Assembly (NCBI GenBank): GCA_035626155.1 | Contig: DASPOF010000070.1 | Coordinates: 12,619 to 76,618, forward strand | Length of the DNA: 64,000 nt | DNA from: Candidatus Binataceae bacterium | GTDB lineage: Bacteria; Desulfobacterota; Binatia; Binatales; Binataceae | Reading direction: 5' to 3' | Shown: one piece after another, positions 1 through 64,000 of the stretch | Position numbering within the stretch: position 1 is the first letter of the stretch | Layout of the letters: each line of letters begins with the position of its first letter | Notes under the pieces: generated by a model | Database searches by the model: none | What the model saw: only the letters and a program-made list of their open reading frames with translations | What the model was told of the DNA's origin: nothing | Program-made: the position numbers and the translations under genes

Positions 1-740
1 CTGATCGAGCGAGAGCTTGCGCGCCTCGGCGTCGGCCTGCTGCTGCACGTTCGCCTGCGTGATGGTCGGCTGATTGGTGTAGAAGAACCGCGCGAAGTCC
101 CAGAAGAGCGCTGGATTCTGGACCCGCGCGCATTCCGCCGCCGTCGCCGCGGGCCACGCCCACTGATGGCCGGGAAGCGGATAGTTCTTGAAGATGAGCT
201 TCACCTTGCCCTTGTAGGTCGTATTGACGAGCGTCTCGACCGCGCCGAAGGCATGCGCGCAGAACGGACATTCGAAGTCGGCGAACTCGATCAGCGTGAC
301 CGGCGCATCGGCGGGGCCGAGCACGGGGCGATCGTCGAGATGCAGCGGCTTGAGGTCAGCGCGTCCCCATGCCTCCTGGTTCAGGTCGAAATACTGCCCG
401 ACGATCACCTTGGTCTGATCCTGGTCGCTGAACAGCGTCACGCTGGCGGGTATTCCCCTGGGATTCGTGACGGTGAGAGTACGCATGAAGATTCCCGGCA
501 GCGGCGTCGGGGTCATGGGTCCGAGGCTCATCTGCTCGAGCGTCGCTATTCGGAACCGCTTTTGCAGGTAGGCCTTCACCTCGTCGTCGCGCGATGCGGG
601 GCTGGCGGAGGCCGCCGGCGTCGCCTCGCTCGACTGCGCGGATGCGCGCGGAGGCGGGATGAGCGCCGAGAGCGCAAGTCCGGTCGTGAGCACGAGCAGT
701 CCCAATCGCAGAGCCGAGCGTCTATGCCGATTAACCATAG
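1..740 (-). CDS. DsbA-like thiol:disulfide oxidoreductase (thioredoxin fold). The C-terminus is truncated by the window edge. It has an N-terminal signal peptide and a CPFC active-site motif.
   Basis: The reverse translation gives MVNRHRRSALRLGLLVLTTGLALSALIPP... with ...EFADFECPFCAHAF... (a CxxC motif) and ...KLIFKNYPLPGHQWAWPAATAAECA.... The frame runs off position 1. The forward ORF at 166..750 is its shadow. Confidence 0.6.
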
Positions 741-808
741 CCCTCAATGATACGGGCCGCCGGGGCGATCTTCCAGAGAAGGGTAGCGCGCCATTGGCGC
801 CGTCCGTT

Positions 809-852
809 CCCTCTCCCGTTTTTCGATACGGGAGAGGGAAAGGGTGAGGGTG
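809..852. repeat. Hairpin plus G-rich tail element (family A): ccctctcccg-tttttcgata-cgggagaggg followed by aaagggtgagggtg.
   Basis: A perfect 10-bp inverted repeat that I read directly. The right arm plus tail contains four G3 tracts (GGGAGAGGGAAAGGGTGAGGG). Confidence 0.6.
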
Positions 853-1096
853 TCTGCCGCCTCGCCGCGGGCCGCCGGCGCACCCATTCTAAGGCTGGGC
901 CCGCGATTTCGACTCGCCCACAATTCAGTTCGCATAAGAGATATTATGTAAACTAGCTGGTAAAGCCTCGGCGGTTGCGCTAGGATCGCGCTCCAGACTC
1001 CTGGCGCACGGGCGGCCCGGTCGCGGAAGTGGTGCCAAGCCGCGATGGATGCGCGGCCTTCTGTGGTGTCATTCCCGCGCGTGCCTGGCGCGCGAG

Positions 1097-1116
1097 GAAT
1101 CCCGGATCCGGGATTC
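1097..1116. promoter_or_regulatory. Perfect 20-bp palindrome gaatcccggatccgggattc, about 70 bp upstream of the DUF3800-like gene. A candidate operator for a dimeric DNA-binding protein.
   Basis: A 10+10 perfect inverted repeat with no spacer, in a divergent intergenic region. Confidence 0.4.
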
Positions 1117-1186
1117 TCTGCGCCGGAAAATCACCGGCGCGAGAATGACAGGTGGTGGGCGCCGCGCCCCTTAGAGGTACCCAATC

Positions 1187-1948
1187 ATGCTTGAGTCCTA
1201 TGGCGACGAGAGCGGGACCGACGATCGCTCCTCTTTTGCTTCTTTCGGCGGATATCTGGCCGAGCAAGGGCAATGGAAGACTTTCTCCTCCGAGTGGCGA
1301 AGGGTCCTTCGGGAATTGAGACTACGTGAGCTATCGCCCGGGCTCGAGGACGACTTCCGCACGGGCAATTTCTATGCGCTCGCCAAGAAGGCAACGTGGT
1401 CGAAGGCTCGCAAAGATGAATGCGTGATTCGCCTGGCCCAGACGATCAAGAAACGCACACTAACCGGGTTTGCGGCGTTGGTCTCGACGCGCAATTACAA
1501 TTGCGCGTTCAGTGAGCCTATCCGGAAACGGCGCCTGAAGGATCGCTATTATCTACTGTTTGAGCAGGCGCTCATGATGCAGTGGCGGCTGCTCTACTAC
1601 GGCGGTTTTGCCGGGCGCGTGCCCGCGGCTTTTTTCTTCGATGAGAAGAAGGGATTCGAAAGTCGCGCCCTTAGAATCTTTGACGGGCTACAAAGGAGCT
1701 TCGATAAGAAACAGCTCATGGTAAGCAGAAAATTCGTCTCCAGCGCTGCCGTTGCGCCCATTCAGGCGGCCGACTTCATCGCGTTTGAGCTCCGACATTA
1801 CGGCTTACAGGGTGGCCATCTCTCCCCCAGCGTCACCACGGCCATGGACGCCCTCAAGAGAGACCTAATGGTGCATGAATTCAAACCGGCCGAACTCGCC
1901 ACAATCTCGAAGCGACTAGAAGAGAGAGCGGTCGAGAAACGGGCGTAG
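1187..1948 (+). CDS. Hypothetical protein, DUF3800-like. It has an N-terminal YGDESG motif and a C-terminal AADFIAFE motif.
   Basis: A 253-aa ORF with noticeably lower GC than its neighbours. The DESG and ADxxA motifs are as I recall them for the DUF3800 family. It is flanked by intergenic hairpin repeats. Confidence 0.5.
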   Translation: MLESYGDESGTDDRSSFASFGGYLAEQGQWKTFSSEWRRVLRELRLRELSPGLEDDFRTGNFYALAKKATWSKARKDECVIRLAQTIKKRTLTGFAALVSTRNYNCAFSEPIRKRRLKDRYYLLFEQALMMQWRLLYYGGFAGRVPAAFFFDEKKGFESRALRIFDGLQRSFDKKQLMVSRKFVSSAAVAPIQAADFIAFELRHYGLQGGHLSPSVTTAMDALKRDLMVHEFKPAELATISKRLEERAVEKRA

Positions 1949-2297
1949 CTCCTGGTCTCCTCCCGATCCTAGCTAGCCACTGCACCAGCACTCCCGATCA
2001 CTTCGTGTTGCCACCAGTCCGAATCGCGCTCTCGCCACGACGAGCTTGAGTGGCGCGATCCCCGGCGGTATATGTCGAGCGAGAGGCGCATCTGAGGAGG
2101 AATGTCGATGCGCGAAACTGCATACTGGTCGATCAGCGCGCTCGCTGGCATCGGGGCCATCGTCGAGTATACCCGCGGAGAATATGCCCTCGTCACGGCG
2201 ATTGCCGGGGCGCTTATTTTCGCACTGACCATTGCACCGGCTACGCGGCGCAATCTGCGCTGACGGCGTCGGACAAAGAAGAGCACCCCCTCTTTTA

Positions 2298-2563
2298 TTC
2301 TCCCCCGGAAAAGACCGGGGGAGAGAGTAAAAAAAAATATTCTCCGCCGGGAAAGACCGGGGGAGAGCTCGACCCCGGCCGGCTCCGGCGACTGTTCGGG
2401 CTTCAACCTGCCGATACGTGCGCGGCGACCCTCGCTCTCCCGCGATCTGTTCCGACCCAGGGTTAATCGGCCTGCCGCGCACAAGTTCATCCCCATCCTG
2501 AACGGATGAATCAGAGATACAAGGGTAAAAAAAATTCTCCGCCGGAAAAGACCGAGGGAGAGA
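2298..2563. repeat. Three copies of a roughly 28-bp palindromic unit (family B) with consensus TTCTCCsCCGG-(G)AAAAGA-CCGrGGGAGAG. They lie at about 2298-2326, 2340-2367 and 2535-2563. Each is flanked by A8-9 tracts.
   Basis: I read them directly. Copies 1 and 2 are separated by 'gtaaaaaaaaatat'. Copy 3 is preceded by 'gggtaaaaaaaa'. There is no credible coding potential here. Confidence 0.6.
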
Positions 2564-2615
2564 ATAAAGAAAGGCGCGGCCGGCGCACCTCGACCGCGAC
2601 CTTCTCTGCATCCTG

Positions 2616-3257
2616 CTATTCGCGGCGGGGGCGCGGCGCATCGGGAGCGCTTTTCGGCGGCTCCGCTGACGCGCCCAACTGACGGAGCAGGCGGCGCGCG
2701 GGGAAGCTCCCCGGATCGAGCTTGAGCGCGGCTTGCGCATACTCCAGCGCCGCGGACTGCCGATCGATGCGCGATGCGGCCCGCGCCATCGCCGCCAGCA
2801 GCTCGGCGCTGTCGCCGCCGAATTCGCGCGCCCGCGTGAGCGCATCGAGGGCGGCCTCGTGATGGTTCTGCTCGGCGAGCGCCTGCCCGAGGCCCGCCAG
2901 CGCCTGCGCGTTCAGCGGGTCGATCTCGATCGCCTCGCGGTATAGCGCGATCGCGTTTCGCCGTGCGCCCTTCCCGTGCAAGTCTCGCGCCGCGGCGGCC
3001 AGCCGCGCACCCTCCTGCGGCCATCCGCGCGCCTCGACATCGACCTCTATCTGCTCCGCTGAGAAAACCGCCTTGAGGATTTTGATCTGCGCGCCGAGGT
3101 ACTCCCCGATGCGCTCCAGGATCTCATCGCCCTGCGACTCGGGCGCGCGCAGGAACGCGCTTCCCACGGAATCGCCGATATGGTCGTCGCGCCGGATGAT
3201 GAGCGAGCGGCGTCGTCGATTCGATGGGGGGCGTCTGCCGTCCTCAGACTCGCTCAT
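2616..3257 (-). CDS. Tetratricopeptide (TPR) repeat protein.
   Basis: TPR-like repeats of the form ...ALYREAIEIDPLNAQALAGLGQALAEQNHHEAALDALTRA.... It overlaps the dgt stop by 14 nt, which suggests co-transcription. Confidence 0.55.
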   Translation of the reverse strand: MSESEDGRRPPSNRRRRSLIIRRDDHIGDSVGSAFLRAPESQGDEILERIGEYLGAQIKILKAVFSAEQIEVDVEARGWPQEGARLAAAARDLHGKGARRNAIALYREAIEIDPLNAQALAGLGQALAEQNHHEAALDALTRAREFGGDSAELLAAMARAASRIDRQSAALEYAQAALKLDPGSFPARRLLRQLGASAEPPKSAPDAPRPRRE

Positions 3258-4437
3258 CGGGGTCGAACAGTTTGCGATATTCGTCGAGTGCGAATCGATC
3301 GGTCATCCCGGCGATGTAATCCGCGACCACGCGCGGGATTGCCTCGCCGTCGCGCTCGGCGCGCGCAAGGATGTGTTCGGGCATCTGGCGAGGCTCGGCC
3401 ATGTAGGTCTCGAACAGGCGCGCGAGCACCCTGCCCGCTTTTTCCGTCATCCGGCTGACCCGGTAATGGCGATAGAGGCGCTCGCGCATGATCTCCTTGA
3501 GTTCCTCGACCTTCTCCGCCATGACCGGCGAGAACGATGCGAGCGCCCTGCCCGCCCGCCGGACGTCATCGACGCTCCCGATGCCGGCCCGCTCGATTTC
3601 CGCGGCGATGTGCGTCATCAGATCGGTGGACATCGCATCGATCATCCTGATGACGGTCTGGTAGCGCTCCACGCGGCCCACCCCCGCCGGGTCTGCCTCG
3701 CGCGCCCCCGCAGCCGCATCGCGATACAGCGCCGAGCCGTTCAGATTCTCGACCGTCAGCATCTGCGCCTTCAGCCCGTCGTCCACATCGTGGGCGAGGT
3801 ATGCGATCTCATCGGCGAGATCGACGATCTGCGCCTCGAGGCACGGAAATGCCGAGAGGTCGAACTCGCGCGCCGCCGGGCGCTCCCTGAAATCGGAGTG
3901 CTTGATGATTCCCTCGCGGACCTCGAAGCTCAGGTTGAGCCCGCGAAAGCGCGGGTAGCGGACTTCGATCCAGTCCACGGTGCGGAGGCTCTGCGCGTTG
4001 TGGTCGAAGCCGCCGTGCGGCTGCATCAGGCTGTTCAGCATGATTTCGCCGGCATGCCCGAACGGCGTATGGCCGAGATCGTGCGCGAGCGCGACCGCCT
4101 CGGCGAGTTCCTCATTGAGGCCGAGCGCGCGCGCCACCGTGCGCGCGATCTGCGCCGCTTCGAGCGTGTGCGTAAGCCGGGTGCGGTAGTAATCGCCCTC
4201 GTGATTAACGAAGACCTGGGTTTTGTATTCGAGGCGGCGGAAGGCTGCCGAGTGGATAATCCGGTCGCGATCGCGCTGGAAGACGGTGCGAATCGGATGG
4301 TCGGGTTCCGCGATGCGCCGGCCGCGGCTCAACCGCGAGAGCATCGCGTACGGCGCCAGCGTGCGCGCCTCGATTTCCTCCAACTCCTGCCGTGTCCGCA
4401 GCATAGATTCGCGGGGATTGGCGACCGTTGCAGTCAT
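3244..4437 (-). CDS. dgt: dGTP triphosphohydrolase-like HD-domain protein.
   Basis: An HD motif ...VALAHDLGHTPFGHAGE... with ...YRTRLTHTLEAAQIAR... and the full length typical of Dgt-like proteins. Confidence 0.85.
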   Translation of the reverse strand: MTATVANPRESMLRTRQELEEIEARTLAPYAMLSRLSRGRRIAEPDHPIRTVFQRDRDRIIHSAAFRRLEYKTQVFVNHEGDYYRTRLTHTLEAAQIARTVARALGLNEELAEAVALAHDLGHTPFGHAGEIMLNSLMQPHGGFDHNAQSLRTVDWIEVRYPRFRGLNLSFEVREGIIKHSDFRERPAAREFDLSAFPCLEAQIVDLADEIAYLAHDVDDGLKAQMLTVENLNGSALYRDAAAGAREADPAGVGRVERYQTVIRMIDAMSTDLMTHIAAEIERAGIGSVDDVRRAGRALASFSPVMAEKVEELKEIMRERLYRHYRVSRMTEKAGRVLARLFETYMAEPRQMPEHILARAERDGEAIPRVVADYIAGMTDRFALDEYRKLFDPDERV

Positions 4438-4544
4438 CGCGATGCTACCACGGCTCGGCGGCGCTCCGAAGCGCCCAGGCGGGGATCGATCAACAGCAAC
4501 GGACGGGTTTCATTTGCCGTCGGTTGGAGAGGCGGCATTCTGAG

Positions 4545-4581
4545 CCCTCTCCCTGTAGCTGGGAGAGGGTATGGGTGAGGG
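4545..4581. repeat. Family A element: ccctctccc-tgtagct-gggagaggg followed by tatgggtgaggg.
   Basis: A 9-bp inverted repeat plus a G3-N3-G3-N3-G3-N3-G3 tract, in the divergent dgt/rlpA intergenic region. Confidence 0.55.
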
Positions 4582-4654
4582 ACCGCTTCGTGGCGCGGAT
4601 GTCTGGTGCGCCGCGAATCTGTGACCGGACAACTGCGCAGGCAATACTTTAATC

Positions 4655-4678
4655 GCGCGCTCGAAATGATGAGCGCGC
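4655..4678. repeat. Inverted repeat gcgcgctc-gaaatgat-gagcgcgc.
   Basis: An 8-bp perfect stem with an 8-nt loop in the divergent intergenic region. It may be an operator or an RNA hairpin. Confidence 0.35.
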
Positions 4679-4701
4679 TGCGCAAGGTCCCTCTCCTTTA
4701 T

Positions 4702-4721
4702 CCTCTCCCGCCGGGGAGAGG
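4702..4721. repeat. Family A/B-related palindrome cctctcccg-cc-ggggagagg followed by aaaaaacc.
   Basis: I read it directly. It lies 60 bp upstream of the rlpA start. Confidence 0.45.
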
Positions 4722-4780
4722 AAAAAACCGATTAACAGAGGCCCCTTAAGCCGCGGCGCGCAGCTACCTATAATCGTGGG

Positions 4781-5482
4781 ATGGCCGTGGCGGTGGGGCG
4801 AGGGAGAGGGGGCGAACTATTGCGGCGCGCCGGCTTGGCGCTGGCTATCAGCATATCCGCCGCCGCGTGCTCGCTGGTTCGCAGCGCTCCGCCTCCGCCC
4901 GCGCAGCCGCCCGCTGCCACACAGGGAGCGCCGTCCGCGCCCGTAGTCGGAGTCGCATCGTGGTACGGTCCCGGCTTCGACGGACACAGGACATCGAGCG
5001 GCGCGGTTTATCACGAGGATGAACTCACGGCCGCATCGATGCTCTATGCGCTCGGGAGCCGCGTGATGGTGACGAATCTCGACAACGGCCGATCGGTCGA
5101 GGTGACGATCGACGATCACGGCCCGTTCGTGAAGGGGCGCAAAATCGATCTATCGGAGAAGGCGGCGCGGTTGATCGGAATGGTCGGCCCCGGCACCGCA
5201 CGGGTTCGGATCGATCTCCTGAGTGCGCCGCCGAATTCGCGGCCGATCGGGCCGCCGCGATACTACGTCCAGGTCGGATCGTTCGCGAGTTCATCGAACG
5301 CATCGCGCCTGCGCGACCAGATCGCGACCCGGTACCCCGACGTGCATATCGACTCGGTGGTTGCGGAGAGCCGTCGCTATTACCGCGTGCGCATGGGCGC
5401 GTTCTCGGATCGGTCCGAAGCTGAATCGCGCGCCGCACGCACCGCGCGCCTCGGCCTTCCCGTCGTGATTATCACCGAATGA
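4781..5482 (+). CDS. rlpA: Septal ring lytic transglycosylase RlpA-family lipoprotein, with a double-psi beta-barrel and a C-terminal SPOR-like domain.
   Basis: A lipobox ...ISAAACS followed by ...ASWYGPGFDGHRTSSGAVYHEDELTAAS...GSRVMVTNLDNGRSVEVTIDDHGPF.... The C-terminus ...YYVQVGSFASSSNASRL...YYRVRMGAF... is SPOR-like. Confidence 0.85.
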   Translation: MAVAVGRGRGGELLRRAGLALAISISAAACSLVRSAPPPPAQPPAATQGAPSAPVVGVASWYGPGFDGHRTSSGAVYHEDELTAASMLYALGSRVMVTNLDNGRSVEVTIDDHGPFVKGRKIDLSEKAARLIGMVGPGTARVRIDLLSAPPNSRPIGPPRYYVQVGSFASSSNASRLRDQIATRYPDVHIDSVVAESRRYYRVRMGAFSDRSEAESRAARTARLGLPVVIITE

Positions 5483-6801
5483 AGCTGCGATTCCGCTGCG
5501 CCCTGCTCCATCGGCGGCTAGCGCTCGTGCTGATCGCGGGCGCGCTTGCGGTCGCCGGATGCGCATACACGGTGGTGCGCGGAGGGCGCATCGATGAGCC
5601 CAAGGCGGCGGGCGTCGTCGATGCGATCCAAAAGGTCCGCGAACTGCGCTTCAAGCAGCAGGTGCCGATGACCGTCAAAACGGCCGATGAGGCCGAGCGC
5701 ATGATGGAGGACGATCTCGCGCACGACTACACCGACGAACAGATTGCAGTCGATGGCGCGGCGGGCGCGGCGGTGGGGCTTTATCCCGCCGGGATGGACC
5801 TCAAGGCGGAGACGCTGAAGCTTCTCAAGAACCAGGTCGCCGGATTCTATGACCCTTACGGCAAGCAGATGGTGCTCATCGAGGGCGCAGCCGACCTCGG
5901 ATTTTGGACCAGTGCTACCCAGTTCGTGGCCCAGCGCGATTACGTCGGCGAGATGCTGCTCGGGCACGAATTGACTCACGCGCTTCAGGACCAGCACTTC
6001 GAGCTGGAGAAGAAGCTCGATGCGGTCAAGGATGACGACGATCGCGGGCTTGCACTCAAGTCAGTGGCGGAGGGCGATGCGACAATCGCGGGCTTCGGCT
6101 GCATCGCGGGCAGGATGGACCGGTCGACTCTCGACGCCCTGGTGTCGCGCATGGACCAGATGCCGCAACTGTTCGCCGCGCAGGCCGCGGGAACCCCGCT
6201 GGGCGTCAGCGCGCCGATGGTGTTCCAGTACACCGACGGCGTCCGCTTCGTAGCGGAGGCTTATCGGCGCGGCGGCTGGAGCAAAGTCGATGAGCTTTAC
6301 CGGACGCCGCCGCTCTCCAGCCATCAGATACTCCATCCCGAATACTACTTCGATCATCTCACCCCGCCGCCTCAAATCTCACTCGATGGATACCAGGGAG
6401 TGATGGCGGGCTGGACCAAGGCCGATGATGACACGTACGGCGAGTTGTTCATCCGCGTGATTCTCGAGCGCAACCTGGGAAAGGACTCGGCCGATGTACG
6501 GCTCGCATCGCGATGGAGCGCCGACCGGATGGTCATGCTGCGCAAGGGACACGATTTGACCGTCTTGTGGATGATCGCGTTCGGCGATGCGGAGTCCGCC
6601 GCGCGCTTCGGCGCAGTTTATGCGGACGTGCTCGGGCGGTTACCCGGCTCGGCGCCGCACGCCATCGAATGCCGTGGCGATGCGGTCCTGATCGCGATCG
6701 GCGACGGCGCCGCGCAATCGCGACCGCTGATGGCGGCGCTCTGGCAGTCAAGCCGCATCGCCGGCGCGCCCATCACCGATCACTCAGACCCGGCGAACTG
6801 A
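5479..6801 (+). CDS. Putative secreted lipoprotein and zinc metallopeptidase-like protein with an HExxH motif.
   Basis: A signal/lipobox ...LAVAGCAYT and an HELTH motif (...LLGHELTHALQDQHFE...). Its start overlaps the rlpA stop (ATGA). Confidence 0.65.
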   Translation: MKLRFRCALLHRRLALVLIAGALAVAGCAYTVVRGGRIDEPKAAGVVDAIQKVRELRFKQQVPMTVKTADEAERMMEDDLAHDYTDEQIAVDGAAGAAVGLYPAGMDLKAETLKLLKNQVAGFYDPYGKQMVLIEGAADLGFWTSATQFVAQRDYVGEMLLGHELTHALQDQHFELEKKLDAVKDDDDRGLALKSVAEGDATIAGFGCIAGRMDRSTLDALVSRMDQMPQLFAAQAAGTPLGVSAPMVFQYTDGVRFVAEAYRRGGWSKVDELYRTPPLSSHQILHPEYYFDHLTPPPQISLDGYQGVMAGWTKADDDTYGELFIRVILERNLGKDSADVRLASRWSADRMVMLRKGHDLTVLWMIAFGDAESAARFGAVYADVLGRLPGSAPHAIECRGDAVLIAIGDGAAQSRPLMAALWQSSRIAGAPITDHSDPAN

Positions 6802-6946
6802 TACGGAAACGCGAGCGGCGAAATTTGCGTCACGGCGCCCGCAGGATCGTAGGTGTCGGCGTTGACCAGGCTGCTGCTGGGATCCACCGGGGCTCAGCGC
6901 AGTGTTGACTCCAAGTGGCCCTCAACCCCTTCGCACTATTACTTCA

Positions 6947-7546
6947 TCAATAACATCGGCTCCAGAGCTCGTCCGTATAAAGCTCAACGGCGTACCAGTG
7001 CCTTTCGAGGCGACGTACAACAGAGACCTCACAGGGTATGCCGCTGAACCGGCCAGACTGGCCCTTATCTGCGGCGGCTGACAGAGAATCACTCGGATCA
7101 AAAACAACGTAGACCGTGGTGTCCTGTCCGGCCCAGCCCCAACCGTCCCATTCAGTATGCTTCAGCTCCCCTTCTGTAGGTACAGCTTCTGCCAGAACCC
7201 TGGCCTTGTAATACTTCGAAAATACGACCCATCTGACAACGTTTCGGATTCCGCTTTGATTTGTCACCAGAACCGCGGAAATTGTCCAACCCAAGAGGAG
7301 CATCGACAAAGTTGGGACCCAGCGGCGGGTTCTTCTTGCAATTGCATTCTTCACCAGTAAACCAATCCAGATGAGGCTGATGATTAGTACAGCGGCCAAG
7401 TACGCCAACAGCCACAGGTCTGGTTCCAAGAATGCCGCAGGCGCAAAAAGGATGAGATTGCCCGCAACCACGTACAACAGCAGCCGCCGCCACCTAAAAC
7501 GCTTTTGTCCCGCAGCTTCTTCCATCACGCATCCCCTTGGAAGCAT
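6947..7546 (-). CDS. Hypothetical membrane protein with 2 predicted TM helices and a soluble C-terminal domain. It sits in a low-GC segment.
   Basis: A 199-aa ORF. The region around 6850-7620 is visibly AT-richer than its flanks. It has hydrophobic stretches LLLYVVAGNLILFAPAAF and LAAVLIISLIWIGLLV. It may start at the internal MEEAAG. Confidence 0.45.
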   Translation of the reverse strand: MLPRGCVMEEAAGQKRFRWRRLLLYVVAGNLILFAPAAFLEPDLWLLAYLAAVLIISLIWIGLLVKNAIARRTRRWVPTLSMLLLGWTISAVLVTNQSGIRNVVRWVVFSKYYKARVLAEAVPTEGELKHTEWDGWGWAGQDTTVYVVFDPSDSLSAAADKGQSGRFSGIPCEVSVVRRLERHWYAVELYTDELWSRCY

Positions 7547-7708
7547 AGTTCAATGATCGCCACGGTAGGCAATGCCCGAATCGCTGTTGGAATTGAGTAA
7601 GGGCTCGATAGTCATTGAGGCGGTCTACTTTGGACTGTCAGCTCTACGATCGAGTATGGTGTCGTGAGCGCCCGCCGGGGCGATGGACGGCGGCGCGACC
7701 GTCCGGCG

Positions 7709-8212
7709 CTATTCGCCGACGCCTCGCGCGCGCAGAATCTGACGCCCGGTCTCGATGAGCGTGCGCTCGTTCTTGTAAGTGGCGCGCCGGATCGCCTCGT
7801 CGATGTCGAGCCACGCAACTTCCTCGATCTCGTGGTCGTGACGGCCCGAGTCGCCGCCGGCAAATTGCATCAGGAAAAAGCGCACCCGCTTGAAGATTCG
7901 CGTGAGCGGCCCGCCCGGCTCGTCGCGCCAGGAAAAGACGTACGACACGTCGCCCAATTTCTCGACCACGCCGACCTTAAGCCCGGTCTCCTCGCCGACC
8001 TCGCGCACCGCGGCTTCCTGCATGCTTTCGCCCTGTTCGACATGGCCCTTGGGCAGCGCCCACGCGGACGACCCCTCGGGCCGAATCATCGCGACCTCGA
8101 TTCCGCCACGGGCGCCGCGCCGCCACACCAGTCCTCCGGCGGAGAATTCGCGGCGCGTCGGGATAGCGCCGCCGCGCGGCTTTTCATTCCGAGGTTTCGA
8201 CTGTCGGGCCAT
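7709..8212 (-). CDS. NUDIX hydrolase.
   Basis: A Nudix box GHVEQGESMQEAAVREVGEETGL. I trimmed the start to MARQSKP..., and the upstream extension of the ORF is probably not coding. Confidence 0.7.
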   Translation of the reverse strand: MARQSKPRNEKPRGGAIPTRREFSAGGLVWRRGARGGIEVAMIRPEGSSAWALPKGHVEQGESMQEAAVREVGEETGLKVGVVEKLGDVSYVFSWRDEPGGPLTRIFKRVRFFLMQFAGGDSGRHDHEIEEVAWLDIDEAIRRATYKNERTLIETGRQILRARGVGE

Positions 8213-8238
8213 TTCCCTGAAGACTGCCAGCCGAACCT

Positions 8239-10389
8239 TCAGCCGACGTCGGCCAGACTGAAGCCGAGCGAGAGCATGCGCCTGAGCGCCGCGCGCGCGC
8301 CTTCCGATGATGGACTCTCGAGGCGCGGGTCGCGGCGCAGCCACTCATCCGCCATCGTGCGCGCTTTTTCGATCAGACGCCAATCGCGAATCAGGTGCAC
8401 GAAACGCAGCGGAAGCGCGCCGGCCTGACGCGCACCGAGCAAATCGCCCGGCCCGCGCATCTTGAGATCGGCCTCGGCGACCTCGGCGCCGGTCGCGCAC
8501 GAGGCCATCACCCGGATGCGATCGCGCGCCTTCTCATCGGCGTCGCGCGATGCGACCAGGATGCATCGCGACGGCACAGCGCCGCGCCCTACCCTGCCCC
8601 GCAACTGATGCAGTTGGGCCAGCCCGTAACGCTCCGCCCCGACGATAACAATGACGGTCGCCTCGGGCACGTCGATTCCCACTTCGACCACGGTGGTGGA
8701 GACGAGCGCGTCGATGGCGCCATCGCGGAACTCGCGCATCACGCGATCCTTTTCTGCCGCGCGCATCCGCCCGTGCATCGTGCCCACCCTGAAATTCGCA
8801 AGCCGCCCGCGCGCCAGCCGCTTCGCCATCGCGGCGACGGAGCGAATTTCCTCCTCCGGGGAATCGATCATGGGGAGTACGTAATAGGCGCGATTGCCGC
8901 GCTCGATCTCCCCGCGGACGAGCGTGTCCACCCGCTCGAGGTCGTCCTCGGTGAAAATCTCGGTCGTGACCGGAGTTCGCCCGGGCGGAAGCTCATCGAG
9001 GAAGGAAACGTCCAGATTGGCGAAGAGGCTCATCGCGAGGCTTCGCGGAATCGGCGTCGCCGTCATCATCAGAACGTTTGCCGCCGGCCCAAGGGCTTTG
9101 AGCCGCGCCCGATCGAACACGCCGAAGCGATGCTGCTCGTCGATTACGCCGAGGCCGAGCTTTGCGATGCGCACGCGCTCCTGGATGAGCGCGTGAGTGC
9201 CGAAGACCATCGCGATAGCTCCTGAAGCCAGCCCGCGCAGAATCGAGGAGCGTGCCGAATCGCCGATGCCGCCCGTCAGCAAAGCGCTCGTGACCCCCAG
9301 CGAGCCGCACTGGCGTTGGAAGCTCGCAAAGTGCTGCTCGGCAAGCAATTCGGTGGGCGCCATCATCGCGGCCTGGTACCCGCACTCGACCGCGCGCAGC
9401 GCAGCCCAGAATGCGACCAACGTCTTCCCGCTGCCGACGTCGCCCATCAGCATCCGGTTCATCTGGCCCGGCTGCGCAAGGTCGGCGGCGATCTCATCGA
9501 TCGCGCACGCCTGCGATGCGGTCGGCGCAAACGGCAGCTCCCGGAGCCATCGCGTACTGAGGCTCAGCGCCTCGTCGAGGGCGATTCCTTTGCGCCGCGC
9601 GGATCGCGCCCGTTCGATCGAGAGCGCCAGCTCGAATGCGAACAGCTCGTCGAATCCGAGTGCGAGATGACCCGGCGATTCGCCATCCTGCAACAGATCC
9701 AGGTTCGCATCGGCCGGCGGGCTGTGGAGCATTCGCAAAGCCTCGCCAATTGGCAGGTACTCAGTGCGCAGATCGTCAGGCACCGCGCCCGAAATCTCAT
9801 GGCCGATCGCGTCGAGCGCCTGCGCGACAAGGTTCGAGAACAGGCGTTGCGGCACGCCAGCGGGCAGACCGTACACCGCTCGAATCGGCGGCGGCTCGCC
9901 GGATGACAGTGCGAACAATTCGGGCTGGACGATTTCGAGCGAGCCCTCGGAGTTCGCTGCGACGCGGCCGTGCGCAAGCACGCGATCGCCCGACGGCATC
10001 CGTCCCCGCATGTACGCGGGCAGATTGAACCACACGAGGCGGATTTGCGCGCCGCCGTCTTCGGTCAGCAATCCGCTGGCGAGCCGCCGCCACGGCGCGC
10101 CCCGCATCGGCCGTTCCTTGATGTCGCCGAGCTGTCCTTCGACGACAGCGATTGTTCCGGCCGCGAGATCGCGAAGCGCAACCCGCGCGCGCCAGTCCTG
10201 ATAGCGCGCAGGCAGATGAAACACGAGGTCCTGGAGCGTCGCGATACCGCGATCGGCAAGGGCGGCGGCGCGCTTGGGGCCGATTCCCGCGAGCGCGGCG
10301 ACCGGGGTATCGAGGGTCCACGGCGCAGGGCTGGCGCCCGCGCGGGCCTCGTCAGCCTTCCTTGCGGGCCGCTGTGAACTTGCGCGCAT
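8239..10389 (-). CDS. recG: ATP-dependent DNA helicase RecG.
   Basis: A wedge/OB N-terminus followed by helicase motifs (...MGDVGSGKT..., DEQHRFG, ...LMMTATPIPRS..., ...QLRGRVGRG...). 716 aa. Confidence 0.9.
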   Translation of the reverse strand: MRASSQRPARKADEARAGASPAPWTLDTPVAALAGIGPKRAAALADRGIATLQDLVFHLPARYQDWRARVALRDLAAGTIAVVEGQLGDIKERPMRGAPWRRLASGLLTEDGGAQIRLVWFNLPAYMRGRMPSGDRVLAHGRVAANSEGSLEIVQPELFALSSGEPPPIRAVYGLPAGVPQRLFSNLVAQALDAIGHEISGAVPDDLRTEYLPIGEALRMLHSPPADANLDLLQDGESPGHLALGFDELFAFELALSIERARSARRKGIALDEALSLSTRWLRELPFAPTASQACAIDEIAADLAQPGQMNRMLMGDVGSGKTLVAFWAALRAVECGYQAAMMAPTELLAEQHFASFQRQCGSLGVTSALLTGGIGDSARSSILRGLASGAIAMVFGTHALIQERVRIAKLGLGVIDEQHRFGVFDRARLKALGPAANVLMMTATPIPRSLAMSLFANLDVSFLDELPPGRTPVTTEIFTEDDLERVDTLVRGEIERGNRAYYVLPMIDSPEEEIRSVAAMAKRLARGRLANFRVGTMHGRMRAAEKDRVMREFRDGAIDALVSTTVVEVGIDVPEATVIVIVGAERYGLAQLHQLRGRVGRGAVPSRCILVASRDADEKARDRIRVMASCATGAEVAEADLKMRGPGDLLGARQAGALPLRFVHLIRDWRLIEKARTMADEWLRRDPRLESPSSEGARAALRRMLSLGFSLADVG

Positions 10390-10414
10390 CGGCTCTGGGA
10401 GCGGCCAAGGCGGA

Positions 10415-13400
10415 TCAGCGGGGATGATAATCCTGAAGGGCGCGGACTTCCATGCGCTCGCGCTTGAGAGCCTTGATTCCCTCGACCGCCGCCTGCGCGC
10501 CCGCCATCGTCGTGAAGTACGGCAGCCTGAGCTCCAGAGCGGTTCGCCGGATCGAAAACGAGTCCGCGGTGCCGCTCGCGTCGGGCGTGTTTATCACCAT
10601 CGCGATTTTGCCCTCGCGCATCCGATCGACCACGTGCGGACTGCCCTGCAAGACCTTATTGACCGGCTCGCACGGATGGCCGAGGCCCTCGATGTAACGC
10701 GCGGTGCCACGCGTCGCGATCAAATCAAAGCCCATCGCCGTGAGCCCGTCCACGATCGGGGCAAGCTCGGCCTTGTCTTCATCGCGCACGCTGATGAAGA
10801 CCCGGCCCGCAGCGGGCAGGTCCGAGGATGCGGCCAGCTCCGCCTTGGCGAAGGCCATCGCGAACGACATGTCGATGCCCATGACCTCGCCGGTCGATTT
10901 CATCTCGGGACCGAGAATGGTATCGACCCCCGGGAAGCGCGCGAACGGGAAGACGGATTCCTTGACCGCGAGGTGGACCGGCACGCGCTCGGTGGCGAAG
11001 CCGAGTTCGCGCAGCGTCTTTCCGGTCATGATTAGCGAGGCGAGTTTCGCGAGCGGGACGCCGATTGCTTTGCTCACGAACGGAATCGTGCGCGATGCTC
11101 TCGGGTTCACCTCGAGGATGTAAATCTCGCCGCGATAAATCGCGTACTGGACGTTGATCAGCCCGACGACGCCGAGTTCGCGCGCGAGCATCCGGGTCTG
11201 ATCCGCAAGCCCGCGCTGGATCTCGGGCGTGAGCGTTCGTGGCGGCAGGACGCACGCGCTGTCTCCCGAGTGGATCCCGGCATGTTCCACGTGCTCCATG
11301 ATTCCGCCGATCACGACCGTCTCTCCGTCCGAGATCGCGTCCACATCGACCTCGATCGCGCCGTCGAGATATCGGTCGATCAGCAGCGGATGGCGCTCGG
11401 AGGCTTCGAAAGCCTGCGCGACGTAACGGCGCAGCGCCGACTCGTCGACAATCACTTCCATCGCGCGCCCGCCGAGCACGTAGGAGGGCCGGATGAGAAC
11501 CGGGTAGCCGATTCGCGCCGCTCCCCTGACGGCCTCATCGAGGCTGCGCGCGAGCACCCCTTTGGGCTGCCTGAGACCGAGCTTTTCCACCAGTACGTTG
11601 AAGCGCTCGCGATCCTCGGCGCGATCGATCGCATCGGGACTCGTGCCGAGAATCGCAACGCCGGCCTTCGCGAGCGGCACCGCCAGCTTGAGCGGCGTCT
11701 GCCCTCCGAATTGCACGATCACGCCGAGCGGCTTCTCGCGCTCGGCGATCGCGATGACATCCTCGAACGTGAGCGGCTCGAAGTAGAGGCGGTCCGAGAC
11801 GTCGTAGTCGGTCGAGACGGTTTCGGGATTGCAGTTGACCATGATCGTCTCGAAGCCCGCCTCCTTGAGTGCGAGGCTCGCGTGGACGCAGCAATAGTCG
11901 AACTCGATCCCCTGCCCTATCCGGTTCGGCCCGCCGCCGAGAATCATCACCTTGCGCCGGTCATCGGGCGGTGCTTCGTCCTCGCCTTCGTATGTCGAGT
12001 AGAGATACGGCGTGTACGCCTGGAACTCGGCGCCGCAGGTATCGACTGTCTTGAAGACCGGCATCACGCCCGACTCGCGCCGGCGTGCGGCGATCTCCGG
12101 CTCGTCCGTTCGCCTGAGATCGGCGATTCGCCGATCGGAAAATCCCATCGCCTTGAATTCGCGGAAGTACTCGGCCGAAAGCGGCTCGCTCGCGGCGCGG
12201 CGCTCCGCCTGAACGATTCGCGCGATGCCGTCGATGAACCACGGATCGATCTTCGTGAGTTCGTACGCCTCGGCCTCCGACATCCCCAGGCGCAGCGCGT
12301 CGGCCAGATGGTGCAGTCGGTGGCTGCTCGGCATCGCGATGCGGGCGCGGAGCGCCTCCAGCGCGCGCTCACGGCCCTGCTCTGCAAGCGTGCTCTCCAG
12401 TCCGTAGGAGCCGATCTCAAGCGACCGCAGCGCCTTTTGAAGGGATTCCGTGAACGTGCGGCCGATCGCCATCACCTCGCCCACCGACTTCATCTGCGGG
12501 CCCAGCTCGTCAACGGCGCCACGGAATTTTTCGAACGTGAAGCGCGGAATTTTGGTGACGACGTAATCGATGGTCGGCTCGAAGCAGGCGGGCGTCATCC
12601 TGGTGATGTCGTTGGGGATTTCATCGAGCCGGTAGCCGACGGCGAGACGCGCCGCAATCTTCGCGATCGGGAAGCCGGTCGCCTTCGATGCGAGCGCCGA
12701 GCTGCGCGACACGCGCGGGTTCATCTCGATCACCACCATGCGCCCGGTGCGCGGCTCGATCGCGAACTGGATGTTCGAGCCGCCCGTGTCCACGCCGATT
12801 TCGCGGATGATCCTCTGCGCGGCATCGCGCATGAGCTGATATTCCTTGTCGGTCAGCGTCTGGGCGGGCGCGATCGTGATCGAGTCGCCGGTGTGCACGC
12901 CCATCGGATCGAGGTTCTCGATCGAGCAGACGATCACGACGTTGTCGGCGCAATCGCGCATCACTTCGAGCTCGAATTCCTTCCACCCCTCGATTGATTC
13001 CTCGAGCAGCACTTCGTGGCTTGGCGAGATATCGAGTCCCCATGCGACCCTGGAACGGAATTCGCCCTCGGTGCGCGCGATCGATCCGCCGGTGCCGCCG
13101 AGCGTGCGCGAGGGGCGGATAATCAGCGGCAGGCCGAGCGTTGCGCGAACGCCCTCGGCATCGTCCAATGAGTGCGCGATCGCGGAGCGCGGAACCTCGA
13201 GCCCGATATTGAGCATCGCGCGCTTGAACAGCTCGCGGTCCTCGGCCTTCTTGATCGCGTCGAGCCGCGCGCCGATAAGCTCGCAGCCGTAGCGCTCGAG
13301 CACACCCGACTCGGACAGCTCGATCGCGAGATTGAGCGCAGTCTGCCCGCCAACCGTCGGCAGCAGAGCGCCGGGCCGCTCGCGCTCGATGATTCGGGCG

Positions 13401-13621
13401 ATCGAGCCTGCGGTCATCGGCTCGATATAAGTGCGATCGGCCAGCTCGGGGTCGGTCATAATCGTGGCGGGATTGGAGTTGATCAGGATCAGGCGCAGGC
13501 CTTCCTGGCGAAGCGCCCGAAGCGCCTGCGTGCCTGAGTAATCGAACTCGCACGCCTGGCCGATCACGATCGGTCCCGACCCAATCAGCAGAACTGATTT
13601 GAGATCTTTGCGAAGCGGCAC
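10415..13621 (-). CDS. carB: Carbamoyl-phosphate synthase large subunit.
   Basis: 1068 aa with duplicated ATP-grasp halves (...[23 protein letters not shown]... and ...[23 protein letters not shown]...) and a C-terminal MGS-like domain. Confidence 0.95.
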
Positions 13622-13673
13622 TTCAGATTTCCCGGCACTCCCGGTTCGCGGCCTTACGCCGCGCGCCGGCGAG

Positions 13674-14876
13674 TCAGTTTTTCCTCACCGCCTCCTCGGC
13701 GGCTATGCGTTCGATGGATTCGGCGCCGTAGCGCGGGAATAGCTCCACCATCCGTTTGAATCGCGCGAACAGGTAATTCGAGTCGTGCGGACCGGGCGAT
13801 GCCTCCGGATGGTACTGCACTGAGAAAAAAGGGACGCCGCGCCCGCGCAATCCCTCGACGGTTCGATCGTTCAGATTGAGATGAGATAGGTCGGCCCGCT
13901 CCTTGACCGACTCGGCCTCCACCGCGAAGCCGTGATTCTGCGCGGTGATTTCGACCCGCCCGGTGCGAAGATCCATCACCGGATGATTCGCGCCGTGATG
14001 GCCGAAGTCGAGCTTGTAGGTGCGTCCGCCCAGCGCGAGACCGAGAATCTGGTGGCCGAGGCAAATCCCGAAAATTGGCTTGCGCCCCAGCACTCCCGCA
14101 ACCGCGTTGTACGCATACGGAAGCGCCGCCGGGTCCGCCGGGCCGTTGGAGAGGAAAATGCCGTCGGGCTGGTGCGAGAGGATCTGCTCCGCAGTCGACG
14201 ATGCGGGCAGCACGCGCACTCTGAAGCCGGTCGATACGAGCCGGCGCAATATGTTGAGCTTGATCCCGTAATCCAGCGCGACGACCAACGGCGCATCGCG
14301 AAGTTCGCCGCGCCCGCGACGGGCATAGCCCCGGCCCAACTCCCATCCGCCGATTTCCCAATCGTACGGCTCGGCGCAGGTGACTTCCTTGACGAGATCG
14401 CGTCCAACGAGCCCTGGCGATGCTTTCGCTTTGCGCACCAGCGCGTCGCTGTCGAGGTCGGTGCTGGAGATGACCGCCTCCTGCGCGCCGTGAGTGCGGA
14501 TATGGCGGACCAGCGCGCGTGTGTCGATTCCTTCGATCCCGACGATGCCCGCCTGAGCGAGATATTCCCCCAGCGGCATCTCGGAGCGCCAGTTCGACGG
14601 ACGCTGCCAGCATTCCTTGACGATGAAGCCATCGACGTAGACGCGCCGCGATTCGACGTCCTCGCGGTTCACGCCGACATTTCCGATTTCGGGATACGTC
14701 ATGCAGACGAGCTGGCCCTTGTAGGACGGGTCGGTGAGAATTTCCTGGTATCCGGTCATCGCGGTGTTGAACACGACCTCGCCGACCGTCTCGCCGATCG
14801 CGCCAAAGGCGCGCCCTCGGAAGACGCGCCCATCGGCAAGGGCGAGAATCGCGTCGCGTCGTGCGCCCGTACTCAT
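13674..14876 (-). CDS. carA: Carbamoyl-phosphate synthase small (glutaminase) subunit.
   Basis: ...[21 protein letters not shown]... with the GATase triad region ...GICLGHQ.... Its start overlaps the pyrC stop by 4 nt. Confidence 0.95.
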
Positions 14877-16240
14877 CGCAGTTCACCTCGCCGTCCGTCG
14901 AACACGATCTCACCGCCGACGATGGTCATCACCGCCCTCCCCTTAAGCCGCATCCCCGCGAACGGCGTATTGCGGCTGCGCGACAGGAATCGCTCCGGCT
15001 CCACCGTCCATTCGAGATTCGGGTCAACCACCGTAATGTCCGCGGGCGCTTCCACGGCCAGCGTGCCAGCCTCGAGCCTGAGCAGCGCTGCGGGATTTAC
15101 CGACATGAGTTCGACCAATCGCCCCGCGCCAATCAAACCACAATGCACGAGGCCGAGCGCAAGGCCAAGGGCGGTCTCCAACCCCACGACGCCGTTGGCC
15201 GATTGCGCGAATATCGCCGCGACATCGGGCGCGAGCCGCTCGGCGTCGCGCGCGGGATTGAAGTACCCGGCCAGGGCATCGAGGCGCTTCGATGCGGGGT
15301 CGTGCGGCGCGTGATCGGTCGCAATCATATCGATGCCGCCGTGGCCGATTGCATCGCGGAGCGCATCCACGTCATCGCGGCTTCGAAGCGGCGGGTTCAT
15401 CTTCGCGTTCGGGCCCCATCGCAGCGCCGCGCTCTCATCGAGCGCAAAGTGATGCGGCGTTACTTCGCACGTGACGCGCGCGCCGCGCTTGCGCGCAGCC
15501 GCAACCAACTCGACCGACTCGCGCGTCGAGACATGCGCGATGTGGACCGCGGCTTCGGTTCCGATCGCAAGCGAGAGATCGCGCCTCACCCGCTCCGACT
15601 CGGCAGGCCCACTGTAACCGTGAACGCCGAGGCGCTCGGCGACGGCGCCCGCGTTGACCGCGCCTTCGTCCGAGAGCGAGCGCTCTTCCTCATGGAGTGA
15701 GATCGCGAAGCCCAGTTGGTTGATTTCATCCATCGCGCGCGACAGAACCGCGGCGTCATCTACCGGGATGCCGTCGTCCGAGAACAGGCGCGCCCCCGCC
15801 GCGGCCATCGCGGCATAATCGACCGTCTCGGCTCCGCTAAGCCCTCGCGTTACCGCCGAGACCGGAACCAGCCGCGTGGAGCGCGCCTCAGCGGCGCGTT
15901 CGAGCATGTACCGGGTAATCTCGCGCGTGTCGTTCACGGGCGACGTGTTCGCCATCGCGGCAACGGTGGTAAAGCCGCCCGCCGCTGCGGCGCGCAGGCC
16001 GCTCGCGATGGTCTCCTTCTGGGGGAAGCCCGGATCGCGCAGATGGACGTGCGGATCGATTAGTCCCGGCAGCACCCACCATCCGGTCGCATCGATGACC
16101 GCCGCCCCATCGCCGCCGCGCAGCGACCCGGGGCGATCGACGGCTTCGATCTTTCCGTCGACCACCAGGACATCCGATGCGGCGTCGATTCCTGATGCGG
16201 GATCGACCACGCGGCCGGCCTTCAACAAAAGCGGTCTCAT
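14873..16240 (-). CDS. pyrC: Dihydroorotase.
   Basis: [13 protein letters not shown]...[15 protein letters not shown].... I verified an ATG at 16240 in the sequence, and it makes an ATGA overlap with the pyrB* stop. The upstream extension of the ORF is rejected. Confidence 0.9.
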
Positions 16241-18183
16241 CCCGCATGCTCCGGCGCCTTGAGCGGCTCGACCATCGAGTAAATCGTCGCGCGGTCGTGC
16301 GCCTTGCGCCTGGCATCCGGCGCGGGCGGCTCCAGGCGCACCTGGACGCGCTCGAAGCGGGAGGTCGGGATGTTCTTGCCGACGTAGTTGGCGCGAATCG
16401 GAACGGCGCGATGGCCGCGGTCGATCAGCACCGCGAGCTTGACCGCGGCCGGCCGTCCATGGCGCCAGATGGTCGCCATCGCCCGCTGCACCGTCCATCC
16501 GCTGTTGATCACGTCGTCCACGAGCACGATCGTACGACCCTCGGCATCGAACTTCTCGGCGCCGTCGAGCGGATGAACCGTCTCGGCCGGTCCGTAGATG
16601 TCGACCGCAGCGCTCGGCAGCCGCACGCCGGAGCCCGCCTCGATCAGGTCGCGGATCCGCATCGCCAGTTGCGCGCCGCGACTCACGACGCCCACGATCG
16701 ACACGCCCGCCAAATCCGGCAGGTCCGCGGTAATTTGCGCGGCGAGCGACTCGACCGCGTGCGCAATTTCATCGGCGTCCATGACCTCGCGCTGCGGGCC
16801 GCGCTTGTAAGGCTCGAAGCCGTTCTCCTCGGCCTGTTTGACGTTCTCGAACACGGCAAGCGAGCCTTCATCGATCCACTGGCGGACGTAACCGTAGAGG
16901 CTCTCGTCGTACGCGTAATAGCGATGGGACCGGACGTGCCCGACGAACTCGGCGCGAAGCTCCCGCTCGCAGAAGTCGCATCGGAGCCGAAACTCGGCGC
17001 GCGTGACGGTCGGAGCCAGAGTGAAGCGGGGATGCAGGTAGGCGCCCTCGAAACGCGTGATGCAATTCGAGTTTGCGCATCGAGGGGACGGCTCGGCCTT
17101 GAATCGAATCGCCTCGCCTGTTGGAGCGCGGGGCGAGCGCCGCTCGCCTGCCTGTTCGATCATTCGGGCAATCAGCGCCATCCTGACCGGTACGCCGGCC
17201 GCGGCCTGCTCGAAGTACACGGCGCGCGGGTCGGTGTCGAGTTCGTATGCGAGTTCGCTGGTGCGCGGCAGCGGATGCATGACGACGGCTTCCTGCGTGC
17301 GATGCGTCCTCAGCGCGCGCGCATCGAAGTGGACGTACTCGGCGGGCTTCATTTCCTGGCCCGACAGCCGCTCCTTCTGAAGCCGCGTCACGTAGAACGC
17401 ATCGAGGGCCGCCGGCGGCTCTTTGGTGGGAAGTTTGTCGATTTGGACCTCACCGGTGAACAGCGCCATCTGGTGCGGCGCGCTCGGCGTCAGGTACAGC
17501 GCGTCGAGACCGCCGGCCAGCGACTTGAGTTCATCGATCGTCACGGTCGAAAAGCTGTAGTTGCGCTCCGCGGCCAGGCGCTCGAGCACGTAATCGGGCA
17601 CATCCATCCCGCTGGTCGGGACGGCGACGATGTTCGCGCCGAAGCGCGCGAGCGCATAGATCAGCGAATGCACGGTGCGGCCGAACTTGAGATCGCCGCA
17701 CAGCGCCACCGTCAGTCCCTTGAGCCTGCCCTTCTTGCGGCGCAGCACGTAGAGGTCGCAAAGCGTTTGCGTGGGATGTTCGCGGCTGCCGTCGCCGGCG
17801 TTGATGATCGGGCACGGCGCGTACTCGGCGGCTACGCGCGCGGCGCCGTCGTGCGGATGGCGAAGCACGATCAGGTCGGCGTACCCGGAGACCACGCGGA
17901 CCGTGTCGGCGAGACTTTCTCCCTTGGCGGCGGAGCTGGCCTGCATGTCGGCGGAGCTGATCACCGCGCCGCCCAGCCGATGCATCGCGGACTCGAAGCT
18001 CAGGCGCGTGCGCGTCGATGGTTCGTAGAAGAGCGTCGCCATGATGAGGCCGCTTGCCAGTGAAACACTCTCGCCGCGCCCGAGCGCCTCGGAGAACTGG
18101 TCGGCGAGCGCGAAGATGCGCTCGATTTCGGGGATCGCAAGATCCTCGATCGAGACGATGTCCGATTTTGGAACCCGCGCCAT
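16237..18183 (-). CDS. pyrB: A tri-domain fusion of 648 aa. Residues 1 to about 375 are an aspartate carbamoyltransferase catalytic chain. Next comes a PyrI-type zinc-binding domain (CANSNCIT...CDFCERE). The C-terminus is a PyrR/uracil-PRTase-like domain.
   Basis: N-terminus: ...ATLFYEPSTRTRLSFESAMHRLGG...HPTQTLCDLY.... Middle: PRCANSNCITRFEGAYLHPRFTLAPTVTRAEFRLRCDFCERELRAEF, compared with E. coli PyrI CPNSNCISH...KCKYCEKEF. C-terminus: ...RTIVLVDDVINSGWTVQRAMATI...LIDRGHRAVPIRANYVGKNIPTSRFERVQV..., compared with PyrR ...VILVDDVLYTGRTVRA...[21 protein letters not shown].... It is one uninterrupted ORF in the supplied track. Confidence 0.85.
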   Translation of the reverse strand: MARVPKSDIVSIEDLAIPEIERIFALADQFSEALGRGESVSLASGLIMATLFYEPSTRTRLSFESAMHRLGGAVISSADMQASSAAKGESLADTVRVVSGYADLIVLRHPHDGAARVAAEYAPCPIINAGDGSREHPTQTLCDLYVLRRKKGRLKGLTVALCGDLKFGRTVHSLIYALARFGANIVAVPTSGMDVPDYVLERLAAERNYSFSTVTIDELKSLAGGLDALYLTPSAPHQMALFTGEVQIDKLPTKEPPAALDAFYVTRLQKERLSGQEMKPAEYVHFDARALRTHRTQEAVVMHPLPRTSELAYELDTDPRAVYFEQAAAGVPVRMALIARMIEQAGERRSPRAPTGEAIRFKAEPSPRCANSNCITRFEGAYLHPRFTLAPTVTRAEFRLRCDFCERELRAEFVGHVRSHRYYAYDESLYGYVRQWIDEGSLAVFENVKQAEENGFEPYKRGPQREVMDADEIAHAVESLAAQITADLPDLAGVSIVGVVSRGAQLAMRIRDLIEAGSGVRLPSAAVDIYGPAETVHPLDGAEKFDAEGRTIVLVDDVINSGWTVQRAMATIWRHGRPAAVKLAVLIDRGHRAVPIRANYVGKNIPTSRFERVQVRLEPPAPDARRKAHDRATIYSMVEPLKAPEHAG

Positions 18184-18218
18184 CTCAGTTTTCCGCGCTT
18201 ATACGACGCGCATCCTGG

Positions 18219-18761
18219 TTACTTGCCGTTTCCGATCACGACCCCGTCGGCGCCGTCGAGCTCCGTAAGACGGACGTAAACGCGCCGGCCCTGCGGAGCG
18301 GCGACGTTCTTGCCCACGAAATCCGCGCGAATAGGGAGTTGATGCTCGCCGCGATCGACGAGCACCGCCAGCTCGATCGACGCTGCACGCCCGAGGTCCG
18401 AGAGCGCATCGAGCGCCGCCCGCACCGTGCGCCCCGTGTAAAGCACGTCGTCCACCAGCACGACGCGCTTGCCGTCGAGAGAAAACGGGATATTGCGCGC
18501 GAGCAGGCGGGGATCGCCAGGCGCGCCTTTGCCGTCGTCGCGGTAGGAGGAGATGTCGAGGGTGCCGACCAACACCGAGCGTTTCTGGTTGGCGCCAAGC
18601 TCGGCGGCAATTCGCTCCGCCAGGTACGCGCCGCGGCGGATTATCCCGACCAGGACGAGGTTTTCGATGCCGCCGTTGCGCTCCGCGATCTCGTGCGCGA
18701 TACGCTTCACGGTGCGCCCCACCTGCGCTGCGTCGAGCGCCACCTCCGGTTTCGCGTTCAT
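18219..18761 (-). CDS. pyrR: Bifunctional pyrimidine operon regulator and uracil phosphoribosyltransferase PyrR (canonical, stand-alone copy).
   Basis: MNAKPEVALDAAQVGRTVKRIAHEIAERNGGIENLVLVGIIRRGAYLAERIA...VVLVDDVLYTGRTVRAALDAL...LVDRGEHQLPIRADFVGKN.... I chose the start at MNAKP, which aligns with the B. subtilis PyrR N-terminus. The ORF extends to 18815 through the terminator. Confidence 0.85.
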   Translation of the reverse strand: MNAKPEVALDAAQVGRTVKRIAHEIAERNGGIENLVLVGIIRRGAYLAERIAAELGANQKRSVLVGTLDISSYRDDGKGAPGDPRLLARNIPFSLDGKRVVLVDDVLYTGRTVRAALDALSDLGRAASIELAVLVDRGEHQLPIRADFVGKNVAAPQGRRVYVRLTELDGADGVVIGNGK

Positions 18762-18771
18762 GATTTGGGCG

Positions 18772-18804
18772 AAAAAAAACCCCGACCGCCGAAGCAGCCG
18801 GAGT
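18772..18804 (-). terminator. Intrinsic terminator, or a PyrR-type transcription attenuator, immediately 5' of pyrR.
   Basis: Minus-strand RNA reads CCGGCUGC-UUCG-GCGGUCGG-GG-UUUUUUUU. This is an 8-bp stem with two G-U pairs and a UUCG tetraloop, then a U8 run ending 10 nt before the pyrR AUG. A further hairpin CCGUCACGGGAUGACGG lies upstream in the leader. Confidence 0.5.
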
Positions 18805-18920
18805 CCGTTATGCAAAAGTCCATTGTTCCAACCTTTCCGTCATCCCGTGACGGATTAAAGGTTAATTATTTTTTACCGGCCGGGCCGGACCCGGTCAAGC
18901 GGGGCCGCGGGCGGCGGCCG

Positions 18921-19517
18921 TCAGCCGCGGGCTTTGCGTTCGAGCTTGCGCAGGCGCTGGCCGTGATCGCGCGTCTCGACCGTGATGCGATCATCGAAGC
19001 GGTCGAACTTGCGCGCGAGGTTCTGGACCGCCTTGTTGGTCTTGCCGATCTCGGCGCCGAGCTTCTTTGCGGCAAGCTCGGCGGCGGAAGCGATTTCGCG
19101 CTTGAGGGACTGGGCGGTTTCGGCGGCTGCCTCGCGATCGGCCATTGAGGTTCGCAGCGCGGCTTCCTGAGCGGCTGCCGGCGCCGGCTCGCGCGCATGC
19201 TCGCGCACCGAGGCATCGATTGCGCCCATCTGTTCGCGAAACTCGACGCGCGTCTTGCCAAGCGCCTCGCCCAGCCGCACCATCTCCGCGCTCAAATCGG
19301 CGCGCAGAGCGGCGATGCCCATGCGATTCTCGGCGATCTGGTCCGAGAGAAACCGTATCTGGCTTCCGACCTCGGCGAATTGACCGAACAGCTCCTCGCG
19401 CAGCGAGTCGAGCCTCCCGCCGAAACCGGAAACCGCCTCGACCACCAGCTCGAAGCGCGCGCCGAGTTCCTCGAGCAGCGTGCCGAGCCTTGCCACACCG
19501 TCTTCAGCCACCGCCAT
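18921..19517 (-). CDS. Hypothetical coiled-coil protein.
   Basis: A 198-aa Ala/Glu/Arg-rich heptad-like sequence with no catalytic motifs. Confidence 0.45.
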   Translation of the reverse strand: MAVAEDGVARLGTLLEELGARFELVVEAVSGFGGRLDSLREELFGQFAEVGSQIRFLSDQIAENRMGIAALRADLSAEMVRLGEALGKTRVEFREQMGAIDASVREHAREPAPAAAQEAALRTSMADREAAAETAQSLKREIASAAELAAKKLGAEIGKTNKAVQNLARKFDRFDDRITVETRDHGQRLRKLERKARG

Positions 19518-19526
19518 GCTCCTCGC

Positions 19527-20267
19527 CTAGTGGACTACCATGCCAAACCGGCTCCAGCGCACCGGAATCAGGCTCGCGCCGTCGCTATCCCACGACCAGT
19601 AGATGACCAGCGCGCGGCCTTCGATGTCGTTCTGATCGACGAAGCCCCAAAAGCGGCTGTCGTAGCTGCGATCGCGATTATCGCCCATTACTAAAACCTT
19701 CCCCGGCGGCACCGTGACCGGGCCAAAGTTGTCGCGCGGCGAGGTTCCCGACCGCTCGTAGGGCGGCACCTCGAAATGCGCGTGCGGATCGTCGATCGGC
19801 TTGCCATTGACCCATACGACGGCGTTGCGGACCTGAACCAAATCACCAGGGGTTCCAATGACGCGCTTGATAAAGTCCTTGGTGCGGTCGAGCGGAAAGA
19901 CCAGCACCACGACGTCGCCGCGTTCGACCGGCTTTAGCCGGAACAGGTAGGTCGGGTGCCGCATGCCCGGGACCTGGAGGTTCAGGATCGAGTCCGGGAT
20001 CCGCAGCCCGTAGATCAGCTTGTTGACCAGGATATGGTCGCCCACCAGGAGCGTCGGCTCCATCGAGCCCGACGGGATCTTGTAGGCCTGGATGAGGAAG
20101 GTGCGGATGATGATCGCGAGCACGAGCGCGATCGTGAGCGCCTCGGCATACTCGCGGACTACTGATTTCTGCGCGGCCGGGGCGCCTTCCGAGCCTTCAG
20201 GAGGCGTCTCGGCCGGCGTCTCGAGCATCTCGGGGGGCTTTTCGAGCATGGGAGCGGATTCCGCCAT
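19527..20267 (-). CDS. lepB: Signal peptidase I.
   Basis: ...IPSGSMEPTLLVGDHILVNK... (catalytic Ser), ...KRVIGTPGD... (Lys box) and ...VMGDNRDRSYDSRFWG.... I took the start at MAESAPML. The upstream part of the ORF overlaps the lepA 3' end in another frame. Confidence 0.8.
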   Translation of the reverse strand: MAESAPMLEKPPEMLETPAETPPEGSEGAPAAQKSVVREYAEALTIALVLAIIIRTFLIQAYKIPSGSMEPTLLVGDHILVNKLIYGLRIPDSILNLQVPGMRHPTYLFRLKPVERGDVVVLVFPLDRTKDFIKRVIGTPGDLVQVRNAVVWVNGKPIDDPHAHFEVPPYERSGTSPRDNFGPVTVPPGKVLVMGDNRDRSYDSRFWGFVDQNDIEGRALVIYWSWDSDGASLIPVRWSRFGMVVH

Positions 20268-20272
20268 CAGCG

Positions 20273-22075
20273 CTACTCCCCGACCCTGAGCAGAGCCAGA
20301 AAGGCTTCCTGCGGAATTTCGACTCGACCCACCTGCTTCATCCGCTTCTTGCCTTCCTTCTGCTTCTCGAGGAGCTTGCGCTTGCGCGTGATATCGCCCC
20401 CGTAACACTTCGCCGTAACATTCTTGCGCAGCGGCTTGACCGACTCGCGCGCGATAATCTTGGCGCCAATCGCCGCCTGAATCGCCACCTCGAACATCTG
20501 GCGCGGAATCAGTTGGCGTAACTTCTCGCACAGCGCGCGGCCCCGTTCGTAGGACTTCTCGCGATGCACGATTATCGAGAGCGCGTCAACGACCTCGCCG
20601 TTGATCCGGATATCCAATTTAACCAGAGGCCCGGCCCTGAAGTCCAGAAACTCATAATCGAGCGATGCATAACCGCGGCTGACCGACTTGAGACGATCAT
20701 AAAAGTCGAACACGATCTCGGCCAGCGGCAATTCGTAGTGCAGAATGACGCGCTTTTCGCCCAGGTAGCGCAGGTCGCGCTGGAGGCCCCGTCGCTCCTC
20801 GCACAGCTTCATGATCGCGCCCAGGTACTCATCGGGGGTGTGAATCGATGCGAGAATGAACGGCTCCTCGATCGCCTCGATCTGGCCCTCGGGCGGCAGC
20901 GCCGCGGGATTATCGACCATGGCGGTCTCGCCCGAAATCATCCGCACCCGGTATGCGACCGTCGGCGCGGTAACGATGAGGTTGATTCCGAATTCGCGTT
21001 CGAGCCTTTCTTGGGCGATATCCATGTGCAGCAGGCCGAGGAATCCCGCGCGAAATCCGAAGCCCAGCGCTTGCGATGACTCCGGCTCGCAAATCAGGCT
21101 CGCGTCGTTGAGCCTGAGCTTCTCGATCGCATCGCGCAGCGCGCCATACTGGTTCGCCTCGGTCGGATAGAGCCCGGCGAAAACCATCGGCTTCAATTCC
21201 TTGAATCCGGGAAGCGGCTCCGGGGCGGGATGGTCCGCATCGGTGACGGTATCGCCGACGCGCATATCGGCGACCGCCTTGATCCCGGAGACGACGAAGC
21301 CGACCTCGCCCGGTCCGAGCGATTCGGCCACCCGCTCGTGCGGCGTGAAATGCCCCAGGCGCATCACCTCGCCGGTCTTGCCGGTCGCCATGAGGAGCAC
21401 CTTCATGCCGGTCCGAAGCTCGCCGCTGAAGACGCGCACCAGCGCGATCGCGCCGGCGTAGCTGTCGTACCAACTGTCGAAGATGAGCGCGCGGAGCGGC
21501 TGGCCGGGCGCCGCCCCGGGCGCGGGCACCCGGGCGACGATCGCCTCGAGCACGTCATCGATCCCGATCCCCTCCTTGGCGCTGGTCAGGATCGCGCCGG
21601 CGGCGCTAAGTCCGATTATCTCTTCGATTTGGCGGCGAGTCCGCTCGACGTCCGCGCTTGGAAGATCGATCTTGTTGATGACCGGGATAATTTCGAGTCC
21701 GTGGTCTAGCGCGAGATAGACGTTGGCGAGCGTCTGCGCCTCCACTCCCTGGCTCGCATCGACCACCAGCAGCGCGCCCTCGCACGCGACCAGGCTGCGC
21801 GAGACCTCGTAGGCGAAATCGACGTGGCCCGGCGTGTCGATCAGGTTGAGGACGTACGTGTTGCCGTCCGCGGCCACGTAGTTCAGGCGGACCGAGCGAG
21901 CCTTGATCGTGATCCCGCGCTCGCGTTCGAGGTCCATCGAGTCGAGGAACTGCTCCTTCTGCTCGCGCTTCGAGATCGCACCGGTGCGCTCGAGCAATCG
22001 ATCGGCAAGCGTGGACTTGCCGTGGTCGATATGCGCGATGATGCAGAAGTTGCGAATCGAGGCCGGGTCCGTCAT
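20273..22075 (-). CDS. lepA: Elongation factor 4 (LepA).
   Basis: ...[22 protein letters not shown]... (a GTPase G1 motif) and the full LepA length. I took the start at [10 protein letters not shown]. The ATG at 22075 makes an ATGA overlap with the upstream epimerase stop. Confidence 0.9.
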
Positions 22076-23016
22076 CCGCCCTGATGCCCCTTGAGTTCCC
22101 GAAAATAGTGGAAGGTCTCCGCGAGCCCCTCGCGCATCGGGACGCGCGGACGCCACCCCAGCACTTTCTCCGCGCGGGCGGGTGAAATCACCGAGCGGCG
22201 CTGCTCTCCGGGCCGGGCAGGCGCATACTCGGCCGGCCGCGCCTCCCCCGCTATCGCGGCCAGTTGGGCGTGGAGCGTGTTCACGTCGGTCTCCACGCCG
22301 GTTCCGATGTTGAGCGCCATCCCCGATGCGTTCGAGGTCAATGCAGCGACGTTCGCGCGCACGACGTCGTCCACGTACACGTAATCGCGGGTCTGTTTGC
22401 CGTCGCCGAAGATCGTCACCGGGCGGCCTTCGAGGATCCGCGCGCTGAAGATCGCCACGACGCCGGCCTCGCCGTGCGGGTCCTGGCGCGGCCCATAGAC
22501 GTTGGCGTAGCGCAGGGCCAGATAGTCGATCCCGTACTGCACGTGGTAGAAGAAAAGGTATGACTCGGTGGCGAGCTTCGCGACGCCGTAGGGGCTGACG
22601 GGGCGGCGCGGATGATCCTCGTCGCAGGGAAATGCCTCCTGCTCTCCGTAAATCGCGCCGCCCGTCGATGAGAAAATCACGCGCCTTAAGCCGTTGCGCC
22701 TTGCCGCCTCTATCAGGTGGAGAAATCCGACCAGGTTGATTTGGGCGTCCAGTGCGGGGTCTGACACCGAACGGCGCACGTCCATTTGCGCCGCGAAATG
22801 GTAGATCACCTCGGGCCGCTCGCGATCGATTACCTGGGTGACCTCGCCCACATCGCGCAAGTCCGCGCGGTAGAAGCGCGCCGACGGATTAACCTGCCGG
22901 CGCTTGCCTGCCGAGAGGTCATCGAGCACGGCGACCTCGCCGAGCCCGGCACGGATCAATTCATCGACCGTATGCGATCCGATAAACCCTGCGCCGCCGG
23001 TTACGAGTATCCGCAT
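22072..23016 (-). CDS. NAD-dependent nucleotide-sugar epimerase (GalE/WbpP-like SDR). It is possibly a UDP-glucuronate 4-epimerase.
   Basis: [15 protein letters not shown]... (a Rossmann fold), ...[10 protein letters not shown]... and the catalytic YxxxK motif ...[11 protein letters not shown].... Confidence 0.8.
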
Positions 23017-23029
23017 CGCCGGCCTCCTC

Positions 23030-24337
23030 TCAGACTGCCGGGCGTCCGATCGAGTAGTACCTGAAGTCGAGCGCCTTCATCAGATCTAAATCATACAGGT
23101 TGCGCCCGTCGAATATCACCGGCTGCTTGAGCTCCGCCTTGATGCGCTGGAAGTTCGGATGGCGGAACTCGTTCCATTCGGTGCAGATGATGAGCGCGTC
23201 GGCGCCGCTGAGCGCCTCGTAATTGATCTTGTGGAAGGTCACCCGGTTGCCCAGCAGGCGGCGCGCGTTGTCGAGCGCCTCGGGGTCGTGGACCTGCACC
23301 GCTGCGCCCGCGGCGAGCAATTCCTCGATAATCACCAGCGAGGGCGCCTCGCGCATGTCGTCGGTGCGCGGTTTGAAGGCGAGTCCCCAGATCGCGAACA
23401 CGCGGCCGCGCAAATCCGCGCCGAAGTGCTGCTTGACGCGCGCCGGCAGGAGCCGCTTCTGGCGCGCGTTGACCGACTCGGCGGCCTTGAGCAGCCCGAA
23501 ATCGAGCCGATGCTCGGCCGCAGTGTGAATCAGCGCCTGCACGTCCTTGGGGAAGCAGGAGCCGCCGTAGCCGACGCCGGGGAACAGGTATGACGAGCCG
23601 ATGCGGCGGTCGGAGCCGAGTCCACGGCGGACCGCGTTGATGTCCGTGCCCGCGGCCTCGCACAGATTCGCCATCTCGTTGATGAACGAGATCTTGAGCG
23701 CGAGCATCGCGTTGCATGCGTACTTGGTGATTTCGGCGGAGCGCGGGTCCATCACGATGATCGGGTTGTCGGTGCGGACGAATGGCGAATGGATCTCGCG
23801 CAGGATCGCGCTGGCGCGCTCGCTCAGGCTCCCGATAATCACCCGATCGGGACGCATGAAGTCCTCGATCGCGGAGCCTTCCTTGAGAAATTCCGGCACC
23901 GAGCAAACATCGACGGAGTGCCGCGCGTGACGCCCCACGATCTCGCGCACGCGGTCGTTGGTGCCGACCGGGACGGTGCTCTTGACCGCCAGGATGTGGT
24001 ACCCGGTTACCGCCTTGGCGATTTGTTCGGCCGCCCCGAACACGGCGCTTAAGTCCGCGGCCCCGTCAGCGCTCATCGGGGTTCCGACCGCGATGAAGGA
24101 GACCATCGATTGCGCAATCGCCGCGCCCGTGTCGGTCGTGAAGCGCAGCCGCCCCTCCTTCATGTTGCGGCGCACCAGCTCTTCGAGTCCGGGTTCATAG
24201 AACGGGACCTTCCCGTCCTGGAGAGCGGCGATTCGGCCGGCATCGATATCGACGCAAACGACCTCGTTGCCGCTCTCGGCATAGCAGGTGCCGCTCACCA
24301 GCCCGACGTACCCGGTTCCGATCACTGCGATATTCAT
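23030..24337 (-). CDS. ugd: UDP-glucose 6-dehydrogenase.
   Basis: MNIAVIGTGYVGLVSG... with ...GGSCFPKD... (catalytic Cys). 435 aa. The N-terminal ORF extension is rejected. Confidence 0.9.
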   Translation of the reverse strand: MNIAVIGTGYVGLVSGTCYAESGNEVVCVDIDAGRIAALQDGKVPFYEPGLEELVRRNMKEGRLRFTTDTGAAIAQSMVSFIAVGTPMSADGAADLSAVFGAAEQIAKAVTGYHILAVKSTVPVGTNDRVREIVGRHARHSVDVCSVPEFLKEGSAIEDFMRPDRVIIGSLSERASAILREIHSPFVRTDNPIIVMDPRSAEITKYACNAMLALKISFINEMANLCEAAGTDINAVRRGLGSDRRIGSSYLFPGVGYGGSCFPKDVQALIHTAAEHRLDFGLLKAAESVNARQKRLLPARVKQHFGADLRGRVFAIWGLAFKPRTDDMREAPSLVIIEELLAAGAAVQVHDPEALDNARRLLGNRVTFHKINYEALSGADALIICTEWNEFRHPNFQRIKAELKQPVIFDGRNLYDLDLMKALDFRYYSIGRPAV

Positions 24338-24348
24338 CCAAGCATCCT

Positions 24349-25287
24349 CTAGAGTTCCTCTTTGATCACGTAAATCTGCTTGCTCTGGGACTCGTGGTAG
24401 GTGCGCGCGAGCATCTCGCCCAGAAGTCCGAGGCTCACGAACTGCACGCCGACCACCACGAGGAGCACGGCCAGCAACAGCGCGGGACGGTCGCCCAGCG
24501 GGCGGCCGAGCACGATTTTTTCGAACACCAGCCACGCCGTCCACAGCGAGCCGAGCGCGCCGAGCACCACGCCGATCGCGCCGAACACCTGGATCGGGCG
24601 CGTGGAGTAGCCCGACAGAAATTTGACCGTTATCAGGTCGAGAAGCGTGCGCAGGATTCGGCCCGGGCCATACTTCGACCGGCCGGAGCGGCGCGGCCGG
24701 AAGTTCACCTCGACCTCGGCGATGCGCGCGCCCTGTTCGGCCGCGATCGCCGGGACGAACCGATGCATCTCGCCGTAAAGCATGAGCCGGCGCGCAAGGT
24801 CGCCCCGGTAGGCCTTCAGCGTGCATCCGTAATCGTGGAGCGGCACGCCGGTAATCCGCGAGATGAGGGCGTTGGCCGCGACCGACGGCAGCCGGCGCGT
24901 CAGCGTGGCGCCGCGCCAGCGCTCGGTGCGCCATCCGCTGACCAGATCGTAGCCCTCATCGAGCTTTGCGAGCAGGCGCGGAATGTCGGCCGGGTCGTTT
25001 TCTCCATCGCCGTCGATCGCGACGACGATCCCGCCGGCGGCGCTGCGCAATCCGCACGCCAGCCCCGCAGTCTGCCCGTAATTGCGCGCAAGCCGGATCA
25101 CGCGGACGTGCGAATCGGATGACTTGATCCTGCCGAGTACGTCGGCGCTGCCGTCGGTTGAGCCGTCATCGATGAATACGATCTCGTAGGAGCGGCCGAG
25201 GCCCTCCATCACGCGCGTCAATTCCTCGTGCAGCGGGGCCAGATTGTCCCGCTCGTTGTACAGCGGGACGACTACTGAGAGGTCCAT
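24349..25287 (-). CDS. GT2-family polyprenyl-phosphate glycosyltransferase (ArnC/DPM1/RgtE-like) with C-terminal TM helices.
   Basis: ...VVVPLYNERDNL...EIVFIDDGSTDGS... and ...AIDGDGENDP... (a DxD motif), with 2 C-terminal TM helices ...IGVVLGALGSLWTAWLVF...LLAVLLVVVGVQFVSLGLLGE.... Confidence 0.85.
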   Translation of the reverse strand: MDLSVVVPLYNERDNLAPLHEELTRVMEGLGRSYEIVFIDDGSTDGSADVLGRIKSSDSHVRVIRLARNYGQTAGLACGLRSAAGGIVVAIDGDGENDPADIPRLLAKLDEGYDLVSGWRTERWRGATLTRRLPSVAANALISRITGVPLHDYGCTLKAYRGDLARRLMLYGEMHRFVPAIAAEQGARIAEVEVNFRPRRSGRSKYGPGRILRTLLDLITVKFLSGYSTRPIQVFGAIGVVLGALGSLWTAWLVFEKIVLGRPLGDRPALLLAVLLVVVGVQFVSLGLLGEMLARTYHESQSKQIYVIKEEL

Positions 25288-26195
25288 CGCGAATGGTGGG
25301 AATCGGTCAAATCGATGAACGCGCGGTAGCGCCGGTCGATCTCTTCCCAGGTGAGATCGGCAAGGCGGTCGAGCGAGAATTTTTCCACCGCGAACGACGC
25401 CATCACGCTCCCGTACACGACCCCGGTGCGCAGCGCGGATTCATCGAATCGCGCGGCGCGCGCGAGGTACCCCATCAGGCCGCCGGCGAAAGTGTCGCCT
25501 GCGCCGGTTGGATCGACCACCTCTTCCAGCGGATAGGCGGGCACCGCGAACATCCCCTCGCGGCTGAACTGGAGAACCCCGTATTCGCCGCGCTTGATCA
25601 GCACCGAGCGCGGACCCAGCCGCAGGATCGCGCGGCCCGCCTTGACCAGGTTGTGCTCGCCGCTTAGCAGGCGCGCCTCTTCGTCGTTGAGGGTGATGAT
25701 GTCGAGGCGCGGCATGAGCCGTTTGAGCGCCGGTCCCTCCTCCGCAATCCAGTGATTCATCGTGTCGCCGGCTACCAGCTTGGCGCTGGTAACCTGTTCG
25801 AGCACGCCCTCCTGGAGCTCGGGAGCGATATTTCCCAGAAAAAGGTAATCGCAACGCCGTTGGTCGGGGAGCAGCTTGGGCATGAACCCCTCGAAGACGT
25901 TCATCTCGAGATTGATCGTGTCGCGCAGGTTCATGTCCTCGTGGTAGCGCCCGTGCCAGCGGAAAGTCTTGCCCGGGCGGCGCTCCAATCCGCGGAGATC
26001 GATATTCCGGTTAGCCAGGAACTGCTGGTGCTCGGGCTTGAAGTCGACGCCCACGACCGCGACTACGCTGACCGGCGCAAAAAACCGCGCGGCGACCGAG
26101 AAGAAGCTCGCCGAGCCTCCCAACGCCTCGGTCACGCCGCCATGGCCGGTTTCGACCGTGTCGTACGCGACCGATCCAACTACTACGATACTCAT
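25272..26195 (-). CDS. PfkB-family carbohydrate or nucleoside kinase (ribokinase-like).
   Basis: MSIVVVGSVAYDTVE... and ...DPTGAGDTFAGGL... (the PfkB signature). The start is trimmed to MSIVV. Confidence 0.75.
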   Translation of the reverse strand: MSIVVVGSVAYDTVETGHGGVTEALGGSASFFSVAARFFAPVSVVAVVGVDFKPEHQQFLANRNIDLRGLERRPGKTFRWHGRYHEDMNLRDTINLEMNVFEGFMPKLLPDQRRCDYLFLGNIAPELQEGVLEQVTSAKLVAGDTMNHWIAEEGPALKRLMPRLDIITLNDEEARLLSGEHNLVKAGRAILRLGPRSVLIKRGEYGVLQFSREGMFAVPAYPLEEVVDPTGAGDTFAGGLMGYLARAARFDESALRTGVVYGSVMASFAVEKFSLDRLADLTWEEIDRRYRAFIDLTDSHHSRWTSQ

Positions 26196-26220
26196 CCGGC
26201 TGTGCTCTCTCGCGCTACTT

Positions 26221-27087
26221 TCATTGGAGGTATTTTCCGACCAGCGGCGCGAGATCCTGGACGATCTCCGCCGGAATGGCGGCGCGGTCGGTAATGATGG
26301 TGTCCTTGAGCGCGTGCTCGCAGGGGCAAGCCCGCTCGCGCTCGCCAAGCGAGTTGGCCAGATTCATAACTGCCTTCTGCGCGGTCGCGACGTTCGCGTT
26401 CATCACGCGCAAGATCTCGCCAATATCGACCGCACCTACGCTCTCGTGCCAGCAGTCGTAATCGGTCACGAGAGTCAGCACCGCGTAACAGAGTTCCGCC
26501 TCGCGGGCCAGGCGCGCCTCCTGCATTGCGGTCATGCTAATCACATCGACGCCCCAGCTCCGGTAAAGCTGCGATTCTGCGCGCGTCGAGAATTGCGGGC
26601 CCTCCATGCACAGGTACGTGCCGCCCTCATGAATCGTTGCGCCGGTCGCGCCCGCGGCGTCCTTGAGATAGCGGGTGAGATTGGGGCATACCGGGTCGGC
26701 AAGCGAGACGTGAACCACGATCCCGCCGCCGAAGAAAGTCTCGGGCCGCTTGAAGGTGCGATCCACGAACTGATTCGGCAGCACGAGATCGCCCGGCTTG
26801 ATCGACTCCTTCATGCTCCCTGCGGTGCAGACCGAGACGAGATACTCGGCGCCGAGTTTCTTCATTCCGAAGATATTCGCGCGGTAGTTAATCTCGGTCG
26901 GGAGCAGGCGATGGCCCCGGCCGTGGCGCGAGAGAAAAATGACTTCGGTGTCGGCGATCGTCCCGCGCACATAGGGGTCCGACGGCCTGCCAAACGGCGT
27001 GTCGAGCTCGATCGCCTCGACGCGTTCGAGCCCCGGCATCTGGTAGAAGCCGCTGCCGCCGATCACTCCCAGTATTCGTTTAGCCAT
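26221..27087 (-). CDS. mtnP: S-methyl-5'-thioadenosine phosphorylase.
   Basis: MAKRILGVIGGSGFYQMPGL...VIFLSRHGRGHRLLPTEINYRANI.... Confidence 0.85.
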   Translation of the reverse strand: MAKRILGVIGGSGFYQMPGLERVEAIELDTPFGRPSDPYVRGTIADTEVIFLSRHGRGHRLLPTEINYRANIFGMKKLGAEYLVSVCTAGSMKESIKPGDLVLPNQFVDRTFKRPETFFGGGIVVHVSLADPVCPNLTRYLKDAAGATGATIHEGGTYLCMEGPQFSTRAESQLYRSWGVDVISMTAMQEARLAREAELCYAVLTLVTDYDCWHESVGAVDIGEILRVMNANVATAQKAVMNLANSLGERERACPCEHALKDTIITDRAAIPAEIVQDLAPLVGKYLQ

Positions 27088-27154
27088 CTTCGCTTCCCGC
27101 CGCCGCGCCGGCGCCCAAAAAAAGGGTGCGCAGACGCCGCAATTCTCGCGATGC

Positions 27155-28234
27155 CTATGCGCCCGGATGATCCTCAGCGTAGAGCTGTCCGCACGCCGCG
27201 GCGATATCCTGCCCCCGGCTCTCGCGGATGGTAGCGGTCAAATTACCTTTCCGCAGGATCGCTTGAAAGGCCTCCACAGACTGGCGCGGGCTGGTGCGAA
27301 GCGCGGTTCCCTCGAATGGATTGAAGAAGATCAGGTTGACCTTCGCGCGAAGCGGCCCGAGCAGTTTGGCAAGCCGGCGGGCATCGGCGGGCGAATCGTT
27401 TACCCCGGCGAGCATTACGTACTCGAACGTGATCCGGCTGCGGCGCTTGAGCGGCAGCCGCCTGCACGCATCGAGCAGCCGCTCCAGCGGATAGCGCCGG
27501 TTGATGGGCGCCAGCCGGTCGCGCAGCGGATTCGTTGTCGCATGAAGCGAAACCGCAAGGTTGACCGGGATCTCGGCGAGCAGCCGTTCCATCATCGGGA
27601 CCAGCCCGACGGTCGAGACCGTAATCCGCCGCGGCGAGATTCCCATTCCCCACGCGGAGGTCATGATCGTGAGCGTGCGAATGAGCGCCGGATAATTCGC
27701 AAGCGGCTCGCCCATCCCCATGAAGACGAAATTGGTTAGCGCCTCTCCCGGGCCGAGTTCGCGGCGTGCGGCAGGAATCTGACCGAGCATCTCGGCCGCG
27801 GTGAGATTCCGATGGAGTCCCATCCGCGCCGTTGCGCAGAACTCGCACCCCATCGCGCATCCCGCCTGCGACGACATGCAGAGCGTCGTGCGGCCGCCGG
27901 CCGGGATGATGACCGTTTCGATCTCATCGCCGCCGGCCAGGCGCAGCAGGAGCTTCCGCGTGCCATCGTCCGACCGGCTGACCCGCACGGCGGCGGGCAG
28001 GGCGAGCGTGAGGTGCTCTCGCAAGTATGCGCGCAGAGGCGCGGGCAAATCACGCATCGCGTCGATTGACTCGGCGTCCTTCTGATGGAGCCAGTGCGCG
28101 ACCTGGCGGGCGCGATAGGAGCGCTCGCCTGCCGCGGCGACGGCCTGCTCGAGTTCGTCAATCGTCAGGTCGCGCAAGTCGCGCCGCGGGGAGCCGGCGG
28201 CTTGAGCAATTGCGGGAGATGAGGCGGCCATCAC
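27155..28234 (-). CDS. rlmN: 23S rRNA (adenine2503-C2)-methyltransferase and tRNA m2A37 methyltransferase RlmN (radical SAM).
   Basis: ...CMSSQAGCAMGCEFCATA... (a CxxxCxxC motif) with RlmN length and flanks. Confidence 0.9.
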   Translation of the reverse strand: MMAASSPAIAQAAGSPRRDLRDLTIDELEQAVAAAGERSYRARQVAHWLHQKDAESIDAMRDLPAPLRAYLREHLTLALPAAVRVSRSDDGTRKLLLRLAGGDEIETVIIPAGGRTTLCMSSQAGCAMGCEFCATARMGLHRNLTAAEMLGQIPAARRELGPGEALTNFVFMGMGEPLANYPALIRTLTIMTSAWGMGISPRRITVSTVGLVPMMERLLAEIPVNLAVSLHATTNPLRDRLAPINRRYPLERLLDACRRLPLKRRSRITFEYVMLAGVNDSPADARRLAKLLGPLRAKVNLIFFNPFEGTALRTSPRQSVEAFQAILRKGNLTATIRESRGQDIAAACGQLYAEDHPGA

Positions 28235-28351
28235 AATTGATTTTATCGGAAAATGAAGGTCCCGCGCATGGCCGGTCGGGACGGGCAGGCTGCCGGCGAA
28301 ACGGGGGGCTCCGTCGCGGAAGAAAGACTTCTCAGCCGCGGCGGCCGGCTG

Positions 28352-28768
28352 CTACGGCAAGATTTCGACTGCGCTGAAGAAGTAGGCGATCTCGCGCGCC
28401 GCAGTCTCGGGAGCATCCGACCCGTGCACCGCGTTCTTTTCGACGTCGATCCCGAACTCCTTGCGAATCGTTCCGGCCGCTGCTTTAACGGGATCGGTCG
28501 CGCCCATCAGCTCGCGCCATCGCGCGATCGCGCCCTCGCCCTGGAGCACCGCGATTACGACCGGGCCCGACGTCATGTAATCGCACAAGGAGCCGTAAAA
28601 CGGCCGCGCCTTGTGCACGTCATAGAAGGCCTCGGCCTGCGGGCGCGTGATTTGGATCTTGCGCAGAGCGCGAATCGAGAGCCTGGAGGCCTCGATACGT
28701 TTCAGGATGTCGCCCGTCAGGCCGCGCGCGACGGCGTCGGGCTTGATGATCGCAAGGGTTCGTTCCAT
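28352..28768 (-). CDS. ndk: Nucleoside diphosphate kinase.
   Basis: [13 protein letters not shown]...[20 protein letters not shown].... The start is trimmed to MERTL. Confidence 0.9.
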
Positions 28769-28794
28769 TTCGATAGAGCTGTCCGGACGCGCGC

Positions 28795-29682
28795 TCAATT
28801 CGCGGGCGCCCTGCCCTCCAACACGGCCTTCATCGTGGTGCCCAACTCGGCAGGACTGTTCGCGACCGTGATTCCGGCAGTCTTGAGCGCCGCGATTTTG
28901 TCCGCCGCGGTACCGCGCCCGCCCGAGATGATCGCTCCGGCATGGCCCATCCGGCGTCCCTTGGGCGCGGTCTGACCGGCAATGAAGGCGACCACGGGCT
29001 TCTTAAAGCTTTGCTTTATATATGCAGCCGCCTCTTCCTCGGCGGTCCCGCCGATCTCGCCGATCATGATGACCGCCCGGGTCGCCCGATCATCGTTGAA
29101 CAATTTGAGCGCATCGATGTGCGACGTGCCCACGATCGGATCGCCGCCGATCCCGAGGCAGGTGGACTGCCCGATGCCGAGCAGGGTCAATTGATGGACG
29201 GCCTCGTAGGTCAGCGTTCCCGAGCGCGACACCACGCCGATATCACCCGGCATGTGGATGTAGCCGGGCATGATGCCGATCTTGCACTCGCCCGGCGTGA
29301 TGATGCCAGGGCAGTTCGGCCCGATCAGGCGCGATCTCCCGGCCTTCAAGTAATGCTTCACCTTCACCATGTCGAGCACCGGGATGCCCTCGGTGATGCA
29401 GATGATGAGTTCGATTCCGGCCGCGGCCGCTTCGAGGATCGCGTCGGCGGAGAACTGCGGCGGGACGTAATTGATGACCGCGTTGGCGCCGGTGGACTTG
29501 CGCGCCTGCTCGACGGTGTTGAAAACCGGAATTCCCTCGAAGTCCGTGCCGCCCTTGCCGGGCACGACCCCGCCGACCATGTTGGTGCCGTACTCGCGGC
29601 AGGCTCGTGTGTGGAACTGGGCCGTCGCGCCGGTGATGCCCTGTGTCAGGACCCGGGTGTTTTTATTTACGAGGATACTCAT
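28795..29682 (-). CDS. sucD: Succinyl-CoA ligase subunit alpha.
   Basis: ...[23 protein letters not shown]... and ...SRSGTLTYE.... Confidence 0.95.
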
Positions 29683-29691
29683 CGGGAACCC

Positions 29692-30855
29692 TTATGCTCC
29701 GATCGCGCTGACGACGCGCCGCGCGGCATCGGCCATATCCGCTGCTGCAATTACCTTGATTCCAGACTCGGCCAGGATCTTCTTGCCTTCCTCGACGTTG
29801 GTGCCTTCCATTCTGACCACCAGCGGGACGCTCAACTTGACCTGGCGGGCGGCTTCGACCACGCCCTTGGCGAGCACGTCGCACTGCATGATGCCGCCAA
29901 AAATGTTGATCAGCACGGCGCGCACGCGCTTGTCGCTCAACAGGATTTGGAACGCCGCGGCGACCTTCTCCGTGTCCGCGCCGCCGCCCACGTCGAGGAA
30001 GTTCGCAGGCTCGGCGCCGTAGTACTTGACGATGTCCATGGTCGCCATCGCCAGCCCCGCGCCGTTCACCATGCATCCGATGTTGCCGTCGAGATGCACG
30101 TAACTTAGATCGAACTTCGCCGCCTCGGTCTCAGCGGGATCCTCCTCGTTGGGGTCGCGCAGCTCGCGGACATCCGGATGACGGAAGAGTCCGTTGTCGT
30201 CGAATGACATCTTCGCATCGAGACATACGACGCGCCCGTCGGCGGTGACGACCAGCGGGTTGATTTCCACCAGCGATGCGTCGGTTTCGAGGAAGGCGCG
30301 GTAGAGCGACGCGAGCAGCCCGGCGAACTGATTGACCTGCTTGTCCTTGAGCCCCAGCCCGAATGCGATCTTGCGCCCCAGGAACGGCGAGAGTCCCAGC
30401 AGCGGCTCGATCGGCTCGGTGATGATTTTCTCGGGAGTCTTGGCGGCGACCTGCTCGATATCCATGCCGCCCTCGGTGCTTGCGATTACGGAGACGGATG
30501 CCGCGTTGCGATCGACGAGCAGTCCGAGATAAAGCTCGCGCGCGACCTGGCTCGCCTCCTCGACGTACACGCGGCGCACGATGCGGCCCTCGGGGCCGGT
30601 CTGATGCGTCACCAGCGGATTGCCCAGCAGCTTGGCGGCAAAGGCGCGCGCTTCATCGGCGCTCGAGATGAGCTTGACGCCGCCCGCCTTGCCGCGGCCG
30701 CCCGCATGAATCTGCGCCTTGATTACCGCCTTGGGCTGGCCCAGTGCGCGGAATGCCGCCGCGGCCTCATCGGGAGTCGAGGCGGGCTGCCCCTTGGGCA
30801 CGGGCGCGCCGAATTTGCCGAGAATCTGCTTGGCCTGAAATTCATGGATGTTCAT
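29692..30855 (-). CDS. sucC: Succinyl-CoA ligase subunit beta.
   Basis: [12 protein letters not shown]...[16 protein letters not shown].... Confidence 0.95.
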
Positions 30856-30932
30856 AGACTAATCCTAGACGGATCGTGCGACCGCCGCCCAGTCCGAGCG
30901 GACTGCGTCCTGCCGCCGCCGCTTGACCGGCC

Positions 30933-31688
30933 TTATTCTGTCCTTCTGGTGAAAATCCGCAACAGCCGCCTCAGCGGGTCATAAAATTCGTCGGCGACGC
31001 GCTCCTTGAGCGGGATGATCGCATTGTCGGTGATGCAAATGTCCTCAGGGCAGACCGCGGTGCAGCACTTCGTGATGTTGCAATAGCCGACCCCGTGGTC
31101 GTCTTTGAGCGCCTTAAGCCGGTTATCGGAGTCGAGCGGATGCATCTCGAGCGCGGCCGTAAACACGAGGAGGCGCGGCCCGACGAATTTGTCGTGCAGA
31201 TTATGGTCGCGCAGCACGTGGCATACGTCCTGGCAGAGGAAACACTCGATGCACTTGCGGAATTCCTGAACGCGCTCGATGTCGTTCTGGGCCATCCGCC
31301 AGGTGCCGTCGGGGGCGTTTGGCTTGACGATCTTAAACGGCTTGATCGTGAGTTTCTTCTCGAAGTTCCACCGTACGTCGGTGACCAGGTCCTTGATGGC
31401 CGGAAAGCTGTGGATCGGCTGAAGCGTGATCGGCTGATCCAGCGGCAGGTCGCTCATCCGCGTCATGCACATCAGGCGCGGATGGCCATTGATCTCGGCC
31501 GAGCATGAGCCGCATTTGCCGGCCTTGCAGTTCCAGCGCACGGCGAGATCGTTGGCCTGTTCGGCCTGGATTCGGTGGACCACGTCGAGCACCACCATTC
31601 CTTCCTCGACGGTGGTGTCGTAATCGCGGAACTCGCCGCCCTTGTCGTCACCGCGCCAGATTCTGAATCGTGCCCGAGACGCGCTCAC
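30933..31688 (-). CDS. sdhB: Succinate dehydrogenase/fumarate reductase iron-sulfur subunit.
   Basis: Cys clusters CKAGKCGSC..., CIECFLCQDVC... and CCTAVCP.... Confidence 0.9.
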   Translation of the reverse strand: MSASRARFRIWRGDDKGGEFRDYDTTVEEGMVVLDVVHRIQAEQANDLAVRWNCKAGKCGSCSAEINGHPRLMCMTRMSDLPLDQPITLQPIHSFPAIKDLVTDVRWNFEKKLTIKPFKIVKPNAPDGTWRMAQNDIERVQEFRKCIECFLCQDVCHVLRDHNLHDKFVGPRLLVFTAALEMHPLDSDNRLKALKDDHGVGYCNITKCCTAVCPEDICITDNAIIPLKERVADEFYDPLRRLLRIFTRRTE

Positions 31689-33502
31689 TTGTTTTCCTCG
31701 ATTATTCTGGCGAGTTCCGGCGGCATCGGCTTGATCGGTTCCCGCCTTAGCTCCATCCCGCCGGGAGTCTTGCGAATGACGTGGTTGAACCTGGCAAACT
31801 CGTCGCTCTTATTCGGAAAGTCCTCGCGGAAATGGGCGCCGCGGCTCTCCTGGCGCGCGATCGCGGAACGGGTGATCGCTTCGGATACAGCCAGCAGGTT
31901 CCTCAGATCGAGCGCGGCATGCCATCCGTTGTTGTACATCCGGTTGCCCTCGACGCGGACCTGCTCGGCGCGCCGCTTCAGATCGTCGATCGCCGCGAGC
32001 GCCTTTTCCATGTCCGCCTGGCGGCGCGAGATGCCGACCAGGTCCTGCATCATGTCGCGCAGCTCATACTGGATCTGGTAGGGCGACGGGGCCTTGCCGC
32101 CGGCAGCGCTCTCGAAGGGTCTCAGAGCCAGCGCGGCCGCATCGCTGACTTCCTTCTCGTTCACGCGGCCAAGCTCGTTCTGGCCCGCGAATTTTGCCGC
32201 GTACTGGCCCGCGCGCTGTCCGAACACGAGCAGGTCCGAGAGCGAATTTCCGCCCAGCCGGTTGGCGCCATGCAATCCCGCCGCCGCCTCGCCCGCGGCG
32301 AACAGCCCCGGCACCGTCGAGCTCTGCGTGTCTCCATCGACGCGCACGCCGCCCATCATGTAGTGCGTGGTCGGACCGATCTCCATCGGGACCTTGGTTA
32401 TGTCCACGTTGGCGAGCTTCATGAACTGATGGTACATGCTCGGGAGCTTGCGCTTGATGTGCTCGGCGGCGTTGGGCAGCTTCTTGCTGATCCAGGCGAT
32501 ATCGAGAAAGACGCCGCCGTGCGGGCTCCCGCGTCCCTCGCGGATTTCCTTGACGATCTTGCGGGCGACGTGGTCGCGGGTGAGGAGTTCCGGCGGGCGG
32601 CGCGCGTTCTTGTCGCCCTGTGTGTAGCGCCAGCCTTCCTCTTCGTTGTCGGCGGTCTGGTTCTTGTAGGCGTCGGGAATGTCGTCGAACATGAAGCGGC
32701 GGCCTTCCTTGTTGGTCAGGATTCCGCCCTCGCCGCGCACGCCTTCCGTCACCAGGATTCCCGCCACGCTGAGCGGCCAGATCATCCCGGTCGGATGGAA
32801 CTGCACGAACTCCATGTCCATCAGTTCGGCGCCCGCATCGTAAGCGAGCGACAGCCCGTCGCCCGTGTATTCCCAACTGTTCGAGGTGATCTTGAAAGCG
32901 CGGCCGATTCCGCCGGTCGCTATCACGATCGCCTTGGCGCGCCACAGGTAGAACATTCCGCGCTCGCGGTCGTAACCGAATGCGCCGACGATGCGGCCGC
33001 CGTCGGTGAGCAGTTTGGTGACCGCGCATTCCATGTACACGTCGAAGCCCTGGCGGATTCCGTGGTCCTGCAACGTGCGGATCATTTCGAGCCCGGTGCG
33101 ATCGCCGACGTGCGCCAGGCGGGGATAGCGATGGCCTCCGAAGTTGCGCTGGAGGATCTTGCCGTCGGGCGTGCGATCGAATCCGGCGCCCCACGCCTCG
33201 AGCTCGCGCACGCGATCGGGCGCCTCCTTGGCGTGCAACTCCGCCATCCGCCAATTGTTCAAGTACTGTCCGCCGCGCATCGTATCGGCGAAGTGCACCT
33301 GCCAATTATCGCGGTCGTCGACGTTCGCCATCGCCGCTGCGACTCCGCCCTCGGCCATCACCGTGTGGGCCTTGCCGAGAAGGGACTTGCAGACGACGCC
33401 AACCTTCGCGCCGTAGGCGGCGGCCTCGCTCGCGGCGCGCAGTCCGGCGCCGCCGGCGCCAATTACCAGCACGTCATGCTCGCGCAACTCGTACTCGGGC
33501 AT
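31685..33502 (-). CDS. sdhA: Succinate dehydrogenase/fumarate reductase flavoprotein subunit.
   Basis: ...DVLVIGAGGAGLRAA... and ...HYMMGG.... 605 aa. It has a 1-nt stop/start overlap with sdhC. Confidence 0.95.
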   Translation of the reverse strand: MPEYELREHDVLVIGAGGAGLRAASEAAAYGAKVGVVCKSLLGKAHTVMAEGGVAAAMANVDDRDNWQVHFADTMRGGQYLNNWRMAELHAKEAPDRVRELEAWGAGFDRTPDGKILQRNFGGHRYPRLAHVGDRTGLEMIRTLQDHGIRQGFDVYMECAVTKLLTDGGRIVGAFGYDRERGMFYLWRAKAIVIATGGIGRAFKITSNSWEYTGDGLSLAYDAGAELMDMEFVQFHPTGMIWPLSVAGILVTEGVRGEGGILTNKEGRRFMFDDIPDAYKNQTADNEEEGWRYTQGDKNARRPPELLTRDHVARKIVKEIREGRGSPHGGVFLDIAWISKKLPNAAEHIKRKLPSMYHQFMKLANVDITKVPMEIGPTTHYMMGGVRVDGDTQSSTVPGLFAAGEAAAGLHGANRLGGNSLSDLLVFGQRAGQYAAKFAGQNELGRVNEKEVSDAAALALRPFESAAGGKAPSPYQIQYELRDMMQDLVGISRRQADMEKALAAIDDLKRRAEQVRVEGNRMYNNGWHAALDLRNLLAVSEAITRSAIARQESRGAHFREDFPNKSDEFARFNHVIRKTPGGMELRREPIKPMPPELARIIEENK

Positions 33503-34311
33503 CAGAGGAGCACCCTAAAGTCGTGGATTACGCCCATCGCCAGCATCCGGACGTAGAAATCGCAAAATGAGATCCATACCAGGCTGGTAAGAGCAAAATT
33601 CCGGTGCTGGCCGTTGAATACGGACGTGCAGGCCCAGCACTTGGCGCGCAGCGGGGCCTTTGAGAACCAGTTTAGATTGCCGCCCACTGCGCTTCTGAGC
33701 GAGTGACAACCCATCACGTAGCCCCAGAGCAACGTCACGTCCACCGCAAGCGCGATCGTCCCCAGCCCGATTCCGAACACCTCACGGCCCGTTGCCGGAT
33801 CGGTAAACCACATCGCCTCCCACACGTCGTAAGCGTGAGGGATCAGAAGCACGACGGCAAGGTACATGAAGTAGCGATGCGCGTTGTGAACCAGCAGCGG
33901 CCAGAAATTCTCGCCCCAGTAGCTGTGGCGCGGCTCGCCCACCGTGCAGCCCGGGGGATCGAAGAAGAACGCCTTGTAGTACGCGCCGCGAAAGTAATAG
34001 CAGGTGAGACGAAAGCCCGCCGGCGCCCATATGATGAGGAGCGCGGGAGAGAATGGCAGCAGCGCCGGCCAAAACGACGGGCGGCCGACTCCCAGCCAGG
34101 CCTTGGCCGAGCCGAACAGTTCCGGGGAGTAAAAGGGCGAAGTGTAATTGCCGAAACGGTAATTGTTACCCTGCAGCACCGCCCAGAGCGGATATACCGC
34201 CAGAAAGAAACCGAGGCCCGCGAAATAGGCGAGCCATTGCGCCCACCACAGGTCTCGCCGTGCGGTGCGGAAAAACGGCGTCTGGCTAATCTGAACTCCG
34301 GCTGCCGCCAT
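33502..34311 (-). CDS. sdhC: Succinate dehydrogenase/fumarate reductase cytochrome b membrane subunit (single large anchor, type-B-like).
   Basis: A polytopic 269-aa protein with conserved His residues. It sits at the head of sdhCAB as in B. subtilis and Wolinella. Confidence 0.7.
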   Translation of the reverse strand: MAAAGVQISQTPFFRTARRDLWWAQWLAYFAGLGFFLAVYPLWAVLQGNNYRFGNYTSPFYSPELFGSAKAWLGVGRPSFWPALLPFSPALLIIWAPAGFRLTCYYFRGAYYKAFFFDPPGCTVGEPRHSYWGENFWPLLVHNAHRYFMYLAVVLLIPHAYDVWEAMWFTDPATGREVFGIGLGTIALAVDVTLLWGYVMGCHSLRSAVGGNLNWFSKAPLRAKCWACTSVFNGQHRNFALTSLVWISFCDFYVRMLAMGVIHDFRVLL

Positions 34312-34365
34312 CGCTCACTCCTGAACTATCGACACTGGGCGCTGATGCGAAACGGACGGTGCCAC

Positions 34366-35310
34366 TCACGCGCCCGCCGCGATCACTTTGTCCATCGCAT
34401 CGACGAGTTCTTTCACGTGGGCAACCGAACTCGCGAACGCTTTCTTTTCTTCCGCGGTGAGCTGAATCTCCACCACGCGCTCGACGCCGCCCGCGCCGAT
34501 CACCACCGGCACCCCGGCGAACAGGCCGCGCACGTCATACTCGCCCTCGAGATAGGCGGCTGAGGGAAGCACTTCCTTGCGGTCGAGCATGTACGCCTCG
34601 GCCATCTTGTATGCGGCGGCGCCGGCGGCGTAATACGACGAGGTTTTCATCAGGTTCACTATCTCGCCGCCGCCATTGCGCGTGCGCTTCTCGATTTCAT
34701 CGAGACGCTTCGGATCGATCAGCCGCTCGATCGGAACGCCTCCGACCGTGGTGTAGCTGCGCACGGGGACCATGTCATCACCGTGGCCGCCGAGCACCAT
34801 CGCGTTCACGCTCTCGACCGAGACCCCGAGTTCGCTCGCGATAAAGGTGCGATAACGCGCCGAATCGAGCACGCCCGCCTGGCCGACGATGCGATGCTTG
34901 GGGAAGCCGGTCACGCGCTTGAGCTGCGTCACCATCGCGTCGAGCGGGTTGGTCACCGCGATCACGAACGAGTCGGGTGCATACTTTTTGATTGCCCCGC
35001 CGACATCGTTCATCACTTTGGCGTTGATCTTGAGCAGGTCGTCGCGGCTCATACCCGGACGGCGCGGCGAGCCCGAGGTGACCACGCAGCAATCGGCGCC
35101 GGTGATCTGGGCGATGTCGAGCGTGCCGGTCACGTTCACGTCCATGCCGAGGACGGGCGCGGATTCGAGCATGTCCAACGCCTTGCCCTGCGGGAGGCCG
35201 TCGATGATGTCGTAGAGGACGATGTCGCCGAGGGCGCGCAGGAAGCAAAGATGGGCGCAGGTTGCACCTACATTACCGGCCCCTATAAAGGCGATTTTTC
35301 TCCGTGCCAC
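34366..35310 (-). CDS. mdh: Malate dehydrogenase (LDH-like family).
   Basis: MARRKIAFIGAGNVGAT...VTNPLDAM...GGHGDDMVP.... Confidence 0.9.
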   Translation of the reverse strand: MARRKIAFIGAGNVGATCAHLCFLRALGDIVLYDIIDGLPQGKALDMLESAPVLGMDVNVTGTLDIAQITGADCCVVTSGSPRRPGMSRDDLLKINAKVMNDVGGAIKKYAPDSFVIAVTNPLDAMVTQLKRVTGFPKHRIVGQAGVLDSARYRTFIASELGVSVESVNAMVLGGHGDDMVPVRSYTTVGGVPIERLIDPKRLDEIEKRTRNGGGEIVNLMKTSSYYAAGAAAYKMAEAYMLDRKEVLPSAAYLEGEYDVRGLFAGVPVVIGAGGVERVVEIQLTAEEKKAFASSVAHVKELVDAMDKVIAAGA

Positions 35311-35407
35311 GCTTTGATTCGTCCCTTCCCCCAGATTTGATGTTGAAGATTATCTTATAAACCAATCTCCGCTAATCAGCAACACTTAACTGCCGAATAG
35401 CGTGCAT

Positions 35408-36277
35408 TCAGCGCTCCTTGAACGCCTGCGTGGCCCCGCCTTTGGGCTTCTCGCCGGGCCGGGCTTCGATCGCCGCCACGATCTCTTCCGTCCAGTCATC
35501 GATGATCTCGTTCGCGAAACTCCACTTCTCCGCCCCAGTCGTACTTAGCGGGAGCACTCTCGCGCTGCGCCGGTCGGAGAACATCCCGATAATCTCGCCC
35601 GTGGCGCCGTCGCGCAGCCGCGCCTCCATGCCTATCGATCCGCGTTGCGGCGCCTTGGACTCGGGCTCGGCGCTTGGCACGCGCGGCGTCGCGCTCGCCG
35701 CCGCGGGGACGCCAGCGCGGCTCGGCCAAAGTTCGACGATCGCGACTTCCGCGATGATCGTATTCGGGGTGAGCTGCTCGACGATTCGCAAGCGGCCCGA
35801 CTGATCGTTGAGGATCGCCTTGGTGAAAGATCGATTGATGTAGAGCGCGAGCTCGACCGCAGCTTCGTGCTGTTCCTCGGCAGCGGGCGGCGGCGGCGAT
35901 CCGGCCTCGATCGGCGTCAAATATGCGATCGTCACCGGAGCTATCCGCAGCCCTCGGTACCGGGCAAAGTCCGCATCCGGCTTCACCCAAGCCTTGTCGA
36001 ACGGATACACATCCTTTAGCGCGCTCATCCTCTCGGGCTCGGGAAGAAAACCTTCCGAGGCCGGCCTCGGCGCCGCCGCTGGCGGTTCGATCGCCTCGTT
36101 CGGCGCGGTTGCGCGCTCAGGAGTCACGGGGGTGACGGAGGCCGAGAGGCACCCCGATGCAATCGCGGCGAGCGGCACGAGCACGACCAACGCCATTGGG
36201 AATGTCAGTGCGAACGCTCGTACCCGAAGCCGCATCGAGGTCTTCCTCCCGACAAAGCGGGGGCCGGACTCGCGCAT
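35408..36277 (-). CDS. Hypothetical secreted protein or lipoprotein.
   Basis: A signal-like N-terminus ...LVVLVPLAAIASGC... and Pro/Ala-rich linkers, with no recognisable catalytic motif. It is inserted between icd and mdh. Confidence 0.45.
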   Translation of the reverse strand: MRESGPRFVGRKTSMRLRVRAFALTFPMALVVLVPLAAIASGCLSASVTPVTPERATAPNEAIEPPAAAPRPASEGFLPEPERMSALKDVYPFDKAWVKPDADFARYRGLRIAPVTIAYLTPIEAGSPPPPAAEEQHEAAVELALYINRSFTKAILNDQSGRLRIVEQLTPNTIIAEVAIVELWPSRAGVPAAASATPRVPSAEPESKAPQRGSIGMEARLRDGATGEIIGMFSDRRSARVLPLSTTGAEKWSFANEIIDDWTEEIVAAIEARPGEKPKGGATQAFKER

Positions 36278-36328
36278 CGCAATCGCGTGACCGGCCCCGC
36301 TCGGCGCAACCGTGCGAACTTATCGCGG

Positions 36329-37576
36329 TTACATGTTGTCGACGATCGCCTTTCCGAACTCAGAGCACTTGAGCAGCTTTGCTCCCGTCATCAGCCGCTC
36401 GAAGTCGTAGGTCACCGTCTTGTTGGCGATGGTCCGCTCCAGTCCGCGGATGATTCCATCGGCAACCTCCTGCCATCCCATGTGCTCGAACATCAGCACA
36501 CCGGAGAGGATGACGGAGCCGGGATTGACCTTGTCCTGGTCGGCGTACTTCGGAGCGGTGCCGTGCGTCGCCTCGAAAATCGCGTGACCGGTGACGTAGT
36601 TGATGTTGGCGCCGGGGGCGATTCCGATTCCGCCGACCTGCGCAGCGAGCGCGTCGGAGAGATAGTCGCCGTTGAGGTTCATCGTCGCGACGACGTCGAA
36701 CTCATCGGGGCGCGTGAGCACCTGCTGGAGCGTGATATCCGCAATATTGTCCTTGACCAGGAGCTGGCCGGCGGGCGGCTTTCCGCCGCAATCATCCCAG
36801 CCAATCGCGCGCCCCTTGAACTCACGGCGCACGAGTTCATAACCCCAGTCGCGGAACGCACCCTCGGTGTATTTCATGATGTTGCCCTTGTGGACGAGGG
36901 TGAGGCTCTTGCGCTTGTGCGAGATCGCGTAGTTGAGGGCGGCGCGAATCAGCCGCTCGGAGCCTTCGCGAGAGACGGGCTTGATGCCGAAGCCGGAGGT
37001 GTTCGGGAAGCGGATATTCTTCACGCCGAGCTCTTCCTGAAGGAACTTGCACAGCTTCTTCGCCTCGGGCGACTCGGCCTGCCACTCGATTCCCGCGTAA
37101 ATGTCTTCGGTGTTTTCGCGGAAGATGATGACGTCGAGTTTCTCGGGATGCTTCACGGGGCTCGGAACGCCCTGGAAATAGCGCACCGGACGCAGGCACA
37201 CATAGAGATCGAGCATCTGCCTGAGCGCCACGTTGAGCGATCGGATTCCACCGCCGATCGGAGTAGTGAGTGGACCCTTAATCCCGACCAGGAATTCGCG
37301 GAACGCCTCGACCGTCTCATCGAGCAGCCAGGTCTTGAACTTGTCGTACGACTTCTCGCCCGCGTACACCTCCATCCACGCGATCTTGCGCTTGCCGCCA
37401 TAGATCTTCTTGACCGCATTGTCGAAGACATATTGCGATGCGCGCCAAATGTCGCGGCCGGTGCCGTCGCCTTCGATGAACGGAAGAATCGGGTTATCGG
37501 GAACGTTCAGTTTTTGGTTTGCGCCGAGCGTAATCTTGGCGCCGTCAGTGGGAACCTTTACGTCCTTGTACGCCAT
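36329..37576 (-). CDS. icd: Isocitrate dehydrogenase (NADP).
   Basis: ...[16 protein letters not shown]...[19 protein letters not shown].... 415 aa. Confidence 0.95.
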
Positions 37577-37818
37577 TTGCCTGCTGCTCTCCTCGATGGT
37601 TCGCGCGGGAGCCCCCGTTGAAGGCGGGCTAATCCATCCGCGCGAAAATGATTTATCCCGCTAATGTGACAGGAACGCGCCGCGGATTCCAGCGCTCCGG
37701 ACCCCCAACCAGGCGCCTCGCCTGAGGCCCAAACAGCAGCGCCGGTGCTTCGCGCCGGGCGCATCGCGGCGCTATACTGCGGACCGATTCTCAAACCATC
37801 AATCTCGCGGGGCCGCCT

Positions 37819-39015
37819 ATGGATTTCAGCTACACGCCGGAACAAGAGAAGTTTCGCGCCGAGCTGCGCGCATGGCTCGAGAAAAATTCCGCCGAGGTCT
37901 TCGGCCGCGGACGCCCGGTTATCGGGTCATCCGCCGAGGGCGGCGACGGTTGGTCCCAGATGGTCGAGTATCACCGCCGCCTGAATGCAGCCGGCTACGT
38001 TGCGCTGCACTGGCCCAAGGAATGGGGTGGCAGCGGCGCAGGGATAATCGAACAATCGATCTATCAGGATGAAGTCCTGCGCCTGGGCCTCCCGCTCTAC
38101 GGATGCAATCAGCTAGCGCTCGATCGCATCGGCCCGACGATCGCGCTGATGGGCACCGAACAGCAGCGCAAGCGATTCCTGCCGAAAATGCTCACCGCCG
38201 AGGAAATCTGGTGCCAGGGTTACTCGGAACCCAATGCCGGCTCGGATCTGGCGGGGCTTCAGACGCGCGCCGTGCTCGAGGGCGACTCCTTCATCGTCAA
38301 CGGACAGAAGGTCTGGACCAGCCTCGCGCACCGCGCGGATTGGCAGGTTCTGCTGGTCCGAACCGATCCGCAGGCGCCCAAGCACAAGGGCATCTCGTAT
38401 CTGCTCGTCGACATGAAAAGCCCCGGCATTACCGTTCGTCCGCTTGTCCAGATTACCGGAGACGCGGGATTCAACGAGGTCTTCTACGAGAACGTCCGAG
38501 TGCCCAAGGAAAACCTGGTCGGCGAACTCAACCAGGGTTGGCAGGTGTCGATCGCGACGCTGATGTACGAGCGCGTCTCGGGTGGCACGCGCCATCCGGT
38601 CGAGCGAACCATCGGCGAGCTGACCGAACTCGTGAAGAAGGTCGATTTCGAGGGAGTCCCCGCATCGACGCATCCCTACGTCCGCCAGAAGGTCGCGCAG
38701 TTCGCCGCCGAGGCGCGCTGTCTGCGGCTCAGCCGGTATCGGTCGCTCACGTCGCAGCTCAAGGGCCAGGTACCGGGACCGGAAAGCTCGTATGGCAAAC
38801 TCTTTGCCACGGATCTCAACCTGCGCGTCGCGATGTTCGCCGACGAATTGCTCGGACCTTACGGCGGTCTCGAACACGGCTCGCTCGGGGCGATTGATGG
38901 AGGCCGCTGGGTAACCCGCACGCTAGGTGCGCGCGGCCTCACGATAGCCGCGGGATCCAACGAGATCCAGCACAACATCATCGGCGAGCGAGTCCTCAAG
39001 CTGCCCAAAGGCTGA
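37819..39015 (+). CDS. Acyl-CoA dehydrogenase family protein.
   Basis: ...QGYSEPNAGSDLAGLQTRA...GQKVWTS... and a C-terminal ...GGTNEIQ...-like motif. Confidence 0.8.
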   Translation: MDFSYTPEQEKFRAELRAWLEKNSAEVFGRGRPVIGSSAEGGDGWSQMVEYHRRLNAAGYVALHWPKEWGGSGAGIIEQSIYQDEVLRLGLPLYGCNQLALDRIGPTIALMGTEQQRKRFLPKMLTAEEIWCQGYSEPNAGSDLAGLQTRAVLEGDSFIVNGQKVWTSLAHRADWQVLLVRTDPQAPKHKGISYLLVDMKSPGITVRPLVQITGDAGFNEVFYENVRVPKENLVGELNQGWQVSIATLMYERVSGGTRHPVERTIGELTELVKKVDFEGVPASTHPYVRQKVAQFAAEARCLRLSRYRSLTSQLKGQVPGPESSYGKLFATDLNLRVAMFADELLGPYGGLEHGSLGAIDGGRWVTRTLGARGLTIAAGSNEIQHNIIGERVLKLPKG

Positions 39016-39021
39016 GCGCCG

Positions 39022-40623
39022 GTGCGAGGGTTTTCCGCGCTGGCGGGACGCGCGCGCTCGATCGCGGCCATCCGGCCCCGTCATCTCGTCGAGTTCTGCG
39101 CAAAGCCGGCGGTGATCCTGACCGCGATCACCGTGTTCGCGGCCGTGCGCCGCCTGCATCTCCTGGGCAGCCAGAGCTTTTGGAGCGATGAGGCTGAGAC
39201 CGTCACGCTGGCGACGATGCCGTGGCCGGCGATGAAGCACGTCGTGCTGACGCGCGAGACCAACATGGGTCTCTACTTCCTTTTCATGCGTGCATGGACG
39301 GCGCTCGGAACCACTGAGTCGATTTTCCGGATGCCCTCTGCCATCGCCTCAATCGCGACCATCCCCCTGCTCTATCTGGCCGGGCGGCGCCTGTTCGGAT
39401 CTTCCATCGCACTGGCCGCCGCACTTCTCTTCGCTGCAAATCCGATGGGCATCGCCTACGCGCAGGAAAGCCGCAGCTACAGCATCGAGGTGATGCTGGT
39501 CGCCGCCTCATGGCTGTTTTTTCTGCGAACGATCGACCGCAGCTCGGCCGGCAATCTCGCCGGATGGGTTCTGGCGACCACGCTGGCAGTCTATGCGCAT
39601 TCGCTCGCCTTCCTTGCGATTCCGGCGCAGTTGGTCCCGTTACTCATTGTGAGACGGCGCAACGCACCGTGGTTCCAACTGCTCGCGGGCGCGGCGCTCG
39701 TCGGATTACTCGTGCTGCCGCTCGCCATCCTGGCTGCCCGAAATGACGCGGGACAGCTCGACTGGATCTCTCCGCTGAATTGGTCCTATGCAACCCACGA
39801 ACTAGTCAAAATGACGGGCGTGATGGTGTTCGACAGCTCAGGCAATGCGTTCGGGACCTTATGCGGATTTGCGGTGCTGCTCGCGATAGCGGAACTCGTC
39901 ACGGGGTTCAAACGATCGCGCGAGGATGCTGCACCTTACTTGTTTGCGGCCTGCGCGGTCCTGGTACCATTCGCGCTGTCGGCGGCGGTATCGTTCTTCA
40001 AACCGCTGCTGCTCGCCAGGTACCTGATTTTCTCCCTGCCGATGGTGTGCCTGCTCGCCGCGGCTGGCTGCTGGATGGTACGCAGTGCGGTTGGGCGCGC
40101 CGGCCTGCTCGCCGCGATCGTGGCCGCCGGCCTGTGGCATGACACGGTGCTTACGACCACTTACCGAAGAGAGGACTGGCGCGCAGTGGCGCTGGCTATG
40201 CGGCTTGGAGGGGTGCGCGGCGATGCGGTCGTGGTTTATTACGCTCCCAACCGATGGTCACTGGACTACTACCTTCGGCGGATGCACATTGCGCCGGGAT
40301 TTTTCGACTTCATCTACCCCGACTGGGACGCCAACCTGGAAATCGACGGCCATTTCACGACCGATCGCGATGCGAAGGCGATACTGGCGGCCGAGCTGCT
40401 GAAAGGAATCAGCTCGGCGGCCGACAACGGTCGGCGCGTGTGGTTCATATACGACAGGAAGACCTGGGATGTTTTCCCGCCCAACGCATCTGTGAAAACG
40501 GTATACTCGCTTCTGCGCAGACGCTATCGAGTCCTTGCCCTAAGGAGCGTGCACGGAGTCGGCGTCCTTCTGTTCAGTTGGCCGCAGCCCCCAAGGCCGT
40601 ATCGCCCGCCGCCAAGCCGATAG
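39022..40623 (+). CDS. GT-C fold glycosyltransferase, ArnT/PMT (GT39/GT83)-like polytopic membrane protein.
   Basis: About 11 TM helices. The first-loop acidic motif ...SQSFWSDEAETVTLA... is like the ArnT/PMT DE motif, and there is a hydrophilic C-terminal domain. Confidence 0.65.
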   Translation: MRGFSALAGRARSIAAIRPRHLVEFCAKPAVILTAITVFAAVRRLHLLGSQSFWSDEAETVTLATMPWPAMKHVVLTRETNMGLYFLFMRAWTALGTTESIFRMPSAIASIATIPLLYLAGRRLFGSSIALAAALLFAANPMGIAYAQESRSYSIEVMLVAASWLFFLRTIDRSSAGNLAGWVLATTLAVYAHSLAFLAIPAQLVPLLIVRRRNAPWFQLLAGAALVGLLVLPLAILAARNDAGQLDWISPLNWSYATHELVKMTGVMVFDSSGNAFGTLCGFAVLLAIAELVTGFKRSREDAAPYLFAACAVLVPFALSAAVSFFKPLLLARYLIFSLPMVCLLAAAGCWMVRSAVGRAGLLAAIVAAGLWHDTVLTTTYRREDWRAVALAMRLGGVRGDAVVVYYAPNRWSLDYYLRRMHIAPGFFDFIYPDWDANLEIDGHFTTDRDAKAILAAELLKGISSAADNGRRVWFIYDRKTWDVFPPNASVKTVYSLLRRRYRVLALRSVHGVGVLLFSWPQPPRPYRPPPSR

Positions 40624-40789
40624 TACGCGCTGCCAGGCTAACTACCGCGACCTAAGCGTCAATAGTTTTTTCAGGAAGGTCCTCGGCCCGCATCCGGCCG
40701 CCCGTCACGCAGCGCAACCGCGCGCGGGAACGATAGCCTGTGCTCTGCCGCGTCTCGGCTCGCCGACTTGGCGGCGACTGCTCTATTCC

Positions 40790-41497
40790 CTATTCGTCCA
40801 GTGACCGATCGCGAGATGGCAGGAAGGCGCGATTGCCATAGCGATCAAGCGAGACGACCTCCTCAACGGGCCGCCGGGTGGTCGGCCCGTAACGTCCCAT
40901 GGGCCAGCCGAGCGGTACTACCGCACAAGGCTTGATGCCTTGGGGCAGTCCGAGGGCGCGTCGGGCGAGGAAGCGGCTCCACAAGGGCAGAGTAATTATG
41001 CCGGCCCCGAGGCCGGCAGCGCGCGCGCCCAGCAACAAGTTCTGAACAGAAGGAAGAATAGACGCGTACACGCTGGCGGTGACGACCGACGGCCAAGCCG
41101 GAATCAGCCCCCTAAGACATGCGACTATCAGAACCGGGATTTGCACAAAGTGACTCACCTGCCATTCGGTTGCATCGAGGATCCGCAGCATCGCGTGGTC
41201 GCCGGCGCGAATGGCAATTCGGCGGTTAACCGCGCGATACACGTTCCATGCAGGGCGATAGAGGCGACCAAGGCGCGACTTGACAGTCGCGTCTTTGACC
41301 ACAACAAATTCCCAGTTTTGAGCGTTGGAGCCGGTTGGCGCCCTGAGCGCGAGCTCGATCAGATGGAGCACAAGCGCGTCGTCGACCGGATCGGGCTTGA
41401 GACGGCGGATCTGGCGCTGCGTCCGCATCGCTTGCTCGAGCGGCATGTTGAGAGGCTCTCGGCCAGTTATCGGCAAATCTTGAGCTTCCGTTCCCAT
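40790..41497 (-). CDS. Nitroreductase-family protein.
   Basis: ...RLKPDPVDDALVLHLIELALRAPTGSNAQNWEFVVV.... Confidence 0.7.
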   Translation of the reverse strand: MGTEAQDLPITGREPLNMPLEQAMRTQRQIRRLKPDPVDDALVLHLIELALRAPTGSNAQNWEFVVVKDATVKSRLGRLYRPAWNVYRAVNRRIAIRAGDHAMLRILDATEWQVSHFVQIPVLIVACLRGLIPAWPSVVTASVYASILPSVQNLLLGARAAGLGAGIITLPLWSRFLARRALGLPQGIKPCAVVPLGWPMGRYGPTTRRPVEEVVSLDRYGNRAFLPSRDRSLDE

Positions 41498-41516
41498 ACT
41501 GACTCCATCATGAACG

Positions 41517-41975
41517 CTAGGTTGCGCGCGGGACGTGCCCGTGCGCGCTCATGTCAGGAACGCTTGTGGCGTCTGGTTCGGCGCTCATCAGCCACAAAGC
41601 AAAAAACGCCGCGAAGGCGAGATCGCCGGACCCGGCGAGCACCCCGCGACCGGGGATATCGCCAAGAAGCCAACAGGCTGCGACCACCACAAAAGCCGCC
41701 GTTTTTCCAATCGCACTGAAGGCCACCAGCGGCCGATCGATTCGCGGCCGGCGGGCAAGCCACGCATAGGCGGCGGCGAAGAGAAGGATGAACATCGCCA
41801 GCAGCGCGCGATAAATCGTGGGTACTACCCCGGACAGGCCCGCAAGCTGCCCGATCGACGATGATGGAAACGCAAATAGAAACGCGCCTCCCAGATTGAA
41901 AATCGCTGCAGCCCACAGCGCGCGGCGCATCCATCGGTCGTTGAGCATCGCCATCTCCCCCCGGATCCTTTGCAA
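41517..41975 (-). CDS. Hypothetical small membrane protein.
   Basis: 3-4 hydrophobic helices with no motifs. Confidence 0.4.
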   Translation of the reverse strand: MQRIRGEMAMLNDRWMRRALWAAAIFNLGGAFLFAFPSSSIGQLAGLSGVVPTIYRALLAMFILLFAAAYAWLARRPRIDRPLVAFSAIGKTAAFVVVAACWLLGDIPGRGVLAGSGDLAFAAFFALWLMSAEPDATSVPDMSAHGHVPRAT

Positions 41976-42021
41976 AACGGAAATCCGAATTAATGTCGCG
42001 TGCGCGGCCGGCCGGCTGCGA

Positions 42022-42732
42022 TCACGTCCCCTGGATGGGAGCGGCCCAGCGAGAGAAAACCGTCTCGGACAGCCGGCTAAGCTCGGAGTCGTACTTCCCC
42101 GACGCGGCGATTATCTCATCGCGCGAGATCTTTTCGCGCTCGAGTTCGCCCGCGAACGCCTGCGCCATCCCCGCGACGCCATCGCGCGTCACTTCGATGT
42201 GAAACTGAAGCGCGTACGCATTGTCTCCGTAGCGAAAAGCCTGGCACGGCGTCTTGTCCGACGATGCGAGCGGCACGGCGCCGCTCGGCAATCCAAAGAC
42301 GTCGCCATGCCAGTGAAACGCCATGATCGTGGCGGGCAGGCCGCGCATGAGCCGGTCGTCCGCGGCCGCCGGCGCGAGATTGACGGGATACCAGCCGATC
42401 TCCTTGCCCGCGGGATTGCGTGCGACGGGCGCTCCCAGAGCCGCGGCGATAAGCTGCGCCCCAAGGCATACGCCGAGCACCGGCCTGCGCGATTCGATCG
42501 CGCTGCGAATCAGCGCGAGCTCGTCGCCGAGGAACGGATACTTCGCGGTCTGATACACGCCCATCGGACCGCCCATCACGATGAGCCCGCCGGCGCCCTT
42601 CATGTCGCGCGGCACCGGATGTCCGTCGAAAATCCGGACGTACTGCCACGCAAGCGCGGCGTTCTCGAGCGCGTCGGCGATCCTGCCGAGCGCTTCCGCC
42701 GGATGGTGCTGGAGCACGTAGACTTTCGCCAT
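42022..42732 (-). CDS. Class-I glutamine amidotransferase-like protein.
   Basis: ...RPVLGVCLGAQLIAAALG... (a nucleophile elbow with Cys) and ...HWHGD.... Confidence 0.7.
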   Translation of the reverse strand: MAKVYVLQHHPAEALGRIADALENAALAWQYVRIFDGHPVPRDMKGAGGLIVMGGPMGVYQTAKYPFLGDELALIRSAIESRRPVLGVCLGAQLIAAALGAPVARNPAGKEIGWYPVNLAPAAADDRLMRGLPATIMAFHWHGDVFGLPSGAVPLASSDKTPCQAFRYGDNAYALQFHIEVTRDGVAGMAQAFAGELEREKISRDEIIAASGKYDSELSRLSETVFSRWAAPIQGT

Positions 42733-42746
42733 AATCCGGATCGCCG

Positions 42747-43805
42747 TTACAGCAGCGTTCCGCGCCGCGAGCGTCCGAGGTGAGCGTAGGCGCGCTGGGT
42801 TGCGATGCGCCCGCGAGCGGTGCGCGCGATGAACCCCTCCTGGAGCAGGTACGGCTCGTACACCTCCTCGATCGTGTCGGGTTCCTCGCCGACCGCAGCC
42901 GACAGGCTCTCGACGCCGACCGGGCCGCCATCGAACTTGTCCATGATCGCGATCAGAATCGCGCGATCCATTTTGTCGAAGCCCGCCGCATCGATTTCCA
43001 GAAGATCGAGCGCCGCCAGAGCCACCTCGCGCGTGACCACGGGCGCCTCGTTGACCTGCGCAAAGTCGCGCACCCGGCGCAGCAGCCGGTTGGCGATTCG
43101 CGGCGTGCCGCGCGAGCGCGATGCAAGCTCGATCGCGCCGCTGTCATCGGTCGCAACGCCGAGCAACCGCGCCGATCGCCGCACGATCTCAGTCAACTCC
43201 GCCCGGTCGTAGAAGTCGAGATGAAAATGCTGACCGAAGCGGTCGCGCAGCGGCGAGCTCAGCAGGCCCGAGCGGGTCGTCGCCCCGACCATCGTGAATG
43301 GCTTCACCGCGAGCTTCATCGTGCGCGCGCCCATTCCCTCGCCGACCACGATGTGGAACTCGAAATCCTCCATCGCCGAGTACAGGCGCTCCTCGACCGG
43401 GCGCTGGAGCCGATGGATCTCATCGATGAAGAGCACGTCGCCCTTTTCGAGGTTGGCCACGATCGCGGCGAGGTCCGCGGCGCGTTCGATCGCAGGTCCC
43501 GACGTGACATGCACGCTCACGCCAAGCTCGCGCGCAATTATGTGGGCGAGCGAAGTCTTGCCCAATCCGGGCGGCCCGGCGAACAGCACGTGATCGAGGA
43601 CTTCATCGCGCCCGCGCGCCGCGCGGATCGACATCCCGAGGATTTTCTTGGTGCGCGCTTGTCCGATGAACTCGTCGAGCGAGCGCGGCCTGAGCGAGAG
43701 GTCGACCTTGCGGTCCTCCTCGGACTCGATGGGCGAAGTGCTGCGCGGCGCCGCCTCGCCGGCCGCGGCGTTCTTGAGCGCCGATGAATTTCTACTTTTC
43801 GCCAA
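42747..43805 (-). CDS. ruvB: Holliday junction branch migration ATPase RuvB.
   Basis: ...[18 protein letters not shown]... and ...DEIHRL.... Confidence 0.95.
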
Positions 43806-44430
43806 GCAGCACCGCCAGCGACTTGCGAATCACGACTTCCAAATCCTCGGCTGCGGCGGAATCGTGCGCCGCTACCGAATCGACTGCCTGCTTTGCTTCC
43901 GCGGGCTTGATGCCGAGATTTATCAGTGCGGAAATTGCGTCATCAAGAACCCGCGAGCCTCCGGCCCCATCGCGTCCCGCTCTCGGGGCGCCGTTTGACG
44001 CGAGCACGCCGGGACCTGCCAGGCGCAATTCCGAGACCCGGTCGCGAAGCTCGCGCACCAGACGCTCGGCCACCTTCGGACCCACACCGGGCACGGCATC
44101 GATACGCTCGACATCGTCGTGCGCGATTGCGGAGACGAGTTCGTCCACGGTAAGCACGGACAATATCGAAAGCGCGTGGCGCGGACCGACGTGCTGGATG
44201 CTGGTGAGCAGATCGAATGCGCGCTTCTCACCGGGCTCCGAAAATCCGTAGAGCATGATCCCGTCGTCGCGGAAGATCTGGCGGATCTCGAGCCGTACCT
44301 GCTCGCCCACTCCGGGCAAGCGGTAATACGTGCTGAGCGGGATGAAGACTTCATAGCCGACGCCGCCGGTCTCGATGACGACGCGGCTCGCCTCGCGCAC
44401 GGCGACGGTTCCGCTGAGCGTTGCGATCAT
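43792..44430 (-). CDS. ruvA: Holliday junction DNA helicase RuvA.
   Basis: [11 protein letters not shown]...GGVGYEV... and ...[13 protein letters not shown].... Confidence 0.9.
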
Positions 44431-44960
44431 CGGCGCCTCAACCTTGCCGGCAGTGCCGGCCGCTCGACGGCATCGACCAGCCGCGGCGCGCGAGCTCGCC
44501 CGAGATGGCAGATCGCAATCGCGAGCGCATCGGCGGCATCATCGGGAAGCTCGTAATCGGCCGCAAGTCCAAGCGTCCGGCGGACCATGTATTTGACCTG
44601 CGATTTGTCCGCGTGGCCGAACGCCGCCACCGCGAGTTTGACCTGGTTGGGCGGATACTCCTCGAGCGGCAGGCCGCGCTCCGCCGCGGCAAGCATCGCC
44701 ATCGCGCGCGCCTCGCCCAGCCTGAATGCGCTTTGGACGTTGGCCGCCACGAAACTGCGCTCGAGGCTCACCGCGTCGGGGCGATAGGCGTCGATCGCAG
44801 CCAGAAGCTGCTCGTGGATGCGCTTCAGGCGGTTGGGGGCGCGCTCGATCGAGCTGGTGCGGATGACGCCGGCTGCGATGAAGCGGAAATCGCCCGGCCG
44901 GCCTTCGACAACGCCGAATCCGGTTACCGCGCTCCCGGGGTCCACCCCGAGTACCCGCAT
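44427..44960 (-). CDS. ruvC: Crossover junction endodeoxyribonuclease RuvC.
   Basis: MRVLGVDPGSAVTGFGVV.... Confidence 0.9.
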   Translation of the reverse strand: MRVLGVDPGSAVTGFGVVEGRPGDFRFIAAGVIRTSSIERAPNRLKRIHEQLLAAIDAYRPDAVSLERSFVAANVQSAFRLGEARAMAMLAAAERGLPLEEYPPNQVKLAVAAFGHADKSQVKYMVRRTLGLAADYELPDDAADALAIAICHLGRARAPRLVDAVERPALPARLRRR

Positions 44961-44999
44961 CCTCCACCTCCGCCGGTCCGCCGCGCGCGCGACGTATCG

Positions 45000-45755
45000 T
45001 CACGCCGCGGAGATATGCGCCAGTTCCTCGTCGCTGATATCGAAATTTGCGGCGACGTTCTGCACGTCGTCGTGATCTTCCAGCTCTTCGACCAGTTTCA
45101 GGACCCGCTCCGCCGAACGGCCGGAAACCGGCACGGTATTTTCGGGGATCATGGTGACCTCGGCGTGCGCGATCGCTATCTTCGCCTTCTCGATCGCGTC
45201 GCGGACCGCGCTGAACCGCTCGGGCGCGGTCATCACCTCGTAGGTATCAGTGCTCTCGGTGGCGACGTCGTCCGCTCCCGCATCGAGCGCCACCTCGATA
45301 AGCCGGTCTTCATCGACGGCGCTCCTGTCTATCGTGATGACGCCGCGCTTGTGGAACATCCACGCGACGCATCCCGACTCGCCGAGGTTGCCGCCGTAAC
45401 GCGAAAAGAGAAAGCGCAGTTCGGCGACCAGCCGGTTGCGATTGTCCGTCAGCGCCTCGAGCAAAATCGCGACGCCGCTCGGGCCGTAACCCTCGTAAGT
45501 GATTTGTTCGAGCTGAACGCCGCCGAGTTCGCCCGTCCCTTTCTTGATGGCGCGGTCGATGTTGTCGTTGGGCATCGACTGCGCCTTGGCCGCCCCGATC
45601 GCGGTGCGCAGCCGCGGGTTCGCATCGGGGTCGCCGCCGCCCAGGCGCGCAGCGATGGTGATTTCCTTGATCAGCTTTGTGAAGACCTTTCCCCGCTTGG
45701 CATCGCGGGCAGCCTTCTTATGCTTGATCGAGCTCCACTTGGAATGACCCGACAT
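45000..45755 (-). CDS. yebC: YebC/PmpR-family transcriptional regulator.
   Basis: [28 protein letters not shown].... Confidence 0.9.
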
Positions 45756-45896
45756 CGTTTCGACCGGGCGCGCTTACGGCGCGCTCGTGAGGACATTATC
45801 ACAAACCGGTACCCGCGGGGGAACATCTGGGCGGCCGCGACATTTGCGATTGCGGGCGGCGCAATACTGGTCGAATCCTCGATAGCGTCTGATATT

Positions 45897-46553
45897 ATGA
45901 CGGGTTGGACTCCAATGATTTTCAAGGTCGTAAACTGCTCGGCCATCGCCGCGATGGCGTTTGTGGCGGCGGGATGCTTCGACCCGCCAATCAGCCAGCC
46001 GCCCCCGGAGGCGAAAACCGTGACCGTCATCGGGCTGCCCTATGACCTCGCGTGGGAAGCGGTTGGCAATGTGATCAGCCAGGACGGCCTGCATGTCCAG
46101 GTGCAGGATCCGGTCAACGGGATCATCGAGGCGCAGGGCAAGGGGTTTTCGCTCCAGGACGCCGACTGCGGAAGAATCCACAGCGTGCTGGGCGCCTTTG
46201 CCGCCCAGCCGGACGCCGAGGCATCGGCGGTGTACAACTTTCGGCTTAAGACCGTGGGCAACGAGGCGAGCTCGGTCGCGGTGCGAGCCACCTTCAATTC
46301 TCCGCTGAGAGTGCCGCTCCGTCCCGTGCGCGACGTCGAATGCGTCTCGCGCGGGACGCAGGAGTCGCGGCTCCTGCGCGAGGTCCTCGCCCAGGCAAGC
46401 CAGACGCATCCGCCGCAGCGCGTCAAGCCGGAGCAGGCAGCGCTGCCGCCGAAACCCGCATCTCCTCCGCTCGAATCCGAATCGCCGCCGCTCACATCGG
46501 GGCGCCCTACCCTTCTCAAACCCGACTTTCTGCTGCGGCCGGGTCCCGAATAG
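45897..46553 (+). CDS. Hypothetical lipoprotein.
   Basis: A lipobox ...AAMAFVAAGCFD.... It is the C-terminal part of the long 44421..46553 ORF. The upstream 490 codons of that ORF are antisense to ruvC/yebC and are rejected. Confidence 0.5.
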   Translation: MTGWTPMIFKVVNCSAIAAMAFVAAGCFDPPISQPPPEAKTVTVIGLPYDLAWEAVGNVISQDGLHVQVQDPVNGIIEAQGKGFSLQDADCGRIHSVLGAFAAQPDAEASAVYNFRLKTVGNEASSVAVRATFNSPLRVPLRPVRDVECVSRGTQESRLLREVLAQASQTHPPQRVKPEQAALPPKPASPPLESESPPLTSGRPTLLKPDFLLRPGPE

Positions 46554-46625
46554 CCGTATCGCGACTGGCTTGGGCCGGCGTCATTCGGCGGAGCGCCGGG
46601 ACGTTCGGGCGCGCCAGTCAGACGG

Positions 46626-48602
46626 TTAGGGTCGATCCGGAATCAGCGCGGCGGCGGGAACGATTTCCTGATCCCTGCCGGGCAGCCGCCAGTATAGGTG
46701 GATCGAAGAATCACCGCCGAGATTGCGCTCGCCGACTTCGATACGATGAATGCCCGCGCGGACGAAGACGGTCGCCTCGCCGTGCTCGCGCGTAACTGGC
46801 CCGGGGTCGGCTATCAGCGTCTGACCGTCGAGCTTGAGCCATCCGCAATCGTCCGCATCGACGACGAAATTGTACTGCCCGCTTACGGGCGCGATGATCC
46901 GGCCTGACCACACCGCGACCGACGGCCACGGCATCGCACCCATCTCAACGATATTGTCCAGGTTCACCTCGCGGTCGATTCGCACGATCTGCGGCGGTAT
47001 CTCGCCCGGAACATCGCCGGCGAAATAACGGCCCAGCAATCCCTGGTGCCGGCGAAGCTGAAGCGGCTGGGCGATTCGGCCATCGAGCGGCGCGAGGAAC
47101 ATGATCGCGATGGCGGCGCAAATCGCCGCCGGGCCCACACGGCTTGCGGAGCCGACGGCGAGGAGCCCGAGCGAATCGGCCAGCTCGAGCGCGCCGATCA
47201 TCCAGAAGATCCCGAGCGGCCAGAGCTGGAACGCTCCCGCCAGCCCGATCAGCTTGCCAAGATTGAATGCAACCGAGTCCCGGGTAATCATCCCGCCCCC
47301 GAAATAAGCATCGCGGTTGGTCGCAAAATCGCCTCGGAAGAATTGCTGCGCTGCAAAATCGCGCACCGGGTTTTCGTACTCGTACGGAAAGTGCGGGTTG
47401 GTCGAGGTCGCCATCAGCATCATGAACACCGAGAGCGCGGCCAGCGCGCCCATCAGCCAGTCCCACGATTTCGGCACAAACGCCAGCGTGAGGACCATGA
47501 ACGGGACAGCCGCAACGATCTGACGCGGGCCGGTCGCGGTCCCGCCGCCCCACGACACGATCGATTCGCCATAAGAGGCGTTGAACAGGATCATCGCGGC
47601 GAACGCGAAAACCGTCACGGCGGATTCCGCGCGCCATCGCCGATCGGCCAGGAAAAATCCCGCGCCGGGAATCGCGAGCAGCAGCACCGGGTTGCAGAAG
47701 AAAAGACCGCGCTGCGGATCGGCCAGGATATTGCAAAGATTGCCGATCTTCGGGTAGGTGAGGCCGACGAATCCCTTGGCCTGCTCGGGGAACTGCGTGT
47801 TGCCCGGCAGCTTGAACGCCTGATAGCTGAAAAAGAGCGGGCTCCCGAATGCGCCCCAGTTGTAGCCGAGCAGGAGCATCGCGCCGATTCCCGCTCCCGC
47901 CGAAAAAGCGGCCAGAGCAATGAGATTCCGCCTGAGCCTGAACAGCGCGAAGATGCCGATCGCGGCCGCAACCAGGAAGGCCGGATAGTCGTTCGTTACC
48001 GCAAGCCCCGCAAGGAAACCTGCGACGAAGCCGCGCCACGGACCGGGATCGTTGGCGAATGTCGCAACCAAATAGAAGGCGATGAATGCGAGCGCACCGG
48101 CGAACGGCTCCCCCGTCATCTCGGTTGAGTACGGGAACATGATCGTGGCGAACGCGAGGATCAGCGCGAGGCCCGCGCTTCGCCCATCCGAGGCGCCCAG
48201 GAATCGCGCGAACCGGTACATCACGATGGCGAGAATCGATGCGAGCAGCCCCGTGGTCAGGACGATCGTGAGGTAGGTAACGAGCGCCCAGTAGAGCGGC
48301 TCGTTGCGAGCAAGCAGCGGCGACAGCCAAAGCCGTATCGCCGCCCACGGCACCAGCGCGACCAGCGACGTGCCGGGCGCTTTCACCGAATAGATGTGTC
48401 CGCTGAAATTGATGATGTCCGCGGTATTGAAGCCGCAGAAGTCGTCGATCCAGAGCGCGTGCTTCTCCAGCACGGACCGCATCAGGTCGAACCGCGCGGC
48501 AGTGCTCTGGTCGGCGCCCTGATAAAAATAGGCGTAGCTGACGAACGGAATAAGGAAGAGCGCGGTTTCGATTCGCCGCGTGCGATCGTCGGCCGCGCTC
48601 AT
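46626..48602 (-). CDS. Polytopic membrane protein (GT-C-like) with a C-terminal PA14 carbohydrate-binding domain.
   Basis: More than 12 hydrophobic helices, then ...VSGQYNFVVDADDCGWLKLDGQTLIAD...IHRIEV...IHLYWRLPGRD..., which has the PA14-like signature. The start is trimmed to MSAADD, which gives a 4-nt overlap with the upstream gene. Confidence 0.6.
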   Translation of the reverse strand: MSAADDRTRRIETALFLIPFVSYAYFYQGADQSTAARFDLMRSVLEKHALWIDDFCGFNTADIINFSGHIYSVKAPGTSLVALVPWAAIRLWLSPLLARNEPLYWALVTYLTIVLTTGLLASILAIVMYRFARFLGASDGRSAGLALILAFATIMFPYSTEMTGEPFAGALAFIAFYLVATFANDPGPWRGFVAGFLAGLAVTNDYPAFLVAAAIGIFALFRLRRNLIALAAFSAGAGIGAMLLLGYNWGAFGSPLFFSYQAFKLPGNTQFPEQAKGFVGLTYPKIGNLCNILADPQRGLFFCNPVLLLAIPGAGFFLADRRWRAESAVTVFAFAAMILFNASYGESIVSWGGGTATGPRQIVAAVPFMVLTLAFVPKSWDWLMGALAALSVFMMLMATSTNPHFPYEYENPVRDFAAQQFFRGDFATNRDAYFGGGMITRDSVAFNLGKLIGLAGAFQLWPLGIFWMIGALELADSLGLLAVGSASRVGPAAICAAIAIMFLAPLDGRIAQPLQLRRHQGLLGRYFAGDVPGEIPPQIVRIDREVNLDNIVEMGAMPWPSVAVWSGRIIAPVSGQYNFVVDADDCGWLKLDGQTLIADPGPVTREHGEATVFVRAGIHRIEVGERNLGGDSSIHLYWRLPGRDQEIVPAAALIPDRP

Positions 48603-49360
48603 AACGATTTCCGCCGCGCCGCGCGGTTCGATCGTGCGGCGGGCACGGGCTCCTGGCGGCCGTACATCCGCCATCCGTAGAACGCGACCGCTCCAAGCAC
48701 CGCGAACGCCGCCACCAGCGTGATCGGCGAGCCGACCGGGCCGCCCTGCGATTCGTTTCGGATTGCGGCCAGATCGTAGGTGGGAGTCGCGCCGGCGGGC
48801 GGTCCTTCAATCTTCACCAGCTTCGCGTTGCGGAAAAACGCACGTCCCTTGTTGAGGCTTCCGAATCCGCCGACCCTGAGCGCCACATCGACGTCGGCCC
48901 CGTCTGCGCCAACCTTCATATAGAGGCCGACCGTCTGCCAGCCGGTCGTGCCCCGGATGTCGGGCGACATGATGCCGTCGTCCATGATCGAGATGGTCGC
49001 GCCGGTTTCATTCGCACCGACATTATCGGTTCGGATTTCCGCGCTCGCGTAGTACCATCCCGCCGAGAGCGAGAGCGACTCCATCCAGCGCGCATCGTCG
49101 GGCTGGAGATTCTCCACTTCGAGTTGGCCCGCTCCGCCCTCGGCCGGATGGGTCCAATCGTAGTGCCACGCCTTTGGATCGTTGATCCACGCTTCGGTGC
49201 GCCAGTTGTCCGGCTGGGGACCGGAGCCTTTCGATAGATCTCCGTTGAGGAGCAGATTGTTTTCCGCGGGTGCGCGGGATGGCGCGGCCAGGACGAGCGT
49301 CCCGATCGCCGCGAGTGCCGCGAGCAGGCAGCCGAGATGAAGTTTTCGTCCCCGGCTCAT
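48599..49360 (-). CDS. Secreted protein with a galactose-binding/CBM-like domain and a C-terminal TM anchor.
   Basis: A signal peptide ...LAALAAIGTLVLAAPSRA, a beta-rich middle and a C-terminal ...ITLVAAFAVLGAVAFYGW... anchor. Confidence 0.5.
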   Translation of the reverse strand: MSRGRKLHLGCLLAALAAIGTLVLAAPSRAPAENNLLLNGDLSKGSGPQPDNWRTEAWINDPKAWHYDWTHPAEGGAGQLEVENLQPDDARWMESLSLSAGWYYASAEIRTDNVGANETGATISIMDDGIMSPDIRGTTGWQTVGLYMKVGADGADVDVALRVGGFGSLNKGRAFFRNAKLVKIEGPPAGATPTYDLAAIRNESQGGPVGSPITLVAAFAVLGAVAFYGWRMYGRQEPVPAARSNRAARRKSL

Positions 49361-49364
49361 CGCG

Positions 49365-52277
49365 TCAAATCCAATTCCTCAGGCCCGGCCCCTCCAGCCA
49401 CATTCGCGCGTAATAGCCGGCGCGATCGATCGGTATCGCCGTCCATACCGGAAAGAAATACACGAACAGCACCACCGCCGTCGCGAGAAAAACCACGCTC
49501 ACGAACCTCCCCGGGTACGGCGTCTCTCCGAGTATCACCATGTAGGACAGGAACATCGCCATGAACGCGATTGCGCCCCACGTCGTGCCCAATCCCAGGA
49601 TGAACACGGGCGTCATCGTGAGCAGCAGCGCGATGTGCTCCCACGGCTCCGCGGTCTCATCCCAGCATTGCGCCAGGACGCCGGCGAGCGCGATGAAGGC
49701 CAGGTAGGTCGACGCCATGTAGTGGTAGAGAAAGAGCGTCCGCCCGATCCAGATCCAGATCCCAAGGTATCCGATGTAGCCCAGGACGAGGAACGAACGG
49801 ACCAGATTGGGCCGCTCGACCGCCTGCACCGCGGCGATTGTGATCGCCGTCAGCGCTCCCCAGCACAGAAGCGGGTTCGACCCAAACCAGATCGTCGCGA
49901 CATTGCCGGTCTTCGGAAAGTTCTGCCAATACGCGACCGCCCGCAGCATCAGCGGCCAGCTCCACCACGGCGATGCGTACGGATGGGTCGCCGTCGAGAC
50001 GCTTTTCTCGTAGCCGACGATGTCCTGGTAATACTTGAACAGGTCCTCGATTCCGCCCCACCAGCCGAGCCAGTAGTGCGGCAGAAACACCGCGATGTAC
50101 GCGATCGAGGCGACCGATCCCGTAAGCGCTACTGCGCCGATGATTCGGATGTCGCGCAGCCGGCCGCCCGCGCCCGACCGATAGAGCACGTAAACGAGGA
50201 ACCCCATCACGAGGAGGAACGTCACCGCGGGAATGTACAGCTTGCTCGCGACGCACAGCCCAAGCGCGATACCGAGCCACGGCAGGATTTTCCGCCGTTC
50301 CAGCAAGCCGGGGGTCTCGACGAATCGGAAAAATAGCAGATACGAAACCGCGGCGAGCGTGATGTACACGATGTCGATCACCGCGATGCGCGAATCGACC
50401 AGGAACACCCCGTCGAACGCGATGAATGCCGCGGCCAGAGACGCCGCAAGGCGCGAATGAAGCATCCGCCGCACCAGTAGATACGTGACGCCGATCAGCG
50501 CGGTCCCGATGGCCGCGTTGGCGATGCGCCAGCTCCACGGATGATCCCCGAAAAGCCGGATGCCCAGCGCGATCAGCAGCTTGGCGAGCGGCGGATGCGG
50601 ATCGAGGAACGGCTCGGAATGCAGATAGTGGCGCGCCTGCCCGACGAAGTGCACCTCATCGAAAACAATCTCGGGAGGAGTGTTCAGATGCCAGAAGCGG
50701 ATGATGCCGCCGAGTGCAAGCATCGCGGAAATCACGATTGTGTCGGCGCGGATCCATCCGAGCGGCTCCGGGCGCTCCTCAGGCTCGGGCGCCTCGGACG
50801 GCTGGCGGGTCAGGCGTTGCAAGATCGCGTTCAGCCGCGGGGAGTGCACCTCCGCGCCTTCCAGGCTGACCGCGCCATAGATCGCCGCCGCAGCGAAAAT
50901 CGCAACGTTCAGCGCCGATGCGGCCATCGCAAGTCCGTCGCGCGCGTCGAAGAACACGATCGTCTTGAGCGTGTGCAATACGTAGGCGAGGTTGAACAGG
51001 CAGGTGAGGCTCAGCGCGCCGAACACCGCGAGCATCTCGATCGACTCCAGCGCGAGCGGGATCGCGAACACGATCGCCGGATACAGGTAGCGCTCGTGCA
51101 TCCGCGGAGCGAGCAGGAAGAAGCCGAAAATCGTGATGAAGGCGGCGTACAGCAGCGTCTTCGCCGTCCGCTTACGCCAAAGAATCCACGCAACAAACCC
51201 GTACAGCGGAACGAGCAGGCTCATCCCCAGCCCGAAGTAGGAGATTCCCGCGACCGTCCCCGAATCCGGCTGCCGAAGCCCGCCTATCAGCGCCATCAGG
51301 TTGAAAGCGTTGACCGAGGTCTCGTGATAGTAAGCCGCGGTTGAGGTGTAGAGTTCGAGAATCCAGTTCCAGGGATGGCCGACTTGAAACGGTGCAATCC
51401 CGATTACGAACACCGATATCCCCACCACCGCGCAGCGCGCCCAGCACCGCACGTCCGTCTCGAGCATCGTCCACCACGCCAGCACCGGCGCCAGCATCAG
51501 CCCCTGCGGCTTGACCAGCACCGAGATCGCCGCCATCGCCCAGCACAGTTCGTATTGCGATGCGAGCAGCGCGATAACGCTGAGCAACATCGTGAACGTA
51601 AGCACCGAGTCGCTCTGGCCCCACACCACCGTGTCGAACAACAATACCGGGTTCAGCGCGATCATCAGCATCGCGCCCAGCGCGATCGCGGTGCGCCGGT
51701 CGCGCCGGACCAACGAATAGACCAGCGCGGCGAGGAAGAAGTCGGCGACGATCGCGGGACTCTCGGCGATCAGCCGCTGAGTGTCGCCGGTCGCATGAAG
51801 CAGGTTGGTGAGAACGCCGGCGACCCAGAGCGCGTAGAGGTAACCGGGCGGGTAATCGAGAAAATAGCCCGCCTGGTACGTATGCGCCGGGCCCAGATTC
51901 GCGATTTGGAGCGCCCACGCCTGGTAGCTGCCCACGTCAGGCCCGAAGCCGGGAAAGAACGACAGGGCCGCGGTCTTCACGATCGCGAGCGCGCCCAGCG
52001 TGACCGCGGCGGTCTCGAGACCGGACTCGGGGTCGCTCGCGATCGGTTTGAGCGCGCAAGCAAATGCGTAGCCGACAATCGAGATCAGGATGACGCCGGC
52101 CAGGATGCCCGCGAGTTTGCCCGATCCCGCCGGCGCCTGCGCGCCCGGCTCCGCGGCGAGCGATGCCGCAGCGAGCAGCGCGACGCCGAGCATCGTCACA
52201 ACGCGGCGCGGACCGCGCGGCGCGAGCGTCTTCCACCGCCGCATCAGGGCGAGACCTTCCGGGTTATCAAGCCGCAC
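49365..52277 (-). CDS. 970-aa tandem GT-C glycosyltransferase fusion. The N-terminal half is DUF2029/GT87-like (a DYPP motif). The C-terminal half is PMT/GT39-like (an FDEVHF motif).
   Basis: N-module: ...GYFLDYPPGYLYALW...HERYLYP.... C-module: ...FDEVHFVGQARHYL... plus many TM helices. More than 20 predicted TM segments in total. Confidence 0.7.
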   Translation of the reverse strand: MRLDNPEGLALMRRWKTLAPRGPRRVVTMLGVALLAAASLAAEPGAQAPAGSGKLAGILAGVILISIVGYAFACALKPIASDPESGLETAAVTLGALAIVKTAALSFFPGFGPDVGSYQAWALQIANLGPAHTYQAGYFLDYPPGYLYALWVAGVLTNLLHATGDTQRLIAESPAIVADFFLAALVYSLVRRDRRTAIALGAMLMIALNPVLLFDTVVWGQSDSVLTFTMLLSVIALLASQYELCWAMAAISVLVKPQGLMLAPVLAWWTMLETDVRCWARCAVVGISVFVIGIAPFQVGHPWNWILELYTSTAAYYHETSVNAFNLMALIGGLRQPDSGTVAGISYFGLGMSLLVPLYGFVAWILWRKRTAKTLLYAAFITIFGFFLLAPRMHERYLYPAIVFAIPLALESIEMLAVFGALSLTCLFNLAYVLHTLKTIVFFDARDGLAMAASALNVAIFAAAAIYGAVSLEGAEVHSPRLNAILQRLTRQPSEAPEPEERPEPLGWIRADTIVISAMLALGGIIRFWHLNTPPEIVFDEVHFVGQARHYLHSEPFLDPHPPLAKLLIALGIRLFGDHPWSWRIANAAIGTALIGVTYLLVRRMLHSRLAASLAAAFIAFDGVFLVDSRIAVIDIVYITLAAVSYLLFFRFVETPGLLERRKILPWLGIALGLCVASKLYIPAVTFLLVMGFLVYVLYRSGAGGRLRDIRIIGAVALTGSVASIAYIAVFLPHYWLGWWGGIEDLFKYYQDIVGYEKSVSTATHPYASPWWSWPLMLRAVAYWQNFPKTGNVATIWFGSNPLLCWGALTAITIAAVQAVERPNLVRSFLVLGYIGYLGIWIWIGRTLFLYHYMASTYLAFIALAGVLAQCWDETAEPWEHIALLLTMTPVFILGLGTTWGAIAFMAMFLSYMVILGETPYPGRFVSVVFLATAVVLFVYFFPVWTAIPIDRAGYYARMWLEGPGLRNWI

Positions 52278-52427
52278 CAGTCACGCTTCGAGCGCGTCCC
52301 CATCGGAAACTGACTCGCTAACATAGCGAACTGGAACCGCGCGATGAACACCACGCTGCGCCGAACATGGCTGGCGCGGGGCGGCGGCGCGGGACTATCA
52401 TTCCTGAACCGCAAGGAGGCCTCGCGC

Positions 52428-53090
52428 ATGGATCTGATTCATACGGCCTACGAACCGGCAGGCAGCGGCCCGCATCCGGCGATCAGCGCGTTCCACGGAT
52501 GGGGCGCAAACGCGCTCGACCTGCTCGGCCTGGCGCCGTATATCGCGGAGGGGCGATGCATCGTCGTCTGCCCGCAAGGCCCGATCGAGGTGGCTATCGG
52601 TCCCACGCGCGGCTTTGGCTGGTATCAGATTCGCACCGGCGGTGCGCACGATCCCGCGGTTCTCGAGGCTACCAGCCGCGCCGGGGCCGCTTTCATCGAC
52701 GCCGCCATGGAGCGTTATCCAATCGACCCGCGCAAGCTGATTCTGCTCGGCTTCAGCCAGGGCGGCTCGATGGCGTACCGGCTGGCGATGACGAATCCGG
52801 CGAGGTTCGCCGCGATGGTTGCGATTTCGACCTGGTTTGCGCCCGAGCTGAAGGAGCTTGCGACTGATCGCGATGCGCTCACGCGGCTTCCCACGCTCAT
52901 CCAGCACGGACGCGCCGACGAGATGGTCGAGATCGCGCGCGCCCGCGCCTCGGTGGACCATCTTCGCGAACTTAAGATTCCGGTCACGTTCCGCGAGTAC
53001 GATTGCGGCCACGAGATCACCGCCGAGAGCCTCGATGACCTGTCGCAATTCCTGATGCAGAAGGTCGTCCAGCCGATTCTGACCGTATGA
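52428..53090 (+). CDS. Phospholipase/carboxylesterase-family alpha/beta hydrolase.
   Basis: ...GFSQGGSMAY... (a GxSxG nucleophile) and ...IQHGRADEMV...CGHEI.... The start is trimmed to MDLIHTAYEP. Confidence 0.7.
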   Translation: MDLIHTAYEPAGSGPHPAISAFHGWGANALDLLGLAPYIAEGRCIVVCPQGPIEVAIGPTRGFGWYQIRTGGAHDPAVLEATSRAGAAFIDAAMERYPIDPRKLILLGFSQGGSMAYRLAMTNPARFAAMVAISTWFAPELKELATDRDALTRLPTLIQHGRADEMVEIARARASVDHLRELKIPVTFREYDCGHEITAESLDDLSQFLMQKVVQPILTV

Positions 53091-53127
53091 GCACGCCCCG
53101 CCCGCTGAGTCCGTTAGAGTTGGCCCC

Positions 53128-53937
53128 ATGAGCGGCCCCTCGAGCGAAAGTGGCGGCGAGTTTGCGCGCCTGCTCGCCGTCATCCGCGAGCTTCGCCAGC
53201 GATGCCCCTGGGATCGCGAGCAGAAACTCGCCGATTCGCCCCGCCACATCATCGAGGAAGCCTACGAAGCGGCCGACGCGATCGGTGGCGGCGATCACGC
53301 CGAGATTGCCGACGAACTCGGCGATCTAATCGTGCAAGCGCTGTTCGCGGGCGTGATCGCGGCCGAAGAGGGCCCGTTCGATGTCGCCGCCATCCTGGAC
53401 GGCGCTGCGAACAAGCTCATCCGGCGCCATCCGCACGTTTACGGCGATGAGAAGGCCGAGACGGCCGCGCAGGTGCTCGCCAAATGGGAGCGGATCAAGG
53501 CGGAGGAACGGGGGAATGCCGCCGCCGGCGGATCGCTCCGCGATGCGGGCCGGGCGCTGCCCGCCCTGATGCGTGCGGAGAAGCTCGGCGAGCGGGCGCG
53601 GCAGGCCGGGATGGATTGGGCGGACGCGCGCGAGGTGCTCGCCAAGGTGCGCGAGGAACTCGGCGAGATCGAGCAGGCGCTCGAGCGCGGCGATGTGGCC
53701 GATGCGGCGGAGGAGCTGGGCGATGCGATGCTGGCGCTCGCGAATGCGCCGCGGTTTTTGGGCCGCAATGCCGAGGAGACGCTGCGGCGCGGATGCGAAA
53801 AGTTTATCGCGCGATTCGAGCGCGTCGAGCGAATCGCCGCCGAGCGCGGAATCGATTTGAAGAATCTCGCGCCCGCCGATGTCGAAGCGTTATGGCAGGA
53901 GGCCAAAAAGCTGGCAGGCTCGTCCTCGAAACGGTAA
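53128..53937 (+). CDS. mazG: Nucleoside triphosphate pyrophosphohydrolase MazG.
   Basis: ...LRQRCPWDREQ...EEAYEAADAI... and ...ELGDLIVQ.... Two EExxE/D-type tandem motifs. Confidence 0.85.
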   Translation: MSGPSSESGGEFARLLAVIRELRQRCPWDREQKLADSPRHIIEEAYEAADAIGGGDHAEIADELGDLIVQALFAGVIAAEEGPFDVAAILDGAANKLIRRHPHVYGDEKAETAAQVLAKWERIKAEERGNAAAGGSLRDAGRALPALMRAEKLGERARQAGMDWADAREVLAKVREELGEIEQALERGDVADAAEELGDAMLALANAPRFLGRNAEETLRRGCEKFIARFERVERIAAERGIDLKNLAPADVEALWQEAKKLAGSSSKR

Positions 53938-54416
53938 TCCATACGATATTGTTTCCCGGCGCGGTCACGGTCGCGCTTCCGTGGTGGATTCTGGTTTCGG
54001 GCGCGCGCCATCTTTCGCCGTGGAGCCTCGCTCGGTCGATCGGCATCCTTCCGATCGCGCTCGGCGCTGCGATTCTGGCCTGGTGTTCGTGGGACTTCAT
54101 CGTGTCGGGACGCGGGACCCCGAACCCGCTCGATCCGCCCCGGATGCTGGTCTCACGCGGCGCGTATCGATACGTGCGAAATCCCATGTACGCCGGCATC
54201 GCGCTGATTCTTCTGGGAGAGGCGATTTTGTTCGGCGCGCCGATGCTGCTCGCGTATGCGGCGATCGTCACGACGGCCTTTCATCTGTTCGTGGTGCTGT
54301 ACGAGGAGCCGTTCCTGCGCGCGCGATTCGGCGCATCGTATGAGGAGTTCTGCCGCCGCGTCCCGCGCTGGATACCGCGTACCCAGTTGACCCGCGGGAG
54401 CCGCACTGTTAGCTAA
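53892..54416 (+). CDS. Isoprenylcysteine carboxyl methyltransferase (ICMT/PEMT)-family membrane methyltransferase.
   Basis: ...RYVRNPMYAGIALILLGEAILFG... (the ICMT signature). The ATG at 53892 overlaps the mazG 3' end by 46 nt. An alternative TTG near 53949 is possible. Confidence 0.6.
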   Translation: MAGGQKAGRLVLETVIHTILFPGAVTVALPWWILVSGARHLSPWSLARSIGILPIALGAAILAWCSWDFIVSGRGTPNPLDPPRMLVSRGAYRYVRNPMYAGIALILLGEAILFGAPMLLAYAAIVTTAFHLFVVLYEEPFLRARFGASYEEFCRRVPRWIPRTQLTRGSRTVS

Positions 54417-54424
54417 ATCAGGTT

Positions 54425-54727
54425 ATGCCGCACGTTCCAGTACATCCGTCGGCGCAAAAGCGCCATCGACAGAACCTCAAACGCCGGGAGCGCAATCGCG
54501 CAATCAAGAGCCGCGTCCACGCCGCGGTCAAAGAGGCCGCCGAGGCTATCGCGGGCACCGATCCAGCCGCGGCCAAGGAAAAGCTGCGCGCCGCGACCCG
54601 GCTGCTCGACAAGGCCGGGAGCAAGGGAACGCTCAATCGCAACCTGGTCCGCCGGCAGGTGGCGCGGCTTTCCGCACGCCTGCACAAGGCGCAAAGCCAG
54701 GCCGCCGCGCAGCCGAAAGCACCGTAG
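54425..54727 (+). CDS. rpsT: 30S ribosomal protein S20.
   Basis: ...SAQKRHRQNLKRRERNRAIKSRVHAAVK... Confidence 0.85.
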   Translation: MPHVPVHPSAQKRHRQNLKRRERNRAIKSRVHAAVKEAAEAIAGTDPAAAKEKLRAATRLLDKAGSKGTLNRNLVRRQVARLSARLHKAQSQAAAQPKAP

Positions 54728-54757
54728 CGGGCGGAGAATCCTGCACCCCCATCCTAG

Positions 54758-54786
54758 CCTTCCCCCGCATCAAAAAGCAGGGGAAG
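54758..54786. repeat. Palindromic hairpin ccttcccccg-catcaaaaagca-ggggaagg (family B-related).
   Basis: I read it directly. It lies immediately 3' of rpsT. Confidence 0.5.
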
Positions 54787-54873
54787 GGATTCGGATTCCG
54801 CCTCCTTTTTTCGTGCGGGGAAAACTTCTTATTTCCTCCTCCAAGTCTTTGGTGTGGGGATAACTCCCAAATG

Positions 54874-54920
54874 TCCTCCCCCATTTTTTGATATGGGGGA
54901 GGAATAAGGTGGGGGTGCAG
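54874..54920. repeat. Family A-type element: tcctccccca-ttttttgata-tgggggagga followed by ataaggtgggggtgcagggg.
   Basis: A 10-bp perfect inverted repeat plus a G-tract tail resembling the tails at 839-852 and 4570-4581. Confidence 0.55.
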
Positions 54921-54960
54921 GGGTCCACGCGCGGCCGAAATATTCGGCGATGCCCGCGAA

Positions 54961-56037
54961 TCACCGGGCGGGCGCGGCGCCCTCGCCGAGCAGATCGATC
55001 ACCAACCCATAGAGCGCCTGCTCGCGCTCCTTGATGCGCCCGTTCTTGAATCCGGCGTCCATCTCGCACGCGCGCCGGTAAGCATTTTCCAGGCGCGGCG
55101 CGCCGAATCGGCGCGCTCCATCGATCGCGCGCGAGGCCAGATTGCTCGCCGGCGCGACGCCGAGCGATGACGCGATCTCGCCCGCGCCCCGCCGCCGCGC
55201 GAGCATCGCCGCGGCAACCATCATCCGGCGCATCACCGGAACGATTTCGACGGAGAGTATTTCGATCGGGTCGCGTCCAAGTGCGATCGACCGCGCGACT
55301 TGCGCGAGCGCCGCCGCTGCGCGCGCGCCCGCGATGCTGTCGGCGATTTCGAACAGTTGCGGCATCCTCGCGCCGCCGGGCGAATCGAGCGCGTCGGGCC
55401 CCAGCGCCTTGGACTCATCGGCGAGGATCGCGGCTTTGGCGAGCGAATTCGCGATCGCGCCGAGATCGCCGTCATGACGCGAGATCAGGAGATCGATCGC
55501 GGCGGGAGCTAGCCGGACCCCTGCGGTGCGCGCAAGAACCTGCACGTATTGGCCCAGTTGATTGTCGAATGGCCGCAGGCAATTGACCAGGGTTGCGGAT
55601 TTGTCCGCGGCGCGGCGAATCCTTGCCGGCGCGTTGTCGCGTTCGTAGAGGAAGATCAACTGGCCCGGCCCGCGATAACCCTCGATTACCTCGGCGACCG
55701 CGCCCTCCCCTGCTCCACCCGCACTCGGTTCTCCGTCGGTCTCATCGCCGGCATCGGAGGCGCGGTCGCGGCGCGAACGCAGCACGCGGCACGTAATCAC
55801 ACGCTTGGGCGCGAAGAGATCGGGCGCGCGAATTTCCTCGAGCACGGCGCCAAAGTCGCCGGAGGCCCCAACCTGAAAGGATCGATACTGAAGGCCCTGC
55901 GAACACAGACGCCGAACCAGCGCACCGAGCACATACTCGCGAAGGAAGGCATGCGGACCGAAGATCACTACCACGGGCCGAACGCCCGCAGCGGAATCCA
56001 ACGAACGAAGAAAGCCGAGCGCGTTTTCAACCGCCAT
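54961..56037 (-). CDS. holA: DNA polymerase III delta subunit.
   Basis: Length and position (lptE-holA neighbourhood) support this call. The N-terminus is ...VVVIFGPHAFLREY.... The similarity is modest. Confidence 0.7.
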   Translation of the reverse strand: MAVENALGFLRSLDSAAGVRPVVVIFGPHAFLREYVLGALVRRLCSQGLQYRSFQVGASGDFGAVLEEIRAPDLFAPKRVITCRVLRSRRDRASDAGDETDGEPSAGGAGEGAVAEVIEGYRGPGQLIFLYERDNAPARIRRAADKSATLVNCLRPFDNQLGQYVQVLARTAGVRLAPAAIDLLISRHDGDLGAIANSLAKAAILADESKALGPDALDSPGGARMPQLFEIADSIAGARAAAALAQVARSIALGRDPIEILSVEIVPVMRRMMVAAAMLARRRGAGEIASSLGVAPASNLASRAIDGARRFGAPRLENAYRRACEMDAGFKNGRIKEREQALYGLVIDLLGEGAAPAR

Positions 56038-56091
56038 CGCGCGCCACGCCCATCAGCCGCCCGCCCCCGCATCGCCCGCGATGCAGCCGCA

Positions 56092-56673
56092 TCAGAAGCC
56101 CTCGGCCATCGACGCGTACAGGTTCTGCGCGAGCTGCGTCATCGCGTCGGTCTTCGCCATCGCGGTCTGCGTCTGGGCGACCTGCGCATCCGGCAACTGG
56201 GCGATGTCTGCGCTGCGCAGATTATGCTGGAGAAACAAAGGAGTCGTTGCGACCACAGCCTGCGCGACCACGGGCGCCTGCTGAGCGTTGGATAACGACC
56301 TCACACTCCAGAGGATTTTGTTCGTGCGCAGATCGGTCAGCGCTGCCGAGACCGTCACCGACTGGTTGTAGATGGTCGGCTCGAGCACCGCGTTGAACGA
56401 CCCCGCCAGCGAATTGACCGCGACAACTTCACCCGTCAATTCGAGGTCGGCCTGCGCGGGGCTGTCCACCAGCCGCAGGCGGTGATGACGCGCGATCTCG
56501 TCCTTCACGTAGCGCATGAATTCGTCGTTGACGCCCGTCTGGCGGGTGTGATTGCCGAACCGCTCGACGTAAATCGTCCTGGAATCGGACGGGAGATTTG
56601 TGCCCGACGCGGCGAACTGATAGCCGCATCCCGCAAGCGCGAGCGTAAGCCCCAGCAGGAGCGCGCGTCTCAT
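56092..56673 (-). CDS. lptE: LPS-assembly lipoprotein LptE.
   Basis: A lipobox ...LALAGCGYQFA... and the conserved holA neighbour. The start is trimmed to MRRALLLG. Confidence 0.65.
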   Translation of the reverse strand: MRRALLLGLTLALAGCGYQFAASGTNLPSDSRTIYVERFGNHTRQTGVNDEFMRYVKDEIARHHRLRLVDSPAQADLELTGEVVAVNSLAGSFNAVLEPTIYNQSVTVSAALTDLRTNKILWSVRSLSNAQQAPVVAQAVVATTPLFLQHNLRSADIAQLPDAQVAQTQTAMAKTDAMTQLAQNLYASMAEGF

Positions 56674-56674
56674 G

Positions 56675-57121
56675 CTATTCAGCCTTGGCCGCATCCGCCG
56701 GCTCGCCTTTCTCCCGCAGTTTCAGCCGCCCCGCGATTTCGTCGAGGACCCCGTTCACGAACCGGCCCGAATCCCGGTCGCCGTATCGCTTGGCGAGTTC
56801 GATCGCCTCGTCGATGGTCACGCGCGCGGGGATATCGTCGCGCTTCAGCAACTCGTACAGGGCGAGCCGCAGGATGTTGTGATCGACCCGTGACAGCCGC
56901 CTCACCGACCAATGCTCGAGCGCGCCGGCGATGATCTGGTCGAGATTCGCCGTCTCAGCGCGGACGCCGGCGATAAGTTCTGCCGCAAAGGCTCGCGCGC
57001 GCTCATCGGCCGCAAAATCCTCGAAGAACAGCGCGAGGTCCTCGTTGGTCGCGCCGCCGCAAATGTCGATCCGGTAGAGAGCCTTGAGCGCAATCTCGCG
57101 CCCCAAGTGTCTGAGTCCCAT
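56675..57121 (-). CDS. nusB: Transcription antitermination factor NusB.
   Basis: ...REIALKALYRIDI... and ...ILRLALYELL.... Confidence 0.9.
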   Translation of the reverse strand: MGLRHLGREIALKALYRIDICGGATNEDLALFFEDFAADERARAFAAELIAGVRAETANLDQIIAGALEHWSVRRLSRVDHNILRLALYELLKRDDIPARVTIDEAIELAKRYGDRDSGRFVNGVLDEIAGRLKLREKGEPADAAKAE

Positions 57122-57177
57122 ATTGATTCGAACGCGCAGGTCGTCCGGCTCGCTCGCGCCGCACGCACGCCCGCCCT

Positions 57178-58395
57178 TCAGGTGATTAGCTTAAGCTCCG
57201 AAAATAGGTGGCCGAGTTTTTCCTTCTTGGTCCGCAGGTAGCCGATGTTGCCGACGTGCGGCTTCACCTCGAGCGGGACCCGCGTCACTTGCATGCCATA
57301 GCGCTTGAGGCTCTCAATTTTGTGCGGGTTGTTGGTGAGCAGGCGGACCTCGCCGACGCCGAGGTCGCGCAGAATCTGCGCACCGATCCCGTAATCGCGC
57401 AAATCGTCCTCGAAGCCCAGCTCCAGGTTCGCCTCGACGGTATCCAGCCCGGTGTCCTGAAGCGCATAGGCCTTGATTTTATTGCCCAGCCCGATTCCGC
57501 GGCCCTCCTGATGCAGGTAGATGACCACCCCGGCATCCGAGGCGAGAATCCTTCTGAGCGATTGCTCCAACTGTTCCCCGCAATCGCATCTAAGCGAGCT
57601 GAACACGTCGCCAGTCAGGCATTCGGAGTGAATCCTCACGAGCGCCGGCCTTCCGCCGCCCACGCTGCCTTTGAGGAGCGCCAAGTGTTCGCGCCCGTCG
57701 ACGACGTTGCGGAAGATGACGCCCTGCAACTCGCCCGATGCGAGCGGAAACGGCACGTCCGACAGGCGGCGGACGAGAATCTCGTGCGTAAGCCGATGGG
57801 AAACAAGGTCGCGGATGAAGAAGAGCGGCATCGAGTGCCTGGCGGCGAACTCGCGCAGTTCGGGAAGGCGGGCCGCCTCGCCATCCTCGCGCAGAATCGC
57901 GCAAAGCGCCGCGCACGGCTCCAACCCCGCGCATCGGACCGCATCCACCGCCCCCTCGGCGCGCCCGATCCGCATCATCACGCCGCCGCTGAGCGCCATC
58001 AGCGGCAGGACGTGGCCCGGCATCACGATGCTTTCCGGGGTTGAGTCCTTCGACGCGATCACGCCGATCGTGCGGGCGCGGTCCGCGGCGGAAATCCCGG
58101 TCGTGACTCCCTCGCGCGCCTCGACCAGTGCGCCGGCCTGTTCCCGGGTGTCCCCGTTCTCGCTCGCCGTGGCAAGCGGGATGCCGAGTTCGCGCATGCG
58201 CCGATCGGTTATCGCGACGGAGACGATTCCGCGCCCCTCGCGGGTCATGAAATTCACGCTGGCGGGCGTGACCTTTGCGGCCGCCATCACGAGGTCTCCG
58301 TCGGCGTCGTCGCGCTGGTCGGCGACCATGACGGCCATTCCGCCTTCACGGATCTGTTTGAACAAGGCTTCGAGCGATGGCGATGATTTCGTCAT
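57178..58395 (-). CDS. ribBA: Bifunctional 3,4-dihydroxy-2-butanone-4-phosphate synthase / GTP cyclohydrolase II.
   Basis: ...MVADQRDDADGDLV... (RibB) and ...RIHSECLTGDVFSSLRCDCGEQL... (RibA). The start is trimmed to MTKSS. Confidence 0.9.
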   Translation of the reverse strand: MTKSSPSLEALFKQIREGGMAVMVADQRDDADGDLVMAAAKVTPASVNFMTREGRGIVSVAITDRRMRELGIPLATASENGDTREQAGALVEAREGVTTGISAADRARTIGVIASKDSTPESIVMPGHVLPLMALSGGVMMRIGRAEGAVDAVRCAGLEPCAALCAILREDGEAARLPELREFAARHSMPLFFIRDLVSHRLTHEILVRRLSDVPFPLASGELQGVIFRNVVDGREHLALLKGSVGGGRPALVRIHSECLTGDVFSSLRCDCGEQLEQSLRRILASDAGVVIYLHQEGRGIGLGNKIKAYALQDTGLDTVEANLELGFEDDLRDYGIGAQILRDLGVGEVRLLTNNPHKIESLKRYGMQVTRVPLEVKPHVGNIGYLRTKKEKLGHLFSELKLIT

Positions 58396-58459
58396 TTCCC
58401 GGCGATTCAATCGAATATTACCACTGTGTTTCCGAAGCAACCAGCGCGCGTGCAGTCCG

Positions 58460-59587
58460 TCAGCGAACGCGACTGAGCACGGGGCGCGCCTCGACCAGCA
58501 AATCCGGCCCGACGCGCCGAATCGCGATATCGGCGAGCGAAATCGAATCGCGGATGTTTCGAGTCGCAAGTCCCGCCAGTGCGGGCAGCCCGTCGCCGAC
58601 GAGCTTGGGCGCGATAAAGAACGCGACGCGGTCCACGATGCCCGATGCGAGCGCAGAGGCGCCCAAATGCGCGCCGCCCTCGATCATGACCCTGCACCAC
58701 CCGCGCCGCCCGAACTCCCGCATCAATGCGTCCAATGCAATTTCCCTGTGCCGCGCCGCAATCGCCAGCACTTCGACCCTGTCATTGCGGTAACGGCGCC
58801 GGGCGCGCGCAAGATTGGCGCGAGTAGTCACGATGATCGCAGGCGCGCTCGATCGCTCGGTGAAAACCAGCGCGCGGGCAGGCGTGCGCAGCCGCGCATC
58901 GACGATAACGCGCACCGGGTCGCGCCCGCCTGGGACTCGGCACGTCAGGCGTGGATTGTCGGCGAGCACGGTGCCCGCGCCGGCCACGACCGCGTCGCAC
59001 TCGGCGCGCCATCGATGCACCAACCTCCGCGACTGGGCCGAGCTGATCCATCGCGAGTCGCCGCTCGCCGCCGCGATTCTTCCGTCCAGCGACATCGCAA
59101 GCTTCAGGATTCCGAAGGGACGCCGGCGCGCCACCCGGGTGAAGAAGCCCTCGTTGAGGGCGCGGCATTCGTTCTCGAGCACGCCGACAGTTACGTCGAT
59201 TCCCGCGCGGCGCAGGATCGCGATCCCGCGCCCGCGCACCGGCGGATAGGAATCTAGGCATCCGACCACGACGCGGCGCACGCCGGCCTGGACCAGAGCG
59301 CGCGCACATGGCGGCGTCCGCCCGCGATGCGCGCAGGGCTCGAGCGATACGTATGCGGTTGCGCCGCGCGCCCGCGCGCCCGCATCGGCAAGCGCCACGG
59401 CCTCCGCGTGCGGACGCCCGCCCGCACCGGTCACTCCTTTGCCGACGACCCGGCGGCCGCGCGCGATCACGCATCCGACGACCGGATTGGGCGACGTCCG
59501 GCCGAGCATCGGCTCGGCGAGCGCCAAGGCGCGGCGCATGAAGCGGCGGTCGAGCGCAGTCAGCCGCGCGTCAGGAAGTCGTGTCAC
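58460..59587 (-). CDS. ribD: Riboflavin biosynthesis protein RibD (deaminase/reductase).
   Basis: ...[11 protein letters not shown]...[16 protein letters not shown]... (the deaminase zinc motif). The start may be the internal MRRALALA, which would remove the overlap with nrdR. Confidence 0.85.
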
Positions 59588-60083
59588 CCTTTTTTTCGCG
59601 CGGGCGAGATTCGCCGACAGGGGTTTCCTTGCGCAACTGGATCAGGTCCTCCAGCTCGTGCATGAACTCGTCGATATCCTTGAACGATCGATAGACCGAC
59701 GCGAACCGCACATAGGCGACCTGGTCGATCCGGTGCAACTCGTTCATCACCGCGGTGCCGATGAAGGAGCTCGGGATTTCCTTGCTGCCGCTTTCGATCG
59801 CCTGGCTCTCGATGCGGTTGGCGATTTCCTCGATGGTCGCCGTCGATACCGGCCGTTTCTCGCACGCCCGCTTGAGCCCGGCGATTATCTTGTTGCGATC
59901 GAAGAGTTCGCGCCGCCCATCCTTTTTCACGACCACCGGGGTGGTTTCCTCGACCTGCTCGTAGGTCGTGAAGCGCCGCTTGCACGACGAACATTGGCGG
60001 CGGCGGCGGATCCGCGTGCCGTCGACCGACATGCGCGAGTCGATCACGCGGTTTCCGCGATGGTGGCAGAACGGGCACTTCAT
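59571..60083 (-). CDS. nrdR: Transcriptional repressor NrdR.
   Basis: [17 protein letters not shown]...[16 protein letters not shown]... (a zinc ribbon plus an ATP-cone). Confidence 0.9.
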
Positions 60084-60198
60084 CGCTGGCGCCCATCGTA
60101 TCGCGCCGCGAGCATGCCGAGGCGATCGCCGCCATCACGCGCAGCTCGATCGCAAGCGGCGAATTTGATCTCAGGGAGTCGAAATGACGGAGGCGAAA

Positions 60199-60438
60199 TC
60201 AGCTCTTGTGGGCCTCGATATAATTGACGACGTCCTTGACTGTGCGGATCTTCTCGGCGTCCTCGTCGGATATCTCGATGTTGAACTCTTCCTCGAGGGC
60301 CATCACCAGCTCCACGATGTCGAGCGAGTCTGCGCCGAGGTCCTCGATAAACGATGCCTCCGGGGTAACTTCGTCGGCGGCCACCCCGAGCTGCTCGCTG
60401 ATCTTCTCGCGAACCTTGGTTTCGATATCTGAAGCCAT
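60199..60438 (-). CDS. acpP: Acyl carrier protein.
   Basis: ...[19 protein letters not shown]... (the phosphopantetheine Ser). Confidence 0.95.
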
Positions 60439-60659
60439 CGTGCTCTAGATCCTCCTGCCAGCGCGGCATCTCGGGCCGCCTGCTACGATTCCGATTCGCG
60501 CGGCGAACCCATCAAGCCGCCGGTTCGCACATTGCGCCCCGCCGGCGGCATCGGGGCAGATCATCGGCGCCTTGGCCAAGTAACAGGGCAGCATAAGGAG
60601 TTGGGGGCGTCTAGGCAAGTTGGCCGGCGACGCCGCTTGAGGTCTCCCCTGGGCGGCCC

Positions 60660-61595
60660 TCACCCGGCAAATCCATCCTTGACGGTCTTGAGCGATGCGA
60701 GGTCCTCGAGCGGCCTGACCTTCATGTTCCGGTCGATTCGCCGCATCAGTCCCATCAGCACGCGCCCGCCGAACTCGATGGCGTCGGTGATGCCGTCGGC
60801 CACCATCGTCCGCATCGATTCTTCCCAGCGCACCGGCGCGGTGATCTGGTCGAGCAGCAGCGGCGCGACGTGGGCGGGATCGCGATTTGCCCGCGCGGTG
60901 ACGTTCGCGATCACCGGGAATTTGAATGGTCCGGGCGCGAGCTTCTCGAGCACCGGCTTCATCCCGACTTTGACCGGCTCCATCAACGCGCAATGGAACG
61001 GCGCGCTGACCTTGAGTTCCTGCGACGCCGACGCGCCCCGCTGCTTGGCGAGTTCCAGCGCGCGCCGAACCGGACCTGCATGGCCCGCGATTACGATTTG
61101 ACCGGGCGCGTTGAGATTCGCCGGAGATGCGAACTCGCCATTGCCCGTCACCTGTTGGCAGATTTCGGCGACCGCGGGCATATCGAGACCGATGAGCGCC
61201 GCCATCGCGCCCTGCCCCGGCGGACACGCATCCTGCATGAGCCGCCCGCGCTCGCGCACGGCCCGAAGCGCGTCGGGGTAGTTGAGCACGCCCGCCGCCA
61301 CCAGCGCGCTGTACTCGCCGAGGCTGTGGCCGGCTGCGACCTCGGCCTTTGCGCCGATCTCGGACTCGAACACGCGCAGCGCCGCGATCGACACCGCAAG
61401 GATCGCCGGCTGCGTGTTCATCGTGAGCCTGAGTTCGTCCTCCGGTCCCTCGAAGCAAACGCGCGAGAGCTTGAACCCGAGCGCGTCGTCGGCCTCCTCG
61501 AGCGCGGTGCGCGCGGCGGCGAAATTCTCCGCCAGTTCCGCGCCCATCCCCACGCGTTGCGAGCCTTGCCCGGGAAAGAGAAATGCCAGCTTCAT
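60660..61595 (-). CDS. fabD: Malonyl CoA-acyl carrier protein transacylase.
   Basis: MKLAFLFPGQGSQRVGMG...AGHSLGEYSAL.... Confidence 0.9.
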   Translation of the reverse strand: MKLAFLFPGQGSQRVGMGAELAENFAAARTALEEADDALGFKLSRVCFEGPEDELRLTMNTQPAILAVSIAALRVFESEIGAKAEVAAGHSLGEYSALVAAGVLNYPDALRAVRERGRLMQDACPPGQGAMAALIGLDMPAVAEICQQVTGNGEFASPANLNAPGQIVIAGHAGPVRRALELAKQRGASASQELKVSAPFHCALMEPVKVGMKPVLEKLAPGPFKFPVIANVTARANRDPAHVAPLLLDQITAPVRWEESMRTMVADGITDAIEFGGRVLMGLMRRIDRNMKVRPLEDLASLKTVKDGFAG

Positions 61596-61630
61596 GTCCT
61601 GCAAGTCCGATTAGCGAGACCGTTCGGCGC

Positions 61631-62989
61631 TTACGAAGGTCTCGGTTTGTCCGCAGTCGCGGACTCGTGTGCGTCGCCTGAATCTTTAGCCGGCGCGGCT
61701 TCTGCTGCGCCCTGATCCTCCGGCTGCGGGCGAGCGCCGTTGCCCGATGGCGCTACGGCACCCGCATCCAGGGGCCCGGTGACTCGCCCGTGCCGCTGCG
61801 CGCCCGCATCACCGGGACGCTCGCGCAAGCCTAATTCGCCCTGAGCCGCGGCGATCGTCTCCCTGGACGGCTCTTCAGCCCCCACAGGCTTGGCCGCCTC
61901 GGGCTCCCTGGGATGGCGCTGCAGGCGCTCGCGCATGCGCTGGAACAACGCACGAATTCCCTTGCCCGCAGGCTTTTCTGCGACGGTAGGTTTCCCCTTG
62001 GCGAGAATCTCGGAAATTTCCGCGTTGACCTGGCGCACCAGCGCTTCGTTTGCCGCGGCGCGCACCGCGTTGCGGATCCCGCGCGCGTTTGACGAACCGT
62101 GCGCGATAATCGTAACGCCGTTCACTCCGAGCAGCGGAGCGCCGCCATACTCATACGGGTCCAGCCGATCGCGCATCTGGCCGAGCCGCTTGCGCGCGAG
62201 CAAATACGCGAGCCTGCCGCGCCAATTGCCGCCCAGCGCCTCGCGCAGATTGGCGAGCATGAACGATGCGAACCCCTCCATCGTCTTGAGCGCGATATTC
62301 CCCGTGAATCCGTCCGTCACCACCACATCGACTTTGCCGCGATTGATATCGTGTCCCTCGACGTAGCCGACGTAGTTCACCCATGCTGACATCTGCGCCA
62401 GCGTCGCCGCCGCTGCGCGCGTCGCCTCGGTCCCCTTGGATGCCTCCTCGCCGTTGGACAGGATGCCGACGCGGGGATGAAGCGCCTTGCGCACGCGGCG
62501 CCAATAGACGCTCCCCATCACGGCGAACTGCACCAGGTTCACCGGTTTGACTTCGGTGTTCGCGCCGGCGTCGATGAGCAAGGCCTGGCCGTGCGTGGTC
62601 GGAACCAGCGATGCGATCGCGGGCCTATCGACGTTGGCGAGATTGCCCAACACGACCATCGCCGCGGTCATCACCGCGCCGGAGTTTCCAGCGCTCACGA
62701 ATCCGTCCGCGCGCCCGTCCTTGACCAGTTCGCAGCCGACGTGAATCGACGAGCCGGTTTTGGTGATCGCAGACTCAAGCGGCGACTCGTCCATGGTGAC
62801 GACTTCGGGGGCGTGCTCGATCCGGATCGGGAGGCCCTCGGTCTGATGTTCGGCGAGTTCGCGCGCGACGATCTCACGGTCGCCGACCAGGACGACCGAG
62901 ATTGCGAAGTCGCGCGCGGCGAGCACGCCGCCCTCGACCGCGGCCTTTGGGGCGAGGTCCCCGCCCATCGCGTCCAGCGCGATTCTCAC
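61631..62989 (-). CDS. plsX: Phosphate acyltransferase PlsX, with a roughly 110-aa low-complexity C-terminal extension.
   Basis: MRIALDAMGGDLAP...SAGNSGAVM.... The PlsX core is about 340 aa. The C-terminal tail is Pro/Ala/Glu/Gly-rich. Confidence 0.9.
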   Translation of the reverse strand: MRIALDAMGGDLAPKAAVEGGVLAARDFAISVVLVGDREIVARELAEHQTEGLPIRIEHAPEVVTMDESPLESAITKTGSSIHVGCELVKDGRADGFVSAGNSGAVMTAAMVVLGNLANVDRPAIASLVPTTHGQALLIDAGANTEVKPVNLVQFAVMGSVYWRRVRKALHPRVGILSNGEEASKGTEATRAAAATLAQMSAWVNYVGYVEGHDINRGKVDVVVTDGFTGNIALKTMEGFASFMLANLREALGGNWRGRLAYLLARKRLGQMRDRLDPYEYGGAPLLGVNGVTIIAHGSSNARGIRNAVRAAANEALVRQVNAEISEILAKGKPTVAEKPAGKGIRALFQRMRERLQRHPREPEAAKPVGAEEPSRETIAAAQGELGLRERPGDAGAQRHGRVTGPLDAGAVAPSGNGARPQPEDQGAAEAAPAKDSGDAHESATADKPRPS

Positions 62990-63007
62990 GGCGTCCTCCC
63001 GCCGCGC

Positions 63008-63187
63008 CTATTCTTCGGCCTCGGCGAGCTGCCGGCCGCGATAGGAGCCGCAATGGCGGCATACGCGATGCGGCATTACCGGCTCGCCGCAGCTTGGACA
63101 AGACCCGGGGTTAACCGCGCGCAGCGAGTCGTGCGCCCGGCGCTTGTTCTTCTTCGAGTGAGACGTGCGGCGTTTTGGTGCTTGCAT
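63008..63187 (-). CDS. rpmF: 50S ribosomal protein L32 (59 aa). It is below the ORF-track length cutoff.
   Basis: I translated the reverse strand myself: MQAPKRRTSHSKKNKRRAHDSLRAVNPGSCPSCGEPVMPHRVCRHCGSYRGRQLAEAEE*. It lies between yceD and plsX as in the conserved yceD-rpmF-plsX cluster. Confidence 0.8.
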   Translation of the reverse strand: MQAPKRRTSHSKKNKRRAHDSLRAVNPGSCPSCGEPVMPHRVCRHCGSYRGRQLAEAEE

Positions 63188-63223
63188 GGGAGATCGCTTC
63201 CTGCGTTTGGGGTTGGATGACTA

Positions 63224-63760
63224 TCAGCGGCGGCCGAGCTTGAGCGCGCCGAGCGCGGCAAACCTCGGATCGGCCTGCTTGACCCGGCATCCGCAGTCTC
63301 CGCTATTGAGGTTCGCGCCGCAATGCGGGCAGAGCCCCCGGCAATCCTCGCGGCATAGCGGCCGGGTCGGAAGTGCGAGGATGACCTGCTCGCGGACGAG
63401 CGGACTCAAATCGATCTCGTCGCCTTCATACAGCGAGAATTCGAGATCCTCGCTTCTGAGGTCGGTTTCCTTGTCGTAGCCAGCCGCCCTGGGCGCGAGC
63501 ACGAATCGAAACGGGCGATCGCTCGATGCGTCGAACTCCTCGGCGCATCGCGCGCAGGCAGCCCGGACGCGCGCCATCAGCCGCCCCGCGAAGAACAGGT
63601 CCATCCCAGCGCGATAATGCGTCAGGTTCACCTGCACGGGTCCTTCGACGTGGTATTCGCGCACCGGCCCCTGCTCGAGGATGCGGTTGATTTCGCCTTC
63701 CGGCTCGGCGAAGGAAATCTCCTTCGCCTCGGCGGTGATGTCTTCCAGCCGAAGTTTCAC
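63224..63760 (-). CDS. yceD: YceD/DUF177-family protein (large-subunit rRNA accumulation).
   Basis: A C-terminal Cys cluster ...CREDCRGLCPHCGANLNSGDCGC... and a position upstream of rpmF. Confidence 0.8.
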   Translation of the reverse strand: MKLRLEDITAEAKEISFAEPEGEINRILEQGPVREYHVEGPVQVNLTHYRAGMDLFFAGRLMARVRAACARCAEEFDASSDRPFRFVLAPRAAGYDKETDLRSEDLEFSLYEGDEIDLSPLVREQVILALPTRPLCREDCRGLCPHCGANLNSGDCGCRVKQADPRFAALGALKLGRR

Positions 63761-64000
63761 GGGAATATCGCCCCAAATCGCGGGGCTGAATTGGGAATTA
63801 TTGCACGTCTCCCCGTCAGTTCAAACAAGGCGCCCCGGCCACGGCGGGCTGCGGATCCGAGTGTTCGCAGCGGCTAAATTGCGGCGCCTTTTCGCCGGCC
63901 GCGTGCCCTGACACCTTCGCCGGATGCCTTCCTTCCCGGCGGCGTCACGCCAATCTTCGGGCAGTCGGGAGAAATCGCGCACATATCGCAGCGCGGCCTG

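What the first reader, a model, noticed from the sequence alone, without database searches (positions are those of the whole stretch)
46626..49360. A polytopic membrane protein with a periplasmic PA14 domain plus an anchored CBM-like protein, co-oriented with the GT-C fusion
Three consecutive minus-strand genes, 49365..52277, 48599..49360 and 46626..48602, overlap at start and stop codons by 4 nt and by about 4 nt. This implies one operon. The downstream 682-aa protein has more than 12 TM helices and ends in a PA14 domain, a fold that binds carbohydrate. The middle protein is a secreted beta-rich module tethered by a C-terminal TM helix. Together with the fused GT-C this looks like a dedicated surface-glycan assembly or modification machine. 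The enzymes carry their own carbohydrate-recognition domains.
Basis: inference. Interest (0 to 1): 0.5.

Follow-up and report, generated by a model that had tools for sequence, protein, structure and literature searches.

The report
Lectin-equipped GT-C glycosyltransferase operon in Binataceae
Three tightly packed genes of an uncultured soil bacterium (family Binataceae) encode three membrane glycosyltransferase modules, one ending in a PA14 sugar-binding domain and partnered with a membrane-anchored carbohydrate-binding-like protein; this is probably a machine that decorates secreted proteins or envelope glycans, and it exposes a large uncharacterised enzyme family.

Summary
The three minus-strand genes are A 49365..52277, B 48599..49360 and C 46626..48602. 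They form an operon bounded by a divergent esterase gene and a convergent lipoprotein gene.

- B and C overlap by ATGA, but A and B are separated by a 4-nt spacer, not an overlap.
- The likely C protein is 658 aa. The 682 aa figure is only the maximal ORF.

A fuses a GT87/ALG3-like module to a GT39 PMT module.

The order A-B-C is kept in all 70 related Binataceae loci that hold all four modules. Paralogues fuse B and C into one polypeptide. Distant C relatives fuse an ArnC/DPMS-like GT2.

The C membrane domain has no Pfam model and no solved relative by sequence, yet it matches about 6,400 protein clusters, many with PA14.

Most likely function: periplasmic, polyprenyl-phosphate-sugar-dependent glycosylation, probably protein O-mannosylation plus elongation. 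Donor and acceptor are inferred, not shown. I rate it a new variant of a known kind, of moderate interest.

The parts
49365..52277 (-). Gene A, 970 aa, a fusion of two GT-C modules. Residues ~1-485 (50823..52277) are GT87/ALG3/ALG6-like. Residues ~508-970 (49368..50756) are a GT39 PMT module with the FDEVHF loop-1 motif and the PMT_4TMC region. The stop codon is at 49365..49367.
   Evidence: Pfam PMT 85 bits, PMT_2 51.6 and PMT_4TMC 54.5 in the C-terminal half. PDB sequence hits are to Pmt1, Pmt2 and Pmt4. In the N-terminal half, 10 of 16 orthologues hit GT87 (best 7e-7), 12 of 16 hit ALG3 and 8 of 16 hit Alg6_Alg8. A is a single ORF in 61 of 70 related loci.
49361..49364 (-). 4-nt spacer (cgcg) between the A stop and the B start. 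It is not an overlap.
   Evidence: Sequence read directly.
48599..49360 (-). Gene B, 253 aa. Signal peptide at residues 1-32 (49265..49360). CBM-fold beta-sandwich at residues ~35-190 (48791..49258). TM anchor at residues ~207-232 (48665..48742). Basic cytoplasmic tail follows.
47085..48602 (-). Gene C, membrane domain (residues 1-506). 13 TM helices, N-terminus cytoplasmic, GT-C fold. Belongs to an uncurated family.
46629..47045 (-). Gene C, C-terminal PA14 domain (residues 520-658), extracytoplasmic. The stop codon is at 46626..46628.
45897..46553 (+). Convergent putative lipoprotein gene (lipobox VAAGC) that closes the operon downstream. The minus-strand ORF 45774..46409 is its antisense shadow.
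   Evidence: Frame-wise GC3 and translations.
52344..53090 (+). Divergent carboxylesterase-type alpha/beta hydrolase gene that bounds the operon upstream.
   Evidence: Pfam Abhydrolase_2 at 1.8e-22. It occupies the same position in the related loci.

Best explanation
A-B-C is a three-gene operon for glycosylation on the outer face of the cytoplasmic membrane. It is built from three GT-C modules that take sugars from polyprenyl-phosphate carriers.

Most likely sequence of events:
1. The GT39 PMT module of A puts the first mannose on Ser/Thr of exported proteins.
2. The GT87/ALG3-like module fused to it adds the next sugar, as PimE does after Pmt in actinobacteria.
3. C, a GT-C of an uncharacterised family, extends or branches the glycan.

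C works as one unit with B. The PA14 domain of C and the CBM-fold domain of B both sit in the periplasm next to the catalytic loops. They bind the growing glycan (acceptor or product) and so set specificity, processivity or length.

Shown here: the domain and fold identities, the topology, the operon structure, the conservation, and the B-C and GT2-C fusions.

Inferred: the donor sugar, the acceptor (protein rather than lipoglycan or polysaccharide), the order of the steps, and sugar binding by PA14 and B.
For: - C has a GT-C fold. It has 13 TM helices, and all conserved loops face out. The short outward loops carry no K/R in any of 32 homologues and are at least 97% conserved.
- Acidic and basic residues in the first periplasmic loop are invariant across a family that shares only 27-38% identity: D62, K74, R37, R42 and R360.
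- Donor class: at least three cluster representatives (P0279, P0420, P0421) fuse a GT2 to a C-like GT-C plus PA14. For P0279 that GT2 was tested and is closest to ArnC and Dol-P-Man synthase.
- B and C act as a unit. The ATGA overlap is kept in 59 of 67 loci. Four full-length cluster representatives (905-945 aa; a fifth, P0245, is cut short and its PA14 lies in the next ORF) carry B-like, C membrane and PA14 parts in one polypeptide, with a compatible topology. One of them comes from an NCBI Binataceae MAG whose contig names (k141) suggest a short-read assembly.
- A is a GT39 module with the DE motif plus a GT87/ALG3-like module.
- In actinobacteria a GT39 Pmt initiates and the GT87 enzyme PimE elongates O-mannose, both using polyprenyl-P-Man (PMC12757957).
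- The order A-B-C is conserved in all 70 loci that hold all four modules, drawn from 79 related loci in species-representative genomes.
- PA14 and CBM folds are confirmed.
Against: - No activity, donor or acceptor is shown.
- No polyprenyl-phosphate sugar synthase or flippase lies in the operon or its immediate flanks.
- The GT87/ALG3 assignment of the N-terminal half of A rests on weak HMM hits, none found for the window protein itself beyond E~0.1.
- The PMT module scores far below the NCBIfam equivalog cut-off, 73 against 800.
- B-C fusion paralogues stand alone without an A-like neighbour, so C need not act on A's product.
- The top GT-C fold hits include lipid A, arabinan and LLO enzymes as well as PMTs, so the fold does not pick the acceptor.
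Confidence: 0.6

Rival explanations
1. The same kind of machine, but the acceptor is not protein. The three GT-C modules would build or decorate a lipid-linked or envelope glycan (a lipoglycan, LPS core or lipid A, or an exopolysaccharide), in the way Emb, Aft and PimE build mycobacterial arabinan and mannan. PA14 and B would act as acceptor-polysaccharide binding modules.
For: The best structural matches of C include ArnT (lipid A), AftB, AftD and AftA (arabinan), PimE and the ALG enzymes. B's fold relatives are polysaccharide-binding CBMs for hyaluronan, glucan, xylan and galactan. The closest PA14 sequences are the polysaccharide-sensing RsgI domains. B-C fusion paralogues occur without any PMT neighbour.
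Against: The only module with a firm family assignment is GT39. To my knowledge all characterised GT39 members are protein O-mannosyltransferases. The operon sits among housekeeping genes, not in a polysaccharide or LPS locus.
Confidence: 0.3
2. C and B are not enzymes. They would be a glycan sensor, adhesin or scaffold: the GT-C-fold membrane domain is non-catalytic (like PIG-U/GAB1 in GPI transamidase), and PA14 plus CBM report or bind extracellular polysaccharide, as PA14 does in RsgI anti-sigma factors.
Against: There is no signalling or anti-sigma domain and no regulator in the operon. Periplasmic loops are extremely conserved, with family-wide invariant Asp, Lys and Arg residues typical of active GT-C enzymes. 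Relatives are fused to a polyprenyl-phosphate glycosyltransferase-type GT2.
Confidence: 0.05
3. The adjacency of A to B-C is a conserved genomic habit without functional coupling. A is an O-mannosylation enzyme, and B-C is an unrelated GT-C unit that happens to share a transcript.
For: Fused B-C paralogues occur elsewhere without A. Distant C homologues have varied neighbours.
Against: The order A-B-C is kept in 70 of 70 loci despite 54-76% protein divergence and a variable region just downstream. The A/B junction is an overlap or a gap of at most ~15 nt in nearly all loci. Distant C homologues also tend to sit next to other PMT or PMT_2 GT-C genes.
Confidence: 0.1

Closest known systems
ArnT (GT83, undecaprenyl-phosphate-L-Ara4N:lipid A transferase; PDB 5f15)
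Actinobacterial protein O-mannosylation: Pmt (GT39) plus PimE (GT87)
   Same: Gene A combines a GT39 PMT module and a GT87/ALG3-like module. These are the two activities that initiate and elongate O-mannose with polyprenyl-P-Man in mycobacteria (PMC12757957).
   Different: Here the two modules are fused in one 970-aa polypeptide. They are followed by a third GT-C with PA14 and by a CBM-fold protein. The host is an uncultured non-actinobacterial lineage (Binataceae). The activity is untested, and the GT87 assignment is weak.
Mycobacterial EmbA/B/C and AftD (GT53 and related GT-C enzymes with periplasmic carbohydrate-binding modules)
   Different: The lectin modules here are a PA14 domain and a separately encoded (or N-terminally fused) CBM-fold domain with its own TM anchor. 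C is much smaller (658 aa). No sequence relation.
PA14 domains of RsgI anti-sigma factors (6qdi, 6qe7) and PA14 lectins of the adhesins MpIBP, Lap, Flo5 and Epa
   Same: Sequence and fold membership in PA14. The DD motif is conserved.
   Different: The domain is attached to a GT-C enzyme rather than to a sensor, adhesin, glycosidase or toxin. The ligand is unknown.
CBM70, CBM4, CBM16, CBM22 and CBM61 beta-sandwich carbohydrate-binding modules
   Different: No HMM match to any curated CBM family. B is a free-standing type-I membrane protein, not a module of a glycoside hydrolase or lyase.
Eukaryotic PMT1/PMT2 with a luminal MIR domain
   Same: A protein O-mannosyltransferase system in which a lectin-like beta-rich domain sits on the extracytoplasmic side of a GT-C core (from my own knowledge). 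Pmt1, Pmt2 and Pmt4 are sequence and fold hits.
   Different: The MIR domain is a beta-trefoil inserted in a loop of the same enzyme. Here the lectin-type domains are a PA14 and a CBM fold, placed on a different GT-C and on a separate protein.

Membership tests
PA14 domain (Pfam PF07691) | Profile HMM score at or above the curated gathering threshold | tested here: met
   36.6 bits against a cut-off of 24, E 4.9e-9. All listed homologues carry precomputed PF07691.
PA14 domain (Pfam PF07691) | PA14 beta-barrel fold superposable on solved PA14 domains | tested here: met
PA14 domain (Pfam PF07691) | Carbohydrate binding, Ca2+-dependent through the DD motif in the lectin-type members | not testable with these tools
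   D584-D585 are invariant in 32 homologues and align with the DD of 6qdi and 6qe7. Binding itself is untested.
GT-C glycosyltransferase superfamily (protein C) | Multi-pass membrane core with the GT-C fold | tested here: met
GT-C glycosyltransferase superfamily (protein C) | N-terminus cytoplasmic, and a first extracytoplasmic loop carrying a conserved acidic catalytic residue | tested here: met
   Topology. D62 is conserved in 46 of 46 sequences across the wider family. D31 and D39 are invariant within Binataceae. A catalytic role is inferred.
GT-C glycosyltransferase superfamily (protein C) | Uses a polyprenyl-phosphate-linked sugar donor | not testable with these tools
   Indirect support only: ArnC/DPMS-like GT2 fused to C-like GT-C plus PA14 in P0279, and Pfam GT2 in P0420 and P0421.
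PMT_2 / ArnT-like (Pfam PF13231; CAZy GT83-type) for protein C | Profile HMM score at or above the gathering threshold | tested here: not met
   25.5 bits against a cut-off of 26.1 for the window protein. Some orthologues carry a precomputed PF13231 hit. Distant family members have none. I do not file C as a member.
NCBIfam NF047440, LA_3751/LA_3752 putative glycosyltransferase | Score at or above the curated cut-off | tested here: not met
   48.6 bits against a cut-off of 200.
GT39 protein O-mannosyltransferase (C-terminal half of A) | PMT and PMT_4TMC profile matches above threshold, and the loop-1 Asp-Glu motif | tested here: met
   PMT 85.1 against 22.7 and PMT_4TMC 54.5 against 32.4. FDEVHF is present in the translation. 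Pmt1, Pmt2 and Pmt4 are PDB sequence hits. The NCBIfam equivalog cut-off is not reached, 73 against 800.
GT87 / ALG3-type GT-C (N-terminal half of A) | Significant profile match to GT87, ALG3 or Alg6_Alg8 | tested here: inconclusive
   The window protein gives only E 0.09 to Alg6_Alg8. Among 16 orthologues, 10 hit GT87 (best 7.2e-7), 12 hit ALG3 (2.6e-5) and 8 hit Alg6_Alg8. No PDB sequence hit. No structure model was made.
Carbohydrate-binding module (protein B) | Sequence membership in a curated CBM family | tested here: not met
   No Pfam or NCBIfam hit. Only weak DUF5013 hits in 17 of 32 homologues, best E 0.003. phmmer to CBM35 2w3j gives E 0.053.
Carbohydrate-binding module (protein B) | Beta-sandwich (jelly-roll) CBM fold | tested here: met
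Carbohydrate-binding module (protein B) | Binds a carbohydrate ligand | not testable with these tools
   Invariant Trp, Tyr, Asp and Arg residues are compatible with a binding cleft but do not prove one.

The most novel reading that the evidence does not exclude
C and B define a new GT-C glycosyltransferase family. It has roughly 6,400 clusters at 50% identity, no Pfam model and no solved relative by sequence. Its members carry built-in lectin modules (PA14, and in Binataceae also an anchored or fused CBM-fold domain) that read the growing glycan. Together with the GT87-like/GT39 fusion A, they would give Binataceae an extended protein O-mannosyl-glycan pathway. That would be a complete initiation-plus-elongation O-mannosylation machine outside Actinobacteria and eukaryotes, encoded as one core operon.
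Probability: 0.3. Interest if true: 0.65.

Novelty: new variant of a known kind. Interest (0 to 1): 0.45.

Why it matters
GT-C enzymes build mycobacterial cell walls, modify lipid A and glycosylate proteins. New families are rare, and each has opened a pathway.

This operon contributes four things:
1. It points to a large GT-C family, uncurated in Pfam and without a solved relative by sequence, whose members often carry a PA14 lectin domain.
2. Its gene fusions predict both the partner (B) and the donor class (polyprenyl-phosphate sugar). These are concrete, testable hypotheses.
3. It suggests that PMT-type protein O-mannosylation with elongation exists in an abundant, uncultured soil lineage.
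4. It offers a compact model for how lectin modules steer membrane glycosyltransferases.

If sugar binding were confirmed, the PA14 and CBM-fold domains would also be new glycan-binding reagents.

Tried and rejected
- **Downstream ORF.** I first took the minus-strand ORF 45774..46409 as a fourth operon gene. Its translation is Arg-rich and implausible, and the plus-strand frame has the gene-like GC3 and a lipobox. It is an antisense shadow.
- **B-C read-through in L020 and L051.** The B tail changes frame about 20 codons before its stop, so I rejected these as probable frameshift errors. Real B-C fusions were found separately.
- **Shared origin of A's N-terminal half and C's membrane domain.** Profile-profile comparison gives no relation, probability 0.3%.
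- **Sequence searches against solved structures.** B gives only E 0.053. The profiles of A's N-terminal half and of C's membrane domain give nothing.
- **B-like proteins next to distant C homologues.** None found. The 247-aa neighbour in L080 is an ankyrin-repeat lipoprotein.
- **Exact-sequence look-up of C.** Not on record.
- **Taxon names from cluster look-up of distant homologues.** None held.
- **Foldseek against AFDB50 for B.** The library was unavailable.
- **Promoter and terminator scans.** No more sites than in shuffled sequence.
- **Literature.** No paper in the searchable library combines PA14 with GT-C, or treats Binatota glycosyltransferases in this sense.
- **Simple sliding-window hydropathy.** It gave overlapping TM calls and a wrong parity. 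I replaced it with an assignment based on the model's helices and the positive-inside rule.
Full report
**Source and setting**

The window has about 65% G+C. The best protein matches of all three genes come from MAGs labelled Candidatus Binataceae, Candidatus Binatus or 'delta proteobacterium'.

The three genes sit among housekeeping genes.
- Upstream, and divergent: a carboxylesterase-type hydrolase and MazG.
- Downstream: YebC, RuvC, RuvA and RuvB.
- Further away: TCA-cycle genes.

**Checking the observation**

The ORFs 49365..52277 (A, 970 aa), 48599..49360 (B, 253 aa) and 46626..48674 (maximal ORF of C, 682 aa) are all on the minus strand. Their GC3 is gene-like, 0.77-0.84.

The C start that fits the homologues is the ATG at 48602. 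Homologues are 657-675 aa with aligned N-termini. That start overlaps the B stop as ATGA and gives a 658-aa protein.

A and B do not overlap in this window. The junction reads TGA-cgcg-ATG, a 4-nt spacer.

Across related loci, the B/C 4-nt overlap is present in 59 of 67. At the A/B junction a 4-nt overlap occurs in 32 loci and a 4-nt gap in 9.

**Operon limits**

The minus-strand ORF 45774..46409 translates to an implausible Arg-rich sequence. The plus-strand frame over the same DNA has GC3 0.77 and encodes a protein with a lipobox (VAAGC) that ends at 46553.

So a convergent lipoprotein gene closes the unit downstream, and a divergent gene bounds it upstream. The transcription unit is exactly A-B-C. 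The promoter and terminator consensus scans gave no more sites than shuffled sequence.

**Protein C**

Pfam finds PA14 (36.6 bits against a cut-off of 24) and PMT_2 just below threshold (25.5 against 26.1). NCBIfam gives only a sub-threshold hit to a Leptospira putative glycosyltransferase family.

An AlphaFold2 model built on 32 homologues has pLDDT 80 and pTM 0.81. It shows a helical membrane domain followed by a beta-rich domain at residues 520-658.

- The membrane part matches GT-C enzymes: ArnT 18.0, ALG12 17.4, AftB 16.8, Pmt4 16.4, STT3B 15.8, AglB 15.7, ALG9 15.6 and AftD 15.2.

The simple hydropathy pass gave an inconsistent helix parity. I re-assigned the helices from the model and the positive-inside rule. 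The result is 13 TM helices with the N-terminus inside.
- All short inward loops carry K/R.
- The short outward loops carry no K/R in any of the 32 homologues and are 97-100% conserved.
- All long conserved loops face out.
- PA14 follows TM13 on the outside.

This is the ArnT/PglB-type layout, as I recall those structures.

**The wider family of C**

A profile of the membrane domain alone, searched against 1.84 billion cluster representatives, finds 6,446 clusters at E<=1e-3 and 996 at E<=1e-30.

Of the best 149, 64 carry a PA14-like C-terminus by a local HMM. Most of the rest are proteins of about 480-550 aa without it.

These relatives share 27-38% identity with C. They keep F26, R37, R42, D62, K74, P76, G299, P305, G358, R360, P367 and N447.

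Their membrane domains match no Pfam model, and the profile hits no PDB sequence. The few taxon names seen outside Binataceae are Sumerlaeia and BRC1.

Three cluster representatives (P0279, P0420, P0421) put a GT2 domain in front of the C-like GT-C plus PA14. For P0279, that GT2 is closest to ArnC and to Dol-P-Man synthase. These are the enzymes that load polyprenyl phosphate with a sugar. This is Rosetta-stone evidence for the donor class.

Neighbours of distant homologues are often further GT-C genes.
- L080 has DUF2298, PMT_2 and PMT_2 genes next to the C homologue.
- L082 has a PMT_2 gene beside it.
- L084 has a 787-aa protein with PMT, PMT_2 and PA14 domains, plus a GT2-methyltransferase gene.

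**Protein B**

No Pfam or NCBIfam family matches B. Across 32 homologues the only recurrent signal is weak DUF5013, best E 0.003.

The alignment shows a signal peptide, a conserved domain of about 155 aa rich in invariant Trp, Tyr, Asp and Arg, a linker, one TM helix and a basic tail.

'CBM-like' is thus true at fold level only.

B-like sequences were found only with Binataceae-type proteins.

**B and C as one unit**

Five cluster representatives carry a B-like domain and a C membrane domain in one polypeptide: P0242, P0436, P0445, P0449 and the truncated P0245.
- The four full-length ones (905-945 aa) also carry PA14.
- In P0245's contig, the PA14 part lies in the next, overlapping ORF.
- P0449 comes from an NCBI Binataceae MAG whose contig names (k141) suggest a short-read assembly. 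It stands without an A-like neighbour.
- P0242 also stands without an A-like neighbour.

The fusion is topologically consistent. B's cytoplasmic tail leads into C's cytoplasmic N-terminus, so both lectin-type domains flank the catalytic face in the periplasm.

The apparent B-C read-through in L020 and L051 is different. It looks like a frameshift error.

**Protein A**

The C-terminal half is a GT39 PMT module. Pfam gives PMT 85 bits, PMT_4TMC 54.5 and PMT_2 51.6. The FDEVHF motif is present, and there are PDB sequence hits to Pmt1, Pmt2 and Pmt4.

The N-terminal half has no significant hit by itself. Among 16 orthologues, however, 10 hit GT87 (best 7e-7), 12 hit ALG3 and 8 hit Alg6_Alg8. These are all lipid-phosphate-sugar-dependent GT-C families. 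It shows no relation to C's membrane domain.

A is one ORF in 61 of 70 loci. The split cases are mostly in MFD-labelled assemblies and look like frameshifts.

**Synteny**

A scan of one genome per species returned 79 loci. Almost all are labelled Binataceae, Binatus, 'delta proteobacterium' or similar; two short contigs are labelled Candidatus Acidiferrales.

Wherever the contig reaches far enough, the order is esterase (divergent), A N-terminal half, A C-terminal half, B, C. A stretch of variable length follows, and then the lipoprotein, YebC and RuvCAB. All four modules are present in 70 loci.

**Mechanism**

*Shown:*
- three GT-C modules;
- two lectin-type folds on the periplasmic side;
- tight translational packing;
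- family-wide conservation;
- physical fusion of B with C in paralogues;
- fusion of a polyprenyl-phosphate glycosyltransferase-type GT2 with C-like proteins elsewhere.

*Inferred, as the most likely course:*
1. The PMT module starts O-mannosylation of exported proteins.
2. The fused GT87/ALG3-like module adds the next sugar, as PimE does after Pmt in actinobacteria (PMC12757957).
3. The B-C unit extends or branches the glycan. PA14 and the CBM fold hold the acceptor or product.

From my own knowledge, periplasmic CBMs are thought to play that holding role in EmbC and AftD, and the MIR domain is proposed to do so in eukaryotic PMTs.

The main rival is that the acceptor is a lipoglycan, polysaccharide or LPS rather than protein. 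The fold hits of C and the CBM relatives of B are equally compatible with that. The stand-alone B-C fusions show that C does not need A next to it.

A non-catalytic sensor role is unlikely, given the invariant periplasmic Asp, Lys and Arg residues and the GT2 fusions.

**Novelty**

GT-C enzymes with periplasmic carbohydrate-binding domains are known. PA14 is known on glycosidases, adhesins, toxins, sensors and some GT-A transferases (my own knowledge).

I found no paper in the searchable library that links PA14 with GT-C enzymes or describes this family. The membrane domain has no curated model and no solved relative by sequence.

I therefore rate the finding a new variant of a known kind: real, conserved and hypothesis-rich, but not categorically new. 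Its biochemical function is still inferred.

Noticed in passing
window 39022..40623 (+): A further GT-C gene about 6 kb away. The 533-aa protein has a significant PMT_2 match (43.8 bits), and the gene lies directly after an acyl-CoA dehydrogenase gene (37819..39015). This genome region therefore holds at least four GT-C modules.
   Followed up: no
window 45774..46409 (-) versus 45897..46553 (+): The 211-aa minus-strand ORF is an antisense shadow. The real gene is a plus-strand putative lipoprotein (lipobox VAAGC, Pro-rich C-terminus) that converges on gene C. It is conserved next to yebC in relatives at only 27-50% identity.
   Followed up: partly
related loci L001-L079, between gene C and the lipoprotein/yebC genes: The stretch downstream of C varies from about 0.2 kb (as in this window) to more than 7 kb (for example L019, L026, L032, L077), while both flanks stay fixed. 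This looks like an insertion hot spot. I did not examine its content.
   Followed up: no
L088 8001..10802 (P0449); L086 7001..9838 (P0242); also P0436, P0445, P0245: Paralogues of 905-945 aa fuse the B-like CBM-fold domain, its TM helix, the C-like GT-C core and PA14 in one polypeptide. P0242 and P0449 stand without an A-like neighbour.
   Followed up: yes
L083 916..3885 (P0279); also P0420, P0421: Proteins of about 990-1000 aa fuse an ArnC/DPMS-like GT2 to a C-like GT-C and PA14. Donor synthesis and transfer would then sit in one protein.
   Followed up: partly
L084 2785..5148 (-): A 787-aa protein with Pfam PMT, PMT_2 and PA14 lies next to a distant C homologue and a GT2-methyltransferase fusion gene. 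PA14 is thus also appended to bona fide GT39-type enzymes in other lineages.
   Followed up: no
L020 ~9200..10150 and L051 ~9236..10150: B reads through into C because the B tail shifts frame about 20 codons before its stop. These are probably indel errors in these MFD-labelled assemblies rather than real fusions. Nine loci also show a split gene A, probably for the same reason.
   Followed up: partly
gene A orthologues in L011-L073 (Binatus-type genomes): In many loci the open frame that holds gene A is about 1,060-1,090 codons, against 970 aa in this window (these are stop-to-stop lengths, so upper bounds). Where the extra length lies was not examined.
   Followed up: no
window 28795..37576 (-): A TCA-cycle block: succinyl-CoA ligase alpha and beta, succinate dehydrogenase Fe-S and flavoprotein subunits, malate dehydrogenase and isocitrate dehydrogenase. 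It is interrupted by a DUF3313 protein (35408..36277) and an unassigned 269-aa ORF (33502..34311).
   Followed up: no
literature (bioRxiv 10.1101/2025.10.15.682550): A preprint tests a Binatia ALG1 homologue (BiALG1), among other bacterial ALG1 homologues, for mannosyltransferase activity by yeast alg1 complementation and in vitro assay. This hints that the class carries several eukaryote-like glycosylation enzymes.
   Followed up: no
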